Source: Phoronis australis (Eukaryota > Animalia > Phoronida). From it: a stretch of DNA of 64,000 bases. The notes under the pieces were generated by a model. The model did no database searches, was not told the origin of the DNA, and worked only from the letters and a program-made list of their open reading frames with translations. Positions 1 to 64,000 of the stretch are shown here, in pieces. Both the position numbers and the translations under genes were made by a program. The stretch covers positions 544,648-608,647 of the forward strand of contig NMRA01000065.1 of NCBI GenBank assembly GCA_002633005.1, read 5' to 3'. Within the stretch, counting starts at the first letter, position 1. The number at the start of each line of letters is the position of its first letter.

Positions 1-1125
1 TACTTTGAGCAATGATCTTCTCGAAGATTTTGGACAGGGTGTTAAGTAAATTTGAAATTTAAGTTTCGGAGTCTTTTTGTGTATAGGGACCATAATTCCA
101 TGTTTCCCAGAAGATGGATATGTACATAGCTGAAGAAGTTTGTTAAACAAATTGGTTAAGGGCATGGTAATTTCATTGGCAATCATTTTGATCATCTTAC
201 TGGTTATTAAAGCTGTGCCATCATTCTTTAAGTTATTGGGGTCAATTTAATTGAGATACTTCCGGACATCATTTTGATTAGCCGGGATGTCAGACAGTTG
301 ATTGAGACAACGTTCACGAAGAAAGGAAATGTTACCTACTTCAATTGGTGTAATGTGGCTTTTATTCGTGAAAAATTTGAGAAACAGGTCACACTTGTCA
401 CTACTACTTGAGGCTAGGTTATCATTATGTTTGATGACAGGATAAAAAGATTGTTGTTGACTGCCGCGTATTTTATTGATGGTGTTCCAGTATTCTTTGG
501 AGTTCTTGCTTGCGCTGTTAATCAGTCATCTCATAGACTAGAATGGGTGCAATAAACAGATCGCCTTCTGGACAATGTGGTCAGTGGTGTGTTGGGAGAG
601 GGCATAAAAATCAATCAAAGACAGTGAACTGAAACAACAAGGAGTAAAGAAGCCCATTTAAATGTCATAAGAGACATGCCTGAAAACAGGACTAAAGGTC
701 GTCGCTGGTATATCCGTGGAGGAAAATCCGAAGGTTTCCCACTGTCATTCCTACCAGGTCTTTTACTACAGCAACAATATTCCCATCTCCAAGATGACTG
801 CGAAGAGTCGGATACAAAGACTGCAAACAACGTCATCAGTATCCCTAGAAAGAGGTAATCTCGTGATGATTACGGTACCACAGACAGATGTATAGGTGAT
901 CTTGATGGGGACACTTCGGCAACGACAGCTATAAGCACTATCAGCGTAAAACATATCATATACTGTGCGAAATGAGAAAGAGCAGCAGATTCATCATGTC
1001 TAACACTATAACCATCCTTGAAATGCGCAAAGACGTTATCTGAGCCATGCCCGGACACCACGCCTTCACTGGGTGTGACTACAACTCGATCGCCCTTTAT
1101 TAAAGGCCGATAGGAATAGGTATAG
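1..1125 (-). mobile_element. Degenerate, internally deleted CR1/L2-group LINE related to the copy at 50666-55607 (continues off the left edge)
   Basis: Minus strand 1-520 translates to SKNSKEYWNTINKIRG...DKCDLFLKFFTNKSH...PIHKK...LLNTLSKIFEKII, matching SKNSKEYWDIVNKIRG...DKSILFLDYFTAKSH...PIHKK...LLNTLSKILEKII of ORF 53165-55396. Around 1070-1120 the minus strand (cctattcctatcggcc-tttaataaa) resembles the 5' end of the full copy (tctactcctaccggcc...ttaataaa). The 520-1125 boundary is less certain. Confidence 0.75.
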
Positions 1126-1860
1126 TAATAGAAATGGTAATTTCAGTACTACCTGGAAATAAACGAATCTATGCAATGGTTCCGTTTGCCGTGCAAATGG
1201 TGTCTGAATAATCCCTTATGCTTATTTTTTACTTCATTCTCTAATTTCGTCAGTAAAGGCACATCCAACCCTTAATTGAGTATTGTTGAGAGTGAGGAGA
1301 ATTTCATCAATTTGTTCCCTGTTTTTGGATGGATGCGCTCAATGTTTTAGTACCATTCTCAAAGGCTCCTCCTCACTACACCCACCGAGAACCTGCCAGA
1401 TGGCCATTTCCTAGCATTGGGATATCCATGGAGTACTGTGGTATCAACGAAAATTGGTTACCTTTTAATACTCAAAAAACCTCTGGGATTCCGGTATATT
1501 TTCTCGGAGTGACAGTGTCGGCCTGAAAAAATACACTAGAAACAGAATTTCATAGTCTGATATTGAGAAATCATAGCCAACAAGAGAAAATACTTTTATT
1601 TACGCTCTTAATTTTAGTCTCGAAACGCAACACTTGGAGAATGCATTTTGAAAGACATGTCATCAGCCATTTTCCTTTTCTAGAAAATGATTATTCTTAA
1701 TACAGTCTACGGATTTTGTTAAGGATTCCTCAGCCATATTAGTCGGATAGTCTACAGCCACAGTGTTTACGATCCCACATAAACTGTTTACGTCCTTTTA
1801 AATCAATTTTAGTTTTTTGGAGTATTTTTCGAACATGAACTGCATTCCAAACGGAAGAAC

Positions 1861-2475
1861 TTAAAAATGTGAAATACCATGTCCTTTGAATTCAAACCCC
1901 ATCTGCTTGTACAGTCGCTGTGAACCGTCGTAGTGGGCAAAAGTCGATAGACGGATGCCCGAAAATCCCTTCCACTGGGCATAGCTGAGAGCTGCCGTCA
2001 TTAAGTTTCGCGCAATTCCTCGCCTCCGAAACTGTTTTGAAACGCCGAGACATGAAAGTGTTACCCATTTCGGCATATTCTTCCTTTCTTTCAAAACCAC
2101 GTGGCCCACCACACTTTCCCTGCTCAGCGCTATCCAGCATGTCGTGCTGTCGGGTTTTAACGCCTCCAGTAGATCGTTCTGCTTTCGGTATGTGTGACGT
2201 AAACTGAGAAGTAGAGCACGTGTAAAAACACAACATCCAAACCCAAGCGTAACGAAAGTTCCACGTGTCCATCCAAGCTGAAGAACGGCGATTAGGAGGA
2301 CTGAGATCACGTATAACCAAGTTACGGAGTGTTTCCACGTGGCTCTGAGAAAGAGGTTCAAGTAAACTTCTTTCAGCTGATCTCTGTATAGCCTACATAC
2401 AGCTTCCACGTCCTTTTGACTTTTCGAAGGACGAATCACAATTTTGCAAAGGGAGCTCTTTTCACTTTTAGTCAT
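1861..2475 (-). CDS. NAT8/camello-like GNAT N-acetyltransferase, single coding exon
   Basis: First ATG at 2475 (MTKSEK..). Has N-terminal VIRP, an internal hydrophobic hairpin (WLYVISVLLIAVLQLGW..FVTLGFGCCVF) typical of NAT8, the acetyl-CoA motif V-x3-FRRRGIARNLM, and LST...QRLYKQMGF. The frame continues 20 codons past the TAA at 1861-1863, to 1798. Confidence 0.85.
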   Translation of the reverse strand: MTKSEKSSLCKIVIRPSKSQKDVEAVCRLYRDQLKEVYLNLFLRATWKHSVTWLYVISVLLIAVLQLGWTRGTFVTLGFGCCVFTRALLLSLRHTYRKQNDLLEALKPDSTTCWIALSRESVVGHVVLKERKNMPKWVTLSCLGVSKQFRRRGIARNLMTAALSYAQWKGFSGIRLSTFAHYDGSQRLYKQMGFEFKGHGISHF

Positions 2476-2857
2476 GGCTAAAAACGAAATCAAATGTGTC
2501 AGTTCGACGGCAAAACGCAAGTGAGGCTTTACGTGTGCTAGGGGCTGTCATAAATGTGTTCAGAAATGATCAATGAACGTAGTACCCCATTCACAAACAA
2601 ACATGCTTCCGGCCAACAATGTATTAAAAACACCACACGATTTTTTATCCTACTGGTCGGAAAGCAGTCAGCTACGAGTCAGAACGAGCTTGCGGCTGGT
2701 CGTTATTAGCACCGAACAGTAGACCTAGACACTGAGTAGACCACATTACTGACTGCAGTACCAACATCAGTGCTTACTTCTGATGTCTTGGTCACATACC
2801 GAGAGATGCTCGCCCGATATCGCACAGTGAATTCTACCCCAAAGAATTACATAATTC

Positions 2858-3454
2858 AGGACCATAGGAAGCGGGGGGAGGCGGGGTTGGGCACGGGCCC
2901 CCAAAACATTTTCAGACGTCTGGGTTAAACCGTAGCAACCGACATAGGCATGGTGTGGGGGCAGTCCAGAAAAGAAAGACTGCGTAAAACGGATAAGAGA
3001 GAAAATTCAAGAGGACGTTTAACAAATCTGCATCAGTGCATGGTTTACCTTTTGAGGACAGTGGCCAGGACACTGTCGTTAGGGCCTTCAATTTGCATCA
3101 CAGGTCGTCTAAACGCAAACATATATTTCGAAAAATCGAGAAGATTTGTAAAGCGAAGCTTTTGCGGAGCGTACTAATTTACTGGATGTTTAAATTAAAT
3201 AAGTCAATTTTGCGAATGCAAATATATATTTTTCCAGAGGCCCCTCTCTCGCAAGGGATAACGGAGACAACTTTCGTTTTATTTTTTTCTCGAAACTGTA
3301 TATCACTTGAGAAAAATTGATGACAGATAACATCAATTGCTGCGCAATTCCTGATATTTGAAAATACATATACTTACACATATTTAGGAGGTCATTGATG
3401 ACATTCAAGTGGCCACCTTTTTGTGTTTTTATTGACAAATTCTTACGGGGCCGC
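2858..3454 (+). mobile_element. Possible hAT-derived non-autonomous relic
   Basis: CAG start with G-rich subterminal sequence and a loose inverted end near 3440-3454. Internal GRLTNL..SVH..DTVVRAF resembles the hAT C-terminal dimerisation domain. No clear TSD. Confidence 0.3.
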
Positions 3455-3622
3455 TCACGGAGAGGGCCCAATGTTGGAATCGATTACCTCTATTTCCTGT
3501 TGTTTGTGAAATCGTGCTTTCATGTTGAAGGAGGTCACTCCCTGCCTCGTTTTGGGACCACACGACGGTGGAATGAATTGTCACTTTTTCCAAGCTCAAT
3601 GACGTTTAGCCTTTCATCTTAA

Positions 3623-5529
3623 GGTGTCCCATTTCAGACGGTGCCCTCTCTCAGTGGAGCAGTTCGGGGTAAATGTCCCTTTGTCCCTCTATATATACAT
3701 GTATATCTGCGCGTGCACGACAGGTGTACACAGGCACTATGTCTGCGCGTGCACGACAGGTGTACACAAACAATTATGGTTGATAAAATTTATTACAAAT
3801 GATTCTTTACAATAGATTAATTTCGACTATTTCTAAGAATGTTATGACATGCTATAAGATGTTGATAAGAATTAATATTAACGAATGGTGTAACATAAGA
3901 TCTAAGTTTTTGTACCCTAGTAATATATACGAATCTTGTCACTGACCAAAACGATCCTAAGAATAATTCTGTAAACGATGATCAAACTGATATATGTGAA
4001 CGATGATCAGTCTCATCAGAATTCATATCAACCAAAATGGAGGTGCAAGAGTTTTACACAAGCATTAATTATTCTAAGTTTAGAAAATGATTGAGACAGT
4101 GAAGAAGACGAACAGTACACAATGTCTATTTTGTTAAGTACAACTTCAGTAAGATTGACAGCAAATATAAGGGGCAAAACTAAGCCTTTGAACTAACAAG
4201 GAACAATGTATAATGCATACAGAAGTATGCAACAGTCAGGGCACGGACTTCTGGGAGGGAGAGGCGACACAACAATTTATGATCATCGGCACTAAACATT
4301 TTAGCATCAGAAATATTACATAGATTTATTCAAGTAAGTCAGGCAAACGCATTTTAACTAATAATCCGCTGGTGCCACCTGTCGCCCTGAAGTGTCATAA
4401 CCAGAGGGTTCCAGTTTAATCAAGTCCTGCAGCCATTCTATTACTGCTGATGAATTTCTGTAATTACTTCACGTTTCGTCTCTTATAGTTGCTAAACCTA
4501 AATTGAAACATTAGAACGTTCTAGAAACCATGTGTAGTTAGTTGTTGCAACAAGAGGTGGGTTACATATATCAAACGTGACGAATATCCGTGGCGTTGGC
4601 GCATTGAATTTTGGAATTAAATGCTGAATGACGTCAATATGAACAATATTGCCACAAGTCAAACTTAAATACATGTAACCCTGCTAAAACTAATGATAGC
4701 CTAAAGGTATTTCAATAAACACAATATACATTCATTGACTGGCCTTGGGGCATTACAAGCTTCAAAGTGTAACACATATCAAATCCAAATAGAAAAAAGT
4801 TCGTCTCACCCACTTGTTAGACGAAGTACAGGCTCTAGTTCCTATTTTTGGTTATACTAATTGTCGTAGCTCGCTACATAAATATAGACAATCTACTTCC
4901 GTGGTCATGACCATAATATAGAAAAGCGGTACATAGGTAGGCACTCTATATCCATGGCCATGACCATAAATATAGAATAGCGTGCTACATACAGAGACAT
5001 TCTAAATCCATGGCTATAACCATAATATAGAATAGCCCACTAACCCCTGTATGTAAATCTGACACTGCCAAGTATTCATGAGGGAAGCTGAGATTCCAAA
5101 TTCATCAAAAAAAAAAACACAAAACATTCTTGCACAGCACAACCATTCGACCCAAACAACTAAAATTTGAATAAATACAGTAGGAATGCCGCCACCGAAA
5201 GGGTGGAATTTTGAAAAACGTGAAGACCACTAATTGTGAATTACACAAAAGGACTATTTCCGATGGTTAGTTATAAAATAATATTACTGTTTCCGTTAGT
5301 ATCTCAAGAATAGAATCTCTTTTGACAATGGTTACTATGAGTTGTTTGTAAGGAATTCCCACTTGTCGAAAACAGTGTTGTCTAAGCTACTATTTGTAAT
5401 GATCGTGTACATGTCGAAAGGGTTACTCAAAGAACTCTCGCAATCATAAACAAAGATTTCAACGTTTTTTTTGTCAGTTGAGTTCAAGTTTACATCGTGA
5501 ACCGTTATAGGTACCTCTGAAAACACACC
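3623..5529. mobile_element. Possible TTAA-flanked (Kolobok-like) non-autonomous element
   Basis: TTAA at 3619-3622 and 5530-5533. Imperfect TIRs with indels: ggtgtcccatttcagacggtgcc vs reverse complement ggtgtgttttcagaggtacc. Confidence 0.35.
4885..5036. repeat. Degenerate tandem repeat, ~56-58 bp unit x ~2.7
   Basis: Recurring ccatgg..atgaccataa(a)tatagaa(a/t)agc. Confidence 0.65.
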
Positions 5530-6562
5530 TTAATACGAATACCCCATCTCCCATATTCCCCCGGTTACCCGTCAAAAGTCTGCGAGCATGCATGCGGAAA
5601 TTGCACATAACATTCCTGTCCGATAAACACATTCTTTGGTTTCTGATTTACTTGTTTAAGTATCTACGAATATCGATAGATTCATAGATGATATTTGACA
5701 ATTAGAAGCTAATCTTGTAAGAATTGGTGATAATTCAGTGAATTTAATTGCTGCCTGAAGTTAGAAAAACTCTATAATCCGATCCACAAATAGTAAAGTA
5801 CACTTAGACGACTTTTACCTATCTAAAATAACTCTCAAAGACATTGATGAAATTCGTACACACAAACCGTAGATAGAAAAAAACGTTTTAAAAATCCGTA
5901 AATAAATAAAATTAAACTCATTTCTTGGGAAGGTTGTCTTCGCAGTTCCTTTGTGTTTTTAGTTTCCAGTAGCATTGAGTAATGATTTTTTTTCTTCAAA
6001 AATGAATTGATTGCTTTTCCTGACTGACGTATCCACGTTAAAAATAAGATGTAACCATGCAGTAGGCCGCTCAGACTCTCAGTGATAACCTCAAGAACTG
6101 AATTTGAACTACAAGCGTTCAGGAAGTGTGTACATTTTGGGACACACTATCCTTTCCCCAGTCACCAGAAACTGAACTACCGGTCGTGTTTCAATTAGGG
6201 ATTTTGAAACAGCCCCAAAGGCAATAAACCAGGGACTTCGGGGCCTCATCTTTTCAAAAAAACTTTCAAAGAATGACCATAATAAAATAAAGTTTTCCCG
6301 AAACTAGATCACAACAAAACGAATCTTGACCTTAGAACGAGTGCAGACGGCCGTTACGAGCTAAGCTGCCTGTCTCAAGTGAATCATAGTTGAGCTGACC
6401 AGCAACTAGCTTTAGTTCATCGGGAATTTCTTGTTTTCACACTGTTAGATCTCACTTCTGTAGCTGCTTGAGGCATCTCTCAGCTCCTAGGCCCATTCTT
6501 ACTCTCCGTGTTGGTTCACGGTTACCCAACTCTTAATGTCTGGATCTCCGGGATTGTTCGAG

Positions 6563-6712
6563 AAGCGGATCCATGATTTTGAGTTGGGGGGGGGATAGGG
6601 CAGAGTAGCCAGGGTTTTTACCAGTCAACAATTGGCACCTCCGAACTGTCAATTGGAGTCTGGGAGAATTTTAGGGGGGTCATGGCCTCTTGGCTCCCTA
6701 AATCCGCCACTG
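6563..6712. mobile_element. Short GGCGGATCC-type MITE copy
   Basis: Starts gcggatccatgattttgagttgggg and ends ctaaatccgccactg. Same family as 42668-42819; another right end lies at ~7690-7723. Confidence 0.55.
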
Positions 6713-6786
6713 TACCACCCCATGTGGGAGATTTGGTACAAATATGGTGGCACCGGGAGGACGGGGGCGAAGGGGGGGGGGGGGGG

Positions 6787-7633
6787 NNNNNNNNNNNNNN
6801 NNNNNNNNNNNNNNNNNNNNNNNNNNNNNNNNNNNNNNNNNNNNNNNNNNNNNNNNNNNNNNNNNNNNNNNNNNNNNNNNNNNNNNNNNNNNNNNNNNNN
6901 NNNNNNNNNNNNNNNNNNNNNNNNNNNNNNNNNNNNNNNNNNNNNNNNNNNNNNNNNNNNNNNNNNNNNNNNNNNNNNNNNNNNNNNNNNNNNNNNNNNN
7001 NNNNNNNNNNNNNNNNNNNNNNNNNNNNNNNNNNNNNNNNNNNNNNNNNNNNNNNNNNNNNNNNNNNNNNNNNNNNNNNNNNNNNNNNNNNNNNNNNNNN
7101 NNNNNNNNNNNNNNNNNNNNNNNNNNNNNNNNNNNNNNNNNNNNNNNNNNNNNNNNNNNNNNNNNNNNNNNNNNNNNNNNNNNNNNNNNNNNNNNNNNNN
7201 NNNNNNNNNNNNNNNNNNNNNNNNNNNNNNNNNNNNNNNNNNNNNNNNNNNNNNNNNNNNNNNNNNNNNNNNNNNNNNNNNNNNNNNNNNNNNNNNNNNN
7301 NNNNNNNNNNNNNNNNNNNNNNNNNNNNNNNNNNNNNNNNNNNNNNNNNNNNNNNNNNNNNNNNNNNNNNNNNNNNNNNNNNNNNNNNNNNNNNNNNNNN
7401 NNNNNNNNNNNNNNNNNNNNNNNNNNNNNNNNNNNNNNNNNNNNNNNNNNNNNNNNNNNNNNNNNNNNNNNNNNNNNNNNNNNNNNNNNNNNNNNNNNNN
7501 NNNNNNNNNNNNNNNNNNNNNNNNNNNNNNNNNNNNNNNNNNNNNNNNNNNNNNNNNNNNNNNNNNNNNNNNNNNNNNNNNNNNNNNNNNNNNNNNNNNN
7601 NNNNNNNNNNNNNNNNNNNNNNNNNNNNNNNNN
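6787..7633. other. Assembly gap (N run)
   Basis: Run of N; ORFs spanning it are artefacts. Confidence 1.
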
Positions 7634-10600
7634 GCATCTACAATCGTGGTTCAGTTTGCGCAAATGTTTACAGCCGGACAAAATGTTGGGCCCCCCCCCT
7701 TGTGATATCCTAGATCCGCCACTGGAGTCTCACCGTTATGTCCGTATACACTTCAAACTTACGCCGCGATTCAAAAAGAATGCAAAAGTTTTGCTGCTCT
7801 TGCGAGGGATGTGCCCCACTACGCGGGTCTGGACTTTGAAAACAGACGCAGCGTACTTGTCAGCGGGCCGATTGCATTGTTTCTTTCCGGTACAGATCTT
7901 TGTCAGGATCTCTGATTTTTCGACGCTTTTCGTGATCGAAAAAACCCAACGGGAATGCAAATATGCGTTTGTTTATGCGATCGGGAACACATTGTGGCGT
8001 GTTGAACAGTAATGAACTTTTTACTTATAAAACGTGAAAAAAGTTTACAAAATAAGTGTGGTGCAATGAATTAATCACATTTTGTGTCGTTACTGTGCTA
8101 CTTTCGTATCAAAACTGAACAACAACATAGCATATTTCCATTAAATTGCCATGAGCACTACATGTGCATCAAGCATAACTTTAATTTCACAAACAAATTT
8201 ATTTTCATTTCAGGAAACAAGTTAACTGTTAATGTGAGGCGAGCTTCAACGAACCTGTTACCCATGACGTGAAGGACACCCGATCAGGGTTTCGAAAAGT
8301 ACAGGCCAGGCATCTACTTTTAGACCAAATCACTGAGAACAAGGGTTTCACCCAGGAGTTGTTCCATGTAGCCTGTCAGCCAGGGATAAACAATTTGTTG
8401 CACCACCGAGATGAAAGCGAGTGTAGAATCTTCTTGTAAAATTGTGACAGCAAAAGGAGAAAAAAAAATCAAAAAGCCAGTGAAGTCAAAGAATGATGAT
8501 GAGCTTGCCCATGGGGAGAGAGGGGAGTGCGGCAACACTTCACGAGATGATTTAAAGATTCCCACTCATAAACGTCTGGGATAAAAAAATGGCCAAAAGT
8601 TGTGTAAACTGGTGTGCTGATAAAATGGGTGGGATTTTACTTGATATTTTACTGATAACATCCATACAGAGATGAACAGATTAGCTTGTGGCACCGTGTG
8701 GCTTGACTGTACGTTGTGTTTGACTCTTCTGTTTTGTAGTATTGGTCCAAATTTCACCTGCATCATCAGTTCATGATCTCGAGTTTAATGTGACATTGAA
8801 AAAGATTGAGAGTTATTATACACATACTATATTGTGATTTTCTCAAAACGCAGTCAACGTCACTTCAACTACACACTGTAGTGATTTACACAGGAAATCA
8901 ACAATATTATAGCATTTCTATTATAATATTAATCTTTTATCACACATACCTCAAAACTGGTCTTACAAAAATATATAAATTTATTTATAGGGAAATCAAC
9001 AAAACAAGTCCATTGAACATTTCCAAGGAATTACTTTTGGAATGTATTAGACTAAATCATCACTGAATCATAGACAATGTATTTGGGACTGATTGATAGT
9101 ATAACAGTTTCTCACAGGAAATCAACTACAATATGAAAGCAATTTCTACAATAATCATAGACATATATTTTCATTCAAAATACTCATTGGTCAGAACAAT
9201 TGTATGTAAGTATTGCCCAATGACACTTAGATTGGCCATTTAAATCTACCTAAACACTACAAAAATGTACTGGTTCTGTTAAAGATCCTTTTGAAATAAC
9301 TCAAACATAGAAAGAAACTTGAGGAAAAAAGGTTCAAAACAAAACGTCAAAATACTATCACATCAGACAACTGCCAACCACAGACTTTGTAAATCTGAAT
9401 AAACTACAGTGACTTAATAACCTTCAGCACTGGACTTAATGATTTCATTCATGACGTTTCTGCTTGCTATGCCTGTAGAAGGAGCCAACTGTTTGCATGA
9501 CATGCCAAATTCATCACAAAAATCAGTGTCCTCGTGCTGTGACGCAGTCTCGCATCAGGCCTACTCTTTCCGTGAAACGTTGATCACAGATAGGACACCG
9601 AATCGACTTGGTTCCTGAGCACGATGCTTCATGCTTTGTTTTACTATATTGGTAAAAAACTCTTGACGCATGCAACACGTCAACCACAGGGCTGGTAAAG
9701 GTCTTGCTTTGTTGTAGTGTCACTGTATTTTATTGCCATGTGGTCATACTAAGTCGATTTCTTAGTTCCTGAACGAGGCTCCACAACACACGCACACACA
9801 CACACTCTGTCATGCAGCAGTTGTACAACTCTTTTTTGAAGGCGTGGACGTTAACACCCTAAAGGACTCATCGTGTGACTACAGTTCAACTGAAAAAATC
9901 AAACGCATTCAGTAATGTTTGTTAGACTAAATCTCACTTAGAAATAAAAAAAAACGATGAAATGTAATTAATAGTTAACCCATCAATTAATTCAGGCACC
10001 GTCTCACTCAAGGACCTGCTTGTGTTGGTAAATATCTCAAATTGTTTCACAAATCATAACTAACAAAAGTGTCACCAGGGACGATTAAACTATAAACGTC
10101 ACACGTTTCTTATTAAGGACCCTGGAATTGCTAATAACAAGTAGAAATTGTCGATTTTACGAGGCGCAAGGCATTTTACGGAAAGCTATTCTTTCTGAGC
10201 TCTTTATTTTAAAAAAATAAGCAAAAGCCAAATATTATTTCAGATCCACAACAAAGGTTACACTCTGAAGCTTTCAGTGTGTAAAATTTGGACCAAAGTG
10301 GCCTCTATTTAAGCAGAATAAGACACTTAATCTCACCGGGTACGTGACTGTCGTCTGTCATTTTTGATGCAAGGTCTCGTTCTCGATCGCCTTCCGGGCG
10401 TTCTCAATCTCAGGTTGGCCGGGGTCGTGTTAGCACGCGGCCAAGAAGCGCGCTGCATAATGTACCGGCTGTCATCGAAGACATTTAGTCGGGAACTATC
10501 TATTTATGAAACGGGTAACATAACATCGGCAAGAAATAAATATTGGCACTAATTTCCGAAAGTTTCTAATACCGTAAAAAACTTTTGCATTATTTTTAAG

Positions 10601-11114
10601 AGAAATTATTTAACTAATCATAATTGGTGTTTTTAAAGTCAAAATGACCCACTGATAGTGAACACATTCGCACTCTTACACCCCGAATCTTCCGGAAAAT
10701 AGCTGTTACACTACGGTCACGCATCCACTCACCCGGCGACTCAATGAGTGACATGTCGGTCTTACCGAAACAATTCTCGAACGTTTTTTAGCAGATGAGA
10801 CCAGCAAATGCTAAGCTAAATATTAAAAGACGCTCTGCTTGACTGCTTGAGTTAATTTCTTTGGATGATCGAGAGCGCCGAGTAGGCTTTGGCGTCAAAA
10901 GTCCCTTTTAGCTACTAATTATCGAATAAAAATCACCCTATTACGCCAAGTCACCCGAATAGCACTCAGACGACGCAACAGGACAAGTGGTGTCCGATTT
11001 GCGACTAAGTCATTACTGAAGCTTGATTGCTGCCGAGGGTTAGCAATATTTGCACACCGCACGGTTTTACGTACGCCGGCTGTTATTGGTAGTCACATGC
11101 CTACAATTCCCATT

Positions 11115-11499
11115 TCCCGTCCACACGACTCCACTTTCGTATCATTTTCAAAAAGTTCACATTCAGGTAGAAACACGAAAAAATTGATACGATCGGAAAA
11201 TGTAACTTTTTCTTTGCGTCTTAAATAGTTTCCACCGATAATACGTCAGTGCTTTCCGAAAGTAACGTTTACGCCTGTCCAAAAACATACAGTGAATATT
11301 GCTTTTTAAAAATAAGTTGCGTTTTTCTTATCCACATGAATATTGTGAATATAACGTTTTCAATTCCCGAGATTATACTCAAAAGTTTGTGAGTTTGGTT
11401 ATCGAATTCAGTGGATACGTGTGGACAGAAGTGAAGCCGCATCCGTTAAGAAAAGTTTGAATTTTCAAAAGTTTGCGGAGTCATGCGCACAAAGCCTAA
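11115..11499. mobile_element. Harbinger-type non-autonomous relic
   Basis: ccgtccacacgactcc on the left, internal cgtgtggacag, and ggagtcatgcgcacaaagcctaa on the right, resembling GGCC..GTCCACACG/TWA-type MITE ends. Degraded. Confidence 0.4.
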
Positions 11500-12389
11500 A
11501 GTAATGAAATTGCGAAGAACGACATAGCGCGTCTTACGCATTTTTAATTCGTAAATCTTACGGCATACCACAAAAATTGTAAATACGCACTTGCAACATT
11601 TCAAAAGTGACGCCCAGGTCGAAAATAAATGAGCACTTGAGTCATACAGATTTATTTATACAATCATGATTTTTACTTGGTTACCAATTTCTTAAAATAG
11701 ACGAAGTCACGTTTAAAATAATGAGGCCGTTAAAAATTATCAATGACTTCAATCTGCTTGTTTTTTTACTACTACTTTGCACTTTTAGTTCATTTTACTT
11801 CCCACGGAGAATGGCTGTATATGCCCAAATCATAAATTCCCCCATAATTCGAACAATTAAAGTTTACGAAACGTAAACGAGCAGTATTCTGACGCTGCGT
11901 TGCTAAAAACATTAGCCCATGACCTAACAGAAATCACGTGACCAACTGTTGCGTTATCCATAATCCATCGTGAGGTAGTGTTGTGGTCAAGGCTAGAGTA
12001 ACGCTAGTGCCTCGTAATAAAAAAGATCTCGCGAAATTCCGCGAGATGCTGCCATTTTTCAATGACAGCAAAAGGTTTGGGCTAGATTTTCTGGCCCTGA
12101 GAATAAGTTATTGAACTCGACCTAGACTCGCATTACGCGATCTAGTATCGTATCCCGGTCAGAATCAAATGGCATGTTATGTTTGCTGGCGAAAACATAT
12201 TGAACTAAAACATCGAAATTCCAATTGCTGTGTGCGGGCTAATTCGTAGCAGTTTTATAGATTGTTTTGTGAAAGAATCTTGAAATGGAGTCAACCTTGG
12301 AATTCTGTGAAGAAATGGAGTGAATTTAACTACTTTACCCAAGAACAATTCTTACAAGAAGTGCAATCCATCGATAACCTTTAACTTAA

Positions 12390-14060
12390 AGGAGAATGCC
12401 ACCCCATTTAATTAGTCTTTTTTGCCGTCTTAATCGGTCTATATCCACATCGCCTCGCATACGGTCGACCTTACCTTGCCAAGAGGTGTCGCGTTAACCT
12501 GTGACGAAGGTGAGAAACGACGCTAGCGACGTCAGTGGTTCATATGCAGAGTGAATGCCGCTATATTGCGGTGCATCGTTCCCGCTTGTCCGAACTAAGC
12601 AGCTGCTAGAAAAACGGGTATATCGTTTTTTTACTTTCTCGAGAGTCCAAATGCTTAGGAAATGGCTCATGGTAGTGAAGAATGAAATTTACGCTGTAAG
12701 TAACAAGTATGAGTCCGTGAAACATCTCCGTGTCTGTCATGCGCCTGCACTGAGACGTCCGACGAATGCCGGCTTACCAAATAACTCCATACGTTCCGTT
12801 GTCTGAGCTTGTTCACGGCGCCTCTCTAGTATTTCTTCATCACTGAATCCCTGTTCGAATTGATAGCCTGTAAATTTTAACGATCCACCTGCGAAGTCGG
12901 GACCTTTGAGCTCTAGCTCGTCCTAAGGTGGGATTGCAAGTTGCCATGTTGGCGTTTATTACTGAGCGTTCTGTTTCAAAATGAATTATTCTCACCCTAA
13001 CCAATACTTATATAAAACTGAAACAAAGTCTGTCTCATTAGATGCAATTTGTAATGCCTTTGGAGTGTTCGTGAGTGCAAGTGATTTGAGAAGCCAGCAA
13101 TGAATAAATCACTGCGTTACCGGCTTTCGGTGCAATAAAACTAATTGACGGGACACCGAGACCGTTGCTGGCAGAAACTATTGTGAAACAACTCGATTTC
13201 CATCCCACGGCCAGGTGTTAGGGGAATCTTTATTTACATTTACATTACTCAAATAATGATTGTCAATGTACAACTTCTGCCCTGACGGTGCTGTGGCCAA
13301 AGTGGAACATGAATCCGCGGCCCCTGACGAGTATAGATTTGCAGTTTCGTGGTAATTCACCAACATAATCACGTGCACGTTACTTTGGCTCACTAGTATA
13401 GTATTTTCTTGACTGGAAGTTTAGTTTCCACTGAACTTTGGCTGGTTTATGTTCGTGATGTCTGATCAGTTTCCGGGCCACTGGCCTGCCCGGGATAACG
13501 AGTCAATCCGGCCGGCCGCGACGGGCCTGATCGGCTCCGAGCCACTGGCCAGGATAACAAGCGTTTTGTGTTTAGAACTACAAAAAATCACAAGTCTAAA
13601 CAACACAGATCTAGGTTCTCATGTCTGTACTCACGGAAAATACTTCGAAATTATCTCCGAACAGAGCCCAAACTGCTGCTACGGACCTTACTGGCCTGCC
13701 GAACTTTGTAGGCTACGGTGTGTCCAAATACCAATAAATCCTTAAGAGTGAAATAAAACAACACGTTTTTATAAGAACTCGCTTTATTTTTAAGGGTTTT
13801 ACATCGCAGTTTGATGATTTATTGGTGTTAAACGATGACTTCAAGCGACAAGGTGACACCAGTATTCTGAAGATTTCGTAATAAACATTCAAAAAAAATG
13901 ATGAACAGACTGCGTGTGAAACCGATGACGTCATTGGATAATTTCAACACCTCCGTCTGCCGTCAGGTGTCAGGTAACGCAACCGTACGTGTCGTTATGG
14001 AGTAGAACTAGTCGATCGAAATTGATACAAATTAGGTCGTTTTTTGGGTGGCATGCTCCT
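12390..14060 (+). mobile_element. Internally deleted Kolobok DNA transposon (THAP stub + KolX stub)
   Basis: TTAA TSD at 12386-12389 and 14061-14064. TIR aggagaatgccaccc vs reverse complement aggagcatgccaccc. Degenerate THAP on + 12555-12740 (MPLYCGA..FFTF..RKWL..VK..HLRVC) converges on a minus-strand KolX-like N-terminus (GYQFEQGFSDEE, ~12740-12947). Confidence 0.8.
13862..13898 (+). mobile_element. Extreme 5'-truncated LINE tail
   Basis: 28 bp identical to 55573-55600 (gtattctgaagatttcgtaataaacatt), followed by c and A8. Confidence 0.8.
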
Positions 14061-14334
14061 TTAAAAGTGGTTAAAACCACCAATTCCATATCAAAACGCT
14101 GAACAACAACCCTAGCAGTTGATCAGCTGTCAATCAGAAGATCTGCTGACATTAGCTGACAATATGTTAATTAGCTGATGTCGAAGTACGAATATTATTG
14201 GTCGATACAGTACTACGTAGAACGGGGCAACCAATCACACCATCAGTCATCCTCTATTGTGTTTAGTGTGAAAAGCAATCAGATATTGCTACTCGTTTCC
14301 TCGTGGTTTGTTATGTAATAAAGAATTATTTGGA

Positions 14335-14445
14335 GTTGCGTTTGTGGTGGTTGTGACAATTCAGTATTTGAGCACTAAAGCTGTGACTCTTTTCACTTTT
14401 CCGCGGGACCTCCAAGAAGCGCGGATATGGTACAAGTTATTACAA
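14335..14445 (+). pseudogene. THAP-domain relic (transposon-derived)
   Basis: CVCGGCDN, a frameshift, then KAVTLFTFPRDLQEARIWYKL. Same pattern as the THAP relic at 49900-50054. Confidence 0.6.
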
Positions 14446-14739
14446 GAAACTCCCGTGTTCATAGTCATGTCGCACTGGCGCTGGGCGAGTCCATGTGCCG
14501 CACTCATGTCCGAGGAGCTAAGAAACATTCAGTTCGTTCCCTTCCTTCTATTTTCTGCTTTTTGGGATACTGAATTTACGGTTGTGATATATACAGTGCT
14601 AGAAGTGAAAGTTTAATGATGCTGGCAACTAGTCAATCATGAAAATAACTGAGGTAGATGGTATTTATTCAATAAGGGGGTAAAATCATAAAACTTTGGC
14701 AGGCACGCTGTTGGTTTTAGAGGTTCATAATAATTCTGT

Positions 14740-15490
14740 AACTGAGTGAAGAGTCGACATTCAGGACTGGAGAACATATGAACCATAAAGCGAAAGAAAA
14801 ATGGATAATCGAAAAGAGATGGACTCGAATAGTAATGCTTAGTTTTGCTGAGCACTTAGACAAAATGAAATTTCAGTTGTTGGCCATACTGTGCTGAAGT
14901 GAAGAGCATTTTGTTTATCCATTTCAGTTAAATAGGATTACTGTAACAAGGTGTTTAGATAAATCGGTATTCAGGTTATCAAAACTTTTTTTATTTCGGG
15001 TAGGATGCTGGCTTGCAGAGATATTTTTTGAACTTTGTGTTTGTCATTAAAGTTGGGCTCAAAATGTGTGTTTCCTTGTCAACTCATGGAAGACACTGAA
15101 CCGTTTGTATGCAAGCTGTTGACGGCGACTCATCAAAAGTTAACATAGCACCTTACCACATATTCAGGTTGAAATCTGTGATGGAATCATCACTGCCTCC
15201 TAATCATGATTGTTTGCTGTTACATGCCAAAAGAGCAAACTACCATTCACAAACGAGCCTTGCAACAGAATGTTAGTGCACCATCTCCAGTTGGTAATGA
15301 GTGGCTTTTGAAGCGGGGTAGTCTGAAGCTCCACTAGATGGCTCTGCCTTTAGCCCCAGAAAATGCCATGAAAAAAGTTAATGGCAAGTGTAAAAAAGTG
15401 GATGTTGTATAAAATGTCCTCTTGTTTGAAGTGGGGTATGCCATGTTCTAAGTTGTGTGACTGTCCAGACCTGTGTGAACACGGTGTCTC
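14740..15490 (+). mobile_element. Academ-like transposase relic (XPG-like/Cys-rich C-terminus)
   Basis: Broken frames give EPFVCKL..VN.A, LPP..CLLLHAKRANY, RALQQNVSAPSPVGNEW, LPLAPE, KCKK..CLKWGMPCSKLCDCPDLC, the LPP/H..RA.YQ/PSP..GW/CXC pattern. Many stops and frameshifts. Confidence 0.55.
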
Positions 15491-15788
15491 AGTCAAAAAC
15501 AACTTTTGATGACAATAATGATAATGGAGTGGATGAAGAAACATAATAAGTGTATGATATGTTGTTAAAGAACTTTTCATTTTTAACCTAATGGAAAATA
15601 TTGACAACATTTTATCATGCTGGTGACTGTTGGGACAGTAGGGTGCATCATTTCCTGTGACCAATGAACTGCAATGTGGATAATGATAATTAATTGTGAC
15701 AATTAATAAAAGCGATAAGAGTGAATTCCTTGCAGAAGCGTTGGAATTGTATGTTGTTCATATGTGGGCTGTGATATCAAATCTTGAT

Positions 15789-15872
15789 CAAGTTCCAAAT
15801 GGTTAACCGTATTGTTCTTTTGGTAGGAGTTCAGAATATAATAGTATGTTTTCTGGCCAACAGGAGGCGCTA
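15789..15872 (+). repeat. Dispersed repeat, inverted copy at ~47255-47337
   Basis: caagttccaaatggtta..ttgttcttttg..atagt..ccaacagg..gcgct matches the reverse complement of 47255-47337. Confidence 0.7.
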
Positions 15873-17236
15873 CTAGTTTTTTCTTTTTCTCTTTTTGAAC
15901 AATTTTTCAAATAATGTCACGATATTTATCACTTTTCTTGTCTGGTAACTTCAAATTAATAAAACCCAATCAAATTATGCGTCTCCTTCATTAGCCGGCT
16001 GACAAGCGTTCGAATTTACCGCCATCAGACAACGGAAACTGCATTAGTTATCAACCCAAAGTGGTTGTTTCAAAAATAAGCTTTATTTTCATCACAAACA
16101 CATTTTCAAGTCAAAAATAAATCGTCATTTCTTCAATATGAGGATGCAAATGAGGTCGTCCCTAAATTAGTCCACCCCCTCTTTATTTTCCCACCCAACT
16201 GCACCTCGAACGATGCTCAGGCCCCAAGGCTGATGATTACCCCCCTTGCCCCCCGGCTGGGTGTCCCTCGAAACCGATGTTCCCGAAGCCTGATAACTCA
16301 ATTTCTGCGCCACTTGCTGTATATCAAGTGCTTTAGCCCACGCTCAACTAAAAACGACATTTTTCAGGGGATTTAAAATGAATGGCAATCTGGGGAAACC
16401 TTTCAATCAACGGGGGAGGAGGAGAGAGGTTGGGGCAAACACAAAATTGAAATGAGCTTTGGCCCGCGGGGAAGAGATGCTCCCTTGGCTTCTCTAAGTT
16501 TATTAGTCTTAAATGACAATAACAGGGTCCCGGATAGAAATCTCTTTTGCCCTGGAGGTAGGAAGACGAGTTGTTACAGGCCTAATCGGGATTTGTCCTA
16601 GGAATGATGTCAGAAAATATCGCATCCACGGATACTTTCAAGTTTACCTAACTTTATGCTGTCGGAGTTGCAGCCCACAGTGCGTAAGTAAAACTTCGCT
16701 AGCGCTGGAAGGTTAAAAATAAAGATAATACTTTCGAGAAAAATTTGCTCAGTTGCTTTTTAATTGGGGAACTTAGAATTCCAAATTATACGCATGCATA
16801 CAAGATTAAGCCGTGTGGACCAAATGGAGTTCGCTGATTACGCAACCGGAGCATTCACCATTGCATTCAGTTGTAAATTTTGCCATGATTCTACTTAACC
16901 TAATTAGCGCAGGTTATCGTTATAATAAAAATCAACAAAAGCAACTCAAAATGCGTTTCAGAGTAAGTGAAATATGTCAAAATAAAAAAAACGAAAAATA
17001 ATATTCCCCTTGAAACAGAAGTCAACTCGTATGCTTGTTAATACTGAAAAGGAAATTTCATGATAGCAATTCTTGCACCCGCGTTTTAAGGAGAACTCGA
17101 AACAAATCGCAGTATCAAAGTGAAGCTACGAATTGCCATTTTACAAAAACTCTGATATTTCAACAAGACAAAGTTGCGTTTTAACGGAATTTTCAAACCT
17201 CGGAGTAATTTCTGATTCTAGTCAACTTGTAGAACC

Positions 17237-17328
17237 CACAGGCGTCCTCAGCTTCTGATCGTCCCCAATACACTACATAATACTACATGTAGTGTATTGG
17301 GGACGATCAGAAGCTGAGGACGCCTGTG
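17237..17328. mobile_element. 92-bp perfect-hairpin MITE, P-element-like ends
   Basis: 42-bp perfect inverted arms (17237-17278 and 17287-17328), 8-nt loop, CACAG...CTGTG termini, perfect 8-bp TSD GTAGAACC (17229-17236 and 17329-17336). Confidence 0.92.
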
Positions 17329-17699
17329 GTAGAACCACTTGTGTGACACAGAAATATCATGTTCTGAGCGATGTCTTACTCCTGTCCTTTCTCTGCTAAA
17401 ATGTCGGTTATGGTTTGGTTTATTTTTCCAGTAGAACAAAGTTATCTACACCGTAGTTCTTTGTCTCAAAAAAACCGAAGAAGTAACCGAGCAAGAAACT
17501 GGAAGGAGCTCCGGCTGCCCGCCGTGACAGGGTCACAGAATAAAAACTTCGTTCCTCGCCGCCAGGTGTTGCTATTTGGTATGACTTTGGGTTCTCCGTC
17601 AGACGTCAGTAGTGACGCTTTGTTTGGGTCGTAAATTGTGTCCCGAGCTTCCCTCGTGATTATCTTAGTGTTATCTCGAGATATTATCCAATGCATATG

Positions 17700-17908
17700 G
17701 GATTATTGTGCCTAGGGGACGATATGATATCATCACATGACCTGGTGACAAAGCTGGGTCACTTCTCAGTGCAAATGATTGAAGCGATCGGATAGCCGTA
17801 ATCCGCCCCTAATTAGAATTCAGTCGGCCGGGCGCTATTGCGATTATTGCGTTTGGTTCGACACTTCCTGGGATCATTTGACAGGCTGTCTTACGACGCC
17901 GTCTTGAA
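17700..17908 (+). promoter_or_regulatory. Putative SLC49A4 proximal promoter/5' UTR with M-box/CLEAR-like site
   Basis: CpG-enriched. TCACATGAC (reverse complement GTCATGTGA) at 17733-17741, GC box ccgcccc at ~17803, ETS-like acttcctgg at ~17863. Confidence 0.45.
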
Positions 17909-18107
17909 ATGAGCGACCGCGAGTCAGAGTCACTCGTCAACGTTTGTGAATCGGATAGGGTGCAGTCAGATAGACTCTTGGGGGACGATTATGGATCAAC
18001 CCGCAACAGTCACGGTGAAGGAGACATCGCCCAGGGCTGTACCAAAGTCTACACCCGACGTTGGTATATACTGTTGGTGTTTTCTCTGATGGCGTTAGCA
18101 CAGGGAG
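17909..18107 (+). CDS. SLC49A4: SLC49A4 exon 1
   Basis: ATG at 17909; KVYTRRWYILLVFSLMALAQG; donor G|GTATGG, phase 1. Confidence 0.9.
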
Positions 18108-21100
18108 GTATGGAAACAAAGTCAGTTGGTGTCATGCAGAGTAGACCCGGTGTGCAACCTATACGGGCCTGAACATTAACCTGGCCATCTAGATTGAAAA
18201 TTGAGCTCTGCAGGCTAAACACGTGCTAGTATCCTCTGGCTGGCTATACACTGCCTGCGACATACACAGGCCATGTATAATTGCATAAGAAGCCAAGGCT
18301 AGCCTGATGCCTACCAGTAGGGCCCACTATAGAAATTTTTTTTGTATGTTTTTGTCTTGAGTTCCATGGTCGTAATTGGGTTGAAAACGATCGATATAAA
18401 TGAGTCAAATTTCGATCTGTCCGGAGATTGAAATTATTTTCTATCATGGCAATTAATTATAGGTTTGGAATATAGTTCGTGTTACTATGTTTTAGGAAAA
18501 AAGAAAATATTTCAATCTAAAAACCCAAGACATCGAAGCATTGCTCAGATAATTTCCTGCAAGTATCAAACTGACAATTCAATTGACATATTTCGTGTTG
18601 TTTGAGTGACTACATTGGTCAAACCAAACAGACCTGTGACAGCTGTAGATTTTGAACCCATGCCTCTCCAAAAAATGGCTCCTTATGACCTTATACCAAT
18701 GCTTTAGGCAAGTACCTTAGGCAGCTCAGCCTTGTTACCTTACTCACATTGATACTTGAAAATTTATTACAGCAATATGGAACACATGGGGTCCACTCAC
18801 ACGGTCCGCTGAAGTGGTTTTTGGCTGGCATGACTCGGACATTGCACTGTTGTCGAACTGGGGACCTATAACTTATGTAGTGTCTATGGCAGGCTTTTCA
18901 TGGCTCATGGATGTTAAAGGCAAGGCTTCATATTTCAACTAATCTTTAATTAACCAAAGTAATTTGGCTTCAACCTCTTTTGAAGTGTGTACTACCGATG
19001 AGCACTGGCCGAAGCTTAGAACAGACATTACGTCAGACATTTTATTTGAGAAGACTTATGAACTTAAGGTCATAATTAAATAAAGTGATTAACTTGTACC
19101 AGTCTTCAATCTATCATCGCACCGAAAGCTATTTAGCGCTGGTCGGCAACAACCTGCACATATCCAATCACAACAACCTGCACACATCCAATCACAACAA
19201 CCTGCACACATCCAATCACAACAGCCTGCACACATCCAATCACAACAACCTGCACACACCCAATCACAACAGCCTGCACACACCCAATCACAACAGCCTG
19301 CACACACCCAATCGCAACAGCCTGCACACACCCAATCGCAACAGCCTGCACACACCCAATCACAGGAAAAACGTGACACTGTGCATTTAAACAAATATCT
19401 ACACAAAACTACATTTTAATTCAGTAAAAACACATTTATTTATTAGTATATATTTTCTTATAGCATAATACATGTAGAATTTTGGTTTAAAACCAATTTG
19501 CCATCAATTGGGTCACGTTGCCATGTCTTTTTGCTAAAATTTAGAAAAAATATGTACATTCATAGCAAAACAACAGCATCAATTACATCTATTCACCAAA
19601 TTTCAAATGTTCACGAGGCAATCTAAAAATGCTTTAGTTATGCATATGACTATATCTATCCATTTATTATTGGATATTAGTATTGTGAAAATCTAGTGCC
19701 ATGTACAAGTGTACATAGTTTGAAAATATAATAACAGATTGTTGACTATCATATTTGCCTGCATGAATTGAACAGGCTTCGAACATGAATTTTACTTTAT
19801 CATTATTAGTATCACTATAATTAAAATCCTGATAATGATAATATGATAGTAATAAATAATAATGGATCATGATAATGCTAATATTTTGGAACTATGAAAT
19901 AATGGTAGTAGTAATAGTAATGTATACTGATAGTAATACAACTTATATGGCCAACAGTTTGCATGCAGACCAGACTTAAAATGTTTGTAGTAATGTAATT
20001 TATTGTGGTTGGCATGTTAGGATGCAATGTTGCAATGAGATTTTGCCAGAAAATGGCTTATACTAGTTGTGACCACTGAACATGATACTACATGCGTTAA
20101 ATCTCTTTCCAGGTCTGAGAATATCGAGTATCATCTGTTGCGGCCTCGTATTTGTAGGAGCTGGGCTGAGGTGTATAACATTCGAGCAACCCGCTGCCAG
20201 TTGGTAAAAAGGATTTTCTTAACATGTTATAGTTCCTGTATTTAGTCCAATTTTTACCCTAATGGTAAAACAGCCAGTGACCAAGTCTCGTTTTTTTTTT
20301 TCAAAAATGCTTTCAGCGAGTACACGACACAGCTAACATATTCTCATCACACTATGATACTGAAGCTCCATGTTCTAATATTGGATGCTGAGAGTTATTT
20401 GCAGTAAACAGGTCTAGTTGTATCACCAGACGCACTGATTGCACCTGTAGTCTTTGAAAGGGTACTTAACTCAACTGAACAGATCTTGGCCACCGTTGAT
20501 CTTGTAATAGTTAGTGTACATGAATAGCTGCACAAGGATGATAAAAACTGTGATCATCCTCAAAACTTTCTCACAAATGCCCTCAAGAAATCTGTCAAAT
20601 TGCCAGTCTTCAAGGGTTTCTTAGGTTCAAAAATTACACATTTCTTTCAATTGTTAAGAAATTTTGTCACCTTGGGACGAAAATAAACTAAGTTTGGCAG
20701 TGTGTTTATAACGCCTGGTCCACATTGCATTGGAGTCGTTCATAGTCGCAGGTTAAACCAGTCATTGTGTAGTGAAATGCAAGTATAGTATATTACAGTG
20801 TGCCTGAGTTCATTTGCATTTGACGTGTGTACTTGGCCCGATGTGTGTGTACTTGGCCCGATGTTTCTTCTTCCTTTTGATTTCCTCGTCTGTTCATCAT
20901 GTTCTCATGTACTCACTTGCTTGATTTACGCTTTAATGGATTTATGGTTCTGTATCATGTAGTTAGTCAGATCTGGCTAAGCTACGTAATATCATGACAA
21001 AATTCAACGCACCGTGTTTTAGCCAATCAGAGGACAGTCGTATATTTGAACATTTTGGCATGATGTGGACAAGGCTTTGTTTGTGTTAACGTTCCGTTAC

Positions 21101-24100
21101 TTCTTGTATAGGCTCATACATTCCGGGCAAATGCTTAATGGATTCGCAGGCCCTGTAGTCATGGCGGCAGTACCACTCCTGTCTTCAAGCTGGTTTCCAT
21201 CGTCCCAGCGCACTACGGCTACAGCACTTTCTGCCATGGCAAGCAATGCGGGGGTAGCTGCTTCATTTGTAATTGGTACTTAATGTTTTCTCTTTGCATG
21301 TTATGCAGGTTGTGGGTATTGATTTTCTCATGGACGTGATATCTTCTGAGAAATTACCCTCCGCACTCAAAAAACCTTAATCAGGATTAAAAAAACATGT
21401 TCGAAAGGCAATAGATCCAATAGTTTACTTTCTCCATTTTTGAAATTAAATATTAGGTTTTATGGGTTTCTTGGTGTTGTGGAGAAAATTAATTCGTGCA
21501 TCAATTTCTCGGCATCTACTGACTGTCTTAGCTGGTTGTCTTGTGGTACGTCTTCATTACTGCTCCGCTGTTTCCGTGATAAAATATATACACGTACCCA
21601 TAGACGTCTATGCACGTACCATTTACTTCGTAAAGCCAGCAATAGTGTTCGTTATTTTATTGAGGTGCTGTCAGATTTTTTCCGCATGCGATACTTTCAG
21701 ACAGAAAAATCATGGCATTTTCCTTTAACATCGTGCATCAGAAGCAATGCTAAGCAACTATTTAAATGCTTCTCATAACTGAGTTGCATTTTTTCTGCTT
21801 TCCTCTTCATAAATTGTCTCTTTGGTGAGACGTTTTTGAGAAGACTCACGAAATGTCCATTTCGATGACACGTGATTTGGCAGTTCTTAGTGAGCCGACT
21901 CGTTGAAGAGGTCGTCTCCCCACCTGGTAACTGATACATATACTGCATGGACAGGCTTTCAAATTTTTCATTATTGGTCATTTCAGGGACACAATTTATG
22001 CATTGCACTCCTGAGTAAAGTTTTATCAAGAATTGTGACCTTAACAAATATACAGCGTTCAGATTTCTATTTTTATGACAAGGCAGATGTGATGTCTAGT
22101 CAGAAGGCAGATTAGCAGCTTAAGGGGTTTCACACAGTTTTGATATACTGTTGAATTGTTGATTAATTTTGATCCATTGTATTTTGGTCTTTGCCTACTG
22201 CAAATCTGCACTGAATTAGTTTTTCCATTATTGCTGCATGAGAATTAGGCACCGCAGACAAAAGTGTGAAAATCACATGGGTTGCAAAAAATCCTCCTCT
22301 TAATTAAATTGATGATTGAAATCTTTTTGAAAACAAGACTTTTATTGCGCAATACCAATTTTATGTTCTGTCGGTTTTAATTATCTGCCATGGTAAATTC
22401 AGGAAAAGTTACAGTGTGAAGATTGAAATGGATAGCAATTTCTTGTTTTGTTTGGATTACTATCAAGATCACCTTCAATTTGTTCCTTCTCAATAATTGA
22501 TGTATGTTTGACTACATCTTGAGAGGAATTCTTACTTTTTCAATGAGCTAATTCATACTGGTCACATATTAAATTGCTTCGGAGGACCTTTATGGTTTGC
22601 TGTCTTAACAATTTTGTCGTCTTGGTGTTTTCGTCATCTGAATGTATGGCTACAAGGGCACTCATTACCATTGCTAATGACTTGGGCCAGTTATCGTCTT
22701 CAGCTATTGACTTCCATGTTGGAGCGCTCACTCAATTATTTTAAGCTGTTCTTATGTGTGACTGAAGGATCCTAGGTAATCTGGGCAAGCCTCGAGCTGT
22801 TTGCACGAACCACTGAATCATCTGCTCAAACGGCACCATAGACTTCATATAAAATTTATATTCATTATTGTATAAGTAAACAAATTTAACTGCATTCGAT
22901 CAGCTAGCCCCATCTTTGCAGTATTGCTTTCTGTTGACAGTGATTATGCATGTGCAAACATAGATGTACACTCTTGCTCAAATATTTTGTAAAATGTGCA
23001 CCATGTCGAACCACTAATGTCGCACTGACATGTAGGACATTTTGACGTATGCATCTGAAATGTTATGCTCACGCACTTAAGTTCCCTGCACGTGTTAAGG
23101 TTGCTACTATATGTCATGGCAATTTTGAGACACATTTGAAGAAACGCTCCTATTTGCTTATTACAGCAGTCATACGAACAAGTAAAGCTGTTGTAAACCA
23201 CCTTGTCAAATACTAACTTTGATTAAGTGGGTTTGACACATTTTTAATTTGCCGTTGGATTTTCACATTTTGTATTTTGATCTTTGCTTACAACAAATCT
23301 AAAAATAATGTGGACATCTGCTGCAGATGCCTAAATAGAGACACCTCAACCAAAAAGTGTCAAAAGTTTGTCTTAAATGTATTATCTTGATTACCATGTG
23401 TTTTCTACAAATTAAAAAATGAGGCAGTAACTGTCCTAGTCTGTGCAGCATTTTAGTTTACACATTGTCACAAAAGATGATGATTGCCCCGCTGCATTTC
23501 ACTAGATGGCAACTGTGTGATGTTGGTGGGATTGTGAAGCAAATTTTGTTGACGTAAATAAACTAAAATAGAAAGTTTCTTAGACTCAGGTTTCTCATCT
23601 TACCTCAAATTATGTCACATAATGTGTACACCTGTGTTTAGAATGACATCATTGTGAAACTTGATGTTACACGCCAATATTGAGTAACAAAAGCTTAACA
23701 ATTTCTGTTTTAAATAGAAAACAATATTCAGATATTGTACAAATCAGTCAGTCGTAAAACGACTAATTTGTGGCACTGTACCAATTCCACAAAGGCTGGT
23801 GATACTTGTAATACTTTTCCCCAACTTTTCCTCGCTTATACATGTATTAAAAGGGATTTCTGTGCTTGGGAACGACTGACAGTTTTCGAAGTGTGATACT
23901 TCATTCAATGATTTGACTTGACTTGTCTGACCATTTATGCGCCAAGCACTGTCTGGCAACTGTGAGACCATGTGCAGTACGTTGGCATGATCCGGCCATT
24001 TTATGCACAATCATTGCCTTAAACAATGAAGAGATTTTGCGTCTTCCCAAACCTACATATAACTTCGAATATTAGTTGACGGCAAGTTTAGACTAATTTT

Positions 24101-27100
24101 AAAAGAGGCTAAAATCAAAAAGTAATTTTTTAACGGAAAGTGGGTTCGTAGTAGCTTTAATGTGAATAGTTTCTCATTTAATTGATTCTGAACAGTTTAG
24201 TAATGGGACACAAACCTGGTTTCCTCCGAATGTGTATACCGGCCCTTGTCTCGACATGAAAGCACCACCTTTAGCTTAGTGCTAGAAGTACACTTCTGCT
24301 CTACCTCTACTATTTGACGCACCTGCTGCCACCATTCGAAACTTTGTGGATATTTTCATAGCCTCAACTTTTCCCTCGCAGGTGTTTGTTCTGTGCACAT
24401 GTGCAAACTTCAGTCATACGGCCAAGCACTATCCATGTTGAAAGTCACATGACTTGGCTATATGCCTCAAAGCCACACATACACTATGCGTTCACCACTG
24501 GAGCATCTGGGTGTTTTCTTAGCCTCAAATTATCCCTCACATACGTTTTATGTCTGCACATTTCCAAACTTCAGTCATAAAAGAAATGAGATAATCATCA
24601 GGTCAATCATGTTACTCTCAAAATGGAGAATGTCGTCTAATGTGTCTGTGCCTGATTTATTTATTTATTGTGATACTTAAAATGCGGGTGGTCTTTTTAG
24701 TGACAGCACTGCTTTCCAAGAGGGCCCTCAACAACAAAATATAAAACAATAATATAATACAATAAAGAAGTAAAACAATGTAATAAAGATACAATTAAAA
24801 CAGGTTGAGAATTAAGATAATAAATAAATGACGAAGGATGGTGAAAATTGGATTAAGAGAGGTAAAATAAATAAAGAGATGATACTAAATAGTTTGAGTA
24901 TTTATAACAATGAAAAATGACATAATTAAGACAGGTAGGGTGTAAAAATGGTTAGGTAAATTACAGCCACTTTTTAATATTAAGTTTGAAAGTATTAATT
25001 CAATTGGGCCGTTTAATTTCTGGGCTATGAGCAGTATAGATAAAAAAGTTCTTGCCGGTCTTGGTTTTAACTTTTTTAAAAGAAACATTACCAGCAATGG
25101 AAGAACTTGTAGAGTATATAGCTTGACTGCTACTGAATTTTCAAACCAAACTTAAAGGAAGTACGTCAGGAGGCAAACTGTATAAGGATTAACAAAGATG
25201 TCTACTGCGACTTTTGAAACCAGCTAGGCTGAAGATATTGGTTTTTATCCATCTCAAAACCTGATCTTTGGAAGTTGGCATTTGTGCAGATATCAAATAC
25301 CTTGGGAAAATTTGGATCTACGAAAATTCTCGGATGCTCCCAGGGAAAATTTTAGGCTATCAAATTATCGAATGATATTACCACCTGTACCTTACAGAGT
25401 TATCTCCTTTCCAGGCTTATTCATGTCGGCCATATCTTGAACGGCCTTGCAGGACCCGTCTCTATGGCCGGTTGCCCACTGCTGTCAACCCTATGGTTCC
25501 CCCCCAATCAACGCACTACTGCTACTTCTGTGTCCGCCGTCTTTAACTATGTTGGCATGGCCTTATCCTTTATACTAGGTAACTAAAGCTTGCATTGCTT
25601 GTTGTTGGATCATCTGACAGCATTCTGCCACCATTTGTTTCTTCTCGGGCAATTCTCTTGAAATGAGCACAATCGTTTGTGTTCAGTGCATTGCCTTTTA
25701 ATTTTGGAACCCAAATCTGCTCTTTGAGAATATTCTGTCATTTTGAGTCTCAATCTGTGCAAACGTATTTTACAATATGTTTACATGTTATGTGCAATAT
25801 GAAATATAAACAATTATCAGTGCTGTAAAGTTTTGTCCATATATTCTTCTGAATGTTTCCTTATTGTCACGCAAACAAACCAGCAAAGGCAAGACCCGAA
25901 TGTCTTTATGATCTGTTTATGTAACTGCGTAATTCCCCATCAGTCGTTTGTGTGGCAAACATTCTTGCCATTTTTAATAAGTGAAGTTTAACTCTATTTG
26001 AATTTTAGAGTGTTGGTTGATCTTCTTAGCCTACTATCAAACAATTGAATACCTAAATGACAGCATTAATTAATGTTAGTTTTGTGGCTATCTTTTAGAT
26101 TAGATAACTATAAGCAACGCTTTTGTTAACAGTGTTTCAATGAAAGTGTTAATGGTGTTTGAAGATTTTGCATTAGAAGCCGTTCCATTTTAGGCCCACT
26201 TATGGTGCGTGAACCACCAGACTCCTCCAATTCCACCAACGCATCGATTGTTCTTGTTGGTAAGTTTCTCAAAGCAACATCCTTTCCTCTGCTTAACTTC
26301 ATGTCAGGCGAATGCAACGTGAATAGTCAATTGTTATCTTGCGCTTTGTGTACGTGTGTAAAAGCGCAAGACTCGTGTGGGACATTTGGATACCTCGGGT
26401 TCTTGCCACAAACACGCTATTTATTTTTCATGCAGAAAATATTCTTTCCTGGATTTACTTTAGAATTCAGTGTCACTTTTTATCGGTCGCTGCTGACTTT
26501 ATCAAGCTTCTGTCACACTTGTTGGCATGTGTCGATGTTGAGTCAAGTAACACCAAACTGTACAATACCCCGTTCCACTTGTGTGATAGGTTGACTGGAC
26601 TGTCGGTCCATGGATGTTTGATAATTTCAAAAACACTGTCTCTTTTAGTGTACGCCATGTTGAAACCATCTTCCCCTTTGCTAGAATCGGGTCAAAAGTA
26701 TGACCTAATTCCTCACAGTGGATTAACACAGTGGTGTCATCAACATGAACAAATTTTGTTTAATATAATATCCAAAATGAAATCTCAAAATCCCCGCTTC
26801 TATAGTTTTCTAAATTATCTCTTCATTCTCATTTCTTGCAACTTTCTGATTTTTTTGTGAAAATCAGTAAGTCTAAGTTAGTCCAGCGTACGTGAACATA
26901 TTTGAAAAAAAAATTCCAAACATCATTTTAGAGAGCAGTGCATCAAACATTCTGGGATATTCATTGGATTCTGAACGTGTTCACTTATCTCTGAGATATG
27001 GTGTTCCCAAGTTGATATTCATTGGATTCTGAATGTGTTCACTTATCTCTGAGATATGATGTTCCCAAGTTGATATTCATTGGATTCTGAATGTGTTCAC

Positions 27101-30100
27101 TTATCTCTGAGATATGATGTTCCCAAGTTGATATTCATTGGATTGTGAATGTGTTCACTTATCTCTGAGATATGATGTTCCCAAGTTGATATTCATTGGA
27201 TTCTGAATGTGTTCACTTATCTCTGAGATATGATGTTCCCAAGTTGATATTCATTGGATTCTGAATGTGTTCACTTATCTCTGAGATATGATGTTCCCAA
27301 GTTGAGTCCTACTTAACCTCAAAAGACATGTGATGTGAAAGTTTCCTGAACACTGTTCGTAGCAAGATCCTTCGTATCCAGTATAAATAAATACAGTATA
27401 CAGATTGGAAAGACGTGGATAAAAACTGGCACAATATCATCTGACCCAAAATTAAGGTCATTGAAAACTACTGCAACATTGTTCGTTCTTATGTAAAGCA
27501 AACGGGTTATGGGTGCTAAAAATCACTGTTCTACTGAATCATCTGGTAAATTTGTGGAGCAGGATGAAAATGCGTTGGCTTTCAGTGCCATGGTAAAGAG
27601 TGTCACCTATGGGCCAAATTCTTTTTTCGTCAATTCTGCAATCAACAGTTCTTCTTCCACAAGGTTGCATACTACAACTTTCTATATTCATTTAGGGCTC
27701 TAATCTCTCTAATTAGTTTTTGATGTTTTCTGCTCTGTTCATGTACAAATTCAAGGCTAAGTCCCAATGAATGTATGTCTGATTATATTATAGTTTGCGC
27801 ACATACTAGTTCGAGGTTGCTCCGATGACCCCTAGATATGAACTATGCATGTACAAATGCGACTACTTCTAGTTTGGATGGGAACTTCTAGCTTTAATGC
27901 TGGGGTTCTCAAAATGCAAGCCAGGATTAGTCAGTCATCCGCGTAATTCGTAATGCAGGTGTACTCGACTACTGATCAATTGACACGTCATGAGTTCGTA
28001 CTAAACTAATCGTAGAACTCAAACTCTGAATTATTTTCAATTCTAGAGTTCTAAGGTTAGTGTCCACATGTACAGAGCCATGTGAAAAACATTAATTTCA
28101 AATTGCGGGTATTGATAATTGATGCTTCACGTATGTGACATCATGAATAACCGGAGTAACCTCTGTAGCGTTTTTTGTCGTTTTTTCATACAGTTGTACT
28201 TAGGTGCCACCATAGTACGTCACTTTACACAATAATTGTTTTTGCAAACTTCATCAGTCATCTGTTGCTGTCAAAAAAGTGTATAGCAGATACGGACACA
28301 CAAGAAAGGCATGGGGGAGGGGGGGGGATATCAAGTGTCATTGCATTCCATGTGCTTTGGAGACATCCTCGCCTCTTTTAATGTATTTTTGTACATTTAT
28401 ACATCTTAACATTTTATTAACTGCTGCTTCTTGTTGATTGCGTTTTACAGATTTGAACAAAAACGCATCATTAGAAGATATGAAGAACGATATTCGTATA
28501 CTTATGTATGTTGGTAAGTAGGTGTCTATGGGCCACATTGTGCCATACCTGAATATTTGCTATAAGTGTGGCTGCATTGTCAGAAGGGTCTAAAACGCCA
28601 GCTCTATCAACAGCATTATCAGGGTATACCAAAAACTTACCTGTCGATGTATTATTGAAAGTGAATTTTAACTTTATATGCGAGAATATACCAAACAAGT
28701 TTGTTTCATAAACAACCCAATGGTAGATGGATGCGTGTGAATATGTGTTCAATTTCATGTCTTTGGATGGCTATTATGCAATGCATTCTGGGTTCAATGC
28801 AGAATGACCTGAATAGCCTCTTGTCATAGCACACCGTTGATCAGTTGCTGACGAGGTCGCTTTTTACTACTGATAATTCATTGGGCAGGCAACGTCCATG
28901 TGATAGATAAAGATCAGTAGTGATACCTGTGTGTTGTCGCTTCATGTGTGTTATAAAACATACTCTGAGTACATGTTATTGCAATGGTAAACAGTGCAAA
29001 GTCAGAGAAAATTGATAAATGTAACATTTCATTGTAATTGGTAATTGTTTTTGATGAGGCTGTACGCAGGAAAAGAAGGGATTGTTTTGTCTATATGCCC
29101 TCAACTGGTGGAGGTCACCACAAAATCGTCAGGTGCAGTAATTGGCAAGGGCGGGGAGGGCATTTTTTCAGTGAAGGGGACAAGCACAAACCTGAAATAA
29201 GTGTCCACTGGGGGACTTTTTGCAATGGACAAAGGCGCCTTTTTATCCCCCCATAGTCACACCAGTGCGCAGATGTAATTATCCTAGACTTCACAATTCT
29301 GTGTTATAGCCCGATATCCAACATGTAATGTTCAGGATGCCAGTACAATTGGCTTTGTCTTTGTTGCTCGTTTCAGAGGCTGGTTATGCAGCGGTGTTGT
29401 TTTTAATCATGTTGATATATTTTCCCGCCAAACCACCAATGCCCCCTAGTGTATCAGCTCACAAGGAGAGGGTAAATTTCAAAGAAGGATTATTAGGCCT
29501 ATTTAAGTAAGTCACTACACTTATTTTTTTCCTTCTCCAGTAGTGTTGACAGTGATTCCTGTGACTTTAATGGTTATTAAGATACGCCTTTGCTTTCTGT
29601 CATCAAACTTGACAAATATGGCATGCTCATCCTTTTTCATAATAGGTGCTATTTGAAACTAGCAGGTCTATTTTAAGTTATTGAAACCAGTGGTTTTAAA
29701 GATTTACAATGCATGAACACAGCAGAAAATCCTTATTTTTACAGGAAGCTGAACTTTTGGATAGTCGCTATTCCGTATGGTATTTCATCAGGGGTGTACG
29801 GTGGGTGGGGCAGTGTCCTAGGGGTCAATTTAACCCCCTTGAAGGAAATTGATCAGGTATTATGTCAATGCAGTTGTATAAAATCTTTGACGAGTTGTTG
29901 CCATAGGTGAAAGGAGAGATTTGGCTCAAATCAATTATACAGCAATACTTTTTATCATGACTTGTTTTCAATAACAACATCACTTGCTAGGAAAATGCAG
30001 CCATCAAGTGAACAAGGCAAGGCTTAAAGTAACTGTGAACCTTATTTAACAGGTTGTACTTATGTGCAAATATCATGAACTCTGTTAGCTTTAACCAGTA

Positions 30101-33100
30101 CAAAGTAAATATTTTCTGAAAGGTGAATAAATTTCCAAACATAATATATTACTCTTTAGTTATTTACTTGTCTTTATTTTTTCACAAGGTATCGAAATGA
30201 TGGCTTAAGGGTTAAAACATGAACCGAAACTATGCTTTGTGTGCTGAGTGTAAAATGGCTTGGGTGCAGCTGGTTAAAAAACGTGCAGCTTTGTAGTCGT
30301 GTGAAGTGCTTGTCATTGCAGTTTGCAAACACTCTGCGCACCTGACGTGTATGATGAAACTGATGTGCGTGTACTTCCCTTGTAGACAGAGGCTGGCTGG
30401 ATAGGGTTCTACTCAACTATTGCTGGATGTGCGGCTGGCTTCATTGTAGCAAGGTAGCGCAGTTGATTTATTCTTGTGACTTAATGCCCTAGATATTTTA
30501 ACTGAAACATTATGAAATCTTAATGTGCGTTAAGGTGAGCATCGGCATTTAATAACGAAATATTTTAAAATTCGGGTTTTTACGGTAGCGACGGATTCCA
30601 GTTAAAGTCCACGACACTGCTGTTATGACATTTATTGCACATACAGAAGGCAGAAGTGACTTAGAATCAGTGAAGCCCAGGTAATACATTTTGTCAGCAA
30701 AGAAAATTTTGTTAGCCACAGGTCAGCAAAATGTCAGCTAGTTGGTGGGCGGTCACAATGGCTAGAGCATTTTCAAGGAAGTTCCAAGTTGTTAGACATG
30801 AACTTGAAGTGGAAACAATTCTGTGTTTGTTCCTATAAATTTCAGCTTCGATCCCCTAAACTTGGAACAGCAGACACCAAACACACAGTACAAATCCCGT
30901 GATCGCGCCCCTAATCTCCACACATTCATGGAGATACCTGGAGACCAAGCTTCACACTCACGCAGGGACCAAGTTCTTGTTCCAGATCATGTGGCGAAAC
31001 TGGAATGTAGAGGCGCGGTCATGAAATAGTTTTCACATTGAAAGTTTTTAGAAATTTCGGAGTCGGGTGTTTTTCAAAACGTTATCTGGGCCAAAAACGG
31101 AACATGATAATAACAACTAGTGTATAAGGAACCGTTGACAACTTCACCAGGCCTCTAGATGAGCTTGCTGTTGGTTATTGACCAATAGCATCACAAGCAG
31201 TAATGACACTTATATATGACTATTGCTAGTCTAGGAACTGTGATACATGTAAGCTATGTGAAGACTTCACATTCACAAGCAATCATGTGACTTCCTTTTA
31301 ACCAAATGCACACGTGCCTCTTCAGACATGCTTGGATTATGCTTAAAGTGCTCAAAACCACCATTTATCTTGTTTAAGCAATCCAGTACATTGTCAGCAT
31401 CATTAAACCTTCCTTTATAGCATTGCATGTCACAATCATGAATTCAATATCCAAAAACTGAGAAAATAGATGAAAAGCGACTTCAATGTGCCCAGCGCCG
31501 CTGTGTCGTGTCCACCAACACACGAGTTTCTTGTACAAACCTACCATATCTGCAATTCGCCGATGCCCACGGGGAAAGTGAAAAGAGCCACAGCATGGTC
31601 AAGTACTAAGTTGTTATAACCTCCTCAAACACAACGCTTTGCCATTCCTTATATCATAAACCACATGAAAACGAGCAGCAATATTTGACGACTTTTCACA
31701 CTAAACACAGTGGAGGATGACTAGGGCTGTGATTGGTAGTCCCCATTTTAGGTATCACAGTATTAATCAACCAGTAAATGCTCGTAACTTGACATCAGCT
31801 AATTGTCAGGTGGTGTTTTGGGTGTTCCAATTTGACAGTTAGTCAACTGGTGGGGTTGTTTTTGTGTTTTGATTATGGAATTGGTGATTTTAAACACTTT
31901 ATTCGATAGACATTGGATTGAGATTTTTGCTTTTAAGGATGGCCCGGTAAACTGTATTTCAGTACTCTGCCATCGGCACATTTGAAAAAGTTCAGTTGCC
32001 TTTTGCAGTCATTATGAGGTCCTCGCCTTTTGGTTAATACATACATTTTTTATATTTATCTCTGTGGAGGTTGTCTCGTCTGTTTGGCTATAATGCTTAT
32101 GCAACTATCATTGGTTAATAGGTCATGATACATTTGTCCGAAATCTCTATGTCCAGGTTAAGTCAGATTTTTTTCATTTTGTTCTGGTTTTTGTTCTTAA
32201 TAGTCTAACTTACAGCATAAATGCAGAAAATAGTCAATGATTCCGTAGCCAATTTTATTAACATAGAGATAATAATCGAGTGAACTTGATACATGCATGT
32301 TATTGTATTGAACTATGCCAGCTCCAAATTACATCAATACTTGGTGTTATCCAAATAAAACCAGATGTCTGCAACAATGTTGTCATTTGTGCCTTTAAAT
32401 TGCATCATAACGACAAGCCGTGGTCGTCAGTTTATCAGGATTTGAGTTTTTAAGAATACTCTGTACTTGTCTACTTTCTTTCCAGGATTGCTGACTGTTT
32501 TGCTGGGCACATTAAGTTATTTCTCCTTGGTTTGACCTTGATGGGCATTGGATCCACAGTCTGGCTGACAATTGTGATAGGGTCGTACATACCATTTTCT
32601 ACTGGTATGTTTGCCAATGAATGACAAGACAATGTAAGGGCAGTGTTGGATCTGTGGGGTCCACAGAATTCCCCCTCTCCGTAAATGACCACTGTGGCAT
32701 ATTTTTTCTGTGCAATAAAGAACACTGAAAGATTTATATCTTTTTGCTTGATTGGTCTCGACTGCAAACTGTGAATTATTGAAAGAGGTCGAAAAGGGCT
32801 TATGTCATCAGTGTTATTTGCTCTACTATTGCTCGCAGGGGAGATTATGAGGAATTAAAAAGTGTGGATGAAATCGTGGACGCGCCTCTGAAGTATTTTT
32901 AAAAGACATAAGTTATGGAATCGTTGATCATGGTTGTTTTTGTCCGTTATCGCTATGAGTTTTCAAAGTCACGTGATTGCTCAAGCAACAAATGAGCATC
33001 CCTTTTAAGAATATCTGACATCACACTAAGGTGCATTAGTGGAGCTAATTACAGAACGATAGCACAGTTTTAAATAGTTTAACAATTTGTCAATGTTTAT

Positions 33101-34811
33101 GATATTGTTTTAATTTTCATTTTTCAGCTCAACTATATGCCTCGTGCATAATAACGGGTTTTGTCCTGAACGCTACAATTCCATTGTTTTACGAGATGAG
33201 CTGCGAGACCAGTTTCCCCATTGCCGAAGGTGTCACTAGTGGTCTACTCACTTTCCTCAACAACGTGGTTGCTCTGATTTTCTTGTTAATCTTCATGATT
33301 CCATCACTACGTAAGGGTAAAATAGGATACCTTTTAAAGTGGCACTCGCTGAAACTTGGACTGTTTAACTGAAATTTATTCTACAAAAAGTTACTTGCAT
33401 TGTCCAAAATGCAAAAAACATTATCAGGAAATTTGAAATAGATGCAGTCGTACAACTTCATTAAACACATCGCCATTTGGTGGTGTGACATCACAAAAGG
33501 TAAATAAATGCATCGCAAGAGGGCGTGATTGTCAGGTAGTGTCTCTGTGCCTGAGATAATATATTTGAGACATGACAATGATTTATCACGAAAAACTAAG
33601 TGAGTAAGGATTGTGAAGATAAACGCTGCACTCGACTTTTTTCTACTTGAATCTTACAGCTTTCATCCAACATGACATTATACTATATGTTTATTTTGAC
33701 AATATGAGAATTCAGTGTATTGAGAATAACACCCAAACCACACAAAAAGATCTGAGTTTATTTTTAAACAAAGAGTAAAATAGCTGCAAATAATGATATT
33801 TTAGAATGTAATTCAACATATGAGCAAATCTCACGCTAGAAAATTGACTTTCTTGACACGACATTTCCTCATTTTGCGTGAAATTGTCGGACAAGTTTAC
33901 TTTTAAAGCTGCACTAAGCACGTTTTCTGTAAACAGGTAAATTTTGATCTAGGTTGGTCACCATTATAAAACTGGGATCTGTAAGACTTAACTTGAAGAA
34001 AGAAATATGTTTTACGCTTCCACTTCAGGATTGTTGAAGAAAGTTTAGCCAAATAATTGTGAGCAGATCACATTCTAGAAATAATTCGTAGAAATCATAT
34101 CAGCTTTGAACTAGAAGTTAGTGTACATTCTCACAAACTTTGCGCCTTTGCTCTTTGTGAGATTTAATTATTTTTCAGAAATAGTTGTGCGGAGCATAAG
34201 ACTAACTTTCTGTGTTAATTCTTACGTCACTTTTCACGAAACAGACCCTGTACTTTGTTTTTTGAATTGATTTGGTGGTACAACATATTTAATTGCCCAC
34301 ATTTTCAAAAGAATGTACCCTAGATGAGCAAAAGGTAACAAGTGACTGGTTGCACTCGTGGCTATCATTGTTCCTGCATGTGATTCGGTGCTGGTGTGTA
34401 TGATTTTATGTTCGTATGTATGGTTTTTGTGGCTCCTGTGCATAATTTTTGTTCACATGCGTGACTTTTGGGTTCGTATGCAGGATTCATAAGTTCAGGT
34501 GGTTCGTGCGTAAGATGTGATGCTCGTGCGTATGATTCTATGGTACCTGTATACTGAAACTTTCACATGAATCCGATGGGCCATTTCTGAGAAATGATGT
34601 TCTGAAGTTAGTCTATTTGTTTTTTTTTCTAGGAAACTACGTAAATTTTTAAACGGAATTCACTCTTCTTCTTTCAGCCACTATGTGGATGAACTGGTTC
34701 CTGGTGGGCTGTGTTATATTCTGTTTCATGGTGCTACTTTTCCTCAAAGAAAACTATGGTAGACTACAAATTGACGTGGAAAAATTCACAGTCATGGTTC
34801 ATGATCATTGA
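17909..34811 (+). CDS. SLC49A4: SLC49A4/DIRC2-like MFS transporter; join(17909-18107,18773-18919,20113-20203,[21112-21275 or 25415-25578],26194-26259,28451-28513,29377-29506,29745-29856,30386-30453,32486-32604,33128-33310,34678-34811), 491 aa
   Basis: Exons join in frame (1476 nt including stop). DIRC2 motifs: VYTRRWYILLVFSL, WNTWGP, DIALL.NWGPI, GLR, GQMLNG.AGP, WF...R.TATA, GPL.V, YFP.KPP.PPS.SA, AGWIGF, LYASCI, PLFYE..CE.SFPIAEG.T, W.NW...G, E.Y.RL..D. Confidence 0.92.
18773..18919 (+). CDS. SLC49A4: SLC49A4 exon 2 (GC donor)
   Basis: Acceptor tacag|; AIWNTWGPLTRSAEVVFGWHDSDIALLSNWGPITY..WLMDVK; donor AAG|GCAAGG. Confidence 0.88.
19147..19363. repeat. 24-bp minisatellite x9 in SLC49A4 intron 2
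   Basis: Unit caaca(a/g)cctgcacaca(t/c)ccaatc(a/g). Explains the spurious repetitive ORFs here. Confidence 0.97.
20113..20203 (+). CDS. SLC49A4: SLC49A4 exon 3
   Basis: ttccag|; GLRISSIICCGLVFVGAGLRCITFEQPAAS; TG|GTAAAA, phase 2. Confidence 0.9.
21112..21275 (+). CDS. SLC49A4: SLC49A4 exon 4a (mutually exclusive copy 1)
   Basis: gtatag|; WLIHSGQMLNGFAGPVVMAAVPLLSSSWFPSSQRTTATALSAMASNAGVAASFVI; G|GTACTT; 164 bp. Confidence 0.88.
24655..25250 (-). mobile_element. 3' end relic of a CR1/L2-type LINE in the intron between exons 4a and 4b
   Basis: Minus strand gggccctcttggaaagcagtg...caccc...aataaataaataaa tail, and a GKNFFIY-like RT C-terminal remnant near 25050. Confidence 0.45.
25415..25578 (+). 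CDS. SLC49A4: SLC49A4 exon 4b (mutually exclusive copy 2)
   Basis: tttccag|; WLIHVGHILNGLAGPVSMAGCPLLSTLWFPPNQRTTATSVSAVFNYVGMALSFIL; G|GTAACT; 164 bp, same phases as 4a. Confidence 0.88.
26194..26259 (+). CDS. SLC49A4: SLC49A4 exon 5
   Basis: ttttag|; GPLMVREPPDSSNSTNASIVLV (N-glycosylation sequons); G|GTAAGT. Confidence 0.85.
26956..27303. repeat. 58-bp minisatellite x6
   Basis: Unit gatattcattggattctgaatgtgttcacttatctctgagatatgatgttcccaagtt, near-identical copies. Confidence 0.97.
28451..28513 (+). CDS. SLC49A4: SLC49A4 exon 6
   Basis: ttttacag|; DLNKNASLEDMKNDIRILMYV; G|GTAAGT. Confidence 0.8.
29377..29506 (+). CDS. SLC49A4: SLC49A4 exon 7
   Basis: tttcag|; EAGYAAVLFLIMLIYFPAKPPMPPSVSAHKERVNFKEGLLGLF; AA|GTAAGT. 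Confidence 0.92.
29745..29856 (+). CDS. SLC49A4: SLC49A4 exon 8
   Basis: ttttacag|; KLNFWIVAIPYGISSGVYGGWGSVLGVNLTPLKEIDQ; CAG|GTATTA. Confidence 0.92.
30386..30453 (+). CDS. SLC49A4: SLC49A4 exon 9
   Basis: ccttgtag|; TEAGWIGFYSTIAGCAAGFIVA; AG|GTAGCG. Confidence 0.9.
32486..32604 (+). CDS. SLC49A4: SLC49A4 exon 10
   Basis: tttccag|; RIADCFAGHIKLFLLGLTLMGIGSTVWLTIVIGSYIPFST; G|GTATGT. Confidence 0.9.
33128..33310 (+). CDS. SLC49A4: SLC49A4 exon 11
   Basis: ttttcag|; AQLYASCIITGFVLNATIPLFYEMSCETSFPIAEGVTSGLLTFLNN..; donor at 33311, or an in-phase alternative at 33317. Confidence 0.9.
34678..34811 (+). CDS. SLC49A4: SLC49A4 exon 12 (terminal coding exon)
   Basis: ctttcag|; TMWMNWFLVGCVIFCFMVLLFLKENYGRLQIDVEKFTVMVHDH then TGA. 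AATAAA candidates near 35857 and 36044. Confidence 0.9.
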
Positions 34812-36364
34812 GCACCTGAACTTCTATTGACCTTTTTATGGATGAGCGCGACACCTCGTAATTATACACAAAGGATTGTGGGATAGCGATCATCCAAACT
34901 AGCACTTCTACTAGCAAATCAAGGACGTTAGGGTCTCGGAGTACACATTGATAAAGGATGTGTAGTAATCACATGATTTTATTGCTACTGGTGATATCGT
35001 TTACATGAAGTCACTGGTATCAATATTGAACTTCTGTTGATGAAGTTTTAAAGAGCCACCCTTTCACCTATTTAATAACACAGAATGAACTTTGCCAATT
35101 GCAGTGAGACTATAGGCCTACTTGGAACATTTCATAGATTGTGCAGTTGCATTTTATTATCAATTTTGTTAATTTATTGTGCTCCATGTCAATCAGTTTT
35201 GGTGATTTCTTGCTGGTGCACCACCAGAAATTCTAATGCAGAACTTAAGGCTTTGTTAACAAGTTTAGTGTTTTTTTCTGATAAATTTCCATGCCATGTT
35301 TACAAAGCATTATCTGTGATTTACTACTAGTTGGCCTTCATCCTCATTGCTCATTTCCGTCAGTAAGATGAAACAGAAACTCTGTCTTTAAATACAAATT
35401 GAAATGCTGACACTGTACCAGGAACCTGTTGTTTTTTAGTTGGACTTTTTAACTGAGATGATTTTTGATTACGGCCTTCTCCTGTTCAATGACTTTACCA
35501 GACGGAGAGGGTTGTTAGCGTGTGATGACATCTAGCTCCTTTGTTAACTGCCAAGCACAATTTTTTGTCTGAAATGACAACAGACTGGCCAATTATCTAC
35601 CTGTCTTATTACAGACCACGTGTGAACACCGTCAAACCCAGAGCGATCGGTACATTCGGAAAGAATAGATCGTCTAACTGATTGTAGTTGGGCGATTTTG
35701 GCTGTTCGAAAACTAGTAAGACATGATCAGAATTTGATGAGGAATTCAGAAATGCTATTGGCTTATGTTCAAATATGTGATAACTTAACTTTTATTTTTA
35801 ACAGCACAGCCCAGTCAGGCTAGATACAATCTTATTGGAGATTAAAGCAATTATCGAATAAAGAGAGCTGGCCCTCCAACCATAAATGCCAGAATGGAGT
35901 TAATCACTCATGTACATGTAGATATTGGCTACAGGGGTCATCTTCCCAACTTGTTGTTGGGCGATAGAATCGAACAAGTTGGGATCAACGGAAGGGTCAT
36001 GAGTAGTTCTGAGGCCCTTTTAAATGTGACTGTCCATGTCTAAAATAAAAGAACTTCATTAAAATGTAAATTCTCCCTGGCTGTATACTAACTATATGTA
36101 CACACACAAACACGCACGCACACGCACGAATGCATGCATACGTACAAACATACATAGGTGGTAGTGTTGCACTTTAGTGTATCTGACGACCTGGTTTGTT
36201 GTCTACCCAGTTTGGTTCAGTTGATTAGATGCGGGCATTTATTCAGTTTGCTTTAGTTCTGACTATATCCGATAGATGTCTGAATAACTGTAGTTCCTGT
36301 CATAGTATTATATCCTGCCATTTGATCATTATCGAGGCAGTTAATGTCATTCTATGTGCGAAAA

Positions 36365-36476
36365 GGTAATGGTCTGATATAACGTGCCCGAATTTCTAGA
36401 ACCAGATTTCCCCACTAAATAACGGGCATCAAACTGGTTCTCAAAATGCGGGCACGTTATATTATAGACTATTGCC
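36365..36476. mobile_element. Hairpin MITE, Merlin-like ends
   Basis: ~41-bp imperfect arms (ggtaatggtctgatataacgtgcccgaatttctagaaccag vs reverse complement ggcaatagtctataatataacgtgcccgcattttgagaaccag). Flanks tgcgaaaa and tgcgaagg (6/8 match). Confidence 0.6.
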
Positions 36477-36747
36477 TGCGAAGGTAATGGTCTGCGCGTA
36501 CAACTGTACGTTAATTATGACCTGACCCATGTCTCGCGTAAAGAATACTTAAATGACACTAAAAACGTGATCCTTAGTAACCAAGGTTATCCGTTACTTT
36601 TTTCAAAGATCTCACCATTGCATTTTTTACATTGTAAAAAGTAATTTTATAATTTTTCGTGAAACTTTTATCTTTAAACGATATTGCTAATATTAACAAA
36701 GCACATATGACTGAGGTTCATTGTCGCCAAGGAACCCGGCCTATTAA

Positions 36748-39700
36748 GAGTGACTCCATATAAAAACCAACAGGTAGAGTCTATACCCAAAATCACCGAT
36801 TTTTTTGAAACTTAGCACATGAGTTTGGTTTGTTGAGATGTAGAAAAACCTCACTTTTTAAGAATTTTCATTCATTATTTTTCTTTTTATGACCTGTACC
36901 TCCATTTTGCAACAAAATTGGGCGTCGAAGTAGGCATGTTTGAATGCATTTTACTAGCATGTGGTAAGGACAAAACAAATGAATAATACGAATTGAAAGA
37001 GCAATGGCTGAATAATTTAATGGCATAACTTTCAAAACCCATTTTTGAATTTGTACGTTTTGAATTTGTGAGGCAAAAACGGCTATTTTTTAGGTTTTCA
37101 CTGAAGCCATCATTTTCGGCCAAATTTGGCACTCTGTAGCAGCCATAACGCACCTTTCCTGAAATTGACTTTATAATAATTTGTTTAGTCATTCCTAACC
37201 TGTTCATAATCTAAAATAAAAAATCTTGCCTCTAATGCAGTTTTTGCGTACGAAGCATTACACGAACTGCTCTTCGTCCTTTTGCATGTTCTCAGTTGCC
37301 TCTGCTGCCAACAGGGGGCTCTTGGAACATATAATTAGCTTGCGAAACACGACATAAAAACCTTGTATTTTGGAGAAAAGTCAGACAGCATTATTAATTA
37401 CCATTCTCAATGAAAACGGCATTGACGATTATTGCTTATTACATAAAATATGTAACGTAAATCAACTGGCATGCGTGGTTCTAAATGATAGATGGCGCTG
37501 TTTTTGTTTACGTAGAGACTGAAGACGCATCCAGAATAAGAGCATGCAGTAACACGAGGACCTTGCTATAATTCAAGACTTCGCGAGATATTGCCCTGTA
37601 TTTTAAATGAGAACACGTGGTTTTGGATAAATTTTAGAGAGGTTCTAGTGTTACTGAACTCACCCCTGCCTTGTTTTCTATCTGCCTTGTTCGTGCCACA
37701 GGCAAAGGAAGGCACCCAAGGTGGATATGGCCCCCTAGTGTTCAGTGCAAAAATCCTTCAACTTGTCAATAGTCATTGTAACTTTGGGTTCATATTGTAA
37801 TGTCCCTGCTGGTTGCTACAAATTTTAGTCGCCACCAGTCGCCAGAAATCTGGTGTTCCCTCCACACACCGGGCACCCTAACGCTGAATATTTCTGTCAG
37901 TGTGATCATCAGTGGTATAAAAAGGTACACATTCACAGTCAATAGAAAATAATTCACGAGAGACAATTTTATTAATGACTCATTCATGACAGACATGAAG
38001 TAAACAGAAGTAACGGTCTCGACTTCATATATCACACATCTTTGACTGGTATGCTACAAGTGACAAGGCTAAACGTTGAGCTCATTTACCACTTCATTCA
38101 GTAAATCTGACGATATAACAGCATCTTCAGCAGAAATTGCATCGTCATAAACATTGCTGAAAAAATCCACCAATCTGCGATTCACTTAATATAACAGGTA
38201 AACACTTTACCAGTGGGTTCTCGTAATGTTTTCTCCATTTTGGCACTTCCGAGGGTGAACGTTTTTACCTGACTTCAGTATCGCCTTCATCGAATATGTT
38301 CGTCAGAAAGTTCTTAACCTTTGCTGAAAATCTTGTTGACCTTTTACCTTTTTTCAATGCCTAACCTATTGCTTCAGCATTCGTGTCATCCAAATAGTAC
38401 TCTGAGGCTGCCTCAAATGACGCTCCGGTTCTTGCATCTGAAAGCATTTCTGACCGACCACTGTCGTGCGATGTGGTCATACGTGGTTTCCCTCTGTAAA
38501 TGTTCAGTGTGGTTACCCACATCCAAATGCTGACCTAGTTCTGCGTCTGTAGAGAAAAATTTCGAGTAACCTTGCTGGGTACAAGGGAACTTTTGTTGAG
38601 GCTCTTCACTAGATACAATGCCAACCTTAACTCTTGGTGTTGAAAATCCGCCATGTCTAGAGATGTTAGAGTATTTTAGAGAAATAGGTTTCCCATTTTC
38701 TCAGTATTTGTAAGAACTTATCGTCACCTACATGGAATGATTTCCACACGCGAATTCCTTGGGTGGAATAGTGGGAATTTGGGAATGTGCTTATACCATG
38801 AACTGAGTATTTTGGAAAAGTCTTTGTAGCATTGACTGAACATGCATACACATAACATCCCTTCACACGGCCACTGGAAAGTAATGCTTCTTTCAAATCC
38901 AGAAAGTTTATGTAATTGTTACCTTCGGCTACAAAATACTTTGCGTGTTGTTTGAGTGGAGCAATCTTGCGATCACAGAGATCCTTTCCATTCTGACTTT
39001 CACTAAAGTCATATCTCGAAACAGAAATGCCGGTAGAATTTGACAAGGTTGCTACGTTCAGGAGCGAGGAGCAGAGTGGTAACATCCAGCATTACCTGAC
39101 TCTTGCATGACTGGTCATTCACCGACTCTGGGTAGTACGAGTGCGTACTCTGGCACAGGCCTTGCTTTGTGAGGTAGTTTCCTGTATCTCAAATGTTCAG
39201 TGGTGTCTTTGACATAACTCACTAAAGCACAAAGCTTTTGTGATCGGATTTTTTTGCAAAATAAACTCTAAAGGAACATGAAGGCCCATCGACATCGTCC
39301 GCCATTTTGTCTTTTCAAAATGCACTTGCTTCTTTCAAAACCAGTCATTACAAATATCAATCCTCACTCATTTAATCTTAAAGGCATTTATTTCCATTTA
39401 AAATTTCTACATAGTGTTTAAATTAACCTGATAATGTAAAAGAAATGAAAGACTACAAGAAGGTTACACGTACATTTTTTTATATATCCTCAAGCTTAAC
39501 CTCAACTGACTCCCTCAGTGGGCAAAGGTCAACGGGTTCAGGTTTGATACTAACCGCGTAAACAAACCCGGAAAACATCTTGTTTTCATTTGAAAGAGTT
39601 TAGAGTTGGTTTCTATAACTATTTAAAGCATACTTCTTGCCTAAAGCTTTATTCAAATGGTCTGTAAACTCTGCTCGTCATTTCCAAACTATGAAAATAG

Positions 39701-40250
39701 ACAGTTTTGCAAGACAATTTTCACTAAGGTGCAAAGTTGAGGCAAGATTTTTTATTGCTCAGTCATTAAGACTAACTCTTTACTGTATGTTCAAAACGTC
39801 ACATTAGGCCACAAGGTGTTTTATGGCAGTAAGAAGGTCACAAAAATGGCCACTAAAATTAGCCCCAAAAAGTGGTCTGTGGATTATCTCCCCTGTCTAG
39901 CACAAAACTGTCAGATTTTAATAAATGGCACAGAATTATGTACAGTATACGTTGGTTATTTCAGTCACCAAAATATAGCTTTTGATCTATTTTGTATGTT
40001 ACTCATTTTTGTTGCTGAAAACATGCGATTTTTGAGACGGCTAATATGCCCAATTGTGCCAATTTGTGTTATCATGCTCCAGCGGCGAAATTAGGATTGA
40101 GCTTAATTGTCATTTCAGAAATAAACAACGAGCATTTATAATGGAAATGTAACTACGTCACACGGTGATTTGGCAAATTGTCTACAGAAATAACAAGTTT
40201 AATCCTTCTACAGTGCTATAATCTGTAATATTAGGTATTTGTAGAGATAC
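36748..40250 (-). mobile_element. Decayed Sola-like (Sola3-type) DNA transposon with long imperfect TIRs
   Basis: Left end TTAA|GAG at 36744-36750. Inverted similarity between ~37100-37235 and ~39740-39870 (e.g. aaaaaatcttgcctc / gaggcaagatttttt). Transposase relic on minus ~38050-39100: SGNAGCYH (DNAGCYH-like), YDFSESQNGKDLCDRKIAPLK, G*ALKK..RFS. Right terminus not resolved. Confidence 0.55.
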
Positions 40251-40321
40251 ATTAAGAAATCATCTTATTCTTGGTGACTCGTATAACGAGCAATCGATAA
40301 CGCAGCTCACGCTTCAAATCA

Positions 40322-40447
40322 TAGGCGGATCCAGTGGGTTCAAGGGGTCCGGACCCCTTTTTTCCCTTGATTTTCGTGATATCAAATCTAGAATTTTCAA
40401 ATTGTTGACTTCGACCCCCCTTTGAAAGATCCTTGATCCGAACCCTC
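40322..40447. mobile_element. Short GGCGGATCC-type MITE copy (degraded)
   Basis: ggcggatccagtggg...ccccctttgaaagatccttgatccg. Confidence 0.5.
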
Positions 40448-40459
40448 TTTAAAAAATTC

Positions 40460-41200
40460 TGGAATCGCTCCTGTTAGTTTGAGTTACAACATATATACAT
40501 AATCGTTCATCTACAGGAATATTTTCACCGCAACCAGTTTCTACAATAGGCAAGAGTTCCAGCCTTAGTTGGACCAATGGGGGGGGGCTAGGAACCTGAC
40601 AAATTAATCTTAAAGTAATGTCCAGTTGAATATTCGTGTTCAAATAAAATATGAGCTCTCAGGTTCGGTTTGACTAGTAGTCCCTACATTTTTGTGCGTT
40701 CAAACATTTTGTTTTTGCTGGCGGAGCACCAGTATCATTCAACAGGATTTCGACATTATATGTCCATCACTTTCGAACAACATGGCAAACCTATAAGATA
40801 TCCATTTTTGTAATTCCATCGTTACTTAAGGTAACAAGCTTGTTCTAAAGTCGCATCATATTTAATTATCATGTATTGCCCGTAGAATTCCACCCCCGCG
40901 TATTTCCACTAACGCCATGAATATAACTGTGTAAAGCTATTTACTACTAAATAAAAAACACATAGTTCTATTTCAAATGTTTTCAGAGTCATTGTAATCT
41001 TCATATCCCCAAACAGAAGAAGTATAATCCAAAACTGGTGGTACATAAGAATCAAATAAAATTTTAAGATTTAGGAAACTTTTTGTTCTTTCGAAAACCT
41101 GAGCATATCTTGCGTAACGCTCGTCCCGAAACTTCGGCCAATGTAGAAGCGTTTTCTCTGAAATCGAGATATTCACCAAGAATAACCCTAAGTATTTATT
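40460..41200 (-). mobile_element. LINE RT C-terminal relic (CR1/L2 group)
   Basis: KYLGLFL, ILFDSYVPPVLDYTSSVWG, QLRL..LP.VETG..NIPVDERLC in broken frames. Confidence 0.75.
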
Positions 41201-41228
41201 TGGTGATTCCTATTGAGCACATGAATTT

Positions 41229-41384
41229 CAGTGCTTTAGTGGGGCGTAAGCGCACGTAGGCGCAGCCAACCACCTTTTGGCATTTGAACGTAGCCCCTGC
41301 GCACCATAAGTTACGTTCAGTGCACAATGTGATACGATGGGCTTTGGACGCCTACTTACCCCTAATTTTACCACAGCAGCACTG
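41229..41384. mobile_element. hAT-type MITE
   Basis: CAGTGCT...AGCACTG termini; perfect 8-bp TSD ATGAATTT (41221-41228 and 41385-41392). Confidence 0.8.
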
Positions 41385-41407
41385 ATGAATTTTATTTTTT
41401 ATTTTAA

Positions 41408-41927
41408 AGAGGCCTGGAACGCGATAAATAGATTAAATTGCGGCAAATTTAAAGTGGTTCTCTGCCACCGAAACAGAATTCAACCTGCTCACCAGGTTTT
41501 TTAGGATTTGTTCGTAAAGATTTTCAATTTTTGTTGATATCAAAGCATTTTCTTTTAGTTTCAAAATTTCAAAAAAGAACGTCGACATTTCTCTCACAAG
41601 GCAAAGCACATCTCCTTATTTAGTATTGGCAAGATACACACGTAGCACATTTCCCTCCTATGGAAAATGTAAACCTTTGACATCAAGCAATCCAAGCAAC
41701 TGACTGTGAGCGCATGCGCGCATTTATCATAAGTGGGAGGGAGATTAGAAACACTTTGGTAACCACAGAGTTTTTCCTTCTCACGTATTTCAAAAATCGT
41801 GAATTTTGTGATTTTTTTTCTGGAAATTTCCTTACAGGGGAAAGCGAATTACTTTGTACTAGACGTTGCGATATGGTCAGGAGTTGTTTAAAAGATATTT
41901 TGACGAGCTTTCACGTTCCTTGCCTCT
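41408..41927. mobile_element. Non-autonomous Kolobok-type element (520 bp)
   Basis: TTAA at 41404-41407 and 41928-41931; TIR agaggcctggaacgcga vs reverse complement agaggcaaggaacgtga. Confidence 0.75.
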
Positions 41928-42667
41928 TTAAATTTGAAACGTTTTCAGTCAGTAGGTTTGGTCCTGAAATGAGCAACACTTCTTGTGAGCGTGTTAACAT
42001 TTTATGCACCAGGTATTTCAATAATTAAAACAAAAATAACAAATTACCTCACGTATGCTCGGATTTGCTTATAAAGTAACAGCAATACGAGTGAATGAAA
42101 TGTTCGTTTGAAGCTGATGTGCATACTTGTGTATTTAGGCCCGTCCTTTTACATGTGAAGCTGTAACTACATCCGGAATTATTCGCAGCAAATTTCTTTG
42201 AATATTATCCTGGTCAATTTTGACATATCCGTCTGAAAATTATAGGTTGAGCCAGTCCACCCAGAATTTGACCGCTTCACTTCAAACGCAATTTATTCTC
42301 TCCAGCTCCAACTGAATCAGAATTCTCTTGTCTAGGATACCTTTAACACCATTGGTATCGTTTTATCAGAAGGCGTCACTTAGATTGTAAGTAAATAATT
42401 TCGAAGATTAATGGTACAAACCCTATGTTAAATCCTTTTTATTTGCTTTGGAATTCGTTTTGACTTAACTCGCTTGCGTTGAAATTCCTTACAAAATGCC
42501 AGTCATCCGTTTATCCTCCGCAGATATGTTATGGAAACGACGGATTGTAGTAGCTGCGTATAAACACTTTTAGCAAGGTGGCATAAACTGTTCTGCATCA
42601 CGTGATTTGGCTAGCGGGCTTTAGAGACCTTGAAATTTCTTGTACAGTACAAATTCGACACAGCAAT

Positions 42668-42819
42668 CAGGGGCGGATCCAGGATTTTGAGTTAGGGGAG
42701 GGGGGGACAGAGTATTAGCCAGGATTTTGCCCGTCAGACATTTGCACCACAGAAATGCCAAATGGGAGGATTTTAGGGGAGGGCACCTCCCCCTTTGGCC
42801 CCCTCTGAATTCGCCACTG
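42668..42819. mobile_element. 152-bp GGCGGATCC-type MITE with 5-bp TSD
   Basis: caggggcggatccag ... ctgaattcgccactg, flanked by GCAAT at 42663-42667 and 42820-42824. Another right end at ~43840-43870. Confidence 0.75.
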
Positions 42820-43490
42820 GCAATTTCAATTGAGATACTTCTGCGGCTCCCTCGCCGAAATTCGTTCCCTCTCGATCTCCGCTGCCTTCCATGGGTAATT
42901 GAAAAGGAACCAAACGGGAGATCTTTTTCAGATAGTACACATAAGATGTGGGTAAAGTATTGGATACTCTCTCGAGTAATCCCACGTGAAAATTGACGTG
43001 ACGTACATGTATAATGAATAATCAGCGACTCCACACTAGTTTGCCAAAATACTTTATTTAACGTAAATACCACTGTTGAACAACAAAAAGGCGATAACTC
43101 ACAAACTGACAAATGTAAACGAGAAAGCACGATAGCTGTCTATGACTAAGTGAGATCGAGAAGAGGAGGGGAAAGCTTTCAACCCCCGATATATAGTGGA
43201 AGGCATATTATAGTACATCTGTGTTTCCGTGTCAAATCTTGTCAAACTACGGTTCACTCTAATGACAATATCAGAATTAAAGTCCAAAGACATGTAATGG
43301 TTGTTAATGGCTTCCTTCCATGTATTGTGGTGAACTGACACGGCTAAACCTGTCTTTGACGTAATTCTACATATTGCTGAACATTCAGTGTAACATATTG
43401 GCGCTACGTCATCTTCAACTTATTCATAATATAAAGCCCAGGGCTGACATTTTGACATTGGATGCGAGTGAGGGAATGCCTTCTGTCACC

Positions 43491-43573
43491 TGTAACATAC
43501 CGTGCTATAACATAATGTAACATACCGTGCTATAATATAATGTAACATACCGTGCTATAACATAATGTAACAT
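43491..43573. repeat. 25-bp tandem repeat x3.3
   Basis: Unit tgtaacataccgtgctataacataa. Confidence 0.9.
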
Positions 43574-44310
43574 GTGGGGGGGGGGTGGCGAGCAAGGGTG
43601 TCATGGCGACCCTAAAATTCTCCCAGATACCATTTGGGAGGTCGTGTTGCATATTGCTGAGTAGCATATGCGCGCACCCAGGGGGTTCGGGGGCCGAATG
43701 TACAATGCATAGGCCTTGAACAAACCCCGTTTTCATAGTAATAAGGTCCACAAACCCAAAAATTCGCGATCGCTGCATCCCTACATTTTAGGCTGGACTC
43801 GCGCATGTGACGAAATTCTGGTTATTCCTGTGCCCTTCCCCCCTAATTCAAAATTCTGGATCCGCCCCTGGTTCATCGAAAATATCTAAGCAATACTCTT
43901 TTTTGTTTACACCACAAATTACAACACAATTTGAGAGACTCCATGAGAAAGACGCTGACGTATACTGTCTCCATTTTTGTAAGGTTATCTGTTAATTTGA
44001 GAAGTACGCAATATAATCAAAGTCTAATGCTTTTGGTACAGTACATGTATAGAAAGGACTTCCATGGACGTCGATCAACGTTTAGCAAACATTTACTATG
44101 ACCTTTCTTAATAGTTGCGTGTTCACTGTTGGAAAGTTATAATCACTAAACATTTCACGTAGGACATGGGTGAAGCGGGCTAAAACCTGTGACGACTGAC
44201 GACGGCTGTGGCCGCAGCGGATGTATTGAATAACCGAGGCTGTCCAATTTTCTAGATAGTGCACACTATGGAGGTATCAAGCGTACACTCACCTTTTAAT
44301 AATACAGCAC

Positions 44311-46560
44311 TTAAGAGGAAACGTTAGATACAAATCGATTGTCTCTGAACTTCATCAAAACAGCAACTCCAACAGCTGCCAAAAAAGAGAGACCCAAACA
44401 AGTTAAGCATACGTACAGTCCTATGCGAATCTCGAAGCAGTCATTTAAAACTGATTTGACACTGGCAAATGGAGTTTCTTGCGTTTCTTGCACCGTCCCT
44501 TTGACATTGCCAGCTTCACATTGAATTTGTCCGCCATTTTGTTTGCTAGCGCCGTTGGACAGAGAAAGGCGCAAAGATGCGACGGTCAACAACTGAGATT
44601 TGTCACGTGGTGGGTTAGCGATGGAGTTTCCCTGAGGTGATGATAACTTGACAGTTGGTGCGGGGTCCCCATGAGACGAACATGTAATTGTCAAGTCGTC
44701 ACCTTCAACAAAAAAGGTAACATTTGGTTCTGAGGGATTAGTGCAGGTAAGAGAAACGTTGAAGAAATCTCGATTTTTGTATTGCCGGGGTGTGCTACAA
44801 GCCGGTTTACTAATGTATCTAAAGCCTATGTTCCCATGATTTGCAGACAACCATGATTGGAACTTAAATAAATCACAGTTGCAGTGGAAAGGATTATTGA
44901 CGAGATCTAACGTCGAAATACTTGAGCCTGATTTCATTGCATCTTCAAGAAGTGATTTTGGCAATTTCTGCAATTGGTTATGGTTGATTAAAAGAGTGTT
45001 AAGGATATTTTGTCGGGGCAAAAAATTCTCCCCTATCTCACGCAGCTGGTTGTGGTTCAGTTCAAGATGGACCAATTCCGTGAGATCTCTGAAACTGTCT
45101 TCTTCAATCTCCTCGATTTTGTTAAAAGCGATATACAGAAAACCGGGGGACGACAGTCCTTTGAACATCATCGCATCTATTCGACCAAGATTGTTGTGAT
45201 CTATCAATAATTCTCTCAGTGAGCGTAGAAGTTCAAATGTGCCTTCTTCAATGATTTCTAATCTGTTGTAATTCACCGTCAATGATCGGAGATTTGACAG
45301 TCCAACAAACATTTTTCTTGACAGTCGAGTAATATTATTACGCTTAAAAGTAAGAAGTTCCATATCAGTATATGCCAGAAAATTGAAACAACCCTCTTCT
45401 ATTTGCATAAAGTTATTGTTTGACAAATCGAGCCCAACGGTAAATATGTTTTTCGTTATTTTAGCGGAAATAGTGTGGGTTGACTTTTTTAAATCTTTCA
45501 GCCTCACAACAAGTCTTGCAGCTACTTGGTTAACAATTCCCTTGTCGCCGATTGAGTGGAAACTAATTGTCAAGGACTCCGCTGATATTCTTGGAGTTTG
45601 AGTTAATGACCAAATTTCCAGCGCTACCTCTTTTAGACGTGTACAAGGGTCGAAGGCATCCTCTTCTATAACTGTTAATTCCGTTGCCATAACTGTTAAA
45701 ATCTCAAGATCCCCAAACTTAAGAAATTGACGGCCGTTGAATGTGGTTATGTTGTTGCCTCTTAGATCAAGACGTAGGAGGTTATGAAGCGAAGAGAAGG
45801 CATCGAACTCAATAATACTAATCTTGTTGTTGCCCAAATTGAGGACTCGCAGGGAACCTAACCCTTTAAGTGTCCAGGAGGTCAGGATTGTGAGCAGATT
45901 ATAAGACAGTTCTAAAGTTGTTAATGACTTGGTGGATGACCACTGACCATTAATGCGAGAAATCAAGTTGTTACCAAAATACAAGACGGTCAAGGAACCG
46001 AGTCCAGACAATAGTTGCTCTTCTATCGCGGTCAGGCGATTATACCTCAAGTTAAGTTCCGATAACAACGGCAAGTGGAGGAACGAAAACCCGTCTATGT
46101 GAGTAATGAGATTTTTACCAAGATCTAGGTGACGAAGATTGTGAAGATCTTTAAAATTCTGAGACTCAATTCTTTGTATTTTGTTGTCTTGCAGGGAAAG
46201 ATATTCTAGAGAACTTAAATTCCTGAAGGGTGATCCAATCAACTGGGCGATTAGATTCCGGTCGAAATTCATTGATTCTACCTTTGTAAGTCCGTCCAGG
46301 ATACCTTCATCCAGAGTCGTTATTTTGTTCGTTTGAAGCCTTAGAAATCGAATCAAGCTCGATCCATTAAAACGGAAAGCGTCTTCACCGATACTGCCAA
46401 TTCCACAGTAACCAAAGTTAACGTCGTCCCCTGGAAGACTTCGAACAACATCCTTGGTAAGAATGGAAATTTTCGCATCTAGTCCAAGTATACAGGTTCT
46501 GAATGGCACCCCCTGGTGAATTGTTACCAGAAACACCAGCAGCACGTTCAGTATAAGCAT
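44311..46560 (-). CDS. Single-exon LRR + Ig + TM type I membrane protein (749 aa)
   Basis: Signal peptide MLILNVLLVFLVTIHQG; ~19-20 LxxLxLxxN repeats in two blocks; LRR-CT NPFHCNCDL..W..C.TP..C; Ig domain (EGDDLTITCSSHGDPAPTV...GQIQCEAGNVKG); TM IGLYVCLTCLGLSFLAAVGVAVLM; 13-aa tail. Confidence 0.92.
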   Translation of the reverse strand: MLILNVLLVFLVTIHQGVPFRTCILGLDAKISILTKDVVRSLPGDDVNFGYCGIGSIGEDAFRFNGSSLIRFLRLQTNKITTLDEGILDGLTKVESMNFDRNLIAQLIGSPFRNLSSLEYLSLQDNKIQRIESQNFKDLHNLRHLDLGKNLITHIDGFSFLHLPLLSELNLRYNRLTAIEEQLLSGLGSLTVLYFGNNLISRINGQWSSTKSLTTLELSYNLLTILTSWTLKGLGSLRVLNLGNNKISIIEFDAFSSLHNLLRLDLRGNNITTFNGRQFLKFGDLEILTVMATELTVIEEDAFDPCTRLKEVALEIWSLTQTPRISAESLTISFHSIGDKGIVNQVAARLVVRLKDLKKSTHTISAKITKNIFTVGLDLSNNNFMQIEEGCFNFLAYTDMELLTFKRNNITRLSRKMFVGLSNLRSLTVNYNRLEIIEEGTFELLRSLRELLIDHNNLGRIDAMMFKGLSSPGFLYIAFNKIEEIEEDSFRDLTELVHLELNHNQLREIGENFLPRQNILNTLLINHNQLQKLPKSLLEDAMKSGSSISTLDLVNNPFHCNCDLFKFQSWLSANHGNIGFRYISKPACSTPRQYKNRDFFNVSLTCTNPSEPNVTFFVEGDDLTITCSSHGDPAPTVKLSSPQGNSIANPPRDKSQLLTVASLRLSLSNGASKQNGGQIQCEAGNVKGTVQETQETPFASVKSVLNDCFEIRIGLYVCLTCLGLSFLAAVGVAVLMKFRDNRFVSNVSS

Positions 46561-46624
46561 TGTAAACTTTAAAGCGAGTCTTCTTTATGTACTCTCTTAC
46601 GACTGTTTGAAACTTGTTTGTACG

Positions 46625-46960
46625 ATGTTGAAATCCCTCTTAAATACACGCGGCGCAAGTGAACGACGAGACTCTAAAGCAAATTGTATTTCTAGATGTA
46701 CTCGCGATTGATAAGTGTGCGTTGTGATTCGTCAATACAGCGCGCTGCTGCTAAGGCGAGATGGTTTTGTTTTTTTTCTGGAAAGCAATCGTGACTGGCT
46801 GTACGAAGAAACACGAACTGAAACGGAAATGAAAAATAACGAAGGGTTCTGATACTTGCGTTAAATCTGAAACCCGAGGTAATTTCCCTTGATTAGTTAC
46901 GAACGGTGTAGGTCATAGTCCATTCAACACTAGGAAGCCTAGGAAATCACTTCCGTGGCT
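46625..46960 (-). promoter_or_regulatory. Putative promoter of the LRR-Ig gene with IRF/ISRE- and kB-like motifs
   Basis: TATTTAA on minus at ~46640-46646; GAAACGGAAATGAAA at 46820-46834; GGTAATTTCCC (reverse complement GGGAAATTACC) at 46878-46888; GGGATTTC on minus at 46630-46637. Confidence 0.4.
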
Positions 46961-49900
46961 ACTTTTAGGGGGCAATATAATTTTGGCGGTTTTTGTGTCA
47001 TTAAGTGATATACTTTAAGAACCTAAAATGTTCCCAAGGTTTGACTTGCACGTTTCCGAAAATTTTTACCTAAAATTTGACATTTTCAAAATTTGAAATA
47101 GAAACCCATTCTTTAAAAACCTAGAACACTGAGCAAAAACTAAATGATAATTCGATTTGGCTTTGTTCATTGGAAGTTGATAGAAAAAAATGTGATAACT
47201 ATTATAAAATAAGTTGAAAAAGTGTTAAACAGGAAATAATAAAACATTTTTTTCCAGCGCCCTGTTGGTCGAAAAACTCACTATTGTATCCTGAGCTCAT
47301 ATCAAAAGAACAACATTTCTAACCATTTGGAACTTGAAAAATTGGTTGAATACATGACTCTTGTCGTTTTTAACAATCTTTATTCCGTTCCGTTTGTATC
47401 CTCAGAACAAAGTTGAACACTCAGCAGAACATTGGTAAAGCAACTGACCGAGTGACATGATTAAAAGACACGATATTCCGAAATATACTTGTTTCATTCT
47501 CAATTGGAAATAAAACGACGCGGTAATACCACCACAGAGCAAATACATGTACCTTTGCACCTAATTGCTTTACCATTAACCCATTGTTTATACAAACAGT
47601 TTACAAGGACCTCCTTGTTTTTGCCACAAGACAAAAGCTTCTTAAACTACATTACAATTTTCTGACATCAGGATGGGTAAATTTATTTTGTCAAATTTCT
47701 CAGAAAACTAAACCTTAAGAAAAATGAGCATCACTACCACCACTGTGCAACTGTCATTGAACAACACATGTTAAACTTTTGAGCATCTATAGTTCAGACT
47801 TTGGAAAATAGAAGAACGTCATTTTAGCAATAGCTATGTGAAATTAAAAAAACGTTTACAGAACCACAAAAGTTTCCGACGCGTCCTGTTTTGGAGGGTG
47901 CGTAACTTGAATAATATACGTTTTCCAGTCCACGCTAAAAAATCAAAGTTCGGTATATTCTCCAAAATTTGAGACACCAAAATCTGAGCTAAAATTGAAT
48001 TTTCTTGATTGTGGACTTTGGAGAACGGGCGATTTTTGCCTTTTTTCTATTTCATGAATTCCAAAATACTTCGTTTATCATAACATGGTCAGAAAATAGA
48101 CTTGGAAGTTCATAAACTGCAGTACTGATCACTTACCCGTTAACAAAAAACTGCCGCCAGTGCCCAAGTTGAGTTTGGGACGGCCAACTGTGTGCAAATT
48201 TTCCAAGTAAGGAACCTCTAGAAAAAATTAAATTTTCTGTTTTCAAAACAAAAGGTCCTTAACAGTAATTCATAGTCTATTCAACTGAGGTACTTATCAG
48301 TGAATGTTTCAAAGTTGGAAAACTTTTCATATTTCCTGTTCTTTATGTGGTTTTCTGTAAGTTGTAACCCACATCGTTTTCTGACAAATGATACATTCTG
48401 GAGGCAGCACGTGTCTCTGGAGGCAGCACATGTCTCTTTCTTTAAGCACTGTTAAACAGAAGTGACAACTTCCTTGGTTTTTTACTACACGTACTAGGCT
48501 TGATATTAACCCAATGTTTCCTTGATCAGCTTGTTCCTTTTTCTTTGTTTAAGAGGTATTTCACTTATCGTGACACCGGTAAATTTCTATAACACTCACT
48601 GTTTGTAATACATTAGTTCTGTTTTGTCACGCAAACTTAAAAACGTTTTCAACAATGAGGACTTCCTTGGAAAAATCATTGATTCAGGAACCAGATCGTG
48701 TCTGAAAATACCAGAAGCTCAGAATTATGAGCAGAGTCCTAGAATTGAAGGTAACAACGGGCAAAAATCTTGACACTCTGTTGCTGTGCCAATAATTCAT
48801 GCCTTCATACAATAATTCATTTTCTCAGCAGTGTCACAGCTGGCACGAAACTCCTGTTCGGTTTGAAAAGCACAATATGACCCAGGAAGCAAACATGTTA
48901 AAAATGGCACTGACACAATATTTTCCTGTCGTTTCATTGGCTAACAAAATATTTGAGGCTTGTTTTTTCCAATTTTTAAACTAAGATTCTTACTAAAAGC
49001 GCAAATGTATTCTTGGGAACTTTGCTGAAAATGACCTTTGAACATCTGGAGAAGGATTTGATCTAAAGTTCCCGTTGCTTCCCTGAAGTAGCCATGGACA
49101 TGAAAGATAAGAGGATTGTGAATATGGCCCAGTGGAGGAAATGGTATTAACATAAAAATCGAAGATTTTGAATGTCTTAAAAGAGTTTCCACCATGCATT
49201 TCCTTAATTTTTGAGGTTTCAGTAAGCTAATACGAAGTGAATATCATAAAATCTAACTAAAGAAGCATTTTTTATGCCAAATGTAAGCGATTTTTTTTAA
49301 TTTTGAAGGAAAATTGTTATTTCCAAGTTTCCCTCCAAATGGTTGAATGGGTGGGAGACGTTTGGTCACTTGACTATCACTTGCAATGGCGGAACATAGG
49401 AGATCCGAAGACGAGGAATATTTTGAGGGAAAGCTGGAAAATTGCTATAAAGACAGAGAGGAGAGAGGATACGGGCATTAGATTCAAGTAATACAAGAAT
49501 CAGAAAGCGAATTCGATTAGCAAACTTTCGTTGGCTTTGAAGCCACATGAACTCGACCCATATGCACGAGAAATGCCGCAGACATACGTGAGCCACTGAA
49601 CCAAGGGGTGGTCAATATTCACAAAATAATCACTGACAAATGCAACAGCAAACCTGGGTCACTCTTATTCACTATTGCCATGATGAAATGAGCACGGTCT
49701 AAACACAATACATAAGCCTACGTGTGGCCTCACTCGATCTGGGCCGTGGTCGAGGGCCTGGCATCACTCGTCCTAGAATGGTAGCAGTTTGTTCGCTATT
49801 TACAAAACTTGGAGATACACTTACAAGGTGTCAAGTCCATCGTAACGCCGCTTTTGTGTTTGGTCGAACGATTCCTTGACTGAAATATGGCTCCCGACTG

Positions 49901-51869
49901 ATCGTATGTCCCTCAATGTCATTCCACAATCTCGTACGGCGCACAAACCGATGCCATTTCTGTGCACCTTTCACGTCTTTGGGAAATTCGAACACAGGGA
50001 CATTCCAGGGACGTTCCCGGTCAAGTTGCAGCCTCCACAAACGCACCTTTTCATGTCTGAAAAAGGCGGCTCTCCCCGAACTTTCCCGGGTCCCAACTCC
50101 TCACTTAAACGGCTAAGAAGGTCTTCCACCCATTATGTTCAACCCCAATAACAGAAAAATAGTTTTTTTACAAATTTTGGCTTTTTCTTAGCAACATGTA
50201 AACTAAAGGCTATTAAAGGCGAAGGCAACCTTTTCCATGTCATTTTTAGCAAAAATAAGGTTCGTTGGTTATCCTAGACATATTTTTCACTTAATTACAG
50301 CTTTTCGTAATTTGATTAACTACTGGTGCTCTACTGCGGAAGTGACGTTTTGGGAGGCAAGAATTTCGCGCCAATTTCTGTTCATATAGTCTGACTGTGA
50401 GAGCTGTCCAGTCAGTCATTGCTCTACCTCGGTTGTGATAAGTTCGGTCGTCGTTTGCTTTTGTTTACAAAGTTAGACAACATGCCACACTGTTGCTGCA
50501 TAACGGGATGTACTCATTATCGTCTCACGCGCTTTGGGAATACCAGCTAGGCTTTGCATCGCTTTCCAAAGGATAACACACTTCGCCGAACTTGGCTCGC
50601 TCGTGTGAAGAACGCAGCGTTACCCGTCAACGCAACGTTCAAAGCAGTGGAGGGTTACCGAGTGTCTGTTCTGGCGCAGCCCGAGTCTTTTTCACCCCGA
50701 GTCTACTCCTACCGGCCACCCATTAATAAACAAATTCTCGTCTTTAACCCACTCATCCGGTTACAGGTGCAGTGCTCATAATGAAAGGGTTACATAACTA
50801 AGACGCGCCGTCATAGTGACTAATACCTTCAATCACACTATTATTTTCTGACTCCTAATTTACCCCCAAATCCAAGTTTAGAGAAATTGCTTCATTGTGG
50901 TTACCAAAAGGCCAGTGCATACTCTCTTGATACACGTTAACATAAATTTAGAACCTACTAGAAGTGACAACGTGCCGATGTATGCTCACAAGTCGTTCTG
51001 TAAAAAATCTGTGACCCAATAACATAATTATGTGCTCAAACAAAGCCAAACTGAGCTCTTGCCTATAAATTTTGATTTTGATATTGGCATGACAACTTTT
51101 GGCTCGGTGCAGCAAAAAGTACATTTCGCTTGAATTTTGATTTTGCAAGTGATAATGTACTTTAAATGCTCTTCTGGGTCAATTAGCTACAGCCTACACG
51201 CATGGCTTCCTAATAACAATGAAACAACAAGGAGTAAAATCAGAACATCTTTTATCTTAGTAATGATTAATTTTTTTAAGTATTTCACGTCTCACATGTG
51301 TCATGATTATGAAACTACACTGAACTTGACAACTGTAGTTGTGTCATTCAGATACATGTACATGGATGTTACCTCAATGATTCATTTTCATCTACAGATC
51401 AAGACTTCCATCAAGTGTGAATCAGTTCAGGAGTTAACTTTGCTTTTTAAGTTGTTTCAATTTTTATCACCATTAACGTTCAAGCTAAAAACGGCCAAAC
51501 GAGTATCGTATAGTCTCAGAGCTCTATTTGACTCGGGCAGCGCCATGCGTAATAAGACAACTTAATTGGCAATATATTTTCATCCCAAAGTACAGTATTA
51601 ATGTTCTACATATGTACAAATTGTTTACCCCGTTGACTCTCATCTATTTGAACTAATATCACATCCGTAGTACGTCAATCCATTTCACTTGTTAATGTTA
51701 CTAATCCATCAGTTTTCTATTGCAAGATTTAGCCTAACTCAATGTAATTAAAGTAGTGGTGGTGGGAATTTTCATGCCTACCCTAGTGTTCATAGCTTTT
51801 GTCCTTACTTCATTACTTTTAGTCTATTCACACACTTGTATATACTTCTTTTTCTCTTGTTAGATAAGC

Positions 51870-53033
51870 ATGTTAACTATGAACTGTATGAATTTATCAG
51901 TATTTAACTACAGACATAATAATTATAAGTGTTCGGGTGTCTGGAAAACAAAAATACCCCACTGCTTTTCGTCTATTACGCTCGACCTCACTCTTCTACT
52001 ACGAAAACGACCCCGAACTGAGCACTTACGTAATGTTTACTGCACAATGAAGAACTCATGTTGTGATATCCGAGTTATCATTGAGCAAAGTCTTTTGACT
52101 GCTGGTGACATAGAGGTCAATCCAGGACCAGGCACTCAGGGTTTAGCCAGCTTCAAGGTCTTATTCACTAATATCAACAGTATCAAGGCGAACAATCTTT
52201 CAAGATTTGATCTTCTCAAGCAAGTTATTACAGACAACAATTACATGGTCATTGCTATATGTGAATCTGGAACACTGTCCGAAGACAACCTCAGTGCACT
52301 TATTATTCCAGAATACCACATTGCCTACCACACTAACGTCGGGAGGGGGTTGATCTTGTTTGTCCACAACTCCGTAAATTACAAAACAATTGATGATAAA
52401 ATTATACAATCAATGAGTAACTGTTGGATTGAACTTTACGTCAACCACAAAAAGGTATATTACGGTTTTTTCTATCGCTCACCCTCACAGACGTCCCATG
52501 AACGGAAAGCATATTTCAAAACCTTTTCAGAGCAATTGCAAGAACTCTCTCAAACTAATAAAACGATTATTATCAACGGGGATTTCAACGCAAGCAATAG
52601 TACTTGGTACTCTGAAGACAATGACAACCAAGCCGGTCTCGAATTATTCGATATTCTCCTCACAAATGACTGTATACAACTAATAACCGAGCCGACACGT
52701 TTAACAGAGTATTCACATTCTTGCCTTGATTTATGTATAACAAACAATCTCGGATTAATTGAATCCACTTCTGTAAGGCCTCCCATTGGTAACTCAGACC
52801 ACCACGTTATAGAAACAACATTCAAACTCAACTGCCCACCTAAAGAACCAGACATTATGAAGAAGATCTGGAATTACAACCTCATTAACATGGACAAACT
52901 GCGCTCTGACATAACCACATTCAACTGGAGTGATATACTTAACGAAAGTGACATAAATGACGCAGTCTCAATATTCACACAGTCACTCTACAACATATTA
53001 GATAATAATATCCCATCAACCATGAAACAATAA
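51870..53033 (+). CDS. LINE polyprotein 5' part: leader, 2A peptide, APE endonuclease
   Basis: LLTAGDIEVNPGP at 52092-52130 followed by the EN domain. Ends at a 1-nt frameshift near 53027. Confidence 0.9.
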   Translation: MLTMNCMNLSVFNYRHNNYKCSGVWKTKIPHCFSSITLDLTLLLRKRPRTEHLRNVYCTMKNSCCDIRVIIEQSLLTAGDIEVNPGPGTQGLASFKVLFTNINSIKANNLSRFDLLKQVITDNNYMVIAICESGTLSEDNLSALIIPEYHIAYHTNVGRGLILFVHNSVNYKTIDDKIIQSMSNCWIELYVNHKKVYYGFFYRSPSQTSHERKAYFKTFSEQLQELSQTNKTIIINGDFNASNSTWYSEDNDNQAGLELFDILLTNDCIQLITEPTRLTEYSHSCLDLCITNNLGLIESTSVRPPIGNSDHHVIETTFKLNCPPKEPDIMKKIWNYNLINMDKLRSDITTFNWSDILNESDINDAVSIFTQSLYNILDNNIPSTMKQ

Positions 53034-55396
53034 AAAACAAGAACAAACCGTGGTTTAACAATAACATTAAGTCTGAAATAAATAAAAGAAATAAACTGTA
53101 CAGATCGTTCAGAAGATCAAATAACCCATGCACGTTCAAGCGCTACAAAGAACAGTGCAAGAGTGTGGAAGAACTAATTAAAAAGACAAAACAAGACTAT
53201 AAGATGAAAGTTATCTCCAATATCAAAAATGTCTCCAAAAATTCTAAGGAATATTGGGATATAGTAAACAAAATTCGAGGACAGGTAAAGCAATCATCAT
53301 ACCCCACCATCCACTCAAAAGAATCCAACTCTCAGGCGTCATCCAAAGCCGATAAAAGTATCTTATTTCTAGACTACTTCACTGCCAAGAGTCACATTGC
53401 ACCAACAATAAACTATCCAGAATTCCCAAACAGAACATTAGAACACCTCTCTTACATAGAAGCCCAACCATCTGAAGTCAGAAAACTACTAGAAAACATT
53501 GACGAAAACAAAAACGACGGTACCAATCTCATAACCAATAAAATGATCAAGATAATAGCAAGAGAGCTTACACTTCCTCTGACAACATTATACAACAAAA
53601 TATTACAATCTGGAAAATTTCCTTTGAACTGGAAGCTTGGCGTTATGATACCAATACACAAAAAGAACTCCAAAACAGACATTGCCAACTATCGCCCCAT
53701 AACTCTACTTAACACCTTATCCAAAATTTTAGAAAAAATCATTTCTCAGCACATGTTTGACCACCTCTCTTCACAAAACCTCATATATCGTCGCCAATTT
53801 GGATTCATGCCTGGTAACAGCACTGTGTCGCAACTTACAGAAATTGTACACGACATCCACCTCCAGTTTGAGCAAGGGTACAACGTGAGATCCGTATTTT
53901 TAGACATTGCGTCAGCTTTTGATGTCGTTCCCCATGACCTGCTTCTACATAAATTACAATCTTACGGTTTCTCAGGCACTCTCCTCTTACTTTTAAAATC
54001 ATATCTGGAAAATCGAACTTACAAAGTCCGAATTGAGGGTGTCTTATCACCTTCATCAACGCCAGGTTTCGTAAATGCTGGAGTACCACAGGGTAGCGTA
54101 CTAGGCCCCTTACTCTTTTTACTGTACATCAATGATCTTCCAGACACGATAAGCTCTAAAACATTCTTATATGCTGATGACACTGCAATATTCCACCCAT
54201 TCTCAAAAGAGCATCCCCATGACTCCTTACAATTGCAAACTGACCTTAACAAACTCTATGACTGGTCTCACAAATGGAAGATGAAATTTAAACCTGAAAA
54301 AAGTGTTGATCTTATATTTTCTAAGTCTAATAATACTCATTTCCAAACAAATCCAACACTGGAATTATCACTCAATGGGGAAGTTATCCCCAATAAGTTC
54401 ACGCACAAACATCTTGGCTTGCTACTCGACCATAAGCTTACATTTACTCCTCATTGTCGCGAACTCGTTCAAAAAGTACAAAAATTAATTAATCCAATTA
54501 GAATTATCTCTCGTCATCTCAACTCCATGCATCTTGAAACTCTGTTCAAGTCTTTTGTACTTCCACATCTAGATTACTGTGACATAATCTACCAATCGGC
54601 AAACGCTGGCATACTTCTCCAATTAGAAAGACTACAATACCAAGCAGCTTTAGCCATAACTGGGGCATACAAAGGGTCCAACACAATCAAGGTTCTAAAT
54701 AGTCTTCACTGGAGCAAACTAGCAACCCGTCGTAAACTCCACCTGTCCATGTATACATTCAAAGTCTTAACCAACATAAACAATTACTCTAACAAAATCC
54801 TCTTTGACTCCTACAAAAGACCAAGCACGAGACCAGGACTCCGGCAAAGCAATATGTATACTATTCCAGCCTCCATCAGCCAAGCCTTTAGAAGATCAAC
54901 GATATTAACTTGTATTGACAACTGGAATTCCTTACCATTCAAAATAAAAGAAAGCACTTCAATCGTCACTCTCAAAAATAACTTTAAAATGCATACCACT
55001 ACTCCAGACTTGCCAGTCCCATTGACATCATTCCAACTTCCCCGCAACCATGAAATAACCCTATACAGATCAAGATGTGGTCTATTCCTAAACAACGAGA
55101 AATTTAGACATAATTTTAATAATATTTCGGCTCTGTGTTCCTGTGGAGATACCCAGACATATCCTCATGTTTTCTTTGCTTGTGATGTATGCAAGGAGGA
55201 GAGGGTACAGCTCTTCCAGGCACTCGAACAATACCCCAATGTTTATAAAAAATACTCTGAAATTCCGCAATTGTACAACAAAATTAATTTCTTTCTATAT
55301 GGATGTCAAGAACTTAACTCAAACGAAAATATGGTTTTATTTGAAATAGTATCAGAATTTCTTTATAACATTAAATCTCTTTGTGTGAGTGGATAG
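53027..55396 (+). CDS. LINE polyprotein 3' part: reverse transcriptase + C-terminal Cys/His motif
   Basis: Frame open from TIKNKNKPWF through YADD to CSCGD...H.FFAC; no internal stops. Confidence 0.93.
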   Translation, partial: TIKNKNKPWFNNNIKSEINKRNKLYRSFRRSNNPCTFKRYKEQCKSVEELIKKTKQDYKMKVISNIKNVSKNSKEYWDIVNKIRGQVKQSSYPTIHSKESNSQASSKADKSILFLDYFTAKSHIAPTINYPEFPNRTLEHLSYIEAQPSEVRKLLENIDENKNDGTNLITNKMIKIIARELTLPLTTLYNKILQSGKFPLNWKLGVMIPIHKKNSKTDIANYRPITLLNTLSKILEKIISQHMFDHLSSQNLIYRRQFGFMPGNSTVSQLTEIVHDIHLQFEQGYNVRSVFLDIASAFDVVPHDLLLHKLQSYGFSGTLLLLLKSYLENRTYKVRIEGVLSPSSTPGFVNAGVPQGSVLGPLLFLLYINDLPDTISSKTFLYADDTAIFHPFSKEHPHDSLQLQTDLNKLYDWSHKWKMKFKPEKSVDLIFSKSNNTHFQTNPTLELSLNGEVIPNKFTHKHLGLLLDHKLTFTPHCRELVQKVQKLINPIRIISRHLNSMHLETLFKSFVLPHLDYCDIIYQSANAGILLQLERLQYQAALAITGAYKGSNTIKVLNSLHWSKLATRRKLHLSMYTFKVLTNINNYSNKILFDSYKRPSTRPGLRQSNMYTIPASISQAFRRSTILTCIDNWNSLPFKIKESTSIVTLKNNFKMHTTTPDLPVPLTSFQLPRNHEITLYRSRCGLFLNNEKFRHNFNNISALCSCGDTQTYPHVFFACDVCKEERVQLFQALEQYPNVYKKYSEIPQLYNKINFFLYGCQELNSNENMVLFEIVSEFLYNIKSLCVSG

Positions 55397-56520
55397 AATT
55401 TTATACATCTGTATGAAAATAAATTATTTTCATTCGTTGTCATATATCACTGTATTCTTAACATCAGTTTTTTATTGATGTATTTGTATATAATCATTGT
55501 ATATAGACTTCTTTGTATTTTTTTACCCAGATCTAATGCCTCTTGGCGCTTTCTGGGTTATGTATATTCATTGTATTCTGAAGATTTCGTAATAAACATT
55601 AAAAAAAAGTGTGTAATAAGCATTTTCTGCCGTCAGATTACGAAAGGGATGTGTACGCTGAAGTGATAAAAGTCCCTGCGAAACAACGCCTGAAGAAGGG
55701 TGCGATACCGTAGCTTTTGGTTCCCGGCAGTGTTCCGTCGCCACCCCCGAGAAATGCGTTTTTGAAGCGAGAAGCTTCGCGATCTATGGCCATTACAGTG
55801 ACTGGAGGCACTTCATCTACTGTCACCCGGAGTAGCAGTGATTTGCCCTGTGCTGTTGTTTCTAACACAGAGCCTGTGAGCAGCCCTGCAGCAATGTTGA
55901 ATTGTGGGAGTGAATACAGGCCCAGTTCGACACCCAGTGAAGAGGACGGTTCGTCGTCCAACGACCAGATCGGTGAACCAAACTTTGATAAGTTTGTTGT
56001 GGACTTGTCTAAAGTATTGGAGCTATTTAGAAAGTGCCAGGTGTCACACTGCGGGATGTAAGCATTGTGGGTGCTCAGGTCACCATCCAGTGGGAGTGTG
56101 TTGCGGGACACTGGGGCAAGTGGGACAGTTGTGCCTGTGCATACTCTGCCTCATTATACTCGGGCTCAAACATACAAGTTATACCCACCCACTGAGTGTC
56201 AGTGAAAAAATTCCTCGTCACCACTGCTATATGAACAAAGTCTCCATTACTCACGTCACTACTGTCACTGTGATATGGGTCGCCGACTCCAGTCATTTTC
56301 AGATTAATACAAACTCTAAAGAATCCCTAGATCCAACGTAATTGGGTTCTCTAACAACCTAGTTTGTCGTAAAAAACTCGTCGATGGGAAGTGGTGACGA
56401 CAATTTTAGAAAAACAGCCCGAAAACAAAAGTAGTACAGATCCTCACACTAAACTAAAATTGATGCGAAATTCTTGCCTCCCAAAACGTCACTTCCGGAG
56501 TAGAGGACGAGTAATTAGTT

Positions 56521-58189
56521 TTATCGTAATCTATTTTGCCCGGGGTACGCCACGAGCTATGTTGCAGAGTAAAACAAGAGGAGGATTGGGAATATTTGTC
56601 ATTTATTATGACGTAATAGCTAAAACTAACTAAGACTCTGCAAGATGGGCATGCACAAAACGCCCACCGGCGTGTACAATGAATAGCCCTGCAAGAGGGA
56701 ACAAAACAAAAGAACTGCCTGAAGGGCTTAAAGGAAAAGTACAGAACATGAACACAAAACTTGAAAAAACCTAGCAGGAAATGTATACGAGCAAAGAGAA
56801 AGTGGAACCGCCACCCGGGGTGGGGGGTGGGGAAAAAATGAAGAGAACGAACGTAGGTCTTGTAGACGACGAGGTAGGTGGCTGAATGAGAGACCACGTT
56901 GAACAGAACAAAGGAAATATGGACGACCAATCAGGAGTCGCGTAGAGAAACGTATGAATACAAAAGTAGGCCCTAGAGGCTATAAATAGAGATCTGTAAT
57001 GCAAAATAAACCCTAAGGACTGGTCTCAAAATAAAGAGACAAGTGTCAAAATAATGACGATAAATGCATTTAACAAGTTAAATTTAATTTATCGTAATCT
57101 ATTTTGCCCGGGGTACGCCACGAGCTATGTTGCAGAGTAAAACAAGAGGAGGATTGGGAATATTNNNNNNNNNNNNNNNNNNNNNNNNNNNNNNNNNNNN
57201 NNNNNNNNNNNNNNNNNNNNNNNNNNNNNNNNNNNNNNNNNNNNNNNNNNNNNNNNNNNNNNNNNNNNNNNNNNNNNNNNNNNNNNNNNNNNNNNNNNNN
57301 NNNNNNNNNNNNNNNNNNNNNNNNNNNNNNNNNNNNNNNNNNNNNNNNNNNNNNNNNNNNNNNNNNNNNNNNNNNNNNNNNNNNNNNNNNNNNNNNNNNN
57401 NNNNNNNNNNNNNNNNNNNNNNNNNNNNNNNNNNNNNNNNNNNNNNNNNNNNNNNNNNNNNNNNNNNNNNNNNNNNNNNNNNNNNNNNNNNNNNNNNNNN
57501 NNNNNNNNNNNNNNNNNNNNNNNNNNNNNNNNNNNNNNNNNNNNNNNNNNNNNNNNNNNNNNNNNNNNNNNNNNNNNNNNNNNNNNNNNNNNNNNNNNNN
57601 NNNNNNNNNNNNNNNNNNNNNNNNNNNNNNNNNNNNNNNNNNNNNNNNNNNNNNNNNNNNNNNAAAAAGGAGGAAGTGGGGTCAGGGAGGTTGTCAAGCT
57701 TGTGGACAAAGCTAATGGCAGAGACATAGGACTGGATAGACGAGCTACTAAGCCCAGATTCGAAGAGATGAGAGATGTAGATGGCCAAGAAAGAGGTATT
57801 AATGGGCAAGGTGAGCGGAGAATTGTTAGAGGAGAGGTGAAACTGTGCGAGGTTACGCAGGATGCGGGTGTAGGACTGAAGAGTGGAGGGGGCCAGGGAA
57901 GCCCGGAGCAGTCTGGTCACTCTGTCAGGAGGTGCTGTGGGATCGGTGTCGGATGAGGGCTGAGCCAATAACCCTGGGAAAAGGCGACCTGAAAGTTGAA
58001 ACGAGAAAGTGCATCAGCGATGATGTTAGTGTAGCCGGGGATATGCTTTGCCTGAAAATGAACATTAAAGGTAAGAGCGGAGATGACCAGACGACGGACA
58101 AGAGACATAATGGGGGCGTGGCGGGAGGATGTCTTGTTGATAATGTCAACGACAGCACGGTTGTCGCACAGGAAGAGGATCTTGTGGTT
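56521..58189 (-). mobile_element. 5'-truncated Ngaro/DIRS-like tyrosine-recombinase retrotransposon fragment
   Basis: RNase H (ILFLCDNRAVVDIINK..HIPGYTNIIADALSR) overlaps directly into a YR N-terminus (LAPSTLQSY..LAIYISHL..GLSSSSIQSYVSAISFVHKL..DPT), with no methyltransferase between them. 77-bp split direct repeat at 56520-56596 and 57088-57164; flanked by GTAATTAGTT duplication. Confidence 0.85.
57165..57663. other. Assembly gap (N run) inside the YR gene
   Basis: Run of N. Confidence 1.
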
Positions 58190-59749
58190 GTAATTAGTTA
58201 AATTACGAAAATTAAAATTAAGTGTAAAATATATCTGGGATAACCAACGAACCTTATTTTTGCTAAAAATGACATGAAAAAATGTTGCCTTCGCCTTTAA
58301 ATCTCTTCAGATTTATAAATAAAATTCTTTTTAAGACTCAGGATCATGGTGGAAACTCTTTAAGAAGTCTGTTAAAACTCACATGTTTCCGATTTCATAA
58401 AATTAAAAGCAGTTTAGCGTATTTGAATGCATGCTTTTGAAATGCACTGCTTACGTTACAGTGGTCAGAAGCTTTCAGTTTCACATGGCCAATTAAAAAC
58501 AAAAGTGATTGTTGCTATGACCCATTTATATGCGTGAGCGGCGCTTAAGAGTATCTCGCGCAGACTGTGCTATCTATCACATGAAGAGTCTCCTTATACG
58601 TCAAATGACACCTCATTGACTGCCGAAGTCCTCGGGATGAGGACCCAACGTAGCCAACTCAAATCCGTAAGCCTAGTATTTGACTTATTTTTCTCTACAT
58701 TATCTACTCAATTGGATGACTGACAGCATTCATCATATTGTGATTCTCGTCACTTGCGTGAGAGATTTTAGCATTAAAGATTATTCACAGAATTATTAGT
58801 GGCAAATATTTAATCTAACGCCGCTAAAGTTACGAAACGAAATGTAACACAAAACGCTACTTTTGAAAACAGAAAGAAAACATTGGGTTCCCGAGAACCC
58901 TTTAGTGTCATCAGGGTGAACTGCTCTCCTTGAGTCTGCACAAAAATAATATCCAATCATGTCCACAGCTATGTACCAGGGCTGGGTTGCGTAAAACTGG
59001 TCTGCTGGATGAGTCAGGTTGTTATATGACGTCTGTTCAACAATGGCAACGCGATGCGTCATAATATGACGTCATTGGCACAAATCAAGGTATAACTTTT
59101 ATGCAGTCGGACCCTGCAATGTTCTTTTCTACGTATCATTTGTCTGCATTGTGAAGGTTAACATAGCACAAATCAAGAAAACCTATTGCACATTGCGTGT
59201 CACATGGGTCACGATACATTTTTGGACTTAAAACTTTTACAGTGCAAAACGAAACGACCTACCAAGACTGTGAAAACGTATACGTAAAGTGGCAATACTC
59301 ATAGCTGATAAATTTTTCAAATGAATGGCAATAGTTAATAGACTGTTCCTTCAGCCAAATATCTACAACAACATGGCATGTAATTATATAAAAAATACGA
59401 AGAAAGCCTTCAAAGTTTGTTTTTTAACCTTAGACCAATATTTCATTGTTGGATCACGTGACCAATTATTATTTTTATCAAAGTTTGCGAAAAGGAAGGT
59501 GCATTCGTTGCAAAACAACAGCATCAACGTACGTAGCCAAATTCTATTTGATAGCAATCTTCAACGCAATCATCTCAAAAACTCTGTTAAAGTAAATAAT
59601 CAATTCATATTCGTCTCATACGACTTTTGGTTTTATAAAAAATCACAAAAGTCTTATTTTTGGTAACTCTTCTTGCAAAAGTGGATCATTTTAAAAACAT
59701 TTCCTAATAGCTTTAGAAACACTGAATAAAGTGTAGCTCCTGAAAGTTT

Positions 59750-59845
59750 CATTTGAGTACGACCAGACATTTGAGTACGACCAGACATTTGACTACGACC
59801 AGACGTTTTTTCTTCGACCAGACATTTGACTACGACCAGACATTT
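59750..59845. repeat. 18-bp tandem repeat x~5
   Basis: Unit catttga(g/c)tacgaccaga. Confidence 0.85.
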
Positions 59846-62738
59846 CGGAGATATGATGTTCCGAGGTCAGACAAAGTTGGACATTTTCTAGAATCTTACA
59901 CAACCAGAAGAGTTGCAAAGGTTCATTTTCAAGATCACTGGTCATATCCCGCAATCCGGATACACAGCTAAGTGTAAGAGGCTTAGCAACTTCTAAGCTG
60001 ATAAAACAGAGTTAATCACTACAATTACGTGGTATGGCTAGGCTAGCCACTAATCATGGACACTGTCTCTCACCCGTCAACTCCAGCAGCCACCCGGTTT
60101 TCATTATAATAATTATTCTAGTGACCTTGCAGGTTAGTCTGTGAACGGTCACACGAACTTACGCAAGAACTTAAGATTCTTAGTGGAACGGCCAATTGGT
60201 CCAAGAAACTTATATTTATTTATTTCAAGTGTTCAAGGCAATATTCATTTCTCACACGAATTCACCATTATGTTTGAAAACGAGACGTTGTGTTGAAACT
60301 AAAGTAGTTCTGGTATTTGGAACAGGCGCGCTTTCACATTTGCGTTGTTAAAATTGATGCCAAAACGAGACATTGTGTCCTAAACAATAATGCACAACAA
60401 TCATTTCTCCAGAGCCACCAAAAGAGTGCTAGTAGATAGCCAACCATAGTTACAGTCAAATGCAACTGTAATACTGTTGCCGTTAGGTTCAAACCACATC
60501 GATGTACAGTAGAGTCCTTTCACGTGGTGTCGCGCACATGGCCAAATCACGCAGTAAGCGCGTGAGTCTGCGAGAGATGCAAGCAAACTGCATTGCAAAC
60601 ATGACTTGCGATAACAGCCACTTTTGTTAACAGGAAGTTGCTATGTCTCATTAAAGCCGTGAATATTTGAATTTTGAACAAGCGCCACTCAGCCAGCTCG
60701 ATAACTGTATGTATTAGAATAATCATTAAAGGAAACATTTTGTAAATGAATTGTGATATTAAAGAAAACACCTCAACTGGTACACTTAAAACCAGTGTGA
60801 TCATATAAATACCCTAGTAATTCCAAATATTACGAAATCGTTTTTTGATTGTGAAATTAACAGATAATAAAACTATACCTTGTTTCATTTGGACAACGAC
60901 AATGCTGTGTGGGATTCCCGTGTCGTCCTTAGAAATGTGGAAAAGAAGTGTGTGCAAATCGTATAATGCCAGTTCACTGTCTGCTGCTGCAGTCGGAATT
61001 TGAGTTGGCGCCATGCACTTAAGACGTGAGGCTCCAAATAAACTTATTTGCCTTCTTTACTACAATGTATCTTGGTTGGCATCGAGTCTTCGTTCGCCAT
61101 TATTAAACATTACCCTCATCATTTACATATTAAAATAGTTCCACAAAGCGAGATTGTAATGGCAACTGGTTCTCGGATGGTTTCCGGCACACTGAGGACC
61201 CGGGATTGTTTGTAAATCAGTACTTCATTTGCATATTCTAAATTTGATGAGATTGTGCATCTGTAAGGATAGTGCTGGATTAATCGTAGTAATCCAAGCC
61301 TGCTTGAAATAGATCAATATTAGATTTAGCAACCTGATGACCGTTCTACTAAAAATCTTACTTGTTTTGCGCACTTTTACGTAACTATTAACAGCAGGAA
61401 GAGATAACCACTCTCTTCCTGTTAACGGTGATCTACCGCCGCTACTAGATGCAGCTGTCACAGTTGTAGTCTAAGGACTTTCGCCAACCATTAAACTCAT
61501 ACCCTCTCTTTTAACAGAGTTGGCGTTAGTTCTCGAAAAAAAAAATGTCGCCGTAGTTAAAGTATTTTTACAGAAGCCTATAAATTAATCTGACATGACC
61601 CTCTGAGAAGTTTATCTGATTTACATCGTCAAAATTGTAAAGCTTATTGGAGTTATTTGATACATAAGCAATTGTCCACCTTCGTCGGTGTAAATCTACA
61701 AATATTGTATGACGAGAAAACCTTAATAAATGCTCTTGGCAATTCTAATATTAAAAACAAAACTTGCATGAGCCAAATGGCCAAATGTGCCATTTCTTTG
61801 CGACGAGTTCAACTACTTTGCAAATCTTGACTCGCCATTTGGATTTTCGATGTTTTTGGCAATGTTTTTCTTTAGCGCCCGGGTGGATTGGTTAAAATAC
61901 GCGTATTTAACAGGTTATGACCGAGGGGAAAGCATGGCTTAGAATTTTTATTTACCGTCACACAACGCTATCAACAGATTGGACTTGTATGAAAAAAGTA
62001 AAAGGTTGCATTGAGACGACAAGGAAATGATAATTTAGAGAACAGTTAAAGGTTTTTCTATACATGTATTTCATCTTGAGCATTTATATTAGACTAAGTT
62101 ATACCGCTAAATTTTATTAAAAAGAAAAGTTCACGTAACCCAATTAAAGACAGGCTGATGAAAAGTCAAGAACGCGTTGTACAAGCTTTCTGTTTTCAGG
62201 AATAACTTAAAATCAGAAGTTTTGTGGATATTTGGCTAAATAAAGACTTGTTGATAAAGTCTCACAAAATCTTAAAAAGAGACTTTGATTGGTACATGTA
62301 CTACCCGGTATTTCCTTAGCATGAGGGTAAATCGAACTGTTTTTGCAATGGTAGAGCATAGAGCGAGAGAGTCCAAGTTAGTTTGTGTGACGTTCGCACA
62401 CATCCTTCAACACATGGCTACAGGTTAATGTGAAGCGGACTAATTCCTATTATTTGAACTGATTTACTCCTTAAAAGTTGGCAAATAATTCTGAGTGCCT
62501 TTATGTTTTATTACTGTGACTGTTGGTGCAAGTAGTGGACACTCAAGGGCTTATAGTTTCATGCTGGGAACTCTCTCAGTACGACACTGCTCACCGATGG
62601 ACCGATTTCGAAGGCAGTTCCACGTTACATGGACGGAGAGGTATATTTTCGTTTACAAACAGACCTTTCCAAATATGATAGAAACACAAGATACGTGAAA
62701 AATAAAAAAACGACTATGTATGCCCCCTCCAGTATTAC

Positions 62739-62830
62739 AACAGGCACCTTTAATCAGCCGCTCGTATGATACTGTAGTAAATATATTTCTTGTAGTATAT
62801 TACGGCGAGCGGCTGATGAGAGTGCCTGTG
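62739..62830. mobile_element. Degraded hairpin MITE related to 17237-17328
   Basis: acaggcac..atcagccgctcg ... cgagcggctgat..gtgcctgtg; partial flank duplication gtatt. Confidence 0.6.
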
Positions 62831-63329
62831 GTATTGTCAGGTCCGTAGCTAGGATTACACAAGGGGTGGTTCGAATTTCTAAAACAGTGAAAATTTTGAT
62901 TATCTTTCGTAAAAATTGTCATGGATTCTGTACCTTTTTCGGCAGCTACCCTAAGGAGCTAAACAGTGGGCGACGTAATTAATTTTCAATACAATACTGT
63001 CAAAAAATTCAAACGCCACAAGTATAGTTAACTCAGTGCAGATGTTGCAAGTTCCTTTTTCAGTGCAACATTGCGCCTTGAGAGGACGAGATACACATCA
63101 GGTTAACTACGTTTCCAAATTTTATCTTGCTGGGATTTATCTTCTCAAAACGTTGTCAGTAATTAACTCCTTGTTGTTGTGAACATGTATCAGCCCCAAT
63201 ATGACAATTTATCTGAGACTCGTCTCATATCTGCTCGCATGCACGTGAAAACATCGCGCCTTGGCGCACAACAACTACGGGACACATCAGTGGATTTTTT
63301 CTACAGATTCGAGATATTTGTTTATATAT

Positions 63330-63890
63330 ACTTCATTTAGGATCTGTTCTCTCTTTGGGATGCTCATCGAAGTGTAAGCAACATATTTTGTTGGCAAGGT
63401 GCTTCAACCTCATTTCTAGTATCCAGAACAGGCTATCAGTCGACGTTGTCAATGTCCGCAACAATGTGTGTGTGAGGCAAAAAGATAGCATTCGTGCTGG
63501 ATTACTTGCACGCCAACGGTGCCTCCACTCACAATTCCCACGCTATCGTATCCTTTCCCTTCTCAGTTGGCAATGTCGATACCGAGCCTATTCAAGGTGC
63601 CGGCCCACAACGCAATCAGCTACATGTTTTCCCGTTATCCGCGCAAAACTACAAAAACTCATTTTAAGCAACTCCTCAGGAATTTTGCAGTTGGCAACTT
63701 GCTAGTCGTATCGGCAAGAGCATGAATTCGTCGTTGTTGGCTGTAATCTCGTCAGAATTACGGAATAAGATTTCAGTGCATATATTATTTCCCTTACACT
63801 GTCGGCTTGTTTAAGAGGATACCAAACGCGGTTTTGTCTTATTTTAAAACAGTTCTCTGAAACAAAATAATGCTCTGTAACCATCGACAA
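63330..63890 (-). mobile_element. hAT transposase relic (ZMYM1/THAP12-like)
   Basis: Broken minus-strand frames: YSVI..DE, ITGKHVAD..LGIDIAN..GKGYDSVGIVSGGTVGVQ, THCCGH, matching hAT GQGYDGA.NMSG...GVQ / HC.AH.LNL. Confidence 0.6.
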
Positions 63891-64000
63891 CCCTCAAATA
63901 TTGGAGAAAAAATTGAAAACTCCTTTCAAAGTCTATTAAACGAGCAAGCGTAAACTACGCATTTAACGAATTACACGGCAACTGTGGGAAGAGAACACCC

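Follow-up and report, generated by a model that had tools for sequence, protein, structure and literature searches.

Duplicated exon 4 in an SLC49A4-like transporter gene of Phoronis australis and its putative alternative TM4-TM5 hairpins

Introduction

Tandem duplicated exon substitutions, or homologous mutually exclusive exons, have been described in vertebrates, fly and nematode, and they are enriched in membrane and transport proteins and often convergent in orthologues (PMC9741552; PMC7954323). The gene reported here, which is spiralian, likewise carries homologous exons of the same length that differ by conservative substitutions, and SLC49A4/DIRC2 is unnamed in the main texts of both studies (DIRC2 and FLVCR, 0 occurrences each in PMC9741552; SLC and MFS, 0 each in PMC7954323). 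Among transporters, the exon clusters of MRP1/mrp-1 consist of an exon of the same length that was duplicated independently in several phyla, including molluscs and annelids (Yue et al., 2017, as cited in PMC7434440 and PMC6071210). Similarly, the homologous exclusive exons 6a/6e of coq-2, found in helminths, annelids and molluscs and absent in mammals, remodel the core of a membrane protein. For coq-2 a substrate switch has been demonstrated and two invariant residues mark one exon type across phyla (PMC7434440), whereas in the SLC49A4 case no cross-phylum exon type is seen and a functional difference is putative.

The cargo of SLC49A4 is unsettled, with pyridoxine reported in human cells and a heme link in zebrafish. 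For SLC49A4/DIRC2 of human (PMC9719028; bioRxiv 10.64898/2026.07.31.742071) and other mammals, the 15 mammalian members listed have a single form of the segment considered here, and the string “splic” occurs 0 times in PMC9719028. A structure of SLC49A4 was absent from the PDB copy searched, and the closest solved fold is that of FLVCR1 and FLVCR2 (SLC49A1/2; PMC11168923, PMC10557757), with a TM-score of 0.72-0.79 by query, the query being a homologue, P0156. In these proteins, the inward cavity is made up by TM4 and TM5, which also contribute to the substrate site (PMC11168923). Molluscan RefSeq isoforms X1-X3 of SLC49A4 homologues swap the same segment, but these are unremarked database models, whereas the present gene has two spliced copies and one decayed copy. 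No description of an exon swap in SLC49A4 was found in the literature searched. The finding adds an SLC49A4 case to the known class of tandem-duplicated mutually exclusive exons in transporters, and an MFS carrier thereby joins the transporters with convergent exon duplication.

An SLC49A4-like gene with 12 exons

We analyzed a window of 64,000 nucleotides of the Phoronis australis genome (contig NMRA01000065.1, positions 544,648 to 608,647 of the forward strand); all coordinates below refer to this window. It contains an SLC49A4-like gene modeled from sequence as 12 exons and 493 codons in one open frame, with AG/GT splice sites at exons 6-12 and a GC donor at exon 2 (Table 1). Exons 7-12 align to the family, and exons 6-12 are known from the sequence model, not from RNA, with an RNA loose end at 26259 that fits exon 6. 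The encoded protein is 40-50% identical over ~450 aa to proteins named SLC49A4 homolog or DIRC2, and it sits in the spiralian part of the SLC49A4/DIRC2 family (SH-aLRT 92, unstarred, in a tree with no FLVCR row). Its nearest sequence relatives are SLC49A4/DIRC2, not FLVCR. The proposal of the first-pass annotation that this is an SLC49A4/DIRC2-family MFS gene with a duplicated exon spanning TM4-TM5 is supported.

The homologue P0156, which is 50% identical to the window protein, is predicted to fold as an MFS transporter (pLDDT 90.5) closest to FLVCR1/2, and the exon 4 segment lies on the fourth and fifth membrane helices of this predicted fold. The two intact exon 4 copies each hit Pfam MFS_1, with scores under the gathering cut-off. 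The subfamily is also marked by an N-terminal dileucine lysosomal signal and by H+-coupled pyridoxine export; the N-terminus here carries E5-x-x-x-L9-V10 and L23-L24, neither of which is an exact fit to the acidic dileucine consensus.

Table 1. Exons and exon copies of the SLC49A4-like gene (window coordinates)
Feature	Position	Strand	Evidence
Exon 1, coding region from the start codon up to the start of TM1	17909..18107	+	sequence model; matches family N-terminus in alignment
Exon 2, GC donor (GC-AG intron)	18773..18919	+	sequence model; 10-read loose end at 20111 in X3 fits the exon 2 end
Exon 3, constitutive, phase 2 donor	20113..20203	+	RNA joints from 20203
Exon 4a, intact copy, TM4-TM5	21112..21275	+	sequence and RNA joints; synonymous SNP at 21178
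Decayed exon 4 copy (pseudo-exon)	22547..22709	+	tblastn, nhmmer; no RNA joint listed
Exon 4b, intact copy, TM4-TM5	25415..25578	+	sequence and RNA joint to exon 5; synonymous SNP at 25520
Exon 5, constitutive; joined to 4a, to 4b or, on skipping, to exon 3	26194..26259	+	RNA joints
Exons 6-12	28451-28513, 29377-29506, 29745-29856, 30386-30453, 32486-32604, 33128-33316, 34678-34811 (with stop)	+	AG/GT sites, open frame

Two intact copies of exon 4 and a decayed third

Both intact copies are 164 nt long, flanked by AG/GT and open in the same frame, with entry phase 2 and exit phase 1, as had been noted previously. They are identical at 97/164 nt and encode the same residue at 32/54 whole codons; the identity level first reported thus stands, while its count of 33/55 residues included the split codon. 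Of the 32 residue-identical codons, 21 differ in sequence, and differences at codon positions 1, 2 and 3 number 18, 10 and 39, each of 54. A saturated pS of 0.81, a pN of 0.27 and the third-position excess bear out the view that the tandem exon duplication is old and that both copies are under purifying selection. In addition, 4a keeps 15/15 and 4b 14/15 of the conserved family columns, their family-profile scores lie at the 25th (4a) and 55th (4b) percentile of 128 family rows, and each of the two exons has one listed SNP, which is synonymous.

Either exon alone gives a 493-aa protein, whereas inclusion of none or both shifts the frame, as predicted: skipping both copies leads to a stop at codon 152 and including both to a stop at codon 209, which lie 728 nt and 885 nt, respectively, ahead of the last junction.

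The first-pass annotation recognized two copies and missed a third, decayed but full-length, between them. It was detected by tblastn (E 2e-5) and nhmmer (E 2.6e-6), and its best tblastn scores (30.4/29.3 bits) exceeded those of all shuffled-intron hits (maximum 23.9/21.6) in a control in which 184 and 198 of 200 shuffled introns produced a hit. This copy has lost both acceptor and donor, carries a 1-nt frameshift near 22626, retains 7/15 conserved family columns and scores below all 128 family rows against the family profile. It is nearer to 4a (86/159 nt) than to 4b (75/159), and its presence beside two live copies shows the birth and death of alternative exons.

An assembly artefact, in which haplotypes or paralogues were merged, could produce a doubled exon, and the Cordylochernes model P0008 does show an identical duplicated stretch; that model and P0017, with a partial repeat, are likely assembly or prediction artefacts. 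Between the Phoronis copies, however, 41% of bases differ and synonymous sites are saturated, the gene contains no gaps of N, and RNA joins both copies to the same exon 5. Moreover, tblastn of the remaining 11 exons against the window returned self-hits only (E<0.1), so that the earlier statement that no other exon is doubled holds within the window. An artefact is thus extremely unlikely.

RNA evidence and control of exon choice

Splicing was examined in three raw-read runs (X1, X2 and X3) chosen by species label, of each of which 18-19% was read, with an RNA depth of at most 10x and joints listed at a threshold of 3 reads per run. The RNA directly supports splicing at the 4a acceptor and at the donors of 4a and 4b: the exon 3-4a joint has 13 reads (0/7/6 in X1/X2/X3), the 4a-exon 5 joint 6 (4/0/2) and the 4b-exon 5 joint 13 (3/3/7). 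Three of the junctions put forward for checking (20203-21112, 21275-26194 and 25578-26194) were therefore seen, whereas the fourth, 20203-25415, was listed in none of the three runs. The 4a-4b joint (21275-25415) was not listed, which at this low depth means fewer than 3 reads in each run, and the joint skipping both copies, from exon 3 to exon 5, has 5 reads, nearly equal to the number for 4a-exon 5. Since skip-both joints occur, exon choice is not tight; since none or both copies shift the frame, exclusivity would apply to productive messages. A Logan-contig run, X4, covered repeats only.

The RNA also bears on the reading that only 4a is productive, while 4b appears chiefly in RNA that is partly spliced, joins 4a to 4b or begins in an intron, and has begun to decay like the third copy. 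No loose ends of at least 3 reads were found at the 4b acceptor in X1, X2 or X3; upstream of it, depth of ~3.5x (X2) and 4x (X3) continues into the intron, with X3 reads extending at least 265 nt. Together with the unlisted exon 3-4b joint and an excess of outer over inner junctions (22 starts vs ~7, p ~0.008, the inner 4b count being an estimate), these reads fit a non-productive 4b. Nevertheless, the 4b donor is fully spliced, depth arithmetic suggests ~2 X1 reads and 1 X3 read that begin at the 4b acceptor, and introns throughout this gene commonly show a depth of 1-3x in these libraries. The conserved columns kept in 4b include the half upstream of the first Met, and its higher profile score than that of 4a and its synonymous SNP likewise argue against decay. 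We regard this reading as improbable.

We favor, as on balance probable, the explanation that the exon 4 array, with two intact copies and one decayed, gives two transporters of 493 residues each, alike except in TM4-TM5. Both intact copies are spliced to exon 5, which would yield two isoforms with an alternative TM4-TM5 hairpin; these are predicted to show modest differences in substrate affinity, range or gating, and messages with none or both copies would be removed by nonsense-mediated decay. Judging from the homologues, one gene may in this way supply the variety that tandem whole-gene copies supply in other lineages.

With respect to control, the 4139-nt spacer rules out steric exclusion. 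MRP1, an ABC transporter, has reported competing docking/selector RNA pairings (PMC7434440; PMC6071210), whereas in the 300-nt flanks scanned in the window gene alone no such pairing rose above shuffles: under three models, 18, 5 and 14 of 25 shuffles gave duplexes at least as good as the best shared ones. A repeat finder gave no arm pair tied to all copies among the best 25 of 47 pairs.

The substrate cavity and the comparison with FLVCR1

The substrate site of FLVCR1 comprises W125, Y153, Q214, N245, Y349 and Q471 (PMC10557757). Exon 4 maps gap-free to FLVCR1 202-255; identity to FLVCR1/FLVCR2 is ~22-25%, and most choline-site residues are absent. In an alignment read by eye, 4a keeps 1/6 and 4b 2/6 of the site residues; four of the six are missing from both isoforms, in which Y153, Q214 and Y349 align to Gly.

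The first-pass annotation inferred that the differences between 4a and 4b fall at likely cavity positions, and an excess there over chance was not borne out: 5/17 helical-face positions differ vs 22/54 overall (Fisher p=0.37), the cavity-face set being a guess from helical periodicity rather than from coordinates. Instead, the differences track general column variability in the family (Spearman 0.73), and 13 whole-gene paralogue pairs show no excess TM5 divergence (0.25 vs 0.19-0.35 in other helices). Variation at family-variable columns and the lack of cavity-face enrichment would be expected if the copies were mutually exclusive yet interchangeable, kept by splicing signals split between tissues or stages, with differences that reflect drift at tolerant positions; the frequent birth and loss indicated by the decayed copy and by patchy presence in homologues also fits. 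However, 4a and 4b show mid-helix polar differences (Q/H at the FLVCR1 207 site, S/N at 245 and N/Y at 246), and oyster copy types are conserved across genera (see below), so we consider interchangeability unlikely.

A more specific proposal is that 4a is a DIRC2-like pyridoxine carrier and 4b an FLVCR-like choline/ethanolamine carrier by virtue of Asn at the 245 site. At this column the residue is indeed N in 4b but S in 4a, and chimpanzee DIRC2 has S. The equivalent column is hypervariable, however (N 43, S 30, G 20, C 13 and A 10 in 128 family rows), with Asn the commonest residue within the DIRC2 family itself, and a DIRC2-like 4a versus an FLVCR1-like 4b is not supported; the few FLVCR1 site residues kept in either isoform further weaken the proposal, which is very improbable. 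In FLVCR1, N245A is among the substitutions with lesser effects on uptake (PMC10557757). By analogy with human DIRC2, the isoform pair would most likely carry cargo from the class of small cationic metabolites that includes pyridoxine, rather than choline, the cargo of FLVCR1.

Homologues and the history of the exon

RefSeq isoforms that differ only in the TM4-TM5 segment were found in 5/20 clusters looked up, from six mollusc species (Patella vulgata, Gigantopelta aegis, Crassostrea angulata, Magallana gigas, Saccostrea cucullata and Ostrea edulis), with homologue exon boundaries inferred from proteins rather than from genomic DNA of these species. All isoform differences fall inside the segment (20/20, 21/21, 30/30, 16/16, 27/27, 27/27, 21/21, 32/32 and 26/26). 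Copy types that differ at 16-32 residues are kept across three oyster genera, and copy types are also kept across two Patella species. The segment swap is absent in the mammalian, cnidarian and deuterostome sets.

In trees, most copies cluster with others of their own lineage, a pattern that points to repeated duplication. For the copies in the window, monophyly was not recovered, nor was it rejected (AU p 0.13 and 0.19). A clade spanning phyla, in which 4b joins Owenia copy 1 and the oyster/limpet X1 types, was rejected (p 0.0004, for a group named after seeing the tree), and one of 4a, the decayed copy and the oyster X3 types was not (p 0.20). The sequences thus suggest that exon 4 was duplicated, diverged and was lost repeatedly in spiralians, in a process of birth and death.

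It is conceivable, though rather doubtful, that the TM4-TM5 exon of SLC49A4, duplicated independently several times in worms and molluscs, is a plug-in specificity module, exon choice in one lysosomal transporter gene switching cargo or proton coupling as coq-2 switches substrate. If so, natural isoform pairs would be ready-made chimeras for mapping the role of the MFS cavity hairpin. Pairs that differ just in TM4-TM5, in the window gene and at least six molluscs, are in any case clean controls for the contribution of the hairpin.

A word-index search with exon 4b alone gave zero matches (23 candidates), and a search with the two-copy region of the Owenia model gave 6 matches from 340 candidates, with no further two-copy model and four new single-copy ones. 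Among ten first-list proteins with two “stretches”, six carry just one real copy. Gene models of four more spiralians (Owenia, Tegillarca, Batillaria and Littorina) contain fused tandem copies; gene predictors thereby create false extra-helix proteins, and annotations of the family need correction.

Two intact copies of exon 4

The SLC49A4/DIRC2-like gene comprises 12 exons and encodes a 493-aa protein with either exon 4a or exon 4b, and both copies, flanked by AG and GT, were found again where the first-pass annotation had placed them. They share 97 of 164 nucleotides and 32 of 54 whole-codon residues. Because synonymous sites are saturated (pS 0.81), pN is low (0.27) and third codon positions take 39 of the 67 whole-codon differences, comparison of the copies identifies them as an old duplication under purifying selection, as had been proposed. 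The accompanying claim that no other exon is duplicated held within the window, where none of the other 11 exons has a second copy. The model meets a premature stop at codon 152 if both copies are skipped and at codon 209 if both are included, each more than 700 nt ahead of the last junction.

Features of the gene and of the rest of the window
Feature	Position	Strand	Remarks
Gene model	17909-34811		12 exons
Exon 4a	21112-21275		164 nt; AG and GT sites
Exon 4b	25415-25578		164 nt; AG and GT sites
Decayed exon 4 copy	22547-22709		full-length
GC donor, intron 2	18919-18921		GC-AG intron
Cryptic in-phase GT	21192 (4a), 25495 (4b)		81 nt in, after conserved Trp codon
Intronic tandem repeats	26956-27305 and 19147-19364		one 58-nt unit, ~6 copies; other shorter-unit array
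GNAT acetyltransferase domain frame	1864-2547	-	228 codons, open
LRR and Ig membrane protein	44314-46584	-	intronless, 757 codons, very short tail
Non-LTR retrotransposon reverse transcriptase frame (RVT_1)	53009-55393	+	
Fragment related to RVT_1 frame	1-525	-	window start
Overlapping frames, weak RNase H-like and integrase SAM-like matches	57666-58306	-	beside N gap

A two-exon profile search returned 1325 proteins at E<=0.001, and a profile built from the window exons and five homologues matched proteins that carry the names SLC49A4 homolog or DIRC2 and share no more than 50% identity with the window protein. In a gene tree of 97 rows with the exon 4 segment removed, the window gene is placed, unstarred, with sequences of annelids, nemerteans and molluscs but not within the main mollusc clade. 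The predicted fold of the Owenia homologue (50% identical; pLDDT 90.5) best matches FLVCR1/2, and exon 4 gives an ungapped alignment to FLVCR1 202-255. These residues correspond to TM4 and TM5, the helices that form the inward cavity and contribute part of the substrate site (PMC11168923).

Expression and choice of the copies

RNA from three raw-read runs (X1, X2 and X3; P. australis label, one study; 18-19% of reads used from each) and one contig set was mapped on 19900-26900, with joints listed at 3 reads from 2 starts within one run. In X1, X2 and X3, respectively, 0, 7 and 6 reads joined exon 3 to 4a, 4, 0 and 2 joined 4a to exon 5, and 3, 3 and 7 joined 4b to exon 5, as predicted; neither the exon 3-4b joint, likewise predicted, nor the 4a-4b joint, predicted to be lacking, reached this threshold in any run. 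A second mapping (25150-26150) revealed the 4b donor to be fully spliced, with zero depth immediately behind it. Therefore, 4a and 4b both serve as exons of one gene. We infer the complete exon 3-4b-5 path and strict exclusivity; from depth arithmetic, an estimated ~2 reads in X1 and 1 in X3 start at the 4b acceptor, their upstream partner not being among the listed joints. Among the differences listed, the single SNP in 4a is synonymous, as is that in 4b.

Although the 4b donor is fully spliced, reads extend from 4b into the upstream intron (25150-25414), depth continuing at ~3.5x in X2 and ~4x in X3, and no loose end was listed at the 4b acceptor in the second mapping; these reads may reflect upstream splicing that proceeds slowly or transcription that starts within the intron. 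Elsewhere in the gene, X3 reads link exon 2 to exon 3 at the GC donor.

With 4139 nt between the copies, steric exclusion is ruled out, and within the 300-nt flanks scanned no docking/selector pair was better than shuffles. For exons whose length is not divisible by three, nonsense-mediated decay is an established route (PMC6071210). We propose that the frame rule with nonsense-mediated decay is the enforcement step, which would suffice for two live copies; copy choice may be leaky, with products later removed, and the exon 3-exon 5 reads (0, 3 and 2 in X1, X2 and X3; marked 'between: not known' by the tool) are consistent with this.

A decayed third copy and swaps of the same segment in other animals

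The exon 4 array was formerly three-membered: tblastn and nhmmer detected a relic scoring above every intron shuffle that yielded a match. Both of its splice sites and one base are gone, and of the 15 columns conserved in the family it lacks 8. Since pN is still below pS against 4a in both halves (0.30 vs 0.70; 0.39 vs 0.88), the relic's sequence suggests that it likely functioned long as an exon and decayed later.

Isoforms were surveyed in 20 clusters, comparing chosen near-full-length members and leaving out fragments. In five clusters, same-locus isoforms differ exclusively in the exon 4 segment: Patella vulgata and Ostrea edulis (2 isoforms each), Gigantopelta aegis, Crassostrea angulata and Saccostrea cucullata (3 each), and Magallana gigas (at least 2). 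Annotated isoforms in the other 15 revealed no swap, absence from annotation being weak evidence; these are Nematostella, Branchiostoma, Ptychodera (2), Amphiura, Tubulanus, mammals (15 of 50 members listed), Dreissena, Mytilus (2), Pecten, Pomacea, Biomphalaria, Littorina (partial extra copy only) and an ENA pair. The exon duplication is real, and its swap can already be seen in RefSeq isoforms; searches of mostly open-access literature listed no paper describing it for SLC49A4/DIRC2. In addition, gene models fuse two diverged full copies in Owenia and Tegillarca and partial copies in Batillaria and Littorina. The cryptic GT, at which an 81-nt half exon preserves frame, likely explains the Batillaria half-copies.

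In a weak exon-only tree (54 columns, 50 rows), the copies of Owenia pair (98/81), as do those of Tegillarca (98/89), and those of Gigantopelta form a group (92/86); in oysters and in limpets, the types persist from one related species to the next. The Owenia gene with two copies falls in a different paralogue clade (99) from that of the oyster and limpet genes. These trees are most simply read as repeated duplication, and turnover or gene conversion within a single ancient array could also have produced them.

Two RefSeq isoform pairs of Ptychodera flava (P0204/P0290 and P0224/P0291) differ outside the exon 4 segment, at 17 positions in residues 298-330 and 23 in 400-501, possibly because another exon is swapped or because splicing crosses between genes of a tandem SLC49A4 cluster.

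Possible functional differences between the copies

The proposal that 4a is DIRC2-like and 4b FLVCR1-like at the Asn245 site of FLVCR1 (SLC49A1, a choline/ethanolamine transporter) fails as stated. This column is among the segment's more variable (2.58 bits; N 43, S 30 and G 20 of 128 rows), the Gln214 site is Gly in 4a, 4b and 115 of 128 family rows, and the Tyr153 and Tyr349 sites, outside exon 4, align to Gly. For FLVCR1 ethanolamine uptake, PMC10557757 gives a 94% reduction for Q214A and a lesser effect for N245A. Nor are 4a/4b differences concentrated at cavity positions, as had been suggested (5 of 17 on the guessed cavity face, p 0.37); across seven isoform pairs, differences track family variability (Spearman 0.73). 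Even so, the choice between 4a and 4b probably tunes transport to some degree, given polar mid-helix changes (Q/H 207, V/C 221, S/N 245 and N/Y 246, FLVCR1 numbering) and the long retention of distinct oyster types.

Elsewhere in the window, the overlapping frames beside the N gap are presumably a fragment of a DIRS-type tyrosine-recombinase retroelement.
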